Source: a virus
Virus genome (UHGV): UHGV-0194661
Direction: 5' to 3' (one strand)
DNA: 37,411 nt
Part shown: positions 1 through 37,411 of the stretch, in pieces
Layout: the number at the start of each line of letters is the position of its first letter
Position numbering within the stretch: position 1 is the first letter of the stretch
The notes under the pieces: model-generated
Databases searched by the model: none
The model's input: only the letters and a program-made list of their open reading frames with translations
Told to the model about the DNA's origin: nothing
Program-made: the position numbers and the translations under genes

Positions 1-6
1 ATAAAC

Positions 7-1521
7 ATGGCACAGACATCTGTAGATATTGCTATGGAAAAAACGTCACAGGAGATTCTTGAGATGTGTAAAATTATCCGCACAATGGTGACGGATGTAG
101 AAAAATTCGACTGGAAAAACTTCTGGGCGAATATGGCAACAGGAGAGCTGTTCTCCACAAAGTTTTATAACTATGAAAGCTCAACGAATCCAGCCGGAGA
201 AAAGCTGAACGCTTCAAAAGGACTGGTTGCAGTTCCTTCCACAGACAAGGTGAAGAATCAGGATGATTTCGCTGGAAGAAATGCTTTCAATTACATTGAC
301 TGTAATTTCACCGTGACTGATTCGGGCGACAAGATTCCGGTTGCGATTAAGGGCGGTAATGGTTTCCACAACGCCGGGAAGGTTGATGTGGGAATTATGA
401 CACCACCTACATACTGGGGCGAGGAAGAGTTTGACGGATATTACATCATCCATTTTTCTGACACTCCGCATCCGGAAGTTGGTTGTATTATTCCGACTCC
501 GTGGACAGATGAGAATCTTGGATATGGCATGGTCACAAAGTATTATGCCGGTCTGATTGACGGAATCGCATACAGTTCCTCCGGAAATGCGATTTACAAC
601 TTTGCTTCTGCGCAGTTGGCAATCGATGAGTTGAAAAAGAAAGGTGCTGGATATGTTGGTTCCGGTTCGGAGCGTACTGCATATCTGCTCTGTATGCTGT
701 GGATTAAGTATGCGACAAAGAATAGTCAGAAATACTTTAGAGGTTGTGTTGATACTGGCGGTCATCAGTACAAAGTTGCTGAAACTGGCGAGAATGTAAA
801 TTACGTGGTAATTACAACAACTCAGGCGAAGAACTTCTATGTCGGAGAAACTGTATCAATTGGTACTCCGGGAGCTAACAACAATGTTGACCGTGGACAG
901 GCAAGCATGAATGCAATTGCAAAGAATGTGAGAATTACAGCTATCGAAGCTATTGCTAATACGGCAAACAGTAAAGTGTACGTTGAAAAGGTTGGCATGA
1001 CGATTACTGCGGATGCTTATATTTCAACAATGCCACTGCATTCCGGTACGACAGACGGTGTACTTGGAGCTGACGGATACATTTCTAATGACGGTAAGCA
1101 CGCATTTAAGCTTGGTGGTATCGAGGAAGGTGTTGGAGCTTACTTCATCTCCATGAATGAGATATGGAACAAGACAACAGCCTCTATGGTTGATTACTAT
1201 GTGCGTCCAAAGGGCGTTGCTTGGTCTGCAACAGCTTCAGGATGGAAGAAAGTTGCTACAGTAGATATGGTTGACTCTAGTGACTGTTGGATTGGAGATA
1301 TCAACATTGACCTCGAGACTGGTGCTGATTATCTAAAAACGGTCGGAACGGGTGACTCTGTTGGTGTTGGAGATAGACTCTATAAAGGTGGTACGGGTAC
1401 TGGTTGGAGACAAGCTGCAAAGCGTGGGGGCCTCGGGAACGGTGGGAGCGGTGGTTTCTGCTTCTCGGCTCTCTGGAGCGGGGTCTCTGGGGCGCTTTGG
1501 TACTGCGCCTTCTGCGTTTAG
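7..1521 (+). CDS. DGR target protein: tail-fibre/receptor-binding-like structural protein whose C-terminal ~33 codons are the variable region (VR)
   Basis: 504-aa ORF starting 6 nt into the window. C-terminus (KRGGLGNGGSGGFCFSALWSGVSGALWYCAFCV) is encoded by a ~98-bp segment repeated downstream, with differences only at adenines of the downstream copy. It sits as the last gene of the tail module if the window is circular. Confidence 0.75.
   Translation: MAQTSVDIAMEKTSQEILEMCKIIRTMVTDVEKFDWKNFWANMATGELFSTKFYNYESSTNPAGEKLNASKGLVAVPSTDKVKNQDDFAGRNAFNYIDCNFTVTDSGDKIPVAIKGGNGFHNAGKVDVGIMTPPTYWGEEEFDGYYIIHFSDTPHPEVGCIIPTPWTDENLGYGMVTKYYAGLIDGIAYSSSGNAIYNFASAQLAIDELKKKGAGYVGSGSERTAYLLCMLWIKYATKNSQKYFRGCVDTGGHQYKVAETGENVNYVVITTTQAKNFYVGETVSIGTPGANNNVDRGQASMNAIAKNVRITAIEAIANTANSKVYVEKVGMTITADAYISTMPLHSGTTDGVLGADGYISNDGKHAFKLGGIEEGVGAYFISMNEIWNKTTASMVDYYVRPKGVAWSATASGWKKVATVDMVDSSDCWIGDINIDLETGADYLKTVGTGDSVGVGDRLYKGGTGTGWRQAAKRGGLGNGGSGGFCFSALWSGVSGALWYCAFCV
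1422..1519 (+). repeat. DGR variable region (VR) at the 3' end of the target gene, ending at the stop codon
   Basis: Aligns base-for-base with 1616..1714. All ~18 mismatches are positions where the downstream copy has A and this copy has G/T/C. Confidence 0.8.
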
Positions 1522-1560
1522 TTCCTACCACCTTTCAGGGGTGAATTTTTCGCAGAAAAA

Positions 1561-1578
1561 GAGGGGCTCTTCCCCTTA
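1561..1578 (+). other. GC-rich hairpin (gaggggctcttcccctt) immediately 3' of the VR; possible DGR homing/IMH-associated structure or terminator
   Basis: GGGG/CCCC stem with flanking A-T and G-U pairs, seen directly in the sequence. No T-run follows. Confidence 0.35.
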
Positions 1579-1615
1579 ATTAAGTTAAAGAGAAAATACA
1601 GGACTTGTCGTGCTG

Positions 1616-1714
1616 GCGTGGGAACCTCAGGAACGGTGGGAACGGTGGTTTCTGCTACTCGAATCTCAGGAACGAGGTCTCTAGGACGAATTGGAACTAC
1701 GCCTTCTGAATTTT
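1616..1714 (+). repeat. DGR template repeat (TR)
   Basis: Non-coding copy of the VR. In the VR reading frame it carries AAC/AAT/AGG/TAC codons (four AAC, three AAT) whose adenines are the only sites differing from the VR. Confidence 0.8.
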
Positions 1715-1895
1715 ATTATGCAAACATTATGCACCGCTGGGTGCTTGCACGGCATTTCGCAACAATAAGTTGTACCGAAAGGTCTTAAATAAGTAACAAG
1801 AAAGGGAGCTGGTGCCACGGCAGTGATACTGGCAGTCTATACGAATTGGTATAGACTGGGGCTAGTAGAAAAACCGAAAGCCCCTCGGAACTAAA
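1715..1895 (+). ncRNA. Structured TR-RT spacer (putative DGR RNA 3' portion / cDNA priming region)
   Basis: Non-coding 180 nt between TR and RT. Contains a perfect 10-bp hairpin cagtctatac/gtatagactg at 1833..1858 and a GGGCT/AGCCC hairpin at 1859..1884. The role is by analogy with characterised DGR spacer RNAs. Confidence 0.4.
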
Positions 1896-3050
1896 ATGAA
1901 ACGATACTGTAAGAACATTGATATAACAAGCAGAGAATTAATTTCAGAAGCAACATGGAGCTGTATCAGTAATAAGATTACACGTAGCGACACGATTCAT
2001 ATGTTCATGGAATACACGGGACTTCCGTATCGGTTCTTGATGGATGTGGCTCAAGAGAACAGATACATGCTAGACAGCATTGTAGAAACCGTCATAGATG
2101 GTATCCGACAAGAAATCCTGGAACAGAAGTATATCGTAAAGAAAATCCGTTACAGAATCAAGAAAGATTCTTGTACTGGAAAGCTACGAAATATCGGAAT
2201 CCAAGATATTAAACAGCAAATCTACGATTATATCGCAGTATACGGCTTGAAAGAATTGTTTGAAAAGAAACTCGGCTTTTATCAATGCGGAGCAGTTAAA
2301 CGTAAAGGTAATGAATTTGGAGCTGGAGCTATCAAGAAATGGTTGGCAGATAAAAATATTCGTTGGGCATGGCAAGCAGACGTTCGGCATTATTATGAAA
2401 ATATAAATAAAAATGTTCTGAAAAAGATGTTGAAACGTGATGTGAAGAATGACAGGCTTCTTCATTTAGTGTTCTTCTTGATTGATACATTCGAGTATGG
2501 ACTTTCCATAGGTTCGTATTTGAGTCAGTTCCTAGCGAATTACTACTTGAGCAAGGCTTATATTTACGCAAGCCAACAGTTCAAGGTTCGCAAGAGGAAA
2601 GATGGAACGGTCAAGAAAGTAAGGCTTGCAAGCCATGTGCTATTTCAGATGGATGACATCATTTTCTTCGGTCACAGCAAGAAAGACATGAAAATGCTAG
2701 TGAAAAGATTCAACGAATATATCAATAAAGAGTTAGAACTTGAATTGAAAGAAACAACTCATTTCATTGATTTGCAAACAGAATATGTAGATATTCTTGG
2801 ACGGAAGATATCAAGAAAGAATCTGACAATACGTTCCTCAACATTCCTGAAAGCAAGGAGAACTTATAAGAAAGCCTATTCTTATGTCTGCCACGGAAAA
2901 GAGATTCCGCTGAAACTTGCAAGGAGCTGCGTGGCAAGATACGGAGCAATTAAACACACGGATAGTAAGAGATTCCAAAGACGTTACCACATTGAAACTA
3001 TAATTAAGATGGCTAAGAAAGCAATCGCACGAGCCACGAAAGGAGAATAA
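1896..3050 (+). CDS. DGR-type reverse transcriptase
   Basis: 384 aa. Has the DGR-RT hallmark motif LSIGSYLSQ ([I/L]GxxxSQ) and the catalytic FQMDDIIFFG (xMDD) box. AT-rich gene directly downstream of the TR. Confidence 0.8.
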   Translation: MKRYCKNIDITSRELISEATWSCISNKITRSDTIHMFMEYTGLPYRFLMDVAQENRYMLDSIVETVIDGIRQEILEQKYIVKKIRYRIKKDSCTGKLRNIGIQDIKQQIYDYIAVYGLKELFEKKLGFYQCGAVKRKGNEFGAGAIKKWLADKNIRWAWQADVRHYYENINKNVLKKMLKRDVKNDRLLHLVFFLIDTFEYGLSIGSYLSQFLANYYLSKAYIYASQQFKVRKRKDGTVKKVRLASHVLFQMDDIIFFGHSKKDMKMLVKRFNEYINKELELELKETTHFIDLQTEYVDILGRKISRKNLTIRSSTFLKARRTYKKAYSYVCHGKEIPLKLARSCVARYGAIKHTDSKRFQRRYHIETIIKMAKKAIARATKGE

Positions 3051-3051
3051 C

Positions 3052-3381
3052 GTGAATACAATGAGATTTTCGGAGAAACAGGAGAAAGTAAGCATCTATG
3101 AGCTTGAAAACGGAACAAGAGATGTGGTTATCCTGACAAACGAAAGAGAGGTTGCAGAGACAGAGCCACTGGAAGACGGTGAAGTAAAAGAGTCTACGGC
3201 ATATGAGTATGATGGAAACATCTTTCGAACTCACTCGCTGACAGCTGAACAGATCAAAGCTGATCCTGAGAGCTATCTGGACTACGAAGGAGATGATGCT
3301 CCTACAGACGCAATGGTTGAGTATGCAAACCTTAAAATTGACGAGTACACAGCACAGTTAATGGAAGAAGGACTTATTTAA
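3052..3381 (+). CDS. Acidic hypothetical protein; XkdW-like by position, or a DGR accessory
   Basis: 109-aa ORF starting 1 nt after the RT stop (translational coupling). Sits directly upstream of an XkdX-like gene, as in PBSX-like tail-end modules. The call rests on synteny only. Confidence 0.4.
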   Translation: MNTMRFSEKQEKVSIYELENGTRDVVILTNEREVAETEPLEDGEVKESTAYEYDGNIFRTHSLTAEQIKADPESYLDYEGDDAPTDAMVEYANLKIDEYTAQLMEEGLI

Positions 3382-3398
3382 GAAAGGAGGTATAAGCA

Positions 3399-3572
3399 AT
3401 GAGAATTTTAGTAGAAAGCCTAAAAAGACTGTACGAGAATGACAGAGTTACAAAGACACAGCTTCAGAAGAGAGTAGAAAAAGGCATCATCTCAATTGAT
3501 GAATATAATTACATTGTCGGAGAAGAGGTCGAAGAGACAGAAAAAACAGAACCGGAGCAGTCCGAAGAATAG
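3399..3572 (+). CDS. XkdX-family small phage protein (57 aa); not in the ORF track
   Basis: ATG at 3399 preceded by AGGAGG at 3385..3390. Translation MRILVESLKRLYENDRVTKTQLQKRVEKGIISIDEYNYIVGEEV... follows the XkdX pattern (YxxGxxTKxQ...GxITxEEYxxITGEE). Confidence 0.6.
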   Translation: MRILVESLKRLYENDRVTKTQLQKRVEKGIISIDEYNYIVGEEVEETEKTEPEQSEE

Positions 3573-3586
3573 AGAGGGTAAGACCA

Positions 3587-3901
3587 TTGGAACACTTTTT
3601 TTATCAGACTTATGTCACAGCATTACCAATCATTTTAACTGCGCTTATGGGTTATGTGGTTTGGATGTTAAAAAATCAGAAGAAGGATAGGGATGCGAAT
3701 AGTAAGGGCACAATGCTTTTGCTTAGAGTCCAGTTGATTGAATACCATGATAAGTATATGAGACTTGGCTCAATTCCATCCTACGCTTATGAGAATTTCT
3801 GTGAGATGTATAATGCATATCACAAACTCGGTGGCAACGGAATGATTACAAAAATGATGCACGAAATTGAAGAATTACACCTAAGAGAAAAAGGAGAATA
3901 A
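3587..3901 (+). CDS. Small membrane protein with one N-terminal TM segment; BhlA/UviB-like holin-like protein (tentative)
   Basis: TTG start 8 nt after GAGGG. Hydrophobic YVTALPIILTALMGYVVWML followed by a basic stretch. Sits at the head of the lysis cassette. Confidence 0.4.
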   Translation: MEHFFYQTYVTALPIILTALMGYVVWMLKNQKKDRDANSKGTMLLLRVQLIEYHDKYMRLGSIPSYAYENFCEMYNAYHKLGGNGMITKMMHEIEELHLREKGE

Positions 3902-3903
3902 TC

Positions 3904-4197
3904 ATGGAACAGATTATCAATTACATTAAACCGGAACTTATTGTTGTAGCTATTGTGCTGTACTTTATTGGTATGGCAGTGAAACAGAGCGAAACTATCG
4001 CAGACAAGTATATTCCTACTATCTTAGGAATTGCTGGAATTGTTATCTGCGGTATCTACGTGATTGCAACTTGCACTCTCGGAACAGGACAGGATATCGC
4101 AATGGCACTGTTTACCGCAATCGTACAAGGAATTTTAGTAGCCGGATTGAGTAATTATGTGAACCAGTTAATCAAGCAGAGTGGAAAAGAAGAGTAA
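3904..4197 (+). CDS. Phage holin (holin family 4_1 / LL-H-like), ~3 TM segments
   Basis: N-terminus MEQIINYIKPELIVVAIVLYFIGMAVK is typical of this holin family. Has multiple TM segments and sits immediately upstream of the endolysin. Confidence 0.65.
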   Translation: MEQIINYIKPELIVVAIVLYFIGMAVKQSETIADKYIPTILGIAGIVICGIYVIATCTLGTGQDIAMALFTAIVQGILVAGLSNYVNQLIKQSGKEE

Positions 4198-4199
4198 TT

Positions 4200-4376
4200 A
4201 TGACAGAGCAGACAGTAAAAGAAATTATTAAAAGTTTCGCTTATGGACTTTCAGCGAAAGAAATCTCAGACAATGAGGGAACATCACTGGAAACTATGCA
4301 GAAGTTCGCAGAGGAACATGCAGCGGAGATCGAACAGAAGAAGGTAGAACTGAAAGAAGGTGGATGGTATGAGTAA
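4200..4376 (+). CDS. Hypothetical 58-aa protein between holin and lysin; not in the ORF track
   Basis: ATG at 4200 three nt after the holin stop. Runs in frame to TAA at 4374..4376 and overlaps the lysin start. Confidence 0.35.
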   Translation: MTEQTVKEIIKSFAYGLSAKEISDNEGTSLETMQKFAEEHAAEIEQKKVELKEGGWYE

Positions 4377-5439
4377 ACTTATCATTGATGTCAGCTATCA
4401 CAATGGAGTCATCAACTGGGAAAGAGTCAAGGCGTCAGGATGCGCCGGAGCTATCCTTAGATGTGGATATGGAGATGATATCGCATCACAGGACGATAAG
4501 CAGTGGGTGAGAAACCTTGCAGAGTGTGAAAGACTTTGTATTCCGGTAGGAGTATATCTGTACAGCTATGCTACTTGTGACAGACAGGCACAGAGTGAAC
4601 TTGCTCATATCTTAAGACTGATTAAAGGTCATACATTTCAGTTACCTATCTTCATTGATGTGGAAGAGCCGGGGACACAGGGATATGCACCTAAATGCTG
4701 TGAGATTGTCTGTGAAGGACTTAAAGCGAATGGTTATACTCCGGGAATTTACGCATCCTTAAGCTGGTTCAATAACTATCTTGGCAGCGTGCGCGGAAAA
4801 TATGTCGAGTGGATGGCAAGATACAAGAATCTTCCGGAAGATACATACAATGGTCAGTATTCAATTTGGCAGTATTCTTCTGGCGGTCAGGTGGATGGAG
4901 TCAATGGAAGAGTTGATGTCAACCATTGCTATATGGACTTTGGTGGAAGTGCACAGCCTGTTACACCTTCTGCTAAGCCGGCACCAGCTGAAAAAAAAGA
5001 CTTAGGACAGGTCGATATCACATATCAGGCTTTCACAGATAAGTGGTGGCCAGCAGTGACAAATAAATCTGATTGGGCTGGCAAAGGTGACAACGTTCCG
5101 ATCAAGTGGCTTGCTATCAAAGTCAGCAAGGGAAGTATCCGCTGTCGAGTATACACAAGAAAGAGTGGCTGGCTGCCATACCTGACATTCGGAAACAGCT
5201 ATGATTTGAATGACAAAGTAAATGGAATCCTCGGAGACGGTTCAGAGATTCTTGCAGTAGAACTGTACTACATCACACCGGAAGGATATAAGTACAAGAT
5301 GGTTCACTACAGAGTTTCTGTACAGAACAATCCGAACTTCTACGCAGATCAGGTCGATACGCTGAAAGCAAGCGGTATGGACGGATATGCCGGAGACAAA
5401 TACAGATTCATTGACAAGTTCCAGGCATGGATTGAGTAA
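4360..5439 (+). CDS. Endolysin: GH25 muramidase catalytic domain plus C-terminal putative cell-wall-binding domain
   Basis: LIIDVSYHNGVINWERVKASGCAGAILRCGYG fits a GH25 N-terminus. A Pro/Ala linker (PVTPSAKPAPAEKK) precedes a ~180-aa C-terminal domain. The real start is more likely the ATG at 4369 (MSKLII), 5-6 nt after AAGGTGG. Confidence 0.75.
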   Translation: MDGMSKLIIDVSYHNGVINWERVKASGCAGAILRCGYGDDIASQDDKQWVRNLAECERLCIPVGVYLYSYATCDRQAQSELAHILRLIKGHTFQLPIFIDVEEPGTQGYAPKCCEIVCEGLKANGYTPGIYASLSWFNNYLGSVRGKYVEWMARYKNLPEDTYNGQYSIWQYSSGGQVDGVNGRVDVNHCYMDFGGSAQPVTPSAKPAPAEKKDLGQVDITYQAFTDKWWPAVTNKSDWAGKGDNVPIKWLAIKVSKGSIRCRVYTRKSGWLPYLTFGNSYDLNDKVNGILGDGSEILAVELYYITPEGYKYKMVHYRVSVQNNPNFYADQVDTLKASGMDGYAGDKYRFIDKFQAWIE

Positions 5440-5446
5440 AAAAGAT

Positions 5447-5471
5447 GCCCCGGAGCATTTGACTCTGGGGC
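5447..5471 (+). terminator. Weak hairpin after the endolysin
   Basis: gccccggag / ctctggggc stem with one mismatch and no T-run. Confidence 0.3.
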
Positions 5472-5626
5472 GTAAATATTGTATCATGTGAGGGGGCAAA
5501 AAGGGGGCAGAACATTGTACTTTGTTGTACGGTTTCAGTGCTGAAAATGCCTTAAAGTGCGATATTTCGCAGTAGTTTGTACCTATTTATATATACAGGT
5601 ACTCCCCTAGACAGCTTTGAAGCTTT

Positions 5627-5679
5627 CCCCGCAACCCCAGTATTTACTAGGAATTCTGAGGTTTGCGGGGTTCTTTTTT
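5627..5679 (+). terminator. Rho-independent terminator (ccccgcaa...ttgcgggg + T9)
   Basis: 8-bp GC-rich stem with a long loop, followed by ttcttttttg. Confidence 0.45.
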
Positions 5680-5706
5680 GTTCTCATGGGGCTTTCATGG
5701 GGCTCA

Positions 5707-5933
5707 CTATAAAATTTTTATTGCTTTTAATTGCTCGTTTCGTTTGCTTTCTAACTTCTGTGTGACGTGCAGATAAATTTCTTTTGTAATTTTGCTGTCA
5801 TTATGCCCAAGCCTTTTTGAGATGCTGTCGATATCAATTCCTTGTCCCATTAGCAGACTTGCATGTGTATGTCTTGGTGTGTGTGGCGTAATGCTTCTGC
5901 CGTAATGCTTCTGCCGATAGCAAGAAATCTCTC
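5707..5933 (-). pseudogene. C-terminal remnant of a tyrosine recombinase/integrase, disrupted by a 14-bp tandem duplication
   Basis: Minus-strand translation ...GRSITPHTPRHTHASLLMGQGIDIDSISKRLGHNDSKITKEIYLHVTQ...KAIKIL* carries the integrase box II (HxxR, catalytic Tyr in EIYLHV). Upstream the frame is broken at the duplicated gtaatgcttctgcc (5888..5901 and 5902..5915) and stops occur in all frames. No box I Arg region is present. Confidence 0.7.
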
Positions 5934-6065
5934 ACGAATATTACCCGGCGTTGAGCTTCGATACGATGGTTGACTGGCCTAGAATCTTCATAAATGATTT
6001 ACATGCTCCACAATTCCGATTATAAGTGGATTGCTTGACCGTTCCTGTTGACGCAGGGGCGTTAT

Positions 6066-6611
6066 TTATTTCAGCAGATTTGCAATACAGAGCTTAAGGT
6101 CATCATAGATTCCAACAGAAATCTCATCATCAAAAGAATATTGATTGGAGTCTTCTGTGTTACCAAAAAAGTAAGTCTGAACAGTCTGCGTCATTGGATT
6201 CACAATCCAGTATTCACGAACACCGGCTGTGCGGTATTTGAACAGCTTTGTAAGGTAATCCATACGCTGACTGCTTGGTGATACGATTTCAATAATGAAA
6301 TCTGGGGCACCATTGCATCCACGGTCATTAATCTTGCCTGGATCACAGATCACTGAGACATCTGGTTCTACATAGTTATGATTATCCTGATTCAGAAAAA
6401 CAGCAAATGGAGCAGGCAGAACTTCGCAAGGACCTCCGTGGGATTTAATATAATCCCGGATTGTTGCGGAAAGTTCCATTACAAGTTTCTGATGAAGATA
6501 ACTCGGTGGAGCCATGTCATAGATCTGACCGTCAATCAGTTCTGCACGCTGCCCATCAGGAAGAGCGTAGATGTCTTCAATTGTGTAGTTGTTTGATTTC
6601 GGTAATGGCAT
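6066..6611 (-). CDS. Uma2-family (DUF820, PD-(D/E)xK) endonuclease
   Basis: 181 aa. C-terminal ...DFIIEIVSPSSQRMDYLTKLFKYRTAGVREYWIVNP matches the Uma2 signature (EIxSPS...D...K..Y...GV.EYWIVdP). Confidence 0.65.
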   Translation of the reverse strand: MPLPKSNNYTIEDIYALPDGQRAELIDGQIYDMAPPSYLHQKLVMELSATIRDYIKSHGGPCEVLPAPFAVFLNQDNHNYVEPDVSVICDPGKINDRGCNGAPDFIIEIVSPSSQRMDYLTKLFKYRTAGVREYWIVNPMTQTVQTYFFGNTEDSNQYSFDDEISVGIYDDLKLCIANLLK

Positions 6612-6636
6612 GCAATCACGTCCTTTCTTAATTACT

Positions 6637-7983
6637 TTAAGGTTGATGTTCTTGTTTCATTTTTTGACTAATACGATATTGTTCCGCATCTGGAACATCA
6701 ATAAATTCAACTGTTTTATCAAAATTCTTCTTTACAACAGCTTTGATCTCATCAAGAGTAACATTGAAAAATTCTCTTCGAGTATTTACCATATTTAATT
6801 TTCTATCTTCAAAGGCTCTGTGCAAAGCGGTTTCAAGTGCTGGAGCATCATCGGAAAAAATCATAGCATGTACATCAAAATTGAATGGAACAGATGCGTC
6901 ACCCAACTCATCAACTCGATCCTGAGGATCTAATCGACGGGTCATTCCGATTTTATATACATTAGGACCAAAAGCACCAATATTAGAAATAACATATACA
7001 TATCCTGCACGCTGGTTAGCTTCTCTATAGTCAATATCTTTCATAGCTTTATCAATGTCATTTAATTGAGACTCCAGTTCCAGCTTCTTGTCAAGCAAGT
7101 CTTTATTTTCTGGATCTGACTGTAATTGGATGAGCAAATGCTCATATGCGGTCTGATAGTGAGTTTGTTCTTTTTCTATTTTCTTTCGTTGAGCTTCAAT
7201 TTCCTTTTGTAAACGAGCAGCTTCTCTTAATTCTGCACGAGCAGCTTTTTGAGCTTCTTTTTCTTCTTGTTTCTTTTGTTGATATTCAAAAGATAGTCTC
7301 AATTCTTTTACTTTTAGGTCTAAGTAAGCAGGTGTTATTGAGATATTCATAATTGTGCCCAATTTAGAAATTGTTTCAGCAGATTTATATATTTTATTAA
7401 GTGAGGCATCAAAATTAGTATACTTAACTTTCGAGATCAGCTCATCGCACTCAGTATTAAAAGCTCGCAAAAGCAACTTCTGAGTATCTGAAACCATTTT
7501 CTTTCCTTTGGCAGAACTTCCATTTACCTGCCATGTGGTAACTCCGGAGACTGCAAGTTTATTTTTTATCATATCTTTCTGTTTAGAACGAATTTTGGCA
7601 AGTTCTTCTTTATAATCAAGAGCATTAGCAAATTCATAGGTTGGTTTGTAAAGACCAAATTCTTGAACAAGAATTTCATCATCAAGAGTAACAATTTCTT
7701 TTTTCTTACAATTTATTTCTTGATTCAGTTTATCGATTTCTTTTTGCCTTTTAAGTCGCTCTTTTTCAATTTTTTCAGTTTCTTTTTGAAAGCTTTGATT
7801 CAAGTTTAATAATTCATCCTGTTTCTGCTGCATGTTATTATTTAATTCTCGAATTGTATCTTTCAGCATAAGAGCATTTTGCATTTCCGGGGTAAGCAGT
7901 TCTTGTAAGTCGTTATATTTTTGTTGCAATTCTGCTAATTCTGCTTTGTACTGATTTCCTTTGAATGTGTCTAAAAATCCCAT
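6637..7983 (-). CDS. DUF4041 coiled-coil protein with C-terminal T5orf172 (GIY-YIG-like) domain
   Basis: 448 aa. Long K/E/Q-rich coiled coil, then GYVYVISNIGAFGPNVYKIGMTRRLDPQDRVDELGDASVPFNFDVHAMIFSDDAPALETALHRAFEDRKLN typical of T5orf172/MUG113. Confidence 0.6.
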   Translation of the reverse strand: MGFLDTFKGNQYKAELAELQQKYNDLQELLTPEMQNALMLKDTIRELNNNMQQKQDELLNLNQSFQKETEKIEKERLKRQKEIDKLNQEINCKKKEIVTLDDEILVQEFGLYKPTYEFANALDYKEELAKIRSKQKDMIKNKLAVSGVTTWQVNGSSAKGKKMVSDTQKLLLRAFNTECDELISKVKYTNFDASLNKIYKSAETISKLGTIMNISITPAYLDLKVKELRLSFEYQQKKQEEKEAQKAARAELREAARLQKEIEAQRKKIEKEQTHYQTAYEHLLIQLQSDPENKDLLDKKLELESQLNDIDKAMKDIDYREANQRAGYVYVISNIGAFGPNVYKIGMTRRLDPQDRVDELGDASVPFNFDVHAMIFSDDAPALETALHRAFEDRKLNMVNTRREFFNVTLDEIKAVVKKNFDKTVEFIDVPDAEQYRISQKMKQEHQP

Positions 7984-8051
7984 TTTTTATCCTTCCCCCT
8001 TGTTCCTATGAGTACACCACAAACTCATATATAATCTCTTACGAGGTTATA

Positions 8052-8513
8052 TCACATCATTTCAACCACTACTAGATTCGGAATGAAGTATATAATATAG
8101 TTATCAACGGTAGTATATACTCCATACTTATCACGGTAGCAGCTGATACATTCTTCCAGATATTCTTCTGTAACATCTAGAAAATCTGCAATTTCATATT
8201 TGTTTTGACATCCAGCATTGAACGCGTGGATGATTCCAACAAGTCCGATCAGGCGGTTATAGCCATGTAATCGGGCTTGACGTTCCTGTTTCCGGTTCTC
8301 CAGTTTGGACTGATCTCGAATATCACCTGTGGAAGTATAGTAGTGTCCAAGTTCTTCAGCAAGAACATTGGCTTTTTGTCGTGACGTCTTAATATCATGC
8401 CGGATAGCAATTTTGTTTCCTTTTATTCTTCCATCTCCGCTTTGCAGTGGCTTTTCCTTTACCACTAATCCAATATTGCGAGCTTCGTCTAAAAGTATTT
8501 CATAAGAATTCAC
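8052..8513 (-). CDS. ImmA/IrrE-family metallopeptidase (anti-repressor protease) with variant EELGH motif
   Basis: 153 aa. VLAEELGHYY occupies the position of HExxH. Immediately downstream of an XRE repressor, as in ImmR/ImmA pairs. Confidence 0.55.
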   Translation of the reverse strand: MNSYEILLDEARNIGLVVKEKPLQSGDGRIKGNKIAIRHDIKTSRQKANVLAEELGHYYTSTGDIRDQSKLENRKQERQARLHGYNRLIGLVGIIHAFNAGCQNKYEIADFLDVTEEYLEECISCYRDKYGVYTTVDNYIIYFIPNLVVVEMM

Positions 8514-8574
8514 TTACAACACCTCCATCATAATTGTACTAAGCAATTTGTCCTTTAAAAGAGGACTATGGAGA

Positions 8575-9060
8575 TTAGAAGTTTTCGTCATCCATGATGT
8601 CATCATCATGTTGCCTCATTTCATCTGTGACTTCTATATCGGTACGTTCATGAGCTGCCTGGACGGCCAACTCTTCTTCCATTTGCTGGTTCACAAGCAG
8701 ATTTTTTGAATAGGTAAGGACTCTTTTCTGATTCGGAGAAGAGAGTTTTTCGTATATATTAAGTAGTTCTTTATGCTCTCCGTGAAATTTATACACATTA
8801 TTCTTAAATTTATCTGCTATTTCTTTCGGAGCTTCTTTTCCGGAGAAATTTGTATCCATCTGTTCCCAGCCCATTAAATATGCCGGAGATGTATCCAATG
8901 CCCTTGCGATTAATTCTATTTTATCAGAAGGAATATTGCCGATTACGCCACTTTCGTATCGTTGAATTGTTTGACGGCTTACACCAACACTTTTTGCTAA
9001 ATCTTCTAATGTCATTTTACGTTCAATTCGTTTACTTTTGATATTTTCTTTCAATCCCAT
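8575..9060 (-). CDS. XRE-family HTH repressor (cI/ImmR-like)
   Basis: N-terminal KRIERKMTLEDLAKSVGVSRQTIQRYESG is a classic Cro/C1 HTH. Divergently oriented to a Cro-like gene. Confidence 0.75.
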   Translation of the reverse strand: MGLKENIKSKRIERKMTLEDLAKSVGVSRQTIQRYESGVIGNIPSDKIELIARALDTSPAYLMGWEQMDTNFSGKEAPKEIADKFKNNVYKFHGEHKELLNIYEKLSSPNQKRVLTYSKNLLVNQQMEEELAVQAAHERTDIEVTDEMRQHDDDIMDDENF

Positions 9061-9094
9061 TTTTTCACCTCCAGTAACTAATTACTATATCTGT

Positions 9095-9122
9095 ATTATA
9101 ACATAAATTACGCAATATGCAA
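9095..9122 (-). promoter_or_regulatory. Putative repressor promoter (minus strand): -35 TTGCAT (revcomp of 9117..9122), 16-nt spacer, -10 TATAAT (revcomp of 9095..9100)
   Basis: Read directly from the sequence. Overlaps the TTACGCAATA repeat copy at 9108..9117. Confidence 0.4.
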
Positions 9123-9143
9123 CGAAAATAAACGAAAAAGCAC

Positions 9144-9172
9144 TTGACACGTTACAAAATAAGGTGTACTAT
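9144..9172 (+). promoter_or_regulatory. Putative early rightward promoter: -35 TTGACA (9144..9149), 17-nt spacer, -10 TACTAT (9167..9172); flanked by direct repeats AATTACGCAATATG (9105..9118) and AGTTACGCAATACG (9174..9187)
   Basis: Consensus -35 with 17-bp spacing. The two repeat copies lie 69 bp apart, bracketing the promoter, as operator sites would. Confidence 0.5.
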
Positions 9173-9208
9173 AAAGTTACGCAATACGTGACAAGAAAGG
9201 AGGATATC

Positions 9209-9415
9209 ATGATAGATAGAAATGAATTAAAGGGTGTTATTGCTAAAAATGGTACATCGCAGTCAGGTGTTGCAAAAGCTTTAGGAATTACGCCAAAAAC
9301 ATTCTATGACAAGATGAAAAAAGGAGTTTTTGATAGTGATGAAATAGAAATAATGATAGAAATATTACATATTGAAGACCCAATAAAAATTTTTTTTGTA
9401 AAAAATGTTACTTAA
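9209..9415 (+). CDS. Cro-like small HTH regulator (68 aa)
   Basis: AGGAGG at 9197..9202, then ATG at 9209. SQSGVAKALGITPKTFYDKMKKG is an HTH. Divergent from the repressor. The track ORF 9164..9415 is the same frame with a longer start. Confidence 0.6.
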   Translation: MIDRNELKGVIAKNGTSQSGVAKALGITPKTFYDKMKKGVFDSDEIEIMIEILHIEDPIKIFFVKNVT

Positions 9416-9442
9416 CACGTAACAAAAGAAGGGATCACAGAA

Positions 9443-10177
9443 ATGGACAATTTACAGATTACAGAGTACAAAAGCATTAGAGTGCTCACAACACAGCAGA
9501 TCGCTGAAGCGTATGGCTCTGACACAAGAGTTATTTCAAACAACTTCAATAGAAATAAGGAAAGATATATTGAAGGAAAACATTACATCTGCTTGGAAGA
9601 TGGTGAAAAGAGAGAGTTTGTTGACCATCATCAAATTGATGACGGTTCAAAGAAAGCATCGAAGCTTTATCTTTGGACGGAAAAAGGAGCTTTCCTTCAT
9701 GCGAAGTCACTTAACACTGACACGGCATGGGAAGTCTACGACAGACTGGTTGACAACTATTTTGAGAAACCAAAAGCAGTTCCAATGACAACCGACCAGA
9801 AGATTCAGTTACTTGCACAGGGTAATGTGGAACTAACAGAGAAAGTAAATTCCATTGATAAGGATTTACAGGAGTTCAAACAGGACATGCCGTTACTTGC
9901 CTTGGAGTGTCAGAGAATCACATGGGCAAAGAATAACAAGATTGTTCCACTGATGGGCGGAAAGAGTAGTCCAACGTATCGGGACAGGAGCTTGCGAACC
10001 AAAGTTTACAAAGACCTTGATAAACAGCTCAAAAGAGAATTCGGCGTTGACACATACAAGGCAATCAAGAGAAATCAGTGCAACCTGGCAGTAAAGATTA
10101 TCGAAGCGTACAAGCTCCCAATGTTTTTGAAAGAAGAGATTGACGCTGAAAATGCGCAGATGAGTTTTGAAGTGTAG
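9443..10177 (+). CDS. Antirepressor-like protein with ORF6N (KilA-N-like) and ORF6C domains
   Basis: N-terminal ITEYKSIRVLTTQQIAEAYGSDTRVISNNFNRNKERYIEGKHYI and C-terminal ...KNNKIVPLMGG...TYKAIKRNQCNLAVKIIEAY match the ORF6N/ORF6C architecture. Confidence 0.6.
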   Translation: MDNLQITEYKSIRVLTTQQIAEAYGSDTRVISNNFNRNKERYIEGKHYICLEDGEKREFVDHHQIDDGSKKASKLYLWTEKGAFLHAKSLNTDTAWEVYDRLVDNYFEKPKAVPMTTDQKIQLLAQGNVELTEKVNSIDKDLQEFKQDMPLLALECQRITWAKNNKIVPLMGGKSSPTYRDRSLRTKVYKDLDKQLKREFGVDTYKAIKRNQCNLAVKIIEAYKLPMFLKEEIDAENAQMSFEV

Positions 10178-10189
10178 GAGGGAATCAAG

Positions 10190-10441
10190 ATGAAAACTAA
10201 TATAAATCGAGAATACGCAGGAGAAAAAGAAGCTTTTGCTCCGCTTATTGGATTCAAGGTAGTAAGTGTGGAAGATGGACCCACTAATGGTGATTTTGGA
10301 GACATAACTGTTCTTACATTGGTAAATGAACATCATGTAGCTATTGATGTAACTATTTCGGATGAAGCTATTTGGATCAGTGAGCCACACGCAGTTAAGG
10401 ATGATTTAAGTGCTATCAGTGATGAGGACGCAAAAGTGTAA
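10190..10441 (+). CDS. Small hypothetical protein (paralog A)
   Basis: 83 aa. Shares the pattern L.GFKV..V..G...G.....L...N..VA.D..I.D....S with the next ORF. Confidence 0.5.
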   Translation: MKTNINREYAGEKEAFAPLIGFKVVSVEDGPTNGDFGDITVLTLVNEHHVAIDVTISDEAIWISEPHAVKDDLSAISDEDAKV

Positions 10442-10500
10442 GAAATGTGGTTGGGTTCCAGCGATTGAGTAGGTGGCGTGAGGGGTACTGATGAAGAGAG

Positions 10501-10749
10501 GTGAAAGCAATGAAGAAAAAGATTATCAATAAGAGAGTCAATGGAGATTCTGAAGAGTTGCACGCACTGAAAGGCTTTAAGGTCTTAGCTGTTGGCAACG
10601 GAACAATCGGAGAAGAGTGTGCGTTGAGAATAATGCTGATGAACAAGAACAACGTTGCTGTTGATTTAAGTATCACAGATGACGGAGCGTACCTCAGCGA
10701 TTTCTACGCACTGACAGAGGACATGATTCCACGCACTTATGAGGATTAG
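10501..10749 (+). CDS. Small hypothetical protein (paralog B)
   Basis: 82 aa, RBS GAGAGGTGAAAG upstream. Paralogous to 10190..10441. Confidence 0.5.
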   Translation: MKAMKKKIINKRVNGDSEELHALKGFKVLAVGNGTIGEECALRIMLMNKNNVAVDLSITDDGAYLSDFYALTEDMIPRTYED

Positions 10750-10762
10750 AGAGGTGAGGACG

Positions 10763-11137
10763 ATGCTAACAAGAGCACAGGCTGTTGCAGAGCTAGAACG
10801 CATCTATGAAATCCTTCCGCAGATTGCATCGGTACTGGAAGAAGAGAAGAAACCAATTCCACAGTACGCAAAGACATCGTACTTCAAGGATGTGTATGGT
10901 CAATCAATGGGAACGGTTAAGAATCGGAAGTACGGAATTATGAATCAGATCAAGCTTGGTCGGTATCCAAAAGATGCGATCATGGACCGATTTATTGACA
11001 AGGCTGTGTACGCAGACTACAACCGATTCTTCAGAGCACTGGAAGGTGCAACAAGAAAGTATGTTCCTGAGTATAATCCAATCGAATCGATGATATTGGT
11101 ACGGAAGATGGAAGGTGAGACAGATGCGGAACTGTAA
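10763..11137 (+). CDS. Hypothetical phage protein
   Basis: The ORF is 10739..11137. The likely start is ATG 10763 after GAGAGGTGAGG. Confidence 0.5.
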   Translation: MLTRAQAVAELERIYEILPQIASVLEEEKKPIPQYAKTSYFKDVYGQSMGTVKNRKYGIMNQIKLGRYPKDAIMDRFIDKAVYADYNRFFRALEGATRKYVPEYNPIESMILVRKMEGETDAEL

Positions 11138-11495
11138 GGAATGCAGAAGAAAGAACCACTGCATGGAGATGAGTAGATTCATTCCATGTACATCTTATAA
11201 GAAAGGAGTGAGAAAGAGTGAATCAGTTAGATGTAATCAACATTCAGAGAAAAGCAATTCAGACAGTTCAGATAATTGACATTCAGGGACAGCCGAAGAG
11301 GAGCAAGTGCGATGACAGAGAAGAAACCATGCCAGCAATCATGACAGTGGTCGCAATGGGAGCTGTGATATTTCTTGGAATTGCAACTTGGGTAATCTTC
11401 GGATACTAAAAAAGAGTGCCATAGAAAAGGCGGCAACCTTCTGGCACTCGGAAATTAGTCAATTACATTATAAGAAAAGAAAGGAAATTAGTCAA

Positions 11496-11711
11496 ATGAT
11501 TAAAGCAACAAAAATAAAAACAAACGATAAAGATGGTTATCAGGTAGAAGCAAGTGGAAGTATTGGTGATCTTATGATGGAGTATAAAGCAATAACGGAA
11601 GCTCTCTTCAAAACGGTCAGTAGAGAGGCTGGATTAGGACTCGCAGAGGAACTCTTTATGAAAGCAATAAGAATGACAATTGAGGGAGAGAAGAATGAAC
11701 GATCCGTTTGA
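11496..11711 (+). CDS. Small hypothetical protein
   Basis: Internal ATG of ORF 11388..11711 with an AAAGGAAA-type RBS. Start uncertain. Confidence 0.3.
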   Translation: MIKATKIKTNDKDGYQVEASGSIGDLMMEYKAITEALFKTVSREAGLGLAEELFMKAIRMTIEGEKNERSV

Positions 11712-12354
11712 AGTATTTGATTTTAAGGACGAAAAGGACTGGTTAAGTGGAAGAATGAACGGCATCGGTGGAAGCGATGCGAGCTCAGTGGTCGGGATGA
11801 ATCCTTACAAGAGCAACATCGATCTGTTTGAAGAGAAGACTGGGAGAAGAATTCCAGAAGATATTTCTGGAAAAGCCTGTGTGATCTATGGAAAATACGC
11901 AGAAGGACCAATCCGGGAATTGTTTAAACTGGACTATCCGGAATATAAAGTAGAGCATCATGAGTTCAGAATCTTGCGAAGTATTGAGCATCCATTTATG
12001 CAGGCTTCACTTGATGGAGAGCTAACAGATCAGGATGGAAGAAAAGGAATCTTGGAAATAAAAACAACTAACATTTTGCAGAGTATGCAGAAAGAGAAGT
12101 GGAGAGATCGTGTTCCGGATAATTATTACATACAGGTTTTACATTATCTTCTTGTCACAGGTTATGAATTTATTGAACTGTGTGCACATCTAAGAACTGA
12201 TTGGGGCGGAGAGAAACGGACAACAGTAAAACATTACCATATAGAGCGGGCAGAAGTTCAGAATGATCTGGATATGCTGCTTAGAGAAGAAACGAAGTTT
12301 TGGAATTATGTAGAGAGTGGCAGGAAGCCACCGCTCATACTTCCAGAGATATAA
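11695..12354 (+). CDS. YqaJ-type (lambda-exonuclease-like) recombination exonuclease
   Basis: GIGGSDASSVVGMNPYKSNIDLFEEKTG is the YqaJ N-terminal signature. ATG 11695 after GGGAGAG. Sits upstream of DUF1351 and RecT. Confidence 0.7.
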   Translation: MNDPFEVFDFKDEKDWLSGRMNGIGGSDASSVVGMNPYKSNIDLFEEKTGRRIPEDISGKACVIYGKYAEGPIRELFKLDYPEYKVEHHEFRILRSIEHPFMQASLDGELTDQDGRKGILEIKTTNILQSMQKEKWRDRVPDNYYIQVLHYLLVTGYEFIELCAHLRTDWGGEKRTTVKHYHIERAEVQNDLDMLLREETKFWNYVESGRKPPLILPEI

Positions 12355-12371
12355 ATACAAGGAGGAACAAA

Positions 12372-13247
12372 ATGGAATTAAGAATTACTAATCCGGAAGA
12401 AAATGGATTTTTGAAAGAGATCCAGTGGAACCAAGAGGAAGTCAAATCATGGGTTGCTGCAAGAGTGCAGGATTATAAGACGATCGCATATACTGCAGAT
12501 CAGGCGAAAGACATGAAGAGAGATCGTGCAGATCTTAATAAGTTAAAAGCTGCATTCGAAGACGAGAGAAAGCGTCTGAAGAAAGTGTGTATGGAACCGT
12601 ATAACCGGTTTGAACAGCAGGTGAAAGAAATCACAGCACTGATTGATGAACCAATTCAGTTAATTGATTCTCAGCTGTCTGAAATCGAAGAGAGACGCAA
12701 GCAGCTGAAACAGAAAGAGATAGAAGAACTTTTTGAAACGATCGGATTTCAGGACTTCATTACGCTGGAAAGAATCATGGATCCGAAGTGGCTGAATGCA
12801 ACGGTATCTCTTAACAAGATTGAAGAGCAGATGAAGAACTTGCTGTTTAGAGTCGGTACAGAAGTTTCTACGATCAATAGTCTTCCGGAGTTTAGCTTTG
12901 AAGCACTGGAGAATTACAAGAAGACGCTTGACTTAAATATGGCCATTGCAGAAGGACAGAGACTTGCAGACATTCAGAAGCGGAAACAGCAGTATGAAGA
13001 AGAACAGAAACGTATTGCTGAAGAAAAAGCAAGACAGGAAGCAGAAGAACTTACAGCTAAGCAGCAGGAAGGTGATGAGACAGTCAAAGAAGCTACACCG
13101 GTTAATGAGACTGTTATTGTAAGAGAAGAGCCAGTTGCTGCAGACCTGATCCAGTTAGACTTCCGTGTATTCGGAACAAGAGAGCAGATCATGGCATTAC
13201 GTAACTATATGATTGAGAATCAGATTAAATTTGGAAAGGTGGAATAA
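12372..13247 (+). CDS. DUF1351-like phage protein (RecT-associated)
   Basis: AGGAGG then ATG 12372. Coiled-coil-rich protein sitting between YqaJ and RecT. Confidence 0.5.
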   Translation: MELRITNPEENGFLKEIQWNQEEVKSWVAARVQDYKTIAYTADQAKDMKRDRADLNKLKAAFEDERKRLKKVCMEPYNRFEQQVKEITALIDEPIQLIDSQLSEIEERRKQLKQKEIEELFETIGFQDFITLERIMDPKWLNATVSLNKIEEQMKNLLFRVGTEVSTINSLPEFSFEALENYKKTLDLNMAIAEGQRLADIQKRKQQYEEEQKRIAEEKARQEAEELTAKQQEGDETVKEATPVNETVIVREEPVAADLIQLDFRVFGTREQIMALRNYMIENQIKFGKVE

Positions 13248-13250
13248 AAG

Positions 13251-14165
13251 ATGGCAGTACAGAACAGTTTAGCAAACAGACAGACGAAAACAGGAATGGC
13301 TGCATACCTGACGCAGGATGCAGTAAAGAAACAGATCAACAGTGTGGTTGGTGGAAAGAATGGGACAAGATTCATTTCCAGTATCGTATCAGCAGTTCAG
13401 ACAACACCGGCTCTGCAGGAGTGTACAAATCCAAGCATCCTGTCAGCAGCATTACTTGGTGAGGCACTGAACCTTTCACCATCTCCGCAGCTTGGTCAGT
13501 TCTATATGGTCCCTTTCGACAATAAGAAGAAAGGATGCAAGGAAGCACAGTTTCAGCTTGGATATAAGGGATACATTCAGTTGGCAGAGCGTTCTGGATA
13601 TTATAAGAAACTGAATGTTCTTGCAATCAAGGAAGGCGAACTGATCCGTTATGATCCTCTGAATGAAGAGATAGAGGTGGAATTGATCGATGATGATGTG
13701 ATTCGTGAAGAAGCACCTGCTATGGGATATTATGCTATGTTTGAGTATGAGAATGGGTTCCGTAAGACCATGTACTGGTCCAAGAAGAAAATGCTTGCAC
13801 ATGCGGAGAAGTATTCCCAGGCATTTAAGAGAAATGGTGGAGCAAAGTCCTTGGAGCTTCTGGAACAGGGGAAGATTCCAGAAAAGGAACTTTGGAAATA
13901 TTCTTCCTTCTGGTTTAAAGATTTTGATGGAATGGCATTGAAGACGATGCTCCGTCAGCTGATCAGCAAATGGGGAATCATGAGTATTGATCTTCAGACA
14001 GCACTTGATAAGGACATGGCAGTCATCCATGAAGATGGAACAACAGATTATGTTGATACTCAGCTAGAGCAGGACAATATTGTTGCAGATCAGGAGCTGC
14101 AGGAGGTAAAAGAGAACAAAAAGGAACAGCCGACAGGAAATATTGAAGAGGAGTTCTTCCAGTAG
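13251..14165 (+). CDS. recT: RecT-family single-strand annealing recombinase
   Basis: ...TTPALQECTNPSILSAALLGEALNLSPSPQLGQFYMVPF... is typical of the RecT core. Confidence 0.7.
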   Translation: MAVQNSLANRQTKTGMAAYLTQDAVKKQINSVVGGKNGTRFISSIVSAVQTTPALQECTNPSILSAALLGEALNLSPSPQLGQFYMVPFDNKKKGCKEAQFQLGYKGYIQLAERSGYYKKLNVLAIKEGELIRYDPLNEEIEVELIDDDVIREEAPAMGYYAMFEYENGFRKTMYWSKKKMLAHAEKYSQAFKRNGGAKSLELLEQGKIPEKELWKYSSFWFKDFDGMALKTMLRQLISKWGIMSIDLQTALDKDMAVIHEDGTTDYVDTQLEQDNIVADQELQEVKENKKEQPTGNIEEEFFQ

Positions 14166-14225
14166 AAAATAGTTATCTCCTTATAAATTGAACATATGTC
14201 ACACACGCAACTTATAAACAATGTT

Positions 14226-14261
14226 TCTTCCTGTACTGGATACGCTGGTCCGGTACAGGAA
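14226..14261. repeat. Perfect 12-bp inverted repeat (ttcttcctgtac ... gtacaggaagaa) with a 12-nt loop
   Basis: Seen directly in the sequence, between recT and rusA. No T-run. Confidence 0.5.
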
Positions 14262-14274
14262 GAAAGGGGAAAGA

Positions 14275-14715
14275 ATGAAATCAGTAATATTTCATGTCCC
14301 TGGCAAACCGCAGGGAAAGGCAAGAGCCAGGACTGTTTACAATAAAAACTTAAGTCACTCAGTTAGCTATACACCTGAGAATGATCTGCTGTATGAGAAT
14401 CTGATCAAAGCAATGTATATTACTGCTGCCAAAGGAACAAAATTTGACAAAGACATACCAGTAGCTCTTCGAATCGTAGCAAGGTTTGAACCGCCGAAGA
14501 GTACCTCTAAGAAAAAAGTGCAGCAGATGCTGGCAGGTGAACTTCATGTCATGAAGAAACCGGATATCGATAATATAGTAAAGGTTGTAGCGGATGCGCT
14601 GAATGGCGTGGCCTACAAAGATGATACTCAGATCGTATTTGTCGCTGCAAAGAAAGCATATTCAGCCGAGGAAGGACTGGATGTGATCGTGGAGGAATAT
14701 AAAGCAACAGAATAA
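14275..14715 (+). CDS. rusA: RusA-family Holliday junction resolvase
   Basis: MKSVIFHVPGKPQGKARAR..., basic and acidic catalytic residues, ~146 aa. GGGGAAAG RBS upstream. Confidence 0.65.
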   Translation: MKSVIFHVPGKPQGKARARTVYNKNLSHSVSYTPENDLLYENLIKAMYITAAKGTKFDKDIPVALRIVARFEPPKSTSKKKVQQMLAGELHVMKKPDIDNIVKVVADALNGVAYKDDTQIVFVAAKKAYSAEEGLDVIVEEYKATE

Positions 14716-14726
14716 ACAGGAAGGCG

Positions 14727-15572
14727 GTGGCAGCGTTGCCAAGACCAAGAAAGAATGGGTTAGACTACTTTCCACTTGATGTTGATTTCCTTGAAGATCC
14801 CAAAATAAAGATACTGAAAGCCAGATATGGACGAGATGGTATCATATTTTATATCTACCTGTTATGCGAGATATATAAGCAAGGATATTACTTGCAGGTA
14901 GATGAAGATTTTGAATATATTATATCTGATGATCTAAAAATTGATCAGAACAAGGCGAAGCAGGTCTTGAACTTCTTGCTGTCACGGTCACTGTTTGATA
15001 ACACACTTTTTCAGTCGGACAAGGTCTTGACCTCTGCCGGAATACAGAAAAGATTTCAACTTGCAGTTAAAGAACGCGCAAGGAAAAATCCGATAGAAGT
15101 TGGAAGGTACTGGCTTTTAAAAAAAGAAGAAACAGAACCTTTTATTAAGTGTACCCATTTTAGTGATTTATCCGAGATAAAAGAGAGTTATTCCCGGAAA
15201 AACGATTGTAATTCCACGGAAAAATCCCTAAAGAAAAGTAAAGTAAAGAATATAGATAATATATTAGGATTCAGCCCGGAACTTGAACAGGCATTTCAGA
15301 TGTATATTCTTGTCCGTTCTAATAATTATGGAGACATGATACCGGAACAGATCCAGGCACTTCGAGAGGATTTGATCCAATTGAGTGATTCAGAAGTTGA
15401 ACGCATTGCTATTGTTAAGAAGGCAACAGCAGGAGGATGGAAATCATTTTATAAGACACCAGGCAAGGAGAAGCAGAGCAGAACCAAGAAGGCAGCAGTT
15501 AAGGACAATAACAATTTTAAGAGAAGACAGTATGATATGGATGATCTTGAAAACCGACTGTTGGGAAGGTAG
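14727..15572 (+). CDS. Phage replication initiation / replisome organiser protein (DUF4373 Lin1244/Lin1753-like N-terminus)
   Basis: N-terminus ...KNGLDYFPLDVDFLEDPKIKILKARYGRDGIIFYIYLLCEIYKQGYYL matches the DUF4373 motif. GTG start. Confidence 0.55.
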   Translation: MAALPRPRKNGLDYFPLDVDFLEDPKIKILKARYGRDGIIFYIYLLCEIYKQGYYLQVDEDFEYIISDDLKIDQNKAKQVLNFLLSRSLFDNTLFQSDKVLTSAGIQKRFQLAVKERARKNPIEVGRYWLLKKEETEPFIKCTHFSDLSEIKESYSRKNDCNSTEKSLKKSKVKNIDNILGFSPELEQAFQMYILVRSNNYGDMIPEQIQALREDLIQLSDSEVERIAIVKKATAGGWKSFYKTPGKEKQSRTKKAAVKDNNNFKRRQYDMDDLENRLLGR

Positions 15573-15578
15573 AGAAGA

Positions 15579-15767
15579 ATGGGTGAAAGTAAAATAAGAA
15601 AATGTATTATCTGCGGACGGCTCATCACGGCATCAAGAAGATATGCATACTGCAGTGATGAGTGTGCAGGTTATGTGCTAGCAAAGAGCGTGCTAGAGCA
15701 AAAATGCGTGAAATACAAGAGGAACATAGAAAATTTATTACAGAGACCAGGCAAAAGAAAAATATGA
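15579..15767 (+). CDS. Small zinc-ribbon protein (CxxC-x12-CxxxC)
   Basis: MGESKIRKCIICGRLITASRRYAYCSDEC. The 3' part overlaps an alternative-frame ORF (15662..15898), so the true C-terminus is uncertain. Confidence 0.35.
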   Translation: MGESKIRKCIICGRLITASRRYAYCSDECAGYVLAKSVLEQKCVKYKRNIENLLQRPGKRKI

Positions 15768-15899
15768 AGAAGCCTGGAAGAAAGTCAAAGCGGTACAGAA
15801 ATGAGCTCATAAGAATAGCAGCGGAAGCAAGAGAGCATGGTATGAGCTATGGACAATATGTTGGAATTTATGAATACAAGAAAGGGATGAAAATTTGAA

Positions 15900-16325
15900 A
15901 TGAGTAGAATGATGGACGCAGATAAATTTCTTTCCTGGCTGAGTGAGGTCGAGGGTGAGATCAGGAAAGAGAAGGTGAAAGACTGTCAGCCGGATCGGTA
16001 TGATGACGGGTTGATGGCGGCAACAGGGACCATCAGGGAGTATGTTGAGAAGATGTGCAAGATCGACGAGGCAGAAGGAAAGGCGGATCAGAGTTGGATT
16101 CCGTGCAGTGAACGATTTCCAGACGGAGATAGATATATTCTTGTATCGTTTGAAAACTCCACAATGCCGGATATCGCGCGATATGAAGAAAATGACGAGG
16201 GTGGCACGTTCTATCCGGGAGATGATGAAAAATCATATTCAAGCTATGGATTTTTTGTGAATGCCTGGATGCCGTTGCCGGAACTGTACAGGAGAGAGGA
16301 TGAGCAAGACCATGAGACTGATTGA
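15900..16325 (+). CDS. DUF551-family phage protein (paralog 1)
   Basis: WIPCSERFPDGDRYILVSF fits the DUF551 W-[IV]-x-[VC]-x(3)-[LF]-P motif. Confidence 0.5.
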   Translation: MSRMMDADKFLSWLSEVEGEIRKEKVKDCQPDRYDDGLMAATGTIREYVEKMCKIDEAEGKADQSWIPCSERFPDGDRYILVSFENSTMPDIARYEENDEGGTFYPGDDEKSYSSYGFFVNAWMPLPELYRREDEQDHETD

Positions 16326-16719
16326 CGCAGATATGCTGACTGAAAAAGTGACAAAATGGCTGAACCCTGACCCAAACGCAGATAGAATGGTGGATATTGA
16401 CGATATAGCAGCCTCCGTTTTCATGGAGATTGAAGAGCAGCCGACGGTTCCTTTGTGGATATCTGTAGAAGATAGCCTGCCGGAAGATGGCGATAGCAGA
16501 TTTTACATGTGCTTGGTAGAAAACCATTTAGAAGACCCGCCGATGTTTTGCCAGTACGAAGAAGGATATGGATTTGGCTTCTGGAGAGACATATATGATT
16601 CGGTAACACTTGGCTTTGTGGACTCTGAGTTTGAAACGATGGAAGATCTGAAATATGAAAAAGTTCTCTATTGGATGCCTATGATAGAGCTGCTAGAGGA
16701 GGCAATGCAAGATGACTGA
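16300..16719 (+). CDS. DUF551-family phage protein (paralog 2)
   Basis: WISVEDSLPEDGDSRFYMCLV. ATG 16300 after GGAGAGAGG. Confidence 0.5.
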   Translation: MSKTMRLIDADMLTEKVTKWLNPDPNADRMVDIDDIAASVFMEIEEQPTVPLWISVEDSLPEDGDSRFYMCLVENHLEDPPMFCQYEEGYGFGFWRDIYDSVTLGFVDSEFETMEDLKYEKVLYWMPMIELLEEAMQDD

Positions 16720-16810
16720 GCAAGAAAAGAACGACCGGGAACAGTTAGAATATCTGAAACTATGTTGGAATGCTGTACTGCAAGGAAATGAAAAGGGAGG
16801 ACGAATGTAA
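16712..16810 (+). CDS. 32-aa ORF (MTEQEKNDREQLEYLKLCWNAVLQGNEKGGRM)
   Basis: AGAGGAGG 9 nt upstream of ATG 16712. Not in the ORF track. May be a leader peptide or a gene remnant. Confidence 0.25.
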   Translation: MTEQEKNDREQLEYLKLCWNAVLQGNEKGGRM

Positions 16811-16813
16811 GAG

Positions 16814-17587
16814 ATGGGCGAGAAAGCAAAAAGAGTAAAATTAGATTATGATGCGATATGCGATGAATTAGATATTCAGGGAAAATCAAAAACATGGCTG
16901 TCAACAGAGATCGGAAGAAGTAGGTCATATTTTTCCAATCTTCCAGGAACTAGACTTGGAGCAACAGTACCGAAGAACATGGAAGCACTGATCAGCAGGA
17001 CATTGGGTTACACTCCCGGAACATTTGTAATCCAAGAAGAGGTGAATGAAGCGGTGGAAGAAGATCAGGTGCAAGTAGAGTTTATCGAAACACTGTACGG
17101 AAATCAGAAAGAGATCCTGAAAGTACTTGGAGAACTTAGTGGAAAGATAGACCTGCTTATGAGCAGCATGAAGAATGTCCAGACTGAGATGATTGCGAGA
17201 AAACAATTCGCCGAACTCTCTGACAGCGTTGAGTTTATCAGGGGCAAGAGCAACACAAGCGTGATCAAGTTGGAAAAGCTGAAAGAATTATTAATTGAGA
17301 TGGACAACGGAAGACTTGATGATAGAGATTCAATTATCGAAGAGGTCTCTAAGTTGATGGATAGCAAGACGGTGATCACAAAGGATTCGTCAAGAGGAAA
17401 GGCTTATGAGCTATTGGAAGAACTGATCACGGACAGAAACGGTGTAGAGCAGATAAATGTGTTTTCTGAAGCTGACAAGAGAAATATCTCGAGAAAAGAT
17501 ATCTTGAGAGCAAAGAATGAAATGGACATTAGGGTAACTACAAGAGGGATTGGAGCGAACAGCAAGAAGTATTGGTGCAAAGGATAA
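16814..17587 (+). CDS. Hypothetical protein with N-terminal XRE-like HTH and long coiled coil
   Basis: KSKTWLSTEIGRSRSYFSNL is HTH-like. The rest is E/K-rich helical. Confidence 0.45.
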   Translation: MGEKAKRVKLDYDAICDELDIQGKSKTWLSTEIGRSRSYFSNLPGTRLGATVPKNMEALISRTLGYTPGTFVIQEEVNEAVEEDQVQVEFIETLYGNQKEILKVLGELSGKIDLLMSSMKNVQTEMIARKQFAELSDSVEFIRGKSNTSVIKLEKLKELLIEMDNGRLDDRDSIIEEVSKLMDSKTVITKDSSRGKAYELLEELITDRNGVEQINVFSEADKRNISRKDILRAKNEMDIRVTTRGIGANSKKYWCKG

Positions 17588-17590
17588 AAC

Positions 17591-17977
17591 ATGAACAGAC
17601 AAGAACAAGAGGATAAAGCGCAGCTTGAGTACCTGAGAAAGTGGAAAGAGAAGAAAAAGAAGAGAAAGAATGACAGAAGACAAACAATAAAATTGTGCGA
17701 AAAAAAAGCGCGTAAGAATGGGTGCCCAGAATGTTGTGAACAGTGTGATCTGAATACCAGAGGCGGATATAGATATGAGGCAAGAAATCTGATTAGAGAA
17801 CAGGGCAAGCAGATATTGCATGAGGATGTAGCAGAGTATATCGCAAGAAAATTAGGGATTAAGAGTGGAGGCGATACCGTTGGAGATGAGACTGGAAGAG
17901 AACAATGTGAAGAACGAGAACAACCGGAAAAAAGAGTATCTGAGAGGATACAGAGCCAACAGAAGACGAATCAGTAG
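17591..17977 (+). CDS. Basic hypothetical protein with Cys cluster (CPECCEQC)
   Basis: 128-aa ORF. Its 3' end overlaps the next gene in another frame. Confidence 0.3.
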   Translation: MNRQEQEDKAQLEYLRKWKEKKKKRKNDRRQTIKLCEKKARKNGCPECCEQCDLNTRGGYRYEARNLIREQGKQILHEDVAEYIARKLGIKSGGDTVGDETGREQCEEREQPEKRVSERIQSQQKTNQ

Positions 17978-18329
17978 AATTGACGATGAGGTAAGAGAGC
18001 TCAGGGAACTTGCAGAATCTACGAAAGCAACAGACTATTCGGGGATGCCTCATGGAAGTGGGAATCAGAAAGATTTGTCAGATGAACTGGCAAGAATAGA
18101 TTCACTGGAGAAAAAACTTGAGATAGAAAAGAGCAAATGTATCGAATCGTATATATCCATTGAGAATCAGATTAAGACAGTGAAGAATGAAGATGAGAAC
18201 GATGTACTGTTTTACAGATACATTAAGGGATTGCGTTTTTGGGAAATCGCTGAAAAGATGGATTGTACAGAACAGTGGGTTCATAAGTTGCATGGGAGAG
18301 CATTAGGACGTTTAAAAATACCAAAATAA
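17865..18329 (+). CDS. Sigma-70 region-4-like late transcriptional activator (DUF1492/ArpU/RinA-like)
   Basis: N-terminal KKEYLRGYRANRRRISRIDDEVRELRE and C-terminal LFYRYIKGLRFWEIAEKMDCTEQWVHKLHGRALGRLK (sigma region 4 HTH). Positioned before the packaging module. Start may be ATG 17886. Confidence 0.6.
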   Translation: MEAIPLEMRLEENNVKNENNRKKEYLRGYRANRRRISRIDDEVRELRELAESTKATDYSGMPHGSGNQKDLSDELARIDSLEKKLEIEKSKCIESYISIENQIKTVKNEDENDVLFYRYIKGLRFWEIAEKMDCTEQWVHKLHGRALGRLKIPK

Positions 18330-18529
18330 TTTATTATAGTTTATTGAAGTTTAGTATAGATATGTGAGAGAATTACAATGAGCCTGAGGCGGAAAGCTGA
18401 TGGCTCGTCCTCTCTTTGTATAAAACCCAAGAAGCACCTGCATGATAATGTGTGGGTGTTTTTCTGTTGTATAATGTCGAGATTTGGGATATTATGGAAG
18501 TAGGTTCTTATACGTATGGAGGGATAGTT

Positions 18530-19429
18530 ATGGAACGTAATATAAAATATCAGTATTTTAAAATGGATTCTCAAATAAAGTTAAATGGAAATTGGGTAGA
18601 TGAAGGAGCATTTGATTTTATTGGTTGGATAGATTATATTAATAAAAATGCATTGGAACAAGAAACAATTAAGTTGAAAGATACAAAGGCACGTATAGAG
18701 AAAATAGAGTTTTTTAATAAGGCTAATATATGGATTGTTCGATTTATGAAATTAAGAGAAGAAAATTTACCGTATTTAGCAAAAGAAAAATATGATGCAG
18801 AAGATATTCCTTTACAGCCGGATGAATATATTGGCGAAGATATGTATATGCTTTATGATATTGATAATCAAATAGCAATGATACAATCTAACCGTTTTTC
18901 ACTTGGTATCAATAGACTAGGAGAATTTTTAATTAAATCCCAAAAGGAAAATGATAAAAGAGTGAGACTATGGCCTATAAGGGATAATATAGATGTGACA
19001 TCATTAAAGAAAATTGAATATAGAACGATAGAATTGGGCTTTGCTAATATTGTGAATGTAGTGAATACAGGAAAAAGTTCGTTAACTGATATTTTAAATA
19101 CATATAGGAAATTTTCAGGAGTTTCTGGTACTATAAAAATTGGTATAGGTCGATCAAAGGATGGAGCATTGGATGCTATAGAAGTAGATAAGTTAATAGC
19201 GGATATTAAAAGATGTGAGAATATTACCAGTGCAAAAGTGAAAATTAGAGATGACGATCTGGCAAGAATAGAGGTTATTGATCTTTTAGATGAAAATGTA
19301 TCAGATATAATAACTTATAAATTAGAGCCTAGGGAATCACTTTCATTTGATGTAGCAACATCATATATGATAGAGAGATATCAGAGAAGAAAAGATAAAA
19401 TTTTAAATTTGATAACAAGGTCAGAGTAA
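18530..19429 (+). CDS. AT-rich cassette gene 1: soluble 299-aa protein of unknown function
   Basis: GGAGGG RBS then ATG 18530. The track ORF starts at 18452. GC content about 30%, against ~45% for the surrounding genome. Confidence 0.6.
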   Translation: MERNIKYQYFKMDSQIKLNGNWVDEGAFDFIGWIDYINKNALEQETIKLKDTKARIEKIEFFNKANIWIVRFMKLREENLPYLAKEKYDAEDIPLQPDEYIGEDMYMLYDIDNQIAMIQSNRFSLGINRLGEFLIKSQKENDKRVRLWPIRDNIDVTSLKKIEYRTIELGFANIVNVVNTGKSSLTDILNTYRKFSGVSGTIKIGIGRSKDGALDAIEVDKLIADIKRCENITSAKVKIRDDDLARIEVIDLLDENVSDIITYKLEPRESLSFDVATSYMIERYQRRKDKILNLITRSE

Positions 19430-19446
19430 AACGAAAGGAGAATAAC

Positions 19447-19971
19447 ATGAAATATTATTTGGAACGAAGTTACCCGTATGGTATAGCTATTATTACAACT
19501 GTTATTCTCCAAAGAGTAGCAATGGGGGTAATGGGAAATGAAAATTTTGATGATTTATTAGGAGGGTTGGTGACATTTGATTCAATTGTTATTGGATTTT
19601 TTGGTGCAATAATGCCGGTCATTTTAAGTATGAAAAATGAGTCCAAATTTGTTAAATATGTTTTTGAGAATGATACGAAACAATTATTTTCAAAATATTT
19701 AAAAGTTACAATTTTTTCTGGACTATGTAGTGCGGTACTATCATTGGCATTATATATAAGAGATTCATTTGTACATTCTTTTGTTAAAAATGGACTATAT
19801 ATAGCTTGGATCTTTGGAACGACACTTTTTTTGACATCTACTTATAGAAGTTTATCGCATATGATTACATTAGTTTTTTCTAAAGATAATTTTATCGATG
19901 TTAAGAAAAAGGAAGTAAGGAAGAAAGAAGAAAAAGAACTTGAATTAGAAAAAAACTACAGTAAGAGATGA
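19447..19971 (+). CDS. AT-rich cassette gene 2: 4-TM membrane protein with K/E-rich C-terminal tail
   Basis: Four hydrophobic segments. AGGAG RBS. Confidence 0.6.
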   Translation: MKYYLERSYPYGIAIITTVILQRVAMGVMGNENFDDLLGGLVTFDSIVIGFFGAIMPVILSMKNESKFVKYVFENDTKQLFSKYLKVTIFSGLCSAVLSLALYIRDSFVHSFVKNGLYIAWIFGTTLFLTSTYRSLSHMITLVFSKDNFIDVKKKEVRKKEEKELELEKNYSKR

Positions 19972-20059
19972 GGTTTTTTGTTGAAATATGCCGAGAAAAG
20001 GAATATAGTAAAATTGTGGTGAAATAAAGGAAGTGGTTCTCACAGAATAGGAGGACAAG

Positions 20060-20557
20060 ATGTCATTTTGGGCAATATTTAATGGGTTGATAGTTGTAGG
20101 TTTAGCGTTTGCTGCATTACCTGGAATAAAGTCTGGAAAAAAGACTATTTTAGCGCAAGTTTATGACGGTAAGCAACATATGGTGTCGGTTATAAAAAAT
20201 GATAAAGGAGAATTTCAACCTACAGACGAAGAAAACAAGTATATAACTGAAAGAGTAAAGATTATAATTAAAGAAAAATTGCATTATATTATTGGTTTCG
20301 CAATGTCTGCAATAGGAACGTTTGGAACTTTATGGACGGGAAATAATGATATGCCTTTGATTATTTGTGAAAGAAGACGGAAATTATTGTTATCGATTAT
20401 CATGTGGTTGATAGTAGCCTATTTTTTGAGTTGGATATTAGAAAAATATCTATTTAAAACAATCACTAAGAATTACAGTTTGGAAAAGGATATATTAGTC
20501 GATGGAGATATTTTTATGCAAGATATCGAAATCAATATGGAAGATGAAAATAAATAA
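20060..20557 (+). CDS. AT-rich cassette gene 3: 3-TM membrane protein
   Basis: Three hydrophobic segments. GGAGGA RBS. Confidence 0.6.
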   Translation: MSFWAIFNGLIVVGLAFAALPGIKSGKKTILAQVYDGKQHMVSVIKNDKGEFQPTDEENKYITERVKIIIKEKLHYIIGFAMSAIGTFGTLWTGNNDMPLIICERRRKLLLSIIMWLIVAYFLSWILEKYLFKTITKNYSLEKDILVDGDIFMQDIEINMEDENK

Positions 20558-20566
20558 TTAAATAAT

Positions 20567-20587
20567 GGCACCCTCCGGGGTGCTTTT
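20567..20587 (+). terminator. Rho-independent terminator (ggcaccc-tccg-gggtgc-tttt)
   Basis: 6-bp GC stem followed by a T-run, directly after the cassette. Confidence 0.65.
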
Positions 20588-20603
20588 CTAATATCCGAAA
20601 CCC

Positions 20604-20675
20604 GGACCATTAGTTCAGTGGTAGAACATTCGCCTCATAAGCGATATGTCGTAGGTTCGATCCCTACATGGTCCA
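20604..20675 (+). tRNA. tRNA with CAU anticodon (Met; could alternatively be tRNA-Ile2 by lysidine modification)
   Basis: 7-bp acceptor stem GGACCAT/ATGGTCC, D-arm AGTTCAGTGGTAGAAC, anticodon loop CTCATAA, T-arm GTAGGTTCGATCCCTAC, discriminator A. No encoded CCA. Confidence 0.7.
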
Positions 20676-20691
20676 TCAATAATAAACAGGA

Positions 20692-21201
20692 ATGGAAGGT
20701 GGTGAAGTGGCAGGTTATGAAAACATAAGAGATGCGAATGACAATCGAACTCCGGAGGAACGCCGGGAATTAGCAAAAACAGCAGGGAAAGCAAGTGGTC
20801 GGGCGAGACGTAGGAAGGCAGACTTCCGGAAGACGTTGAACCTGCTGCTTACTGCGGAAATAGATAATGAAGAATGGAAGCCGGTTTTAGAGTCGCTTGG
20901 TGTTGAGTGTACTTTGGAATCGGCTTTGCTTATGGCTCAGATCAAGGAGGCAATGCAGGGAAATACAAAGGCTGCATATTTTGTTGCCCAGTATGCTGGA
21001 CAGAATGCACAGACTGCTGCGGATGATAAAGAACAGCAACGCAGGACAGAACGGATGGAGGCGGATACAGAAAAGATCCGCAGAAGCTCTGGAAATGCTG
21101 AGAATGAGGATGAAGGAGTAGAGATTATAAATGATGCGCCAGAAGAAACAAGTCAGGATATCGGATATAGTGATTCCGAAGTACCTGCCGATATTCAATA
21201 A
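20692..21201 (+). CDS. Putative terminase small subunit
   Basis: 169-aa basic/acidic protein immediately upstream of and overlapping TerL. The call rests on position only. Alternative start GTG 20707. Confidence 0.45.
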   Translation: MEGGEVAGYENIRDANDNRTPEERRELAKTAGKASGRARRRKADFRKTLNLLLTAEIDNEEWKPVLESLGVECTLESALLMAQIKEAMQGNTKAAYFVAQYAGQNAQTAADDKEQQRRTERMEADTEKIRRSSGNAENEDEGVEIINDAPEETSQDIGYSDSEVPADIQ

Positions 21202-22537
21202 CCGAAGTATCAAGCATATCATCCTGACATCTGGTCGTGCCGGGACGAAATCCAGTTATGCAGCTATCAGGTCAGATTATCAACTTGTATCAGATGCCAA
21301 TGGCTCTGTGGTTGTGCTGCGTAAGCATCATAACAAGCTGCGGAAAACAGTTTACAAGGAGATGCTCCGAGGAATCAACCGTTTGGAGATTCCGAAAAGT
21401 AAGTTCCGGATTACAAAGTCTCCAATGGAGATCACTTATAAGAAGTATGGAACAACGATGTATTTTGCCGGATCAGATGGCATTGATGATACGAAAGGTA
21501 TTATTGATGAGGATAAACCGATCAAGTTGGTTGTGCTAGATGAGTTGACAGAATTCTTTGATGACGGTGATGGTGAGGATGAGTTAAGTAATATCGAAGC
21601 TACTTTCGTTCGTGGAAATAAAGGTGGTTTCCAAATGATTTATCTGTATAACCCGCCAAAGAATCCGAATGCACCGATTAATCAGTGGTGCAAGAAGATG
21701 GAAAAACGTCCTGACTGCGTACATATCCATACGGACTACAGAGATGTACCTGCTGCCTGGCTAGGCCCTGATCTGATTGCTTCTGCCAAGGCAATGGAGG
21801 TTGCTGATCCGAAAATGTACAGATGGGTTTGGCTTGGAGAATCAGTAGGAGTAGATGAACTGATTTATTACATGTTCGGAGAAAGGCACAGACAGAAACC
21901 GGATCCAGATAGAAGATATGACAGAATCTACATTGGCGGTGATTATGGTCAGCAGAATGCAACAACATTTCAGGCATTTGGTCTTGATACTTACAGGAAA
22001 AAGTTTCCGGGATTAGGAGAGTATTATCATAGTGGGCGAGAGACAGGGAAGCAGAAAAGTCCGTCTGAGTATGCACAGGATCTTGTTGAGTTCATGGATG
22101 AATTACATGAACAATATGATAACCGACTCTTTTATATTTTCCTGGATCCATCAGCAAAAGGATTGGCAGAAGAAATAAAGAGAGCAACCAGGAAAAGTGT
22201 GGACTATCAGGTGTTTCTTCGTGATGCAGAGAATGATGTAGCATTAGGCATTAGCCGTGTACAAAAGGTTTTGGTATTTGACATTATGTCTATTGCTCCA
22301 AAGCAAGAAAATGCAGTAAATGAGTTCGGGGTATATGAATACGATAAGAAATCAATTGAAAAAGGGAAAGAAGTTCCTGTAAAAGAGAATGATCACTGTA
22401 TGGATGCGATTCGTTATGCAGTGATGGGAGCATGGAGCAAGATGAAATACTGGTTGCCATCAGATGATTTGACAAAGGAGATTGATATTTGCGATTTCGG
22501 CAGCAGGGAGGTGAGAGAAGACGATGAATATATTTAA
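21131..22537 (+). CDS. Terminase large subunit (PBSX/XtmB-like family)
   Basis: Walker A ILTSGRAGTKSS, about 470 aa, nuclease C-terminal half with acidic motifs. Confidence 0.75.
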   Translation: MMRQKKQVRISDIVIPKYLPIFNNRSIKHIILTSGRAGTKSSYAAIRSDYQLVSDANGSVVVLRKHHNKLRKTVYKEMLRGINRLEIPKSKFRITKSPMEITYKKYGTTMYFAGSDGIDDTKGIIDEDKPIKLVVLDELTEFFDDGDGEDELSNIEATFVRGNKGGFQMIYLYNPPKNPNAPINQWCKKMEKRPDCVHIHTDYRDVPAAWLGPDLIASAKAMEVADPKMYRWVWLGESVGVDELIYYMFGERHRQKPDPDRRYDRIYIGGDYGQQNATTFQAFGLDTYRKKFPGLGEYYHSGRETGKQKSPSEYAQDLVEFMDELHEQYDNRLFYIFLDPSAKGLAEEIKRATRKSVDYQVFLRDAENDVALGISRVQKVLVFDIMSIAPKQENAVNEFGVYEYDKKSIEKGKEVPVKENDHCMDAIRYAVMGAWSKMKYWLPSDDLTKEIDICDFGSREVREDDEYI

Positions 22538-23939
22538 TTATTTCAGAAAAAAAGGAATTGATACAGTAGATGCTTCGTTTTACCGGAAGATCGATGAGTG
22601 GACCAGTTGGTATAATTCTAACGTCAAGAAGTTCACGTATTATAAAGTCTATTCCGGACGCGGTACATGTAAGAGATGCCGCAGAAAAAGTATGGGGATG
22701 GCAAAAAAACTTTCGGAGGACATCGCAGATCTTCTTCTGAATGAGCGCGTGATGATCACGCTGGAAGATGAGTCGACTCAGAAATTCGTGAAGAAAGTTC
22801 TAAACGATAATCATTTTCTTGTGACGGGAAACGACTACCAGGAACGAAAAGCTTATACCGGAACAGTAGCATATATCCCGTATCTCTATAACGCAACCGT
22901 ACAGGAAGATGGAACAGTATCAGACGGAAAAATCGGGATTAATTATGTAGATGCGAAGAATATTTATCCAGTCAGCTGGAACAACGGAAGAGTAACAGAG
23001 TGCATTTTTACATTTATCCATACAATTAGACAAAAGAAATACGTGCAGATTCAGTTCCATAGAATGGACGAAAACGGCATGTATGTCATCGAAAACAATG
23101 TGCTGGAATGTTCAAAAGGGAGCGCAGAGGGGCGAGAGCTGACGGAACAGGAATGGAAGCGGCTGAAGCCTTTTGCTAATTTGGCAGCAAGAACGGAGAC
23201 AGGATCCACGAATCCACAGTTTGTTATTGACCGTCTGAACATCACAAACAATGCGGATGAAAGTAATCCTATGGGAATCGCGATATTTGCTAATTCTATT
23301 GATGTGCTGAAAAAACTGGACATGGAATATGATTCTTACGGTAATGAGTTCGATCTTGGCAGGAAAAGGATCTTTGTTGCTCCTGAAATGCTGTCGAACA
23401 TAGACGGTACTCCGGTATTTGATCCGGAAGACAGCGTATTTTACTCACTCCCGGAAGATTATGATAAAAGCCAGACAGGATTGATCAAAGAGGTGGATAT
23501 GAGCCTCAGAGTAGAAGAACACAGCAAAGCGATCAATGATGATCTGAATTATCTATCACTGAAATGTGGATTCGGAACAGAAAGATATCGGTTTGATGGT
23601 ACTGGCGTAAAAACTGCAACAGAGGTAATATCCGAAAACTCAGATATGTACCGGATGCTAAAGAAGCATGAAATTATCCTAGATGATGTGCTGAAGCAAT
23701 TAATCCAGATTATTATCCGACTCGGGATTGTGACAGGGAACGCACTGGATATAAATACAGATATTGTGATCGCTTTTGACGATTCTATTATCGAGGATAA
23801 AGGCGCAGAGCGGCAGCAGGACCGTCAGGATGTCAGCATGGGAGTGATGCGGCATGAAGAATACCGTGCAAAATGGTATGGGGAGACCGTGGAGCAAGCA
23901 AGGCAAAATCTACCAGAGCAGAATCAGGTGATGGAATAA
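22524..23939 (+). CDS. Portal protein
   Basis: 471 aa directly after TerL, overlapping its stop. Size and position are typical of SPP1-like portals. Confidence 0.6.
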   Translation: MNIFNYFRKKGIDTVDASFYRKIDEWTSWYNSNVKKFTYYKVYSGRGTCKRCRRKSMGMAKKLSEDIADLLLNERVMITLEDESTQKFVKKVLNDNHFLVTGNDYQERKAYTGTVAYIPYLYNATVQEDGTVSDGKIGINYVDAKNIYPVSWNNGRVTECIFTFIHTIRQKKYVQIQFHRMDENGMYVIENNVLECSKGSAEGRELTEQEWKRLKPFANLAARTETGSTNPQFVIDRLNITNNADESNPMGIAIFANSIDVLKKLDMEYDSYGNEFDLGRKRIFVAPEMLSNIDGTPVFDPEDSVFYSLPEDYDKSQTGLIKEVDMSLRVEEHSKAINDDLNYLSLKCGFGTERYRFDGTGVKTATEVISENSDMYRMLKKHEIILDDVLKQLIQIIIRLGIVTGNALDINTDIVIAFDDSIIEDKGAERQQDRQDVSMGVMRHEEYRAKWYGETVEQARQNLPEQNQVME

Positions 23940-23940
23940 T

Positions 23941-25617
23941 ATGCGAGATGATTACAAGAATCAGATGGCCAGTAAGATTGCTGGAAGATATCAAGATTTA
24001 GAACTCCGAATTATGAAGGATATTGTCCGGCGAATCAAGAAAACTGGAAAGATTACAAGCACAGCAGACTGGCAGATTAACAGATTACTTATTTTGGGTT
24101 ATTCTTCAGAAGACATTGAAAAGGAAATTAAGAAAACGCTCGATGCTTCTTATCCAGAAATGTTTGAGTTGTATGATGAGGTGATTGATTGGGAATATGT
24201 CAGGAATAAGGACATATATGAACAAATCAACGTAGAGCACATACCATTTGACCAGAACGAGCAACTTAAGCAGATCACAGATGCAATTATTGATCAAAGT
24301 TTTGCAGATATGGAAAATATAACAAATTCGCTCGGTTTTTACTTAGATTATGGAGATGGTAAAAAGGTTATAACACCACTGGCGCAGGTTTATACAAATT
24401 ATCTTGATTCAGCATGTTTCGATATTGTAAACGGAGCATTCGATTACAACAGTGTGCTGCGTAGAGTTGTGACTCAGCTCACCAATAGCGGACTTCGACA
24501 GATCGATTATTCCTCCGGAAGAGCCAATCGGGTTGATGTAGCTGCAAGGAGAGCTGTTATGACGGCAGTCAGCCAGATTACCGGAAGGATATCAGAGTAC
24601 AATGCAAAAAAGCTTGGAACAGAATATTTCGAAGTTGAATGGCATGCCGGAGCGCGTCCGACTCATTCCGTGTGGCAGGGAAGAGTTTGGAAGGAAGAAC
24701 AGTTGTATTCGGTATGTGGTCTTGGAACAGTAACGGGTCTCTTGGGTGCTAACTGTTATCATACATATTATCCGTTCTTTCCTGGTATATCTGAGCGTAA
24801 TTGGTCTGATGATTGGTTAGACGCAAAGAATGAGGAAGAGGCAGAACCTAAGAGGTTTGCAGGCAAGAGATATACTCTGTATGAAGCAAAGCAGAGACAG
24901 CGTCAGATGGAAACAGCAATGCGAGCACAGCGCGAAAAAGTACAGCTACTGCAACATGGGGGCGCAGATCCGCGGGAAGTAATGCTTATGAAAGCAAAAT
25001 ACCAAGGTCAGCTTAATGAATATGCTAAATTTTCTAAAAAGATGAAACTGGAACAGGAACGTGAGAGAATATATCTTGATATGCGCGGAAGAATAGCAAC
25101 TAATTCGAAGCAACAGAACTCTATGTTTCCGCCAGAGATGATTCAAAATGCATCAAGTGATATTGCTCAGTATAAGAAATACAAGGAAATTCTGGGAGAT
25201 TCTATCGGATCACTTGTAAAGTTTGGTCAGTTAAAATATAATGATAGTGAGAAATGGGAAAAGGTTCAAAGCAAATTTTTCACATATCTTGAGATTGGCA
25301 AGAAAAATTGGTCTCAAGAGTTCAAGATTAAATCCAAACAAGCATATGATAGATTCAGAGAGCAAGGAGAAGAATTATCAGTTCATGCTTTGAGTCGATT
25401 GCCAAGATTGAATAAGCCAGGATATGAAGTGATTCACGAAAAAGATGTTCTCGAGCTGGTAAAAACAAAGCCGAATTATTCTGAAGGAGAAGAAAAAATA
25501 ATTTGGTTCAGTCCAAGTAAACAGCTTGTAGTTATAAAAAATAAAAACTCTGGTGATATAGTTAGTATTATTCGGAGAAAAAACAAGAAGGAAGGATGGA
25601 CAGATGCAGGTTTTTAG
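23941..25617 (+). CDS. Minor head / head morphogenesis protein (SPP1 gp7 / Mu F-like domain) with extended C-terminus
   Basis: Position after portal. Central ...AARRAVMTAVSQITGRISEYNAKKLGTEYFEVEWHAGARPTHSVWQGRVW... resembles the Phage_Mu_F core. Confidence 0.55.
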   Translation: MRDDYKNQMASKIAGRYQDLELRIMKDIVRRIKKTGKITSTADWQINRLLILGYSSEDIEKEIKKTLDASYPEMFELYDEVIDWEYVRNKDIYEQINVEHIPFDQNEQLKQITDAIIDQSFADMENITNSLGFYLDYGDGKKVITPLAQVYTNYLDSACFDIVNGAFDYNSVLRRVVTQLTNSGLRQIDYSSGRANRVDVAARRAVMTAVSQITGRISEYNAKKLGTEYFEVEWHAGARPTHSVWQGRVWKEEQLYSVCGLGTVTGLLGANCYHTYYPFFPGISERNWSDDWLDAKNEEEAEPKRFAGKRYTLYEAKQRQRQMETAMRAQREKVQLLQHGGADPREVMLMKAKYQGQLNEYAKFSKKMKLEQERERIYLDMRGRIATNSKQQNSMFPPEMIQNASSDIAQYKKYKEILGDSIGSLVKFGQLKYNDSEKWEKVQSKFFTYLEIGKKNWSQEFKIKSKQAYDRFREQGEELSVHALSRLPRLNKPGYEVIHEKDVLELVKTKPNYSEGEEKIIWFSPSKQLVVIKNKNSGDIVSIIRRKNKKEGWTDAGF

Positions 25618-25876
25618 AAAATATATGAATTATATAAAGGATTTTCTTGAAAATACTCCAGAAGATATATATGAGTTTTCTATTATCCTTGAAGATGCGT
25701 TAGTTGATGAGTATGATGCAATGCATGCGGAACAGCCGAGAGCAACTGAAATATTGGCAGAAGAAACCCCGGACATTTGTGCATCGGCGGAACCGGGGAT
25801 GAAACCAAAAGAAATTGAAGAATTCAAACGTAAATTGGAAATTGAATACAACAAAGCATTAAAAGCAGTTGTGTAG
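25604..25876 (+). CDS. Small acidic hypothetical protein
   Basis: 90-aa ORF followed by a terminator. Confidence 0.4.
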   Translation: MQVFRKYMNYIKDFLENTPEDIYEFSIILEDALVDEYDAMHAEQPRATEILAEETPDICASAEPGMKPKEIEEFKRKLEIEYNKALKAVV

Positions 25877-25878
25877 TT

Positions 25879-25909
25879 GCCACCAGTCGATACGGCCGGT
25901 GGTATTTTT
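25879..25909 (+). terminator. Hairpin (ccacc...ggtgg) + T5
   Basis: Seen in the sequence after the 25604..25876 ORF. Confidence 0.45.
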
Positions 25910-25929
25910 GTACTCATTTTTAGGAGGAT

Positions 25930-26220
25930 TTGATGATAAACATTAAAATAACAGATCATGGCATTCATATGAGCGGTCATGCCGGCATGAATGGTACGGA
26001 TGGAGTAGATCGCGTGTGTGCTGCGGTATCAGCGCTTACATGTAATCTGATTAATTCATTAAAAGATCTGTCTAATGATCGGATAAGAGCGGATACTGGA
26101 AGTGGATTGACAATAATTGAATGGGAAAAACTATCAGATGGTGGAAAACTTCTGATGGATTCTTGGTTCCTTGGGGTTACAGATATTAACAGGGAATACA
26201 ACTGTATAACATTTATGTAG
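25930..26220 (+). CDS. prp: Prp-family (DUF464) cysteine protease, phage prohead/scaffold-processing type
   Basis: ITDHGIHMSGHAG...DRVCAAVSALT carries the catalytic His and Cys of Prp. Sits just upstream of the scaffold and capsid genes. Confidence 0.65.
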   Translation: MMINIKITDHGIHMSGHAGMNGTDGVDRVCAAVSALTCNLINSLKDLSNDRIRADTGSGLTIIEWEKLSDGGKLLMDSWFLGVTDINREYNCITFM

Positions 26221-26222
26221 AA

Positions 26223-26245
26223 AACATCCTTCGGGGTGTTTTTAT
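26223..26245 (+). terminator. Rho-independent terminator (aacatcc-ttcg-ggggtgtt + T-run)
   Basis: 7-bp stem including one G-U pair, followed by ttttt. Confidence 0.55.
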
Positions 26246-26321
26246 TATGTCCAAAACGTGAAGACGGAAAAAGCTCAGAGCCTGTCGAGGCAAAACGGAG
26301 GTATGAAATGTATAAAAAAAA

Positions 26322-26918
26322 ATGATGTTACAGCTCTTTGAAGACGGCGCAGGAGCTGGCTCTGGTACACAGGGTGGAAATGCCGGGAATGGAGATGGTG
26401 GAAACGGATCCACTGGTGGCGCATCCGGAGCACATGGAACCGGAACATATACCTATGAACAATTGGAAGAGATTGCAAGTTCGAGAGCGAAAAAGTCGGA
26501 AAGAGCAGCTCTTGCAAATTTCTTCAGAGGTCAGGGAATGACAGAAGACGAGGTAACTCAGGCAATCAGCCAGTTCAAAACAGAGAGAGCTAAAAACCAG
26601 CCGAACGTAGCACAGTTACAACAGCAGTTAGCAGAATCTCAGAACAAGGTCCGGCAGATGGAAAATGAAAAATTCTTGTCCGGCAAAGGAGTAAAGGCGG
26701 ACGATCTGGACTATGTAACTTTTAAAATCTCCAAAATGGTAGATGATAAAACAACATTTGAAAAGGCAGCAGAGAAGTTTTTGAAAGAGAATCCAAGATA
26801 TGCAGGCGGTGGCTCTTATCGCATCGCAGATTCTTCAGTAGGAAATGCATCCGATGGTTCTGGTGGAAATATGAATGCATCCATCAATGACAGAATCAGA
26901 GCTGCTGCAAGAAGATAA
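26322..26918 (+). CDS. Scaffold protein (Gly-rich N-terminus, helical core)
   Basis: Position between prp and the capsid gene. N-terminus MMLQLFEDG resembles a Prp leader. An A9 run at 26312..26320 and an upstream GGAGG make the true start ambiguous. Confidence 0.55.
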   Translation: MMLQLFEDGAGAGSGTQGGNAGNGDGGNGSTGGASGAHGTGTYTYEQLEEIASSRAKKSERAALANFFRGQGMTEDEVTQAISQFKTERAKNQPNVAQLQQQLAESQNKVRQMENEKFLSGKGVKADDLDYVTFKISKMVDDKTTFEKAAEKFLKENPRYAGGGSYRIADSSVGNASDGSGGNMNASINDRIRAAARR

Positions 26919-26930
26919 TGGAGGAATGAA

Positions 26931-27908
26931 ATGAATAGAAAAAGAATGAATTTAAGAATATTTGAAACAGATGTAAACGTTATTGATCGTAGCGGAGCAG
27001 AGTCACTTATTCCTACACAGGAAGCAAGCGAGATTATCCAGGGAACAATCGCACAGTCAGCAGTGCTGTCAAGAGGACGTAAGCTTGCGAATATGACTAG
27101 TAAGCAGTACAAGATGCCAGTACTTGATATGCTGCCGATTGCTTACTTTGTAAATGGTGATAATGGCCAGAAGAAGACAACAAAGCAGGCATGGGACAAG
27201 AAGTTTATTACAGCTGAGGAAATTGCTGTTATTGTTCCGATTCCGGAAGCTGTATTGGACGATGCAGAATATGACATTTGGGCAGAAGTAAAGCCAAGAG
27301 TAACAGAGGCGTTTGGAAAGGTTATCGACAGTGCGGTATTATTTGGTGAAAATAAACCGTCTACATGGAGAGATGATGTGGTTGCAACCGCAACAAAGGC
27401 AAATGCTGTTATCACATTAGGAACGGCTGACAGTCTGTATGACAAGATCATGGCTGAAGACGGAGTGATCGCAAAGGTGGAGGATTGTGGATATTTTGTA
27501 AATGGTCATATGGCTGATATTTCCATGAGAGCAAAACTTAGAGGATTGAAGAATATGAATGGAGATCCGTTATTCAAACAGGATCTGCAGGGAAGTACAC
27601 AGTACGCACTGGACGGATCACCAATGAACTTCCCGAATAATGGAGCATTTGATAAAACGAAAGCTCTTATGATTTCCGGAGATTTCTCACAGCTTGTATA
27701 TTCCATCAGACAGGACATAACATTTAAATTGTTTACAGAGGGAGTCATCCAGAACACAGATGGAACAATAGCATACAACCTGATGCAGAATGACATGATT
27801 GCTCTTCGTGCGGTGATGCGTTTGGGCTGGGAAATTCCAAATCCTATCAACTCTCTTAAGACAGACAAAACAAAGAGATGTCCGTTTGCAATATTAAAAG
27901 CTGAATAA
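26931..27908 (+). CDS. Major capsid protein (HK97 fold) with short N-terminal leader
   Basis: 325 aa after the scaffold. N-terminus MNRKRMNLRIFETD has a leader similar to the scaffold's. Confidence 0.7.
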   Translation: MNRKRMNLRIFETDVNVIDRSGAESLIPTQEASEIIQGTIAQSAVLSRGRKLANMTSKQYKMPVLDMLPIAYFVNGDNGQKKTTKQAWDKKFITAEEIAVIVPIPEAVLDDAEYDIWAEVKPRVTEAFGKVIDSAVLFGENKPSTWRDDVVATATKANAVITLGTADSLYDKIMAEDGVIAKVEDCGYFVNGHMADISMRAKLRGLKNMNGDPLFKQDLQGSTQYALDGSPMNFPNNGAFDKTKALMISGDFSQLVYSIRQDITFKLFTEGVIQNTDGTIAYNLMQNDMIALRAVMRLGWEIPNPINSLKTDKTKRCPFAILKAE

Positions 27909-27923
27909 TTAGGAGATGATACT

Positions 27924-28292
27924 GTGAATGTAACGTATGAATATTACAAGGAAACTTATGGTGGTTCTCTGATTCCGGAGAACCGCTGGAAAACCCTTGA
28001 GATCAAAATGACAGCAAGGCTGAACCAATATACATTCAACCGGATGGAAGAGGGAGAATGGTTGGAAGAGGCGAAAACAGCTCTCTGTGAGATGTGCGAA
28101 TATGCATACAGAGACGAAAAGAGGGAAGGAAAAACCTCTGAAACTAATGATGGATGTTCTGTCTCATACGATACAGGAAAATCGCTGGATGCAACGCTGT
28201 ATGGTATTGCAGAGGTCTATCTGGCCAACACAGGGCTGATGTACAGAGGAGTGATGAATCATGCTGACGAATGCGACGATTACGATCTATAA
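27924..28292 (+). CDS. Head-tail connector (gp6-like)
   Basis: 122 aa directly after the capsid gene. GTG start 9 nt after AGGAG. Confidence 0.5.
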   Translation: MNVTYEYYKETYGGSLIPENRWKTLEIKMTARLNQYTFNRMEEGEWLEEAKTALCEMCEYAYRDEKREGKTSETNDGCSVSYDTGKSLDATLYGIAEVYLANTGLMYRGVMNHADECDDYDL

Positions 28293-28665
28293 CAGGAAAC
28301 GTGGAGATAAGGATACCCATGACACGTGGAATCGAACAGTTCTGCGTGACGTTCACGTGTATATCGATCACAAAACGGCATTGACTGAATCAGGGTTGAA
28401 GAGTGCAGATGTCTACAAGATCCGTATTCCGGAAGAAGTGGAGAATGCGGATCGGTACCTTCCACCGGAAGAATACGAGAGGTCGGAAACTTCGGAAGAA
28501 TATTGGACAATCCAAAACGATGACCAGATTGTTATCGGAGAATGCGAGATGGAGATCGAGAAGCCTTCCAATCTGACGGCAGTATCTCAGAGACACTGCA
28601 AGGTTAACAGCTGGTCAGATAACCGGTTCGGATCAATACCTCACTGGAGGGTCGGAGGTGAGTAG
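28261..28665 (+). CDS. Head closure / head-tail adaptor protein
   Basis: 134 aa. Call rests on position. Confidence 0.45.
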   Translation: MLTNATITIYNRKRGDKDTHDTWNRTVLRDVHVYIDHKTALTESGLKSADVYKIRIPEEVENADRYLPPEEYERSETSEEYWTIQNDDQIVIGECEMEIEKPSNLTAVSQRHCKVNSWSDNRFGSIPHWRVGGE

Positions 28666-29049
28666 ATGGCTGGCAAGAAAGCATTTTCAATCAATACGCC
28701 ACGTGGAAGTATCACCACGGTTACGAATGCAGACGGATCGGTAACGGCAGAACTGAAATGGGCACCTGGCTTTTCAGAGCGAAAAGAGGGTGCTTTTTCC
28801 AATGCACAGGAATTCGTCGATTCGGAATGTTTGCGGTACATGAATCCGTTGGCACCGAGAAGAACCGGAATGCTGATCAAGTCCGGAACGCTTGGAACGG
28901 TGATCGGATCCGGATCAATCGAGTATATCACTCCGTATGCACGTCGCCAGTACTATGAACACAAGACAAGGTCAAAATGGTTTGAAACCATGAAAGCAAG
29001 CAAGAAGGATGTTATAAGGGAAGGGGCAGAGAAGATTGCAGGAAAATAA
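28666..29049 (+). CDS. HK97 gp10-like tail component
   Basis: 127 aa, ...LAPRRTGMLIKSGTLGTV... is gp10-like. Confidence 0.45.
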   Translation: MAGKKAFSINTPRGSITTVTNADGSVTAELKWAPGFSERKEGAFSNAQEFVDSECLRYMNPLAPRRTGMLIKSGTLGTVIGSGSIEYITPYARRQYYEHKTRSKWFETMKASKKDVIREGAEKIAGK

Positions 29050-29458
29050 GAAGACGCCAATCATCGAAAGTATCCGGGAATATGTGAAGTCTTACCCAGG
29101 CATTGACAATCGTCGGATCAATATCGATTATCTCGGTGATGGAATGGAATACTCCATTGATCCGATCGGAGCAGACCCTATATACAAGAAATATGTGGAT
29201 GGTTCCTGCCTGAAACAGTTCCAGTTCGCTCTGACAAGCAAGGAGGCTTATGACGGGGACACTAGAACTGGAATCGCAAACAGCGGGTTCTATCAGGATT
29301 TCGAGGAGTGGACACAACAGAACAATATGAATGATATCGTACCGGAGCTGGACGGGCATGACGCTATTCGAGTGGAAGTGCTGCAGTCCGGCTATTTGTT
29401 TAGCACAGAGGCAGATCTGGGACGGTATCAGATGATTTGCAGAGTAATTTACAAATAA
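29036..29458 (+). CDS. Tail completion / neck protein (hypothetical)
   Basis: 140 aa between the gp10-like gene and the major tail gene. Confidence 0.4.
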   Translation: MQENKKTPIIESIREYVKSYPGIDNRRINIDYLGDGMEYSIDPIGADPIYKKYVDGSCLKQFQFALTSKEAYDGDTRTGIANSGFYQDFEEWTQQNNMNDIVPELDGHDAIRVEVLQSGYLFSTEADLGRYQMICRVIYK

Positions 29459-29474
29459 TACAGGAGGTATGAAA

Positions 29475-29984
29475 ATGGAAACAGCTGATGGAAAAAAGAA
29501 GTTGGTTGGGAGACATAAGCGAGTCGCGTTTATGGATGTAACAGGTGATGGAAAGACTTATACAAGAATGACCGGCTTTACATCAATGTCAGAAAGTAAA
29601 AATGCTAGTGAATACAGCAGACATTACGTGGATGAGGAGAGTGAACGAACAGATGTAGTCGGATATGCAACATCAAATGATTATGAATTTGACCGTTATA
29701 CAAATGACCCTGTGCAACAGAAAATTGCGGAAATTTCAGATGATGAACTTCTCGGATCTGATGCACAGGTATCTATTGTTTCTGTAGATTTATATGATGT
29801 AAAGGAAGAAAGTCCGAATACATGCGTAGCGAGAAAGCGCGAATGGAGCGTTGTTCCAGACAGCTCAGGAGATGGAACAGACGCTCTGATTTACAAAGGA
29901 AGTCTGAAAGCCAATGGTGAAAAGATCAAAGGAACAGCCACTACCACAGACGGCTGGAAGACCTGTACATTTGCAGCAGAGTGA
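29475..29984 (+). CDS. Major tail protein
   Basis: AGGAGG then ATG 29475. About 170 aa, immediately upstream of the chaperone pair and tape measure. Confidence 0.55.
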   Translation: METADGKKKLVGRHKRVAFMDVTGDGKTYTRMTGFTSMSESKNASEYSRHYVDEESERTDVVGYATSNDYEFDRYTNDPVQQKIAEISDDELLGSDAQVSIVSVDLYDVKEESPNTCVARKREWSVVPDSSGDGTDALIYKGSLKANGEKIKGTATTTDGWKTCTFAAE

Positions 29985-30001
29985 GAAAGAGAGGTTAGCT
30001 A

Positions 30002-30400
30002 ATGGGAATTTTTAAATTTGGAGATCTTGAAGCGGAGATCGATTTTACAGACGCTGATTTCCTGGAAAACCTGGAAGAAGCAAAGAAATTGTTACAGGAA
30101 GAAGCAAAGATGACTCCGGTTACAGGGAAGACGGCAGACATCATCCGTGCCCAGTGCTGGTGTTACTTTAACTTCTTCGACAGGGTTGTCGGAGAAGGAA
30201 CACATGAAGCAATGTTCTGCGGAAAGACAAGTCTGAACCTGTGCATTGAAGCTGTAGAGGCATTGAAACAGTTCGAGAATGCGGATGCTGAAAGAATCAA
30301 TGAAAAGTATAGTGAATATACCGTACAGCAACATGGAAACAGGCAGCAGAGAAGGAACTATAATAAGCAGAAGAACAGGAAGTACTCCAACAACAGGTAA
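30002..30400 (+). CDS. Tail assembly chaperone (gpG-like)
   Basis: 132 aa, acidic N-terminus, low-complexity basic C-terminus. Canonical position. Confidence 0.5.
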   Translation: MGIFKFGDLEAEIDFTDADFLENLEEAKKLLQEEAKMTPVTGKTADIIRAQCWCYFNFFDRVVGEGTHEAMFCGKTSLNLCIEAVEALKQFENADAERINEKYSEYTVQQHGNRQQRRNYNKQKNRKYSNNR

Positions 30401-30403
30401 GAG

Positions 30404-30967
30404 ATGAACATTTTGATTGATAAATTTCCGGAATCTGTATCGGTGGATGGAGAGGAATATCCGGTGGAGACAGATTTCCGGGAATGGATAAGGCTGATGA
30501 AACTGGTAGAGGATGACAGTGTACCGGAGAATGTCAAGTGTGGTCTGCTGATGCAATGGTATACGGACACGATACCGGACGACCTGGAAGCTGCAATTGA
30601 TGCACTCGGCGAGTTCCTCGCCATGAATCTGGGGGAAAAAGAAGAAATTGCACCGGTGCAATCATCCAAACAGGTCTATTCCTACGATGAAGATATGACA
30701 TGGATCTACAGTGCATTCAGGGAAGTGTATGGTATTGACCTGCAGAAAATTGAGTATATGCACTGGTGGGAGTTCCAGACATTATTTACAGGTCTTCCGG
30801 AAAGCACAGAGATTAAGCAGAGAATGATGTACCGAAGTATAGATCTCGGAACCGTAAAGGATAAGGACGAGCGCAAAAGAATCAAGAGAATACAGGACGC
30901 CATTGCACTGAAGAAAAAGAGAAAGAGAAAAATGACAGACTACGAGATTGGAGATATGTTTGCGTGA
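30404..30967 (+). CDS. Gp15-like tail assembly protein (gpT-like)
   Basis: 187 aa, in the same frame as the preceding ORF and separated by a single TAA codon. Confidence 0.5.
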   Translation: MNILIDKFPESVSVDGEEYPVETDFREWIRLMKLVEDDSVPENVKCGLLMQWYTDTIPDDLEAAIDALGEFLAMNLGEKEEIAPVQSSKQVYSYDEDMTWIYSAFREVYGIDLQKIEYMHWWEFQTLFTGLPESTEIKQRMMYRSIDLGTVKDKDERKRIKRIQDAIALKKKRKRKMTDYEIGDMFA

Positions 30968-30975
30968 CAAAGAAA

Positions 30976-31122
30976 ATGATGATCAGCATTCCGACAGAGC
31001 GCAAATGGTACCGGTGTCCTTACTGTGGCAAGAAACTGCTGATATACGAAGATACAGCCAAATGCAATGGCGTGTATCTCAATTGTCGGGAATGCAGGAG
31101 AGAAGTGAAGATTAGGATTTAA
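30976..31122 (+). CDS. Cysteine-rich small zinc-ribbon protein (Cys-rich KTR-like, 48 aa); not in the ORF track
   Basis: MMISIPTERKWYRCPYCGKKLLIYEDTAKCNGVYLNCRECRREVKIRI carries two CxxC pairs. Sits between the chaperone and tape measure. Confidence 0.5.
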   Translation: MMISIPTERKWYRCPYCGKKLLIYEDTAKCNGVYLNCRECRREVKIRI

Positions 31123-31166
31123 GCACATGTGAGCCGTTGAGCCGTGCTATCAGAAAGGGTGATAGT

Positions 31167-33353
31167 ATGGCGGACGGCTATTTGAATTTTAATACAAAAA
31201 TTAATGAAAAAGGGTTCAACGACGGCATAAAGAAGCTGGGAAGCCTTGGAAAAAGCGGATTATCGGTTGTAACGAAAGCGGCGGCTGGTGCAGTTGCTGC
31301 TATTGGCGCTATGACAGGGACATCTATAAAAGTAGGAGCTACGTTTGAAGCGGAAATGTCGAAAGTATCCGCTATATCGGGAGCCGCAGGAGAAGACTTG
31401 CAGTCTTTGATAGATAAAGCAAAGGAAATGGGGGCAAAGACAAAATTCTCGGCTACGGAGTCAGCACAGGCTATGGAATACATGGCTATGGCTGGATGGA
31501 AAACGGGAGATATGCTCAATGGTATAGAGGGCATTATGAATCTCGCAGCGGCTTCCGGAGAAAATCTTGCGACTACATCGGATATTGTAACAGATGCTCT
31601 GACTGCGTTTGGATTGTCGGCATCAGACTCAACGCATTTTTCGGACATCTTAGCAAAAGCATCATCAAATGCTAATACTAACGTAAGCATGATGGGCGAG
31701 ACATTCAAGTATGTTGCACCTGTAGCCGGGGCACTCGGATTCTCGGCAGAAGATTGCGCTACAGCAATTGGATTGATGGCCAATTCAGGAATTAAAGCAG
31801 GACAGGCCGGTACATCATTGCGAGCCATTCTAGCCAGAATGGCAAAACCGACCGATGAAGTTCAGGGAGCTATGGATGCACTCGGGGTCTCCATAACTAA
31901 TAGTGATGGCTCAATGAAATCTCTGAATGAGATCATGTTGGAACTGAGAAACGGCTTCTCAGGCCTGACAGAAGAACAAAAAGCACAAATGGCTTCCGCC
32001 CTGGGCGGACAGGAAGCCATGTCCGGATTGCTTGCAATAGTAAATGCTTCCAACGATGATTTTGACAAGTTGACAGATTCTATTGCAAACTGCGACGGAG
32101 CGTCTGCGAAAATGGCGGCAACCATGCAGGACAACCTGAAAGGCCAGCTCACTATCTTGAAATCTGAAGCCGAGGGACTGGGAATAGAGATATATGAGTC
32201 AATAGAAGTTCCGTTAAAAAACTTGGCAGCGGCTGGAGTGCAAACACTGGCAGATCTAAATGAAGCGTATGCATCAGGCGGGTTCGAAGGATTCATTAGC
32301 GAAATTGGAAGTAAGGTAGAAGAACAAATCAATCAGCTGATTACATTAGCGCAAACCAAAGGACCTGAGATCATCAGCAACCTGGGAACAGGAATCTCCT
32401 CAGCAATACCTGAATTAGTTGCTCAGGGATCTGCGCTGATGCTTGAGCTGGTGAACACGATTACAGCCAACCGGCCGGCAGTTATTACGGCCGGAGTAAG
32501 CATTATAGCTTCACTTGTAAGTAGTTTGGCGACACAGTTACCACAGCTGATACCGGCAGCAGTTAACATGATACTGACGCTGGTTCAATCACTCATTGAC
32601 AACCTACCACAGATTATTTCGTCTGGCCTGAAGCTGATGCAGGGACTTGCACAGGGAATCGCAAACTCGATTCCGACGGTAGCAGCCAAAGCGCCGGTCA
32701 TTATTGCGAAGTTAGTATCAACGATCATTAGCAACCTTCCGCAGATTCTTATGACCGGAATAAAAATCATAACACAGTTGGCGGTTGGACTGGTGCGGGG
32801 AATCCCGCAGCTGATTGCGAAAATACCGTCTATGGTAAGCCAGATCATACATGCATTTACGAGCGTAAACTGGGCAGATGTCGGAATTAATATCATAAAA
32901 GGCATTGCAAGCGGTCTAACGAGTGCAGCAAAGAGCCTTGCAGACGCAGCGGCGAACGCGGCATCAAATGCACTTAACTGGGTAAAAGAAAAGCTGGGCA
33001 TCCATTCACCGTCCCGTGTGTTCCGTGATCAGGTAGGTAAGATGATGGCTCTTGGTATGGGAATCGGATTTGAGAAGAATATTCCGGTCAAGAGCATGAG
33101 TGCAGGAGTCAAGAGAGCTGTGGGAAGCCTGAAGGAGTCAGCTGAACTGATTACAAGCAGAAGTACATCCAGCAACAGCGTGGATGGAATGCGAAACCAT
33201 CCGGTATGGGGAGGACCAACAGATCAGACGGATTATGACAGATTGGAGAGGATACAGATGAAAGCGGCCAAGACAATCGCAAAAAGACCAATATATCTTG
33301 GAACAGAGCGAATCGACAAGCCACTGCCGAAAGGAGCGGTACCGCAAGTATGA
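31167..33353 (+). CDS. Tail tape measure protein
   Basis: 729 aa from ATG 31167 (after AAAGGGTGA). Ala/Gly-rich helical repeats. The track ORF starts at 31137. Confidence 0.75.
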   Translation: MADGYLNFNTKINEKGFNDGIKKLGSLGKSGLSVVTKAAAGAVAAIGAMTGTSIKVGATFEAEMSKVSAISGAAGEDLQSLIDKAKEMGAKTKFSATESAQAMEYMAMAGWKTGDMLNGIEGIMNLAAASGENLATTSDIVTDALTAFGLSASDSTHFSDILAKASSNANTNVSMMGETFKYVAPVAGALGFSAEDCATAIGLMANSGIKAGQAGTSLRAILARMAKPTDEVQGAMDALGVSITNSDGSMKSLNEIMLELRNGFSGLTEEQKAQMASALGGQEAMSGLLAIVNASNDDFDKLTDSIANCDGASAKMAATMQDNLKGQLTILKSEAEGLGIEIYESIEVPLKNLAAAGVQTLADLNEAYASGGFEGFISEIGSKVEEQINQLITLAQTKGPEIISNLGTGISSAIPELVAQGSALMLELVNTITANRPAVITAGVSIIASLVSSLATQLPQLIPAAVNMILTLVQSLIDNLPQIISSGLKLMQGLAQGIANSIPTVAAKAPVIIAKLVSTIISNLPQILMTGIKIITQLAVGLVRGIPQLIAKIPSMVSQIIHAFTSVNWADVGINIIKGIASGLTSAAKSLADAAANAASNALNWVKEKLGIHSPSRVFRDQVGKMMALGMGIGFEKNIPVKSMSAGVKRAVGSLKESAELITSRSTSSNSVDGMRNHPVWGGPTDQTDYDRLERIQMKAAKTIAKRPIYLGTERIDKPLPKGAVPQV

Positions 33354-34132
33354 TTGTATATTATGAAAATTCAAAAGGGGAGCAGCTGAATCTTCTGAAG
33401 GCTCCCTATAGAACAATGAAGACAGACTGGTTCGATGCGGACTGGTCAGAGTCTTCTGACGGGTATGAAAAGACCGTGACAATTGACGTATTCGGGAAAC
33501 GGAATGAATTCCAGTCGAATATGGAACGACTCTACAAGATCATAGCGGTTGATGCGGAAAACGAAGTATACGGGAAATTGTATGTGAATGGTGCATATCT
33601 TCCATGCAGGGTGCTGAAATCGTCAAAAGATGGATGGAAAGGATATGTATACTCTCAAGTTGAAATAACATTCTTCGCGCCGAAATTTGTGTGGATCATA
33701 GAAGATACAAAGCGGTTCTTTCCGAGAAAAGAGAAAGAGGCATCATCGGGAATGGATTTCCCGGAAGATTTTTCGTTTGATTTTTCGCCTACAAAAAAAG
33801 GAACTGCAGCATGGGAAGTGGATCATATTATTCCAAGCGATTTCGAACTGATCATATATGGACCGTGCGTGAATCCGAGAATATTGGTCAATGAGTATCC
33901 CTATGAAGTATATGTGACGCTGGAAAGAAATGAATACCTGATCATTGACAGCAGAACCAACACGGTAATGAGATATCTGCAGAACGGAACTGCACAGAGT
34001 GCGTTTAACGAAAGATCGCTTGAAAATTCAGTATTCAAAAAGATTCCAGAAGGATTGTTGAACATTAACTGGTCGGGGGAGTTTGGTTTTGACCTGACTC
34101 TATTTTTGAACAGGAGGGAACCGCCGTGGTAA
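33350..34132 (+). CDS. Distal tail protein (Dit)
   Basis: 260 aa directly after the tape measure, overlapping its stop. Confidence 0.55.
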   Translation: MIVYYENSKGEQLNLLKAPYRTMKTDWFDADWSESSDGYEKTVTIDVFGKRNEFQSNMERLYKIIAVDAENEVYGKLYVNGAYLPCRVLKSSKDGWKGYVYSQVEITFFAPKFVWIIEDTKRFFPRKEKEASSGMDFPEDFSFDFSPTKKGTAAWEVDHIIPSDFELIIYGPCVNPRILVNEYPYEVYVTLERNEYLIIDSRTNTVMRYLQNGTAQSAFNERSLENSVFKKIPEGLLNINWSGEFGFDLTLFLNRREPPW

Positions 34133-35115
34133 CGCTTGCAGATAAGAATCTTAAGGAAATCGGACACATAAAGGATGCCAATATTTCCTTTGACACAAAT
34201 GGAGAATATGAGTTTTCGGTTCAGGTTGCACGAACGAACTGGTTTCCGGAACTCGGATTTTCCAGTTATATCTATATCTTGGGTACTGAGTACGGCGGTA
34301 TTGTCGGAGAGATACTGACAGATACAACATTAGACTACGTTGAAGTCAAGGGACTCACGTGGAGAGGACTACTGCATTATAAGGTGATAGAACCGCCGAC
34401 GGGATCAGACTACAAGAAAGTAAGCGGAGAAGTGAATCAGGTGCTGAAACCGTTGATTGAACCGGTATTTAGCAGATTATATGTGGTGTCCGCTGAAAAT
34501 ACGGGAGTTACAGTGAGCAACTATCAATTTGATCGTTACTGCACCTTATTGGACGGAATCGAAAAAATGCTGAAAAGCAAAGGGTACAGACTGCGATTGC
34601 GTTTCCAGCGCGATCAGGGAGAACCGGGATACTTATTCATAGAATCCGTACCGATTAGAGACTATTCGAATGAGATAGAACTGTCGAAAGATATGAGATT
34701 GAACTACACGATGGACGATAAGAGAAATGGTGTAAATCATTTGATTGTTACAGGAAAAGGAGAACTACAGAATAGAAATGTATTCCATCTGTACGTGCAG
34801 AAAGACGGAAGTGTAGGAAAGAAACAATATTATACCGGATTAGAAGAGATTACAGCTGTGTACGAAAATACTTCTACAGAGACGGAAAATCTAGAAGAGA
34901 AGGCGATTGAACACCTTCAGAAGCTGATGAACACGAAGACCTTCAAGATGGATGTCGCAAAACTCGGGCTCCATGTTGAAATAGGAGATATTGTGGGAGG
35001 AAGGGATTACCTGACCGGCATGTACATGTCGAAACCGGTGGAAAATATTATCTACGAAATTATAGATGATGTGGAATCAATAACCTACAAATTGGAAGGA
35101 GAAGATGCAGAATGA
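34126..35115 (+). CDS. Tail/baseplate protein (Tal-like N-terminal domain)
   Basis: 329 aa after Dit. Call rests on position. Confidence 0.45.
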   Translation: MVTLADKNLKEIGHIKDANISFDTNGEYEFSVQVARTNWFPELGFSSYIYILGTEYGGIVGEILTDTTLDYVEVKGLTWRGLLHYKVIEPPTGSDYKKVSGEVNQVLKPLIEPVFSRLYVVSAENTGVTVSNYQFDRYCTLLDGIEKMLKSKGYRLRLRFQRDQGEPGYLFIESVPIRDYSNEIELSKDMRLNYTMDDKRNGVNHLIVTGKGELQNRNVFHLYVQKDGSVGKKQYYTGLEEITAVYENTSTETENLEEKAIEHLQKLMNTKTFKMDVAKLGLHVEIGDIVGGRDYLTGMYMSKPVENIIYEIIDDVESITYKLEGEDAE

Positions 35116-35879
35116 ACATAGTATCAGGAAGAACAGGACTGCCTCATGTCACATCAAGGCAATTCCGACAGATGTTAGAGGGCATTGTCGGGCAAGACAG
35201 CTACATCTTTACGAGCGGAGAAAATCTGGAACCGGAATTGAGTTCCAATAATCTGCTCAAGATCAGAAGTGGCATGATGTGCCATCACGGCTGCATATCC
35301 AGTGTCGAAATCGGCACATATGATGAGGTGGAACTGACAAATGGATCGCAAGGAATGCAGAGAATAGATCTTGTGGTGAACCGGTATACAAGAAATCCGG
35401 AGACGGAGGTTGAAAAGTGCGAGTGGAAGGTGGTCATGGGAACACCGGATGCAAACAGCCCTTCGGTTCCGGCATACACAGAGGGCAATCTACAGGATGG
35501 AGACACAGTGGATGAATGTCCGGTATTCGAGGTTCATTACAATGGAATCAATGTAACAGAAGTGAAGAGCCTGCTGAATGTAGTGAAGTCGGCCAAACAG
35601 CTGAGCAATACAATTGATGATAACTATACGCAATTCTATAACCAGAGAATTGCGAAAGGGATTAACCATCTGCCAACTACGAGCGAGGAAAGATATTCGA
35701 TACCAGTCAATGCGGATTCTTGGGTGCCATTTCCTGGAGGACCAAGCATGCCAACGTACTCAAAAGGAATATATGTATGCAACGGTGGCAGAGATGCGGT
35801 AATTATGATGGTGGATGCATCCAATAATCTGTATGTTGGATTTCGAAATGGTGACAACTGGACAGGACGAAAAATCTAA
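35112..35879 (+). CDS. Tail/baseplate-associated structural protein
   Basis: 255 aa, overlapping starts and stops within the tail operon. Confidence 0.4.
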   Translation: MNIVSGRTGLPHVTSRQFRQMLEGIVGQDSYIFTSGENLEPELSSNNLLKIRSGMMCHHGCISSVEIGTYDEVELTNGSQGMQRIDLVVNRYTRNPETEVEKCEWKVVMGTPDANSPSVPAYTEGNLQDGDTVDECPVFEVHYNGINVTEVKSLLNVVKSAKQLSNTIDDNYTQFYNQRIAKGINHLPTTSEERYSIPVNADSWVPFPGGPSMPTYSKGIYVCNGGRDAVIMMVDASNNLYVGFRNGDNWTGRKI

Positions 35880-35895
35880 GAGAGGAGGATAAACG

Positions 35896-36267
35896 ATGAA
35901 AATCACGATGAATGACGGGCAAGAACTGACCGTACAAGATGTTGAGTTGCAGTCAGACGGCGGACTGCTGGTGAAAACAATCTCGGCAACGGAAGAACAA
36001 CTTAAAAAGATGTTCTCTGATGAGATGGCAACTAAAAGAATATCCGTCTCAGAGCGTGGATCACAGATAGGAAACTATGAGAATTACATGCAATTCAACG
36101 CAATCGTCAAATATACAGCCGGAATACTTGGAGTTGTGATGTATCAAGATGGACAAGCACCGGAAGAAAGAATACAAACACTTGAAAAGGAAAAAGAAGA
36201 GATGCAGAAAAAAATTGATCAGTTGGAAGGATGCATCCTGGAAATGTCTGAGAAGGTATATGAGTGA
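35896..36267 (+). CDS. Hypothetical tail-module protein with C-terminal coiled coil
   Basis: 123 aa, GGAGGA RBS. Confidence 0.4.
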   Translation: MKITMNDGQELTVQDVELQSDGGLLVKTISATEEQLKKMFSDEMATKRISVSERGSQIGNYENYMQFNAIVKYTAGILGVVMYQDGQAPEERIQTLEKEKEEMQKKIDQLEGCILEMSEKVYE

Positions 36268-36323
36268 TAGAAACTCTACGGATTATTTTATATATATTAT
36301 TACAGAATGACGGAGGAAAAGAA

Positions 36324-36470
36324 ATGATGGCAATGTTATGGGCACAGCAAATTATGCTGGGAAAGAAAACATTTTCACAAGTACCGAGATTATTAAAAGA
36401 CAAGGTAAAGGAGATTCTGGAAGATTCCGGAATGGGCGATCTTGCGAATGAAGATACGAAACAAAAGTAA
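36324..36470 (+). CDS. Small protein (48 aa) with a loose XkdX-like pattern
   Basis: GGAGG then ATG 36324. Translation MMAMLWAQQIMLGKKTFSQVPRLLKDKVKEIL... Confidence 0.35.
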   Translation: MMAMLWAQQIMLGKKTFSQVPRLLKDKVKEILEDSGMGDLANEDTKQK

Positions 36471-36485
36471 GGGAGGGTAAGCAAT

Positions 36486-36695
36486 ATGGTGAATGTGTTG
36501 GATATTATAGAGAGCAATATTGCTGGAATGAGGCTGTCGTTGATGGCGGATACAAAAGGGGAGATGCTTCCGAAAACATGCGTGGATCTGAACAGCATTG
36601 CAGGGGACAGGAAGATTCTTCCAGGGAGCACCTGCATCACGCCAACATTAGACATAGCTATCATGGGAAATGATGGTGAATGGAGGTGGAACTGA
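36486..36695 (+). CDS. Small hypothetical protein
   Basis: 69-aa ORF with a GGGAGGG RBS. Confidence 0.35.
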   Translation: MVNVLDIIESNIAGMRLSLMADTKGEMLPKTCVDLNSIAGDRKILPGSTCITPTLDIAIMGNDGEWRWN

Positions 36696-37405
36696 TGGAC
36701 AGTAATCTAATTATGGCTATTGCTATGAAAGCGTTGAAGAACAGTAAAGCTGGTGGAGGGACAGTGAAGCTTGATGCTGTAAATAAGGCTGTCGAATCAA
36801 TCGTTGCAGACAGAGAACAGATTGCTAAAAACAAGACGGACATTGCTTTGCTAAATGAAGATTTAGCGCAAATAGAGAATTTTGTTGTTGGGAAAAATTT
36901 ACTGAATCCTAACACAGTTACTATTGGTAAGAGAATGTATGTAGACGGAAGTGTGCGCACGCAAGAATCAGATTTTTACACAGATTTTATTGCTGTAAAA
37001 CCTAATCAGCATATCTATGCAAGTTTTCTTAATGATACTGGTAATTTTGTAAGGTCACAGATCAGGCATGTTTGTGCTTATGATGCAAGCAAAACTGTAT
37101 TGTCGTCAAAAGGGCAACATGATGCTGGATATGATTATCTTGTTCCAGATGGCGTTGCTTATATCGTGGTAACATTTACGGAAAATAATAACATCAACCA
37201 TAGGCAGTTGGAGGTAAGTGATACTGGCATAACAAGTTTTGAGGAGTACTTTGCTCCTTATATCGAATTAAAAGCACAAGCACAGATCGACAAAAACACA
37301 AGTGGTGTGAAACGGTTAGATGAAGAGAAGGCAAATGGCAAAGGAATCTCATTCTCAATCAACGAATCAGGTGGACTTAGAGTAACTTACGATGATGGCA
37401 AATAG
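36695..37405 (+). CDS. Tail fibre / receptor-binding-module protein
   Basis: GGAGGTGG then ATG 36695. 236 aa. Its stop is followed by AGGAGGAT at the window end, which lines up with the first ORF of the window. Confidence 0.45.
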   Translation: MDSNLIMAIAMKALKNSKAGGGTVKLDAVNKAVESIVADREQIAKNKTDIALLNEDLAQIENFVVGKNLLNPNTVTIGKRMYVDGSVRTQESDFYTDFIAVKPNQHIYASFLNDTGNFVRSQIRHVCAYDASKTVLSSKGQHDAGYDYLVPDGVAYIVVTFTENNNINHRQLEVSDTGITSFEEYFAPYIELKAQAQIDKNTSGVKRLDEEKANGKGISFSINESGGLRVTYDDGK

Positions 37406-37411
37406 GAGGAT

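What the first reader, a model, noticed from the sequence alone, without database searches (positions are those of the whole stretch)
1380..3050. Diversity-generating retroelement: VR/TR pair differing only at template adenines, plus a DGR-type RT
The last ~98 bp of the first gene (1422..1519) recur at 1616..1714. I count about 18 mismatches, and at every one the downstream copy has A while the coding copy has G, T or C. No other base class differs. That pattern is the mark of DGR mutagenic retrohoming (TR adenines copied error-prone into the VR). Read in the VR frame, the TR codons are AAC/AAT/AGG/TAC-type (four AAC, three AAT). The downstream gene has the [I/L]GxxxSQ box (LSIGSYLSQ) and an xMDD catalytic box, as in the DGR reverse transcriptase clade. 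If the genome is circular, the target is the terminal gene of the tail module, so this phage probably diversifies its receptor-binding protein.
Basis: partly seen in the sequence, partly recalled or inferred. Interest (0 to 1): 0.85.

Follow-up and report, generated by a model that had tools for sequence, protein, structure and literature searches.

The report
Phage retroelement that diversifies a tail-fibre tip
This is a genuine diversity-generating retroelement in a gut-type phage: it rewrites the last 30 codons of a tail-fibre gene from a nearby template using an error-prone reverse transcriptase. It is well supported but belongs to a kind already known in large numbers.

Summary
VR 1422..1519, the end of the 504-aa ORF 7..1521, and TR 1616..1713 align without gaps over 98 nt. 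They differ at 18 sites, and all 18 are adenines in the TR (p about 2e-15).

38 of 41 related loci share the VR-TR-RT layout, with 591 mismatches at TR adenines and 48 at other bases. In close relatives the VR copies its own TR at every non-A polymorphic position (160 of 160) and varies only at TR adenines.

I add four refinements:
- The last two "A" mismatches (1515/1516) are probably fixed boundary differences, not mutagenesis.
- There is no Avd accessory gene. This layout is already known as Architecture A (29% of 372 catalogued DGRs).
- The TR-RT spacer encodes a conserved, covarying structured RNA that no Rfam family matches at its gathering score.
- Independent contigs spanning the window's ends confirm circular continuity, so the target gene closes the tail module.

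Verdict: a new member of a known kind, of modest interest.

The parts
7..1521 (+). Target gene: 504-aa tail-fibre-like protein whose C-terminal part has a C-type-lectin (CLec/FGE) fold. It is the last gene of the tail module once the window is circularised.
1422..1519 (+). Variable repeat (VR), covering codons 473-504. The diversified tract is 1429..1505 (16 sites).
   Evidence: 98-nt ungapped repeat with 18 A-only mismatches. Variation among relatives is confined to TR-A columns.
1506..1519 (+). 3' boundary of the VR. It comprises an A-free block CGCCTTCTG (1506..1514) identical in VR and TR, then the VR-specific CG (1515..1516, against AA in the TR), then TTT. This is a candidate counterpart of IMH/IMH*.
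   Evidence: The CG is invariant in 10 close loci, and the terminal residues AFCV are invariant in 21 protein variants. Remote relatives have a TR thymine at the homologous site, and non-A mismatches cluster 3-9 nt from the 3' end.
1538..1578 (+). Conserved non-coding module after the VR. It has three parts: an invariant GGGGTGAATTT (1538..1548); an AT hairpin TTTTTC-GCA-GAAAAA (1546..1560); and a G/C hairpin (G)AGGGG-CTCTT-CCCCT(T) (1561..1577). It is probably a terminator and/or a DGR target-recognition hairpin.
   Evidence: Alignment of 12 loci. The stems covary: TTTTGC/GCAAAA, TTGC/GCAA, TTTCCATCAT/ATGATGGAAA, GTTAAGGGG/CCCCTTAAC and TGCAAGGGGG/CCCCCTTGCA. The function is inferred by analogy with PMC3240598.
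1616..1713 (+). Template repeat (TR). In frame it reads 5 AAC, 2 AAT, 3 AGG, 2 TAC and a TGA stop, so it is not itself translated usefully.
   Evidence: The TR is conserved among relatives while the VRs differ.
1714..1895 (+). TR-RT spacer encoding a structured RNA. Hairpin 1731..1744. Two-tier hairpin 1808..1813/1828..1833 with an inner stem 1816..1818/1823..1825. Nine-bp hairpin 1834..1842/1849..1857. Helix 1858..1862/1880..1884 enclosing the invariant CUAGUAG (1862..1868).
   Evidence: RNAalifold predicts 24 pairs, 19 of them with compensatory changes. 95.8% of cells pair against 36-46% in slid controls, and 0 of 500 shuffles reach this. Covariance model R1 finds the element just upstream of the RT in unseeded loci at 35-53 bits. 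In the enlarged set 20 of 23 pairs covary. There is no Rfam match at gathering score. A weak RT-18 hit scores 16 bits.
1896..3050 (+). DGR-type reverse transcriptase, 384 aa. It carries IGSYLSQ (residues 205-211), QMDD (residues 251-254) and an invariant D162.

Best explanation
This is a diversity-generating retroelement of the accessory-gene-free type (target - TR - RT).

Proposed mechanism. A transcript covering the TR (1616..1713) and the structured spacer (1714..1895) is bound by the RT encoded just downstream. The RT copies the TR into cDNA faithfully except opposite adenines. The cDNA replaces the homologous VR (1422..1519) at the 3' end of the tail-fibre gene. This rewrites up to about 16 nucleotide positions in about 14 codons on the ligand-binding face of a C-type-lectin fold. 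The 3' limit of transfer lies in or just after the A-free block CGCCTTCTG. The VR-only CG dinucleotide and the hairpins after the stop codon mark the VR as recipient and the TR as donor. The phage thereby generates receptor-binding variants.

Shown: the repeat pair and its adenine-only asymmetry; the RT type; the CLec fold; one-way TR-to-VR information flow across relatives; a conserved spacer RNA structure.

Inferred by analogy with Bordetella phage BPP-1: RNA-primed cDNA synthesis, the exact start site, the role of the hairpins, and receptor binding by the target.
For: - 18 of 18 mismatches fall at TR adenines, p about 2e-15.
- 38 of 41 loci found through the RT have the same layout. Over 38 unique pairs there are 591 A mismatches and 48 non-A mismatches, and the non-A ones lie mostly at the repeat ends.
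- In 10 close loci, all 160 non-A cells at TR-polymorphic columns are identical in the cognate VR, while the all-A columns show mixed bases.
- In 21 target variants of at least 89% identity, column entropy is 0.15 bits for residues 1-470 against 0.91 for residues 471-504. The hypervariable residues are exactly the AAC/AAT codons.
- The spacer RNA covaries.
- The gene sits at the end of the tail module.
Against: - No read-level data were available. Three independent assemblies of this exact genome carry the same VR, so ongoing activity in this particular lineage is not shown.
- Pfam RVT_1 scores below its gathering cut-off. The only curated NCBIfam hit is the group II intron model, at 58 bits against a cut-off of 300.
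- No Avd was found, although the only biochemically dissected DGR needs it.
- The A-free block is 9 nt, not a (GC)14 element.
- The post-VR hairpins lie 27-42 nt downstream and lack the GRNA tetraloop described for BPP-1-type targets (PMC3240598).
- No convincing promoter for the TR RNA was found.
Confidence: 0.92

Rival explanations
1. A DGR fossil: the repeats and the RT are inherited, but retrohoming no longer operates in this genome.
For: The VR is identical in three independent assemblies of this genome. Decayed relatives exist: L059 keeps the target, a TR remnant and the spacer RNA but has lost the RT, and L115 has the target with no TR or RT.
Against: The RT ORF is intact with all invariant catalytic residues and gives a confident full-length model. 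There are 0 non-A VR/TR mismatches here, whereas drift after inactivation would add them. The TR, the spacer RNA and the post-VR module are all intact. Consensus assemblies hide minority variants, and DGR events are rare per generation.
Confidence: 0.05
2. An ordinary direct repeat (duplication or gene conversion) next to an unrelated reverse transcriptase such as a group II intron, retron or defence RT.
For: Among curated family libraries the best hit is the group II model TIGR04416. PADLOC gives weak generic RT and UG4 hits.
Against: Adenine-only asymmetry at p 2e-15, repeated in 38 loci. The TIGR04416 score is 58 against a cut-off of 300. bRT outranks group II, retron, DRT and Abi RTs by both profile and fold. 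There are no intron RNA domains, no retron msr/msd and no Rfam group II hit.
Confidence: 0.01
3. A DGR that does use a protein cofactor: either the conserved acidic 109-aa protein encoded right after the RT (3052..3381) or an unrecognised Avd elsewhere.
For: A p109 homologue follows the RT in 67 of 70 IMG/VR loci and diverges in step with it. It has no known family or solved relative.
Against: L115 and L103 encode a CLec target followed by p109 with no RT, and L059 keeps p109 after losing the RT. p109 therefore travels with the fibre gene. It is acidic (pI 4.1), unlike the basic, nucleic-acid-binding Avd (mean pI 9.5, PMC5758913). It sits where PBSX-like phages carry a small gene before XkdX. 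No PF05635 hit was found in 44 ORFs.
Confidence: 0.08

Closest known systems
Bordetella phage BPP-1 DGR (mtd-VR / avd / TR / brt)
   Different: There is no avd gene. The RT shares 18% identity and is 56 aa longer. The A-free block is 9 nt rather than 14. The hairpins lie further from the VR and lack a GRNA loop. The spacer RNA does not match Rfam RT-10, the BPP-1 spacer motif.
Architecture A (TR-RT core, no accessory gene) DGRs of Wu et al. 2018 (PMC5758913)
   Same: Target, TR and RT with no avd, HRDC, MSL or CH1 gene. The VR is C-terminal, and the host context is a Firmicutes-type phage.
   Different: Placement in their RT lineages (for example the avd-less Lineage 3) was not tested here. 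Their paper does not describe a spacer RNA for this group.
TaqVP (Thermus aquaticus DGR variable protein, 5vf4) and other CLec-fold variable proteins (TvpA 2y3c, Mtd 1yu0)
   Different: 15% identity. The present protein is a phage tail component with an extra N-terminal region. It has no Pfam domain hit.
Rfam RT-18 motif (RF03021; Weinberg et al. 2017, PMC5737381)
   Same: It lies immediately upstream of an RT gene. It shares a helix closing a UAGUAG-containing loop followed by CGAAAG.
   Different: It scores 16 bits against a gathering score of 41.3, and no relative reaches the threshold. The upstream helices of the present RNA are not in that model.
DGRs of gut Firmicutes temperate phages (Faecalibacterium prophages, PMC11792537; Roseburia phage Shimadzu cited therein; global survey PMC8144416)
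   Same: The same ecological and genomic setting: a phage-encoded DGR diversifying a tail or adhesion protein.
   Different: No near-identical genome exists in the INPHARED collection. Direct comparison with those phages was not done.

Membership tests
Diversity-generating retroelement (DGR) | TR/VR repeat pair whose differences are (almost) all at TR adenines | tested here: met
   18 of 18 mismatches at TR adenines, p 2e-15. 591 A against 48 non-A over 38 related pairs.
Diversity-generating retroelement (DGR) | Reverse transcriptase of the DGR clade (IGxxxSQ in motif 4, YxDD-type motif 5, closer to bRT than to group II, retron or Abi RTs) | tested here: met
Diversity-generating retroelement (DGR) | TR adjacent to the RT gene; VR inside a protein-coding target, usually at its 3' end | tested here: met
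   The TR ends 182 nt before the RT start. The VR covers the last 32 codons, ending 2 nt before the end of the ORF.
Diversity-generating retroelement (DGR) | Variable residues displayed on a C-type-lectin (or Ig-like) fold | tested here: met
Diversity-generating retroelement (DGR) | Evidence of actual TR-to-VR transfer and diversification | tested here: met
   Tested across genomes only. 160 of 160 non-A TR polymorphisms are mirrored in the cognate VR. VR-restricted hypervariability is seen in 21 protein variants. Within-population read data could not be tested, and three assemblies of this genome share one VR.
Diversity-generating retroelement (DGR) | IMH-type 3' boundary ((GC)-rich identical block, then VR/TR differences) and a GC-rich hairpin with GRNA loop 4-34 bp after the VR (BPP-1-type target, PMC3240598) | tested here: inconclusive
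   An A-free 9-nt block plus a fixed CG/AA difference is present. Conserved covarying hairpins are present, but they lie 27-42 nt downstream with 3- and 5-nt non-GRNA loops.
Diversity-generating retroelement (DGR) | Avd accessory protein (present in about 74% of DGRs; not universal) | tested here: not met
   No room for it: the VR-TR gap is 96 nt and the TR-RT gap is 182 nt. No PF05635 hit in 44 window ORFs or in the precomputed Pfam hits of neighbours. This is not disqualifying: 29% of catalogued DGRs lack accessory genes (PMC5758913).
Architecture A / avd-less DGR lineage (Wu et al. 2018) | TR-RT core without any accessory gene | tested here: met
   As above. The conserved downstream 109-aa gene also occurs without the RT, so it is not counted as an accessory gene.
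Architecture A / avd-less DGR lineage (Wu et al. 2018) | RT falls in their Lineage 3 on the RT tree | not tested
Rfam RT-18 RNA (RF03021) | Score at or above the family gathering threshold (41.3 bits) | tested here: not met
   16 bits, E 2.3-5.9. None of 11 related loci reaches any Rfam threshold.
Group II intron RT/maturase | TIGR04416 score at or above 300; flanking intron RNA domains | tested here: not met
   58.6 bits. No group II intron RNA hit in Rfam.

The most novel reading that the evidence does not exclude
This RT clade may run a minimal two-component DGR consisting of the RT plus its own RNA. On this reading the conserved spacer RNA takes over the template-positioning role that Avd plays in Bordetella phage, and the GGGGTGAATTT motif with its tandem hairpins acts as a new type of target-recognition signal. 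The spacer RNA has at least four covarying helices and an invariant CUAGUAG loop, and no Rfam family matches it at its gathering score. If true, this would be a compact, Avd-free system of interest for engineered targeted mutagenesis.
Probability: 0.3. Interest if true: 0.55.

Novelty: new member of a known kind. Interest (0 to 1): 0.3.

Why it matters
It shows that this phage and a large set of gut-phage relatives continually re-tailor the tip of a tail fibre, which bears on host range and on phage-bacterium arms races in the gut. For DGR specialists the useful points are these. It is a well-sampled avd-less lineage, with more than 100 loci collected here. It has a clearly defined structured spacer RNA, a short boundary element and conserved post-VR hairpins. 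Together these give concrete handles for asking how retrohoming works without Avd. None of this changes the general picture of DGRs.

Tried and rejected
1. The 109-aa protein after the RT as a new DGR accessory factor. It is adjacent to the RT in 67 of 70 loci. I rejected it as DGR-specific because it persists next to the CLec target where the RT is absent or deleted. It has no Pfam or PDB relative, so an XkdW relationship could not be shown.
2. A template:primer duplex between the TR 3' end and the spacer, as in BPP-1 (TR118-129 with Sp47-56). RNAduplex gave different, AU-rich or register-shifting sites in different groups, so no site can be named.
3. Long-range pairing of the VR 3' end (TTCTGCG) with CGCAGAA at 1551..1557, which the MFE fold predicts. 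It is not conserved: the partner bases vary like loop bases (GTA, GCA, GAA, ACA, ATA). The local AT hairpin fits the covariation better.
4. A pseudoknot CCGA (1874..1877) with TCGG (1885..1888) overlapping helix 5. There is no covariation and it is broken in L024 and L041, so it is left open.
5. Rfam at gathering score on the window and on 11 loci found nothing but a tRNA.
6. A near-identical phage in INPHARED: none.
7. A genome-contig scan for the host gave only one distant hit, a Lachnospiraceae MAG with 46% RT identity. Host assignment therefore stays at 'Gram-positive gut Clostridia-like', inferred from the GH25 lysin, Hol44 holin, XkdX and CD1375-like domains.
8. An integrase was sought and not found.
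Full report
OBSERVATION. The 504-aa ORF 7..1521 ends in a 98-nt segment (1422..1519) that recurs without gaps at 1616..1713, offset 194. Of the 98 positions, 80 match and 18 differ. At every difference the downstream copy has A, and the coding copy has G (11), T (4) or C (3). 18 of the 23 adenines in the downstream copy are affected. Random placement of 18 mismatches would hit only adenines with probability 2e-15. All but one of the changes fall at codon position 1 or 2. Read in the VR frame, the downstream copy holds 5 AAC, 2 AAT, 3 AGG, 2 TAC, GAG, ACG, TGA and ATT codons.

COMPARATIVE EVIDENCE FOR RETROHOMING. The RT retrieved 40 viral loci and one Lachnospiraceae MAG locus. A self-BLAST screen found the same VR - about 90-nt gap - TR - about 180-270-nt gap - RT layout with adenine-biased mismatches in 38 of the 41. 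Over the 38 unique pairs, which include the window, there are 591 mismatches at TR adenines and 48 elsewhere. The non-A ones lie mostly within 3-9 nt of the 3' end or in the first five bases. In the ten closest loci (RT identity 75-100%) the TRs themselves differ at 18 columns. In all 160 cells where the TR base is not A, the cognate VR carries the same base. At 19 of the 21 columns where every TR has A, the VRs carry mixed bases. This shows one-way, repeated copying of TR into VR with randomisation at adenines. Twenty further target variants of at least 89% identity show column entropy of 0.15 bits over residues 1-470 and 0.91 over residues 471-504. The most variable residues (475, 478, 481, 488, 491, 497, 499) are exactly the AAC/AAT codons of the TR. 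I could not examine reads. The three assemblies of this exact genome carry the same VR, so current activity in this lineage is not demonstrated.

THE 3' BOUNDARY. The last variable adenine faces VR 1505. Next comes CGCCTTCTG (1506..1514), free of A and identical in both copies. Then the VR has CG (1515/1516) where the TR has AA, followed by TTT. The C at 1515 is unchanged in all ten close loci. The G at 1516 is G in eight of them and A, matching the TR, in L008 and L009. The encoded C-terminus AFCV is invariant in 21 variant proteins. In remoter relatives the TR base at the second of these positions is T, giving a T-to-G difference that adenine mutagenesis cannot produce. If the TR version (TGA) were copied it would end the protein two residues early. 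I therefore read these two sites as a fixed VR/TR difference marking the limit of transfer, analogous to IMH against IMH* in BPP-1 (PMC3240598, PMC5758913). This leaves 16 truly diversified sites. Selection for the C-terminal Cys could add to the constancy.

AFTER THE VR. Non-coding DNA downstream of the stop codon is unusually conserved across loci whose coding DNA is only about 65% identical. It has three parts: an invariant GGGGTGAATTT (1538..1548), an AT-rich hairpin (1546..1560) and a G/C hairpin (1561..1577). Both stems covary. The AT stem appears as TTTTTC/GAAAAA, TTTTGC/GCAAAA, TTGC/GCAA, and a 10-bp version in L041. The G/C stem appears as AGAGGGG/CCCCTCT, GTTAAGGGG/CCCCTTAAC and TGCAAGGGGG/CCCCCTTGCA. 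The TR lacks this module. BPP-1-type targets need a GC-rich hairpin with a GRNA loop 4-34 bp after the VR (PMC3240598). Here the hairpins lie further away and the loops differ. The role in target recognition, or simply in termination, is therefore inferred and not shown.

THE SPACER RNA. [quoted passage not shown] RNAalifold on 13 sequences predicts 24 pairs, 19 with compensatory changes. 95.8% of cells pair against 36-46% when partners are slid, and no shuffle of 500 reaches the observed covariation. A covariance model of the 3' 98 nt recovers the element directly upstream of the RT in loci not used to build it. These include groups with only 40-50% RT identity (35-53 bits, E 1e-6 to 1e-11). 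On the enlarged alignment, which is fitted to the model, 20 of 23 pairs covary. The most remote groups (L025, L027, L037) were not detected. In window coordinates the helices are 1731..1744, 1808..1833 (two-tier), 1834..1857, and 1858..1862/1880..1884 around an invariant CUAGUAG. The RT start codon follows 11 nt after the last helix, with no clear Shine-Dalgarno sequence. No Rfam family reaches its threshold in the window or in 11 relatives. The only resemblance is a 16-bit match to RT-18, which shares the helix-UAGUAG...CGAAAG-helix core. Weinberg et al. linked RT-10 to the BPP-1 spacer and guessed that other RT motifs belong to DGRs (PMC5737381). In BPP-1 the spacer primes cDNA and wraps bRT-Avd (10.1101/2023.10.23.563531). 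I could not locate a convincing primer-template duplex here.

NO AVD. The VR-TR gap (96 nt) and the TR-RT gap (182 nt) leave no room for a gene. None of 44 window ORFs hits the Avd family, and none of the neighbours in seven related contigs has such a hit on record. The acidic 109-aa protein that follows the RT is adjacent to it in 67 of 70 loci. However, it also follows CLec targets that have no RT (L115, L103), and it survives RT deletion (L059). It therefore belongs to the fibre module. Accessory-free DGRs are already documented: Architecture A makes up 29% of 372 elements, and an avd-less lineage has been described (PMC5758913).

COMPARISON AND VERDICT. By every defining feature I could test, this is a DGR. 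It works like the BPP-1 element but lacks Avd, has a shorter boundary block, and has different post-VR hairpins and a different spacer RNA. DGRs on gut phage tail fibres are abundant and well described (PMC8144416, PMC11792537). The finding is correct and well documented but not new in kind. The residual interest lies in the mechanism of Avd-independent retrohoming, for which this well-sampled lineage offers defined RNA and DNA elements.

Noticed in passing
window 3052..3381 (conserved start probably the ATG at 3061): An acidic 109-aa protein (pI 4.1) with no Pfam, NCBIfam, PADLOC or PDB relative. It immediately follows the RT in 67 of 70 IMG/VR loci and precedes XkdX. It also occurs next to CLec targets that lack an RT. 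It may be a fibre assembly or partner protein.
   Followed up: yes
L059:3001-5321; L115:2926-5321; L103:2426-5312; L056:4485-5300: Decayed or DGR-free relatives. L059 keeps the target, a TR remnant and the spacer RNA but has lost all but about 32 aa of the RT. L115 has a CLec-type target followed after 54 nt by the p109 homologue, with no TR or RT. In L056 the p109 domain is fused to a larger protein.
   Followed up: partly
window 36680..37405 and L001:3971-4093 (also L004, L005, L007, L012, L013, L017): The target-DGR-lysis block is a mosaic module. In relatives, DNA similarity to the window starts exactly at the target gene. The upstream tail gene shares only its last 30-40 residues, which may be a docking segment for the fibre.
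   Followed up: partly
window 5577..9060: No integrase was found in the window, despite an Xre-type repressor (8575..9060) and an ImmA-like M78 peptidase (8052..8513). The minus-strand genes here are a Uma2-family nuclease (6066..6611) and a DUF4041+T5orf172 protein (6637..7983). Contigs of 45.9 and 54.7 kb carry this 37.4-kb genome, so its integrated or extrachromosomal state is unclear.
   Followed up: partly
window 20604..20675: A tRNA-Met (CAT) gene lies just upstream of the packaging genes.
   Followed up: no
L105, L107, L108, L109, L113, L117 (target at about 250-1780, RT at about 3848): In a remoter RT group (about 40% identity) the CLec target lies about 2 kb upstream of the RT, so at least one extra gene sits between VR and TR. 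I did not examine whether it is an accessory gene or a second target.
   Followed up: no
window 1885..1898: The RT start codon follows the last spacer helix by 11 nt (TCGGAACTAAAATG) with no clear Shine-Dalgarno sequence. In the 58%-identity group an extra stretch of about 40 nt is inserted here. RT translation may be coupled to the RNA fold.
   Followed up: no
window 1618..1788: The 56-aa ORF listed here is just the TR read in the VR frame and continued into the spacer. It is not a plausible gene.
   Followed up: yes
window 11680..14715: A recombination module: YqaJ exonuclease, DUF1351, RecT and a RusA resolvase. Two adjacent DUF551 paralogues lie at 15900..16719.
   Followed up: no

What the first reader, a model, noticed from the sequence alone, without database searches (positions are those of the whole stretch)
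5700..5935. Integrase reduced to a C-terminal fragment and broken by a 14-bp tandem duplication
The minus strand encodes only the last ~75 aa of a tyrosine recombinase (RSITPHTPRHTHAS...LGH...EIYLHVTQ). Upstream of this the sequence gtaatgcttctgcc occurs twice in tandem (5888..5901 and 5902..5915), which shifts the frame. Stops follow in every frame even if one copy is removed, so the N-terminal two-thirds (including the box I Arg) are absent. A tandem repeat tcatggggct x2 (5686..5707) abuts the gene's stop, and a + strand terminator lies at 5627..5679. A phage with an otherwise complete genome but a dead integrase suggests a decaying prophage, a phage that now relies on a helper recombinase, or a recent deletion at the att-proximal end.
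Basis: seen in the sequence. Interest (0 to 1): 0.55.

Follow-up and report, generated by a model that had tools for sequence, protein, structure and literature searches.

The report
Multiply broken phage integrase pseudogene
A gut-bacterium phage with an otherwise complete genome and an intact attachment site carries only the wreck of its integrase gene, hit by at least five separate mutations, which is an ordinary kind of gene decay.

Summary
The 14-mer GTAATGCTTCTGCC is tandemly duplicated at 5888-5915. The minus strand encodes the C-terminal ~67 residues of a tyrosine integrase (Pfam PF00589, E 2e-10).

Residues ~95-138 of the same integrase lie at 6042-5910. Compared with intact 382-aa orthologues in related phages, the gene carries five lesions:
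- a 5' deletion of the promoter and codons 1-95;
- an in-frame 546-bp deletion of codons 139-320, which removes the box I Arg;
- the 14-bp duplication;
- a +1 frameshift;
- L327P in the otherwise invariant HTLRH motif.

The same allele, duplication included, is 100% identical in an independent metagenome scaffold. There it sits next to tRNA-Thr(GGT), so it is not an assembly error.

The surrounding features form an attP:
- a 19-bp core at 5603-5621, matching the tRNA-Thr 3' end;
- a terminator hairpin;
- GGGGC-N6-GGGGC repeats on both arms.

The window is a circularly permuted, otherwise complete genome with no other recombinase. The locus is a mosaic, with breakpoints at the att core and inside the remnant. 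Next to the remnant lie two defence-type genes, Uma2 and PD-Lambda-1.

The most likely origin is recombination with a defective prophage. This is a known kind of event and of low interest.

The parts
4360..5439 (+). Endolysin (GH25). It is the last late gene and marks the left side of the attachment region.
   Evidence: Pfam Glyco_hydro_25, E 6e-22. 115 relatives were found in IMG/VR.
5491..5512 (+). P-arm tandem 11-bp repeat AGGGGGCAAAA/AGGGGGCAGAA. Candidate arm-type integrase-binding site.
   Evidence: the repeat finder family D2. GGGGC-N6-GGGGC occurs only twice in the whole window against 0 expected. The same motif sits on the P' arm of L065-type att sites.
5603..5621 (+). att core TCCCCTAGACAGCTTTGAA. 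Positions 5603-5616 are identical to the 3' end of host tRNA-Thr(GGT).
   Evidence: Similarity to attL (L081, L133) and attR (L018, L057) junctions starts or stops here. The tRNA was identified with ARAGORN on L093. The pattern occurs in 68 Lachnospiraceae genomes. The window switches from L065-type to L031-type sequence within this block.
5627..5679 (+). Terminator hairpin plus T-run. It would terminate the lysin transcript in the phage form and the tRNA-Thr transcript in the integrated attL form (inferred).
   Evidence: Fold and inverted repeat I3. Host and L065-type sites carry a different hairpin at the same place.
5684..5705 (+). P'-arm tandem 11-bp repeat TCATGGGGCTT/TCATGGGGCTC. Candidate arm-type integrase-binding site, lying 1 nt from the int stop codon.
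   Evidence: It is identical in L031, whose integrase is intact.
5707..5910 (-). Integrase remnant, C-terminal piece (residues ~317-382 plus stop). It contains HTPRH (L327P), LGH and Tyr361.
   Evidence: tblastn 88% identity to L065 Int residues 316-382. Pfam PF00589. Leu is invariant at this position in the 9 of 14 database homologues that span the motif.
5888..5915 (.). 14-bp tandem duplication (2 x GTAATGCTTCTGCC) at the junction of the internal deletion. It shifts the frame by +2.
   Evidence: Identical in L081. Absent from the intact genes L065 and L031.
5910..6042 (-). Integrase remnant, N-terminal-domain piece (residues ~95-138), with a +1 insertion near 5945.
   Evidence: tblastn 85% identity to residues 95-127 and 77% to residues 127-139, in a different frame. 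Nucleotide identity to L065 is 71% with a 1-nt gap.
6040..6065 (.). Conserved hairpin that ends the moron cassette (minus strand: CGCCCCTGCGTCAACAGGAACG). The 5' deletion of int starts directly after it, with microhomology GTCAA.
   Evidence: Terminator scan. The same hairpin lies between a moron gene and the recombinase gene (its upstream region where shown) in L026, L042, L011, L037 and L166.
6066..6611 (-). Uma2-family putative nuclease (PADLOC candidate PDC-S03). With the int remnant it forms a cassette that is near-identical in L081: 100% over 5847-6350, with 5 mismatches in 6350-6599.
   Evidence: Pfam Uma2, E 3e-32. PADLOC, E 1e-48..
6637..7983 (-). PD-Lambda-1-type defence protein (DUF4041 + T5orf172/MUG113).
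   Evidence: Pfam. PADLOC PD-Lambda-1, E 3e-156. 99-100% identical copies in L165 and L166.
8052..9060 (-). Intact lysogeny switch: ImmA-like metallopeptidase (8052-8513) and Xre/CI-type repressor (8575-9060).
   Evidence: Pfam Peptidase_M78 and HTH_3.

Best explanation
The region is the lysogeny end of a temperate siphovirus of Mediterraneibacter-group Lachnospiraceae.

Shown:
- It holds a complete-looking attP. This consists of a P arm with GGGGC repeats, a 19-bp core equal to the 3' end of tRNA-Thr(GGT) plus TTTGAA, a replacement terminator, and a P' arm with GGGGC repeats.
- The attP is followed on the minus strand by a tyrosine-integrase pseudogene with five lesions.
- Lesion 1: loss of the promoter and codons 1-95. 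The deletion runs from just after the hairpin that closes the upstream moron cassette, with microhomology GTCAA.
- Lesion 2: an in-frame 546-bp deletion of codons 139-320 between imperfect 12-bp repeats GCTAYYGGYAGA. It removes the box I Arg (R219) and most of the catalytic domain, everything upstream of the HxxR motif.
- Lesion 3: the 14-bp tandem duplication at that junction.
- Lesion 4: a +1 insertion.
- Lesion 5: L327P in HTLRH.
- No other recombinase is encoded in the window.

Inferred:
- The gene cannot make an active recombinase, so the phage cannot integrate or excise by itself.
- The dead allele was not made in this genome. It and the adjacent Uma2 gene form a ~0.8-kb cassette that was recombined into an otherwise functional phage.
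- The likely donor was a defective prophage or defence island at the tRNA-Thr locus.
- The likely route was integrase-mediated exchange at the att core plus homologous crossovers, possibly helped by the phage's own RecT/YqaJ. One crossover lies inside the integrase 3' end (~5800-5846) and one lies further upstream.
- The remnant persists because it sits between selected elements (attP and terminator on one side, defence morons on the other), not because it has a function.
For: Homology and lesions:
- Pfam hit.
- Intact 382-aa orthologues at the same position in L065, L072 and the L031 contig.
- Piece-by-piece alignment.

Reality of the allele:
- L081, from an independent ENA assembly, is 100% identical from 6075 to ~5847, including the duplication and the +1 insertion.

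attP:
- attR junctions with host NUDIX/glnS/purA genes in L018 and L057.
- attL junctions with tRNA-Thr in L081 and L133.
- tRNA identity.
- The arm motif occurs only twice in the window, flanking the core.

Mosaic structure:
- 5450-5603 is 100% L065-type.
- 5623-5800 is ~99% L031-type.
- 5847-6632 is 99-100% L081: identical to 6350, 5 mismatches in 6350-6599, and similarity fading over the last ~30 nt.
- 6408-8378 is 97% L165/L166.

5' deletion:
- The same hairpin is followed by ~170 nt and an intact integrase in L166. It also sits between a moron gene and the next region in L042, L011, L037 and L026; in L026 that region is a serine recombinase gene.

Complete excised-order genome:
- The window's two ends are contiguous in L001, L026 and L079.
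- Terminase, portal, capsid, tape measure, holin and lysin ORFs are intact.
- RecT, YqaJ and RusA are present.

Remnants at the tRNA-Thr locus in host genomes:
- L116, L133 and L018 carry Uma2 remnants.

Precedents:
- Phage TP-778L acquired a truncated integrase by recombination between its integrase and a flanking remnant (PMC3952083).
Against: - The order and mechanism of the recombination events are inferred from breakpoints only. No donor carrying the whole segment 5623-8378 was found.
- Exact-match scans of IMG/VR, JGI metagenome contigs and GTDB genomes found no further copy of the duplication or of the 5' junction. The allele is therefore known from two assemblies only.
- A metagenomic chimera joining related co-occurring phages at conserved stretches cannot be excluded for the window as a whole without reads.
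- The arm-site role of the GGGGC repeats is untested.
Confidence: 0.8

Rival explanations
1. Helper-dependent temperate phage. The phage lost its integrase but keeps a working attP and repressor switch. It is integrated and excised in trans by the integrase of a co-resident relative with the same core and arm type, such as an L031-type phage.
For: - The core, terminator and P' arm are ~99-100% identical to those of L031, whose integrase is intact.
- The ImmA/Xre switch is intact.
- The same dead allele is seen both in attL form (L081) and in attP form (the window).
- The P-arm/P'-arm type switch falls exactly in the core, as expected from site-specific exchange.
Against: - L081 differs from the window upstream of Uma2 (ATPase and D12 methylase instead of PD-Lambda-1). 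It differs again in the P' arm. It is therefore a different element, not this phage integrated.
- The hybrid attP could have formed before the dead allele arrived.
- No co-resident helper was observed.
Confidence: 0.2
2. Ex-temperate phage that now propagates only lytically, or as an unintegrated episome. The lysogeny module is simply decaying, as in virulent derivatives of temperate dairy phages.
For: - Excised-order complete genome.
- Multi-hit integrase pseudogene.
- No other recombinase and no partition genes among the ORFs scanned.
- TP-778L is a plaque-forming phage with a truncated integrase (PMC3952083).
Against: - The repressor, ImmA, antirepressor and attP show no damage. This is unexpected if lysogeny had been abandoned for as long as five integrase lesions suggest.
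- That objection disappears if the dead allele was imported recently.
Confidence: 0.3
3. Assembly artefact. The duplication, or the whole mosaic, would be produced by mis-assembly of related strains.
For: - The breakpoints fall in stretches conserved among relatives (core 19 bp; ~45 bp in the integrase 3' end).
- No reads are available.
Against: - The duplication, the +1 insertion and both deletions are identical in the independently assembled L081, which has different flanks.
- A 19-bp identity is short for assembler-induced chimerism (my inference).
Confidence: 0.05

Closest known systems
Streptococcus thermophilus phage TP-778L (Ali et al. 2014, PMC3952083)
   Same: A viable phage whose genome carries only a truncated integrase gene next to the att region. 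The truncation is explained by homologous recombination between the prophage integrase and an integrase remnant of an older phage flanking the integration site.
   Different: - Here the remnant has five lesions, including an internal in-frame deletion and a 14-bp duplication.
- The crossover pattern implies that a defence-gene cassette came in along with it.
- Nothing here has been shown experimentally.
Mosaic formation between temperate phages and defective prophages by Rad52-like recombinases (De Paepe et al. 2014, PMC3945230)
   Same: Sharp identity breakpoints with relatives, and a phage-encoded RecT plus YqaJ exonuclease.
   Different: That work concerns lambdoid coliphages. Here one breakpoint coincides with the att core, which points to site-specific rather than homologous exchange at that point.
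Lambda-Int-family tyrosine integrases of tRNA-targeting temperate phages (Pfam PF00589)
   Same: Sequence homology, position next to attP, orientation, and an attP core that duplicates the 3' end of a tRNA gene.
   Different: The box I Arg, most of the catalytic domain (residues 139-320), the N-terminal 94 residues and the reading frame are lost. It is a relic of the family, not a working member.
Virulent derivatives of temperate phages that keep lysogeny-module remnants (for example Lactobacillus phage LL-H and S. thermophilus Sfi19/Sfi11; from my own knowledge, not checked here)
   Same: An integrase remnant and an att-like region inside an otherwise complete phage genome.
   Different: In the window the repressor/ImmA switch is still intact.

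Membership tests
Functional tyrosine recombinase (lambda Int family) | Box I catalytic Arg (R219 in the intact orthologue, GLRFGE) | tested here: not met
   Codons 139-320 are deleted. No match to that part of the L065 Int anywhere in the window.
Functional tyrosine recombinase (lambda Int family) | Box II H-x-x-R, second His and nucleophilic Tyr | tested here: met
   HTPRH, LGH and EIYLH are present in the 5707-5910 frame. However, the Leu between His and Arg is changed to Pro, whereas it is Leu in all nine database homologues that span the motif.
Functional tyrosine recombinase (lambda Int family) | One continuous ORF with a start codon and an N-terminal DNA-binding region | tested here: not met
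   Codons 1-95 and the upstream region are missing. The remaining pieces lie in different frames because of a 14-bp duplication and a +1 insertion.
Pfam PF00589 Phage_integrase (homology only) | Significant profile match above the gathering threshold | tested here: met
   E 2.2e-10, 41 bits against a cut-off of 27.1, covering profile positions 114-170 of 172.
Phage attP targeting a tRNA gene | Core identical to the 3' end of the tRNA, with both junction types seen in relatives | tested here: met
   - 5603-5616 equals the tRNA-Thr(GGT) 3' end.
- attL is seen in L081 and L133; attR is seen in L018 and L057.
Phage attP targeting a tRNA gene | Arm-type integrase-binding repeats on both arms | tested here: inconclusive
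   GGGGC-N6-GGGGC occurs only at 5493-5508 and 5688-5703, against 0 expected. Binding was not tested.
Pseudogene | Several disabling lesions relative to intact orthologues at the same genomic position | tested here: met
   Two deletions, one duplication, one frameshift and one substitution at an invariant residue, compared with L065/L072 and the L031 contig.
PD-Lambda-1 defence system (neighbouring gene 6637-7983) | Sequence match to the PADLOC PD-Lambda-1 model; anti-phage activity | tested here: met
   Sequence match only: E 3.4e-156 over residues 14-446. Anti-phage activity cannot be tested with these tools.

The most novel reading that the evidence does not exclude
The phage is an integrase-free 'hitch-hiker'. 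It kept a fully functional attP and repressor switch. It would rely on the integrase of co-resident relatives that target the same tRNA-Thr site. The integrase wreck would serve mainly as a homology handle that lets the Uma2 plus dead-integrase cassette (with PD-Lambda-1 or a methylase island next to it) move between phages and the chromosomal tRNA-Thr island.
Probability: 0.15. Interest if true: 0.5.

Novelty: new member of a known kind. Interest (0 to 1): 0.22.

Why it matters
- For annotation: this genome should not be scored as a self-sufficient integrating temperate phage. Gene callers will report a 47- or 77-codon 'integrase' that is non-functional.
- For phage biology: it is a clean, base-resolved example of exchange between phages and defective remnants at a tRNA integration hot spot. 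That exchange can give a phage a dead integrase together with new defence genes.
- The locus also defines the tRNA-Thr(GGT) attB/attP of a large family of human-gut Mediterraneibacter phages.
- None of this changes current understanding.

Tried and rejected
- megablast of 4300-9200 against GenBank phages: no match.
- Rfam on 5300-6200: nothing, so the hairpin region is not a known RNA family.
- ARAGORN finds no tRNA at the att site in the window. Only the last 13-14 nt of tRNA-Thr are present there.
- Exact-match scans for the duplication, for the single-copy junction and for the 5' junction found nothing in IMG/VR, JGI metagenome contigs or GTDB genomes.
- The window's 47-aa ORF is not on record.
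- The short 'integrase' proteins found in the protein database first suggested a conserved mini-protein. Their contexts showed contig ends or split genes instead, so I dropped that idea. The remnant also has no start codon or ribosome-binding site in a usable frame.
- I first considered that the Uma2 module had replaced the integrase 5' end, or that Uma2 was host DNA picked up by aberrant excision. L166, L042 and L026 show that the same cassette-end hairpin normally precedes a recombinase gene. A simple microhomology deletion therefore explains the 5' truncation, and Uma2 is a phage moron.

Full report
**1. What is in the sequence**

The 14-mer GTAATGCTTCTGCC is present twice in tandem at 5888-5901 and 5902-5915. 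Tandem Repeats Finder ranks it as the strongest tandem repeat of the window, with score 60 and 100% match.

The minus strand from about 5937 to the stop codon at 5709-5707 is open. It reads ...GRSITPHTPRHTHASLLMGQGIDIDSISKRLGHNDSKITKEIYLHVTQKLESKRNEQLKAIKIL.

With one 14-mer copy removed, this translation matches Pfam Phage_integrase at E 2.2e-10, covering profile positions 114-170 of 172.

The short repeat next to the stop codon has period 11 (TCATGGGGCTT/TCATGGGGCTC) and lies at 5684-5705.

The plus-strand hairpin at 5627-5670 is real and is followed by a T-run to 5679.

**2. The intact gene and the true anatomy of the remnant**

Searching IMG/VR with the neighbouring endolysin gave 115 related phage loci. 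In L065 and L072 an intact 382-aa integrase sits at exactly this position. The contig of L031 has one too.

tblastn of the L065 integrase against the window gives three pieces:
- residues 316-382 at 5910-5710 (88% identity);
- residues 95-127 at 6042-5944 (85% identity);
- residues 127-139 at 5945-5907, in another frame.

Nucleotide alignments define the lesions.

- **(a) 5' deletion.** The homology begins at about 6042, directly after a hairpin (minus strand CGCCCCTGCGTCAACAGGAACGGTC). In L166 the same hairpin is followed by about 170 nt of upstream region and an intact integrase. In L026, L042, L011 and L037 it likewise lies between a moron gene and the next region, which in L026 holds a serine recombinase gene. 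The hairpin end (GGAACGGTCAAC) and integrase codons 94-97 (GGACAGTCAAGC) share GTCAA. The promoter and codons 1-95 were therefore lost by a microhomology deletion.
- **(b) Internal deletion.** Codons 139-320 (546 bp, in frame) are missing. The loss lies between two imperfect repeats, GCTACTGGCAGA (A-T-G-R, codons 135-138) and GCTATCGGTAGA (A-I-G-R, codons 317-320). It removes the box I Arg (R219 in GLRFGE) and most of the catalytic domain, everything upstream of the HxxR motif.
- **(c) Duplication.** The 14-bp tandem duplication lies exactly at that junction and shifts the frame by +2.
- **(d) Insertion.** One extra base near 5945 shifts the frame again.
- **(e) Substitution.** HTLRH has become HTPRH. 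Leu is invariant at this position in the nine of the 14 database homologues that span the motif.

HxxR, LGH and Tyr361 remain, but the gene cannot encode an active recombinase.

**3. The duplication is real**

A look-up of the exact Uma2 protein found an ENA scaffold, L081 (sample ERZ28635324). From window 6075 down to about 5847 it is 100% identical to the window. This stretch includes the 5' junction, the +1 base, the deletion junction and both 14-mer copies.

Beyond those limits its flanks differ. An ATPase and a D12 methylase lie upstream of Uma2 in place of PD-Lambda-1. On the other side L081 has an L065-type integrase 3' end and P' arm, followed by the body of a tRNA.

The allele therefore exists in two different molecules and is not an assembly error. 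No further copy was found by exact scans of IMG/VR, JGI metagenome contigs or GTDB genomes.

**4. The surroundings form an attP for tRNA-Thr(GGT)**

- L081 and L133 continue past window position 5603 into ...GGTCGGGGGTTCAAGT. This is the 3' half of tRNA-Thr(GGT) (ARAGORN on [Ruminococcus] torques ATCC 27756). The 28-mer occurs in 68 Lachnospiraceae genomes, many of them Mediterraneibacter.
- L018 and L057 share the lysin-side sequence up to the core. They then run into host genes: NUDIX, glnS, a GntR-type aminotransferase and purA.
- The block common to all forms is TCCCCTAGACAGCTTTGAA (5603-5621).
- The hairpin after it replaces the host's own tRNA terminator in the attL configuration. This role is inferred.
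- GGGGC-N6-GGGGC occurs only twice in the 37 kb, against 0 expected. The two sites, 5493-5508 and 5688-5703, flank the core in the same orientation.
- In L065-type sites the same AGGGGGCAAAAAGGGGGCAG motif is found on both arms.
- These repeats are good candidates for arm-type integrase-binding sites. Binding is untested.

**5. The genome as a whole**

The last ~92 nt and the first bases of the window are contiguous in L001, L026 and L079. The window is therefore a circularly permuted complete genome in the excised gene order: lysin, attP, int, repressor.

Intact genes include terminase, portal, capsid, tape measure, holin and lysin. The ImmA/Xre switch, an antirepressor and RecT/YqaJ/RusA are also intact.

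No other tyrosine or serine recombinase is present. This rests on Pfam scans of 37 ORFs and on tblastn with three recombinase types used by relatives.

**6. Mosaic structure**

Segment-wise identity is as follows:

| Window segment | Closest relative | Identity |
|---|---|---|
| 5450-5603 | L065-type | 100% (about 82% to L031) |
| 5623-5800 | L031-type | about 99% (70-80% to L065 and L081) |
| 5847-6632 | L081 | 99-100% |
| 6408-8378 | L165 / L166 | 97% |

- In the L081 segment the match is identical to 6350, has 5 mismatches in 6350-6599, and fades over the last ~30 nt.
- The first switch falls inside the 19-bp core. This is what site-specific exchange between two att types would produce.
- The second switch falls inside the integrase 3' remnant, which indicates a homologous crossover.
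- Host genomes show a graveyard of related remnants at this tRNA. L116, L133 and L018 carry Uma2 fragments next to the core or to the host flank. L133 has an Abi-like gene where the integrase should be.
- L166 carries PD-Lambda-1 (99% identity), a broken Uma2, the hairpin and an intact but different 370-aa integrase. PD-Lambda-1 and Uma2 are therefore ordinary morons of the integrase-repressor slot.

**7. Interpretation**

Shown: a multi-hit integrase pseudogene, an intact-looking attP, no substitute recombinase, and a mosaic locus.

Inferred: the dead integrase plus Uma2 cassette was imported into a functional phage from a defective element at the tRNA-Thr locus. This probably happened after tandem integration, followed by a homologous crossover further upstream, or by a double crossover.

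Two papers describe the same kind of event. TP-778L of S. thermophilus obtained its truncated integrase by recombination with a flanking remnant (PMC3952083). Lambdoid phages take up DNA from defective prophages through Rad52-like recombinases (PMC3945230).

The data cannot decide whether this phage now lives lytically or is mobilised in trans by a related integrase. The near identity of its core and P' arm to those of the integrase-proficient L031 keeps the second option open.

**8. Verdict**

The gene is not only a C-terminal fragment. The damage is neither recent nor a single event, and it is not at the att-proximal end.

This is a well-documented example of a known phenomenon, and its interest is low.

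Noticed in passing
window 7-3050 (target ORF 7-1521; VR 1422-1519; TR 1616-1713; RT 1896-3050): A diversity-generating retroelement sits in the tail-fibre region. A reverse transcriptase (PADLOC RT 2e-16; weak Pfam RVT_1) follows a 98-nt template repeat. That repeat is 82% identical to the 3' end of the upstream 504-aa ORF. In the stretch I inspected by eye (e.g. GGGAACC vs GGGGGCC), mismatches fall at template adenines.
   Followed up: partly
window 6066-7983 (-): Two defence-type morons lie between the integrase remnant and ImmA. One is a PD-Lambda-1 homologue (DUF4041 + T5orf172, PADLOC E 3e-156). The other is a Uma2-family nuclease (PADLOC candidate PDC-S03, E 1e-48).
   Followed up: partly
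L116 900-1100; L133 (tRNA-oriented) 5926-7600; L018 9275-9370: In Mediterraneibacter genomes the tRNA-Thr(GGT) locus (dtd - tRNA-Thr - ... - NUDIX - glnS) holds assorted prophage debris. This includes Uma2 fragments directly after the tRNA terminator, an Abi-like gene in place of the integrase, and an orphan holin-lysin pair.
   Followed up: partly
L026 9433-11136 (-); L166 6699-7811 (+): Close relatives of this phage use other recombinases in the same slot: a 567-aa large serine recombinase and an unrelated 370-aa tyrosine integrase. The integration module is therefore freely exchanged in this family.
   Followed up: no
L150 5213-6315; L151 2794-3895: In two Logan assemblies the orthologous integrase is called as two genes (261 or 257 aa, plus 104 aa). 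This is either a frameshift or stop in those phages, or a sequencing error.
   Followed up: no
L081 1-1957: In the other carrier of the dead-integrase/Uma2 cassette, the genes upstream of Uma2 are a 343-aa ATPase-like protein (cut by the contig end) and a D12 DNA methyltransferase. This looks like a different defence set.
   Followed up: no
window 20604-20675 (+): The phage carries a tRNA-Met(CAT) gene just upstream of the terminase genes.
   Followed up: no
window 5622: There is a single G immediately after the att core, where L031, L065 and the host sites all have C. It is the only base in 5603-5631 that differs from the host site L133.
   Followed up: no

What the first reader, a model, noticed from the sequence alone, without database searches (positions are those of the whole stretch)
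18330..20675. AT-rich three-gene cassette (soluble protein plus 4-TM and 3-TM membrane proteins) between the late regulator and a phage tRNA
The segment from about 18340 to 20560 drops to roughly 30% GC against ~45% for the flanks. It has a putative -10 TATAAT at 18470..18475, strong RBSs and a clean terminator at 20567..20587, and it ends against a tRNA(CAU). It sits at the regulator/packaging junction, a typical moron insertion point. The 299-aa soluble protein (MERNIKYQYFKMDSQIKLNGNWVDEGAFDFIGWIDY...) matches no family I recognise. The two downstream proteins are polytopic membrane proteins. That architecture (cytosolic component plus membrane effector or partner) recurs in abortive-infection and superinfection-exclusion systems. 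This is the best candidate in the window for an undescribed phage-borne defence or exclusion system.
Basis: partly seen in the sequence, partly recalled or inferred. Interest (0 to 1): 0.8.

Follow-up and report, generated by a model that had tools for sequence, protein, structure and literature searches.

The report
RexAB-like phage exclusion gene pair
The AT-rich island is not one three-gene system but a self-contained two-gene insert, a cytosolic protein with the fold of phage lambda's RexA plus a four-helix membrane partner, sitting next to an unrelated single membrane-protein gene; it most likely lets the prophage abort infections by other phages, and it gives a probable function to a large uncharacterised protein family (DUF6731).

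Summary
GC falls to 0.26-0.33 over ~18300-20550, against 0.40-0.47 in the flanks. The three + strand ORFs, the terminator at 20567 and tRNA-Met(CAT) at 20604-20675 are all present.

The "three-gene cassette" is really two units. Gene A (18530-19429) is a full-length Pfam DUF6731 member. Gene B (19447-19971, 4-TM) lies directly after an A homologue in 56 of 66 related loci. Gene C (20060-20557) has no homologue in any of those loci. In other phages C occurs alone in the same slot.

Close relatives of this phage (84-96% nt identity in the flanks) lack A-B. This marks A-B as a 1,514-bp insertion bounded by a duplicated promoter-like repeat.

B has the N-in/C-in four-helix topology and conserved central cytoplasmic loop described for RexB-like effectors. 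It shows no sequence similarity to RexB.

Best reading: an undescribed Bacillota-phage branch of RexAB-type abortive-infection systems, carried as a moron. Function is inferred, not shown. C remains uncharacterised.

The parts
17865..18329 (+). Context: late-type transcriptional regulator (sigma-70 region 4 / DUF1492 / phrog_36). Not part of the system.
   Evidence: A homologous ~154-aa regulator lies ~260 nt upstream of A-B in 17 of 51 loci.
18430..18463 (+). Weak terminator-like hairpin plus T-run after the regulator gene. It forms the left edge of the accessory slot.
   Evidence: The same element is present in L074, which lacks A-B.
18460..18492 (+). Left copy of the ~33-nt imperfect direct repeat that bounds the A-B insertion.
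   Evidence: L074 2333-2365 aligns both to window 18460-18492 and to window 19974-20006. Alignment.
18467..18495 (+).
   Evidence: Read from the sequence. It is aligned with the TTGAAA-17-TATAGT / TATTAT elements in front of C in the window, L074, L068 and L069. Function not shown.
18530..19429 (+). Gene A: 299-aa cytosolic DUF6731 protein with a RexA-like two-domain fold. Proposed sensor/activator.
19447..19971 (+). Gene B: 174-aa four-helix inner-membrane protein with N-in/C-in topology and a conserved K/R-rich TM2-TM3 loop. Proposed membrane effector (RexB analogue).
   Evidence: A homologue lies immediately downstream of A in 56 loci, with gaps of -95 to +23 nt where A is intact. AF2 pLDDT 81 with helices 2-24, 34-61, 80-103 and 111-149. 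Invariant loop residues. Charge distribution. No similarity to RexB.
19974..20006 (+). Right copy of the direct repeat that bounds the A-B insertion.
19981..20009 (+). Promoter-like element TTGAAA-17-TATAGT in front of C (10 of 12 consensus matches, the best in the region).
   Evidence: Conserved in L074.
20060..20557 (+). Gene C: independent 165-aa membrane protein with an N-terminal TM, a ~50-aa polar segment and one or two further TMs. A separate moron of unknown function, not part of the A-B system.
   Evidence: Only 4 homologue clusters exist. There is no homologue in any of the 66 A loci. C occurs alone between regulator and terS in L068-L076. Hydropathy peaks at residues 14, 83 and 118.
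20567..20584 (+). Intrinsic-terminator-like hairpin (7 pairs, 5 G-C) plus T-run. It closes the accessory slot.
20604..20675 (+). tRNA-Met(CAT). Context only; also present in the relatives that lack A-B.
   Evidence: L074 aligns through this region. tRNAs follow A-B in about 10 other loci.

Best explanation
Genes A and B form a RexAB-type two-component abortive-infection (phage exclusion) module. It is carried as a self-contained moron inserted between the late regulator and the packaging genes of a temperate Bacillota (probably Lachnospiraceae gut) phage.

Shown:
- A has the RexA/RdgC-type two-domain fold and is closest to lambda RexA.
- B is a ~170-aa four-helix membrane protein. Both termini and a strongly conserved basic central loop are on the cytoplasmic side.
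- The two genes are tightly linked, often overlapping by 4 nt. They co-vary and move together between unrelated phages and chromosomal islands.
- The pair is AT-rich everywhere. It usually carries its own sigma-70-type promoter and terminator.

Inferred:
- A is a dimeric DNA- or phage-protein-sensing switch.
- On infection by another phage, A engages the cytoplasmic loop of B.
- B then opens as a channel or pore, collapsing membrane potential and ATP. This stops growth of the infected cell and the development of the invader.

Gene C is a separate single-gene moron that happens to share the slot. Its function is unknown; a membrane-level superinfection-exclusion role is a guess.
For: Fold:
- Ranks 2-5 are CHL4, IML3, CENP-N and RdgC. 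RdgC, IML3 and CHL4 are the fold neighbours that Adams et al. 2024 report for RexA itself (PMC11077077).
- The secondary-structure order of the model mirrors the split globular domain, inserted dimerisation domain and alpha-8 helix of RexA. That order is seven strands, then a four-strand/helix insert at 143-241, then a long C-terminal helix.

Sequence:
- hhalign of 148 DUF6731 sequences against a four-sequence RexA profile gives E 4.7e-5, probability 68%, with A 70-298 colinear to RexA 54-273.
- Both families keep an invariant L-x-x-D-E-x-(I/L)-G motif.

Partner:
- A B homologue lies directly downstream of A in 56 loci.
- Eight more distant A loci carry a non-homologous 156-179-aa 3-4-TM ORF in the same place.
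- A and B pairwise identities correlate, r = 0.79.
- The TM2-TM3 loop of B holds most of the invariant residues and is K/R-rich. In Sbash gp31, the equivalent loop is conserved and two separate substitutions there abolish defence (PMC6426596).

Mobility and moron character:
- L074-L076 are 84-96% identical in the flanks but lack A-B.
- A-B has lower GC than its flanks in 50 of 50 loci.
- A terminator follows B in 30 of 49 loci, against 2% of control windows. A promoter match of at least 10 of 12 precedes A in 24 of 49, against 11% of controls.
- The pair sits in accessory slots. It lies before terS/TerL in 27 of 51 loci and between endolysin and resolvase/repressor in Clostridium phage phiCp-A. 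Elsewhere it lies next to recombinases, methylases and RhuM.

Against: - There is no functional data of any kind.
- Foldseek against the PDB does not list RexA in its top 50. Its best hits are CENP-N/CHL4 at E ~0.015.
- The window protein does not hit Pfam RexA at E <= 1. Only 1 of 148 family members does, at E 0.018.
- An hhalign probability of 68% is suggestive, not conclusive.
- B shows no sequence similarity to RexB. Foldseek against viral models does not return lambda RexB. Four-helix membrane proteins are a generic shape.
- PADLOC models find nothing.
- Most copies of the pair, including this one, are not next to an immunity repressor as in lambda; phiCp-A and a few loci with Cro/CI-type neighbours are exceptions. 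Expression in the lysogen is unproven.
- In this window the -35 of the promoter in front of A is poor (3 of 6).
Confidence: 0.62

Rival explanations
1. Butters-type reversed logic. The RexA-like protein A is itself the toxic or antiviral effector. The membrane protein B only sequesters A at the membrane until infection releases it.
For: The mycobacteriophage Butters gp30/gp31 Rex-like pair works this way, as summarised in PMC12894663. The anatomy seen here does not distinguish the two logics: tight A-B linkage, co-variation and a conserved cytoplasmic loop in B.
Against: Four of the five described Rex-like systems use the membrane protein as the effector. B is at least as constrained as A in its loop and TM2, which fits an active effector. 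Nothing tested here bears directly on the question.
Confidence: 0.12
2. A acts mainly for the phage's own benefit as a RexA/RdgC-like DNA-binding protein. It could modulate the lysis-lysogeny switch, recombination or the start of packaging. B would then be a membrane anchor or accessory, not a defence effector.
Against: Very close relatives of this phage do without A-B. The pair occurs at other positions, such as the lysis/integrase junction and chromosomal islands. It is compositionally foreign in 50 of 50 loci. It is usually insulated by its own promoter and terminator. The obligate membrane partner is unexplained by a purely DNA-level role.
Confidence: 0.12
3. All three genes, A, B and C, form one three-component system.
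For: The three genes are adjacent on the same strand. They share low GC and share the terminator at 20567.
Against: C has no homologue in any of 66 loci that carry A. C homologues stand alone in the same slot in L068-L076. A-B is a discrete 1,514-bp insertion relative to L074-L076, which keep C. C has its own copy of the slot promoter.
Confidence: 0.03
4. The resemblance to RexA is fold convergence or a modelling artefact, and the pair has some unrelated function, for example a transport or lysis-timing module.
For: Sequence identity to RexA is 14%. Foldseek misses RexA. B is not related to RexB in sequence. PADLOC finds no hit.
Confidence: 0.1

Closest known systems
Bacteriophage lambda RexA/RexB exclusion system (Pfam RexA PF15969 / RexB; PDB 8TWQ)
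   Different: There is no significant direct sequence hit to Pfam RexA. B is unrelated to RexB in sequence. The hosts are Bacillota, not Enterobacteria. Here and in about half of the loci the pair sits between the late regulator and the terminase, with its own promoter and terminator in many loci. In lambda the pair is co-transcribed with cI in the immunity region.
Actinobacteriophage Rex-like systems: Sbash gp30/gp31 and CarolAnn gp44/gp43
   Same: The RexA-like plus four-TM pair is prophage-encoded. It can lie away from the repressor, as in Sbash, where the genes are displaced from it. The central cytoplasmic loop of the membrane protein holds the conserved residues and is needed for defence in Sbash (PMC6426596). 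B shows the same concentration of invariant residues in its TM2-TM3 loop.
   Different: No sequence relation was detected. The Sbash and lambda proteins are reported to carry a DUF4747 motif, which A does not hit. A weak Foldseek match of the B model to a 165-aa Sbash protein (TM 0.45, E 0.89) is not significant, and its identity as gp31 was not verified.
Pseudomonas putida prophage P1 RexABpp (PP_5643/PP_5644)
   Same: The assignment was made in the same way: RexA as the best structural neighbour plus a four-TM partner with no detectable RexB homology. It was then validated by showing A-triggered, B-dependent membrane damage (PMC12894663).
RdgC / kinetochore CHL4-IML3-CENP-N fold group
   Different: The scores are much lower than for RexA. 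These proteins have no membrane partner and no phage context.

Membership tests
RexAB-type phage exclusion (abortive infection) systems | The cytosolic component has the RexA two-domain fold: a split globular domain, an inserted dimerisation domain and a C-terminal helix. | tested here: met
RexAB-type phage exclusion (abortive infection) systems | A small polytopic (four-TM) membrane protein is encoded immediately downstream on the same strand. | tested here: met
   This holds in 56 loci with a B homologue, plus 8 distant loci with a non-homologous 3-4-TM ORF of 156-179 aa. The B model has four long helices. N-in/C-in topology follows from the charge distribution.
RexAB-type phage exclusion (abortive infection) systems | The system is carried by a temperate phage or prophage as an accessory, dispensable gene pair. 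| tested here: met
   The window encodes a Cro/CI repressor and an ImmA/IrrE protease. Relatives with 84-96% identical flanks lack A-B. Loci come from IMG/VR viral contigs and prophage-like regions of genomes.
RexAB-type phage exclusion (abortive infection) systems | The system is expressed in the lysogen. In lambda it is co-transcribed with the repressor from PRM. | tested here: inconclusive
   The pair is not adjacent to the repressor here. Own sigma-70-like promoters and terminators are enriched around A-B across loci. In this window the promoter is weak, and no expression data are available.
RexAB-type phage exclusion (abortive infection) systems | Both proteins are needed to exclude other phages, through membrane depolarisation or growth arrest on infection. 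| not testable with these tools
   This needs plaque assays, membrane-potential dyes and A over-expression with and without B.
RexAB-type phage exclusion (abortive infection) systems | The RexA-like protein dimerises and binds DNA non-specifically. | not tested
This needs SEC-MALS and EMSA, as in PMC11077077.
Pfam RexA (PF15969) / DUF4747 sequence family | Significant match to the family HMM. | tested here: not met
   There is no RexA or DUF4747 hit for A at E <= 1. Only 1 of 148 DUF6731 members hits RexA, at E 0.018. Only profile-profile comparison links the families (E 4.7e-5, probability 68%).
RexB sequence family | Detectable homology of the membrane partner to RexB. | tested here: not met
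   hhalign gives E 0.038 against lambda RexB and E 0.21 against a four-sequence RexB profile. RexB is not among the BFVD Foldseek hits.
Pfam DUF6731 (PF20505) | Full-length match above the gathering threshold. | tested here: met
   198 bits against a cut-off of 27, covering residues 2-287 of 299. All 148 sampled relatives also match.
Moron (autonomous accessory transcription unit in a phage genome) | Present or absent between otherwise similar phages, with deviant composition and its own promoter and terminator. | tested here: met
   Presence/absence. GC lower than flanks in 50 of 50 loci. Terminator in 30 of 49 loci against 2% of controls, and promoter in 24 of 49 against 11%. For the window itself the terminator is shared with C.

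The most novel reading that the evidence does not exclude
DUF6731 plus its four-TM partner may be more than another Rex copy. It could be the main Gram-positive form of a much broader, ancient class: a RexA/RdgC-fold DNA clamp coupled to interchangeable small membrane effectors.

The membrane partners are not homologous between lambda, P. putida, the bulk of DUF6731 loci and the distant DUF6731 loci. This suggests repeated recruitment of different channels by one sensor fold.

The strong preference for the slot immediately upstream of terS/TerL (27 of 51 loci) could mean the sensor is tuned to packaging or replication intermediates such as concatemer ends. Alternatively, it could double as a regulator of the carrier phage's own late development.
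Probability: 0.15. Interest if true: 0.7.

Novelty: new variant of a known kind. Interest (0 to 1): 0.55.

Why it matters
As of January 2026, only five RexAB-like systems had been described: lambda, Sbash, CarolAnn, Butters and P. putida P1 (PMC12894663). None of them is from Bacillota.

If this assignment is right, an uncharacterised Pfam family gains a testable function. That family has about 1,450 clusters at 50% identity. Its members were found almost entirely in Bacillota phages and prophages, many from gut and rumen samples: Lachnospiraceae, Clostridia, Bacilli, Listeria, Streptococcus.

Rex-type abortive infection would then be a widespread prophage-encoded defence in Gram-positive bacteria. 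Current defence-finder models miss it (PADLOC finds no hit).

The comparative set also offers material for the long-open question of how RexA talks to RexB. It shows a sharply conserved cytoplasmic loop in B and a shared DE-x-(I/L)-G motif in A.

Tried and rejected
1. The three-gene system reading was rejected. C has no homologue in any A locus and stands alone in relatives.
2. Known defence families: PADLOC gives no hit for A, B or C. NCBIfam gives nothing significant.
3. Near-identical phages in GenBank: megablast of 17800-21300 found none.
4. Literature on DUF6731 or PF20505: zero papers. "RexA-like" returns only the known systems. One broad literature query was badly designed and uninformative.
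5. Direct sequence link of A to RexA. The results, in the order tried:
   - A single-sequence hhalign was not significant (E 0.083, then 0.0095 with a deeper query profile).
   - A PDB sequence search with the A profile did not find 8TWQ.
   - Only the profile-profile run reached E 4.7e-5.
7. B against RexB was negative by hhalign and by Foldseek on viral models. I tried to check whether the weak Sbash hit is gp31, but my remembered accession was wrong and the paper gives none. This is left unverified.
9. The 19-nt inverted repeat flanking the whole island (18476-18494 and 20589-20607, 79% complementary) was judged a chance match. There were 11 such pairs in 2.4 kb of AT-rich DNA.
10. Plasmid carriage: only one hit, in Niallia.
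Full report
**1. The observation**

A sliding-window profile shows GC of 0.26-0.33 from about 18300 to 20550. The flanks are at 0.40-0.48, and the window as a whole is at about 0.42.

Three + strand ORFs fill the trough:
- A: 18530-19429, 299 aa from the ATG that has a GGAGG ribosome-binding site. A longer GTG start at 18452 is not supported by the N-termini of homologues.
- B: 19447-19971, 174 aa.
- C: 20060-20557, 165 aa.

A hairpin plus T-run lies at 20567-20584. ARAGORN finds tRNA-Met(CAT) at 20604-20675.

Upstream, 17865-18329 encodes a sigma-70 region 4 / DUF1492 / phrog_36 regulator. Downstream lie a phrog_2412 protein, probably the small terminase, and a Terminase_3 large terminase.

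Two details need correction. The 299-aa protein is a full-length member of Pfam DUF6731 (E 3e-58) and of phrog_10865. The TATAAT at 18470-18475 has no usable -35. Promoter-like matches in this AT-rich stretch are not above chance (18 found, 15.6 expected).

**2. The cassette is two units, not one**

A homology search with A returned 49 clusters, all DUF6731. Scans of genome and viral contig collections with their alignment gave 66 loci.

Searching all ORFs of these loci with A, B and C gave three results:
- A B homologue lies immediately downstream of the A homologue in 56 loci.
- Where A is intact, the gaps run from -95 to +23 nt, and many are 4-nt overlaps.
- No locus contains a C homologue.

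Eight more distant A loci lack a detectable B homologue. They still carry a 156-179-aa ORF with 3-4 hydrophobic segments in the same position. The only exceptions are truncated contigs and one fragmentary A. Pairwise identities of A and B correlate across loci, with r = 0.79.

C has only four homologue clusters in 5.8 billion proteins. On the contigs that carry them, C stands alone between a small regulator and the terminase genes.

Three of these contigs (L074-L076) are close relatives of the window phage, with 84-96% nucleotide identity. L074 1650-2365 aligns to window 17773-18492. L074 2333-3426 aligns to window 19974-21062.

A-B is therefore a 1,514-bp insertion relative to these phages. 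The 33 nt of L074 that align to both junctions define an imperfect direct repeat (window 18460-18492 and 19974-20006). The repeat contains a promoter-like element: TTGTAT-17-TATTAT before A and TTGAAA-17-TATAGT before C. That element is also conserved in front of C in L068 and L069.

**3. A-B behaves as a moron**

- **Composition.** In all 50 loci with enough flanking sequence, A-B has lower GC than its surroundings. The means are 0.31 and 0.41, and host flanks range from 0.31 to 0.52.
- **Terminator.** A terminator-like hairpin lies within 130 nt of the B stop codon in 30 of 49 loci. Only 2% of control windows taken inside A-B have one.
- **Promoter.** A sigma-70 match of at least 10 of 12 lies upstream of A in 24 of 49 loci, against 11% of controls. 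Five loci have a perfect TTGACA-N16-18-TATAAT match.
- **Position.** Of 51 non-redundant loci, 27 have terS/TerL/portal genes directly downstream on the same strand. These terminases belong to several unrelated types. Seventeen loci have a homologue of the window's regulator about 260 nt upstream.
- **Other contexts.** Elsewhere the neighbours are endolysins, holins, serine recombinases, integrases, Cro/CI repressors, DNA methylases and RhuM.
- **Cultured phages.** In Clostridium phage phiCp-A the pair lies between the endolysin and the resolvase/repressor. Its second gene is weakly similar to B (E 4e-4). In Streptococcus phage Javan1 the DUF6731 gene precedes terS. It is followed by an unannotated 165-aa membrane ORF.

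A profile search of 1.84 billion representatives finds 1,447 clusters at E <= 1e-3 and 775 at E <= 1e-10. Every named organism in the genome-contig scan is Bacillota. One cluster is labelled as the beetle Popillia japonica, most likely bacterial or phage DNA in that assembly.

**4. What A is**

Adams et al. 2024 describe RexA as a split globular domain with a seven-stranded sheet, interrupted by a dimerisation domain of four strands and four helices, and ending in a long kinked helix. They name RdgC, IML3 and CHL4 as its structural relatives (PMC11077077). The model of A has the same order of elements:
- seven strands in residues 2-120;
- a four-strand/helix module in 143-241;
- a 23-residue C-terminal helix.

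Its hit list also contains all three of the neighbours named for RexA.

Foldseek against the PDB does not list RexA. It does put CENP-N and CHL4 first, at weak E-values.

At the sequence level, the evidence is graded:
- The window protein does not hit Pfam RexA.
- One of 148 family members does, at E 0.018.
- A profile of those 148 against lambda RexA alone gives E 0.0095.
- The same profile against RexA from lambda and three other enterobacterial phages gives E 4.7e-5, probability 68% and 201 colinear columns. A residues 70-298 align to RexA residues 54-273.

Both families keep an invariant L-x-x-D-E-x-(I/L)-G motif: A residues L95, D98, E99, I101 and G102; RexA residues L82, D85, E86, L88 and G89.

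I conclude that A is a remote homologue of RexA. The fold assignment is firm. Homology is probable.

**5. What B is**

The model of B (pLDDT 81) has four long helices at 2-24, 34-61, 80-103 and 111-149. It has a short helix at 67-75 and a charged C-terminal tail.

The distribution of K and R is as follows:

| Segment | K+R |
|---|---|
| N-terminus | 2 |
| Loop 1 | 0 (3 acidic residues) |
| Loop 2 | 5 |
| Loop 3 | 1 |
| C-terminal tail | 11 |

This puts both termini and the TM2-TM3 loop in the cytoplasm.

Most of the invariant residues of the family lie in TM2 and this loop, in the segment G53-A54-x-x-P57-V58 ... M62-K-N64-x-S66-K67 ... Y71-x-F73 ... D76 ... L80-F81.

The same picture was drawn for Sbash gp31: four TM helices, cytoplasmic termini and a conserved central loop. 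The single substitutions R70A and D73A in that loop each abolish defence (PMC6426596). The P. putida RexBpp is likewise a four-helix bundle with no detectable RexB homology (PMC12894663).

B has no sequence similarity to RexB (E 0.038 and 0.21). Foldseek on viral models does not find lambda RexB. A weak match to a 165-aa Sbash protein (TM 0.45, E 0.89) is not significant, and I could not confirm it is gp31.

B is therefore an analogue of RexB. It is not a demonstrable homologue.

**6. Mechanism**

*Shown:* a RexA-fold cytosolic protein; an obligately linked four-helix membrane protein with a conserved cytoplasmic loop; co-variation between the two; accessory, mobile, self-contained gene organisation in temperate phages.

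*Inferred by analogy* with lambda, Sbash, CarolAnn and P. putida: A senses infection by another phage, through a DNA or protein intermediate. It then engages B, which opens and dissipates membrane potential. This arrests the cell and aborts the infection.

I give this reading 0.62. The rivals are:
- Butters-type reversed roles (0.12);
- a role for A in the carrier phage's own switch or DNA metabolism (0.12);
- fold convergence with an unrelated function (0.10);
- the original three-gene reading (0.03).

C is an independent moron. It has an N-terminal TM, a polar ~50-aa segment and one or two further TMs. It has no informative family match, so its function is unknown.

**7. Novelty and verdict**

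No paper in the searchable library mentions DUF6731 or PF20505. As of January 2026 only five RexAB-like systems had been described, none from Bacillota. PADLOC does not recognise the pair.

This is a new, large and sequence-divergent branch of a known kind of system. It has a different membrane partner family and a different preferred genomic slot. It is interesting mainly because it annotates a sizeable DUF and extends Rex-type abortive infection to Gram-positive gut phages. It is not a categorically new mechanism, and function remains to be shown.

Noticed in passing
window 7-3050 (VR 1422-1519, TR 1616-1713, RT gene 1896-3050): This is a diversity-generating retroelement. A 98-nt repeat sits at the 3' end of the 504-aa ORF 7-1521. 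It recurs 194 nt downstream at 82% identity, and all 18 mismatches fall at adenines of the second copy (the template repeat). A gene with a sub-threshold RVT_1 reverse-transcriptase match follows (E 3.4e-5).
   Followed up: partly
window 6066-9060, - strand: This is the lysogeny-side accessory block. It holds a Uma2-family putative endonuclease (6066-6611) and a DUF4041 + T5orf172/MUG113 protein (6637-7983, GC ~0.33). An ImmA/IrrE-like metalloprotease (8052-8513) and a Cro/CI repressor (8575-9060) follow. The first two genes occupy the place where lambda carries rexAB. They may be further prophage accessory or defence genes.
   Followed up: no
window 4360-5439: A GH25 muramidase (endolysin) lies upstream of the lysogeny block. 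No integrase was identified among the ten proteins scanned in window 1-14200; the other ORFs there were not scanned.
   Followed up: no
L001, L023, L039, L042/L043, L049-L051, L057; window 20604-20675: A tRNA gene of varying anticodon (Met, Arg, Lys, Trp, Thr) lies shortly after the A-B pair in about ten loci. The slot between late regulator and terminase collects both tRNAs and morons.
   Followed up: partly
window 18476-18494 and 20589-20607: A 19-nt inverted repeat, 79% complementary, brackets the whole A-B-C island. It was judged a chance match, given 11 comparable pairs in 2.4 kb of AT-rich DNA, but this was not tested further.
   Followed up: no
L080 5787-6284 (Streptococcus phage Javan1, MK448665.1 about 17660-18157): An unannotated 165-aa polytopic membrane ORF lies directly after the DUF6731 gene Javan1_0027 and before terS. 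It is probably a missed gene call for the B-type partner.
   Followed up: partly
P0019: A DUF6731 protein is labelled 'methyltransferase (DUF6731) [Popillia japonica]' on a 105-kb contig. This is most likely bacterial or phage DNA in an insect assembly, with a misleading product name.
   Followed up: no
L068-L073: Gene C (67% identical cluster P0140) was seen on 76 contigs. It always lies in the same slot but in front of at least three different terminase/portal sets. C is therefore itself a mobile single-gene moron with its own conserved promoter-like element.
   Followed up: partly
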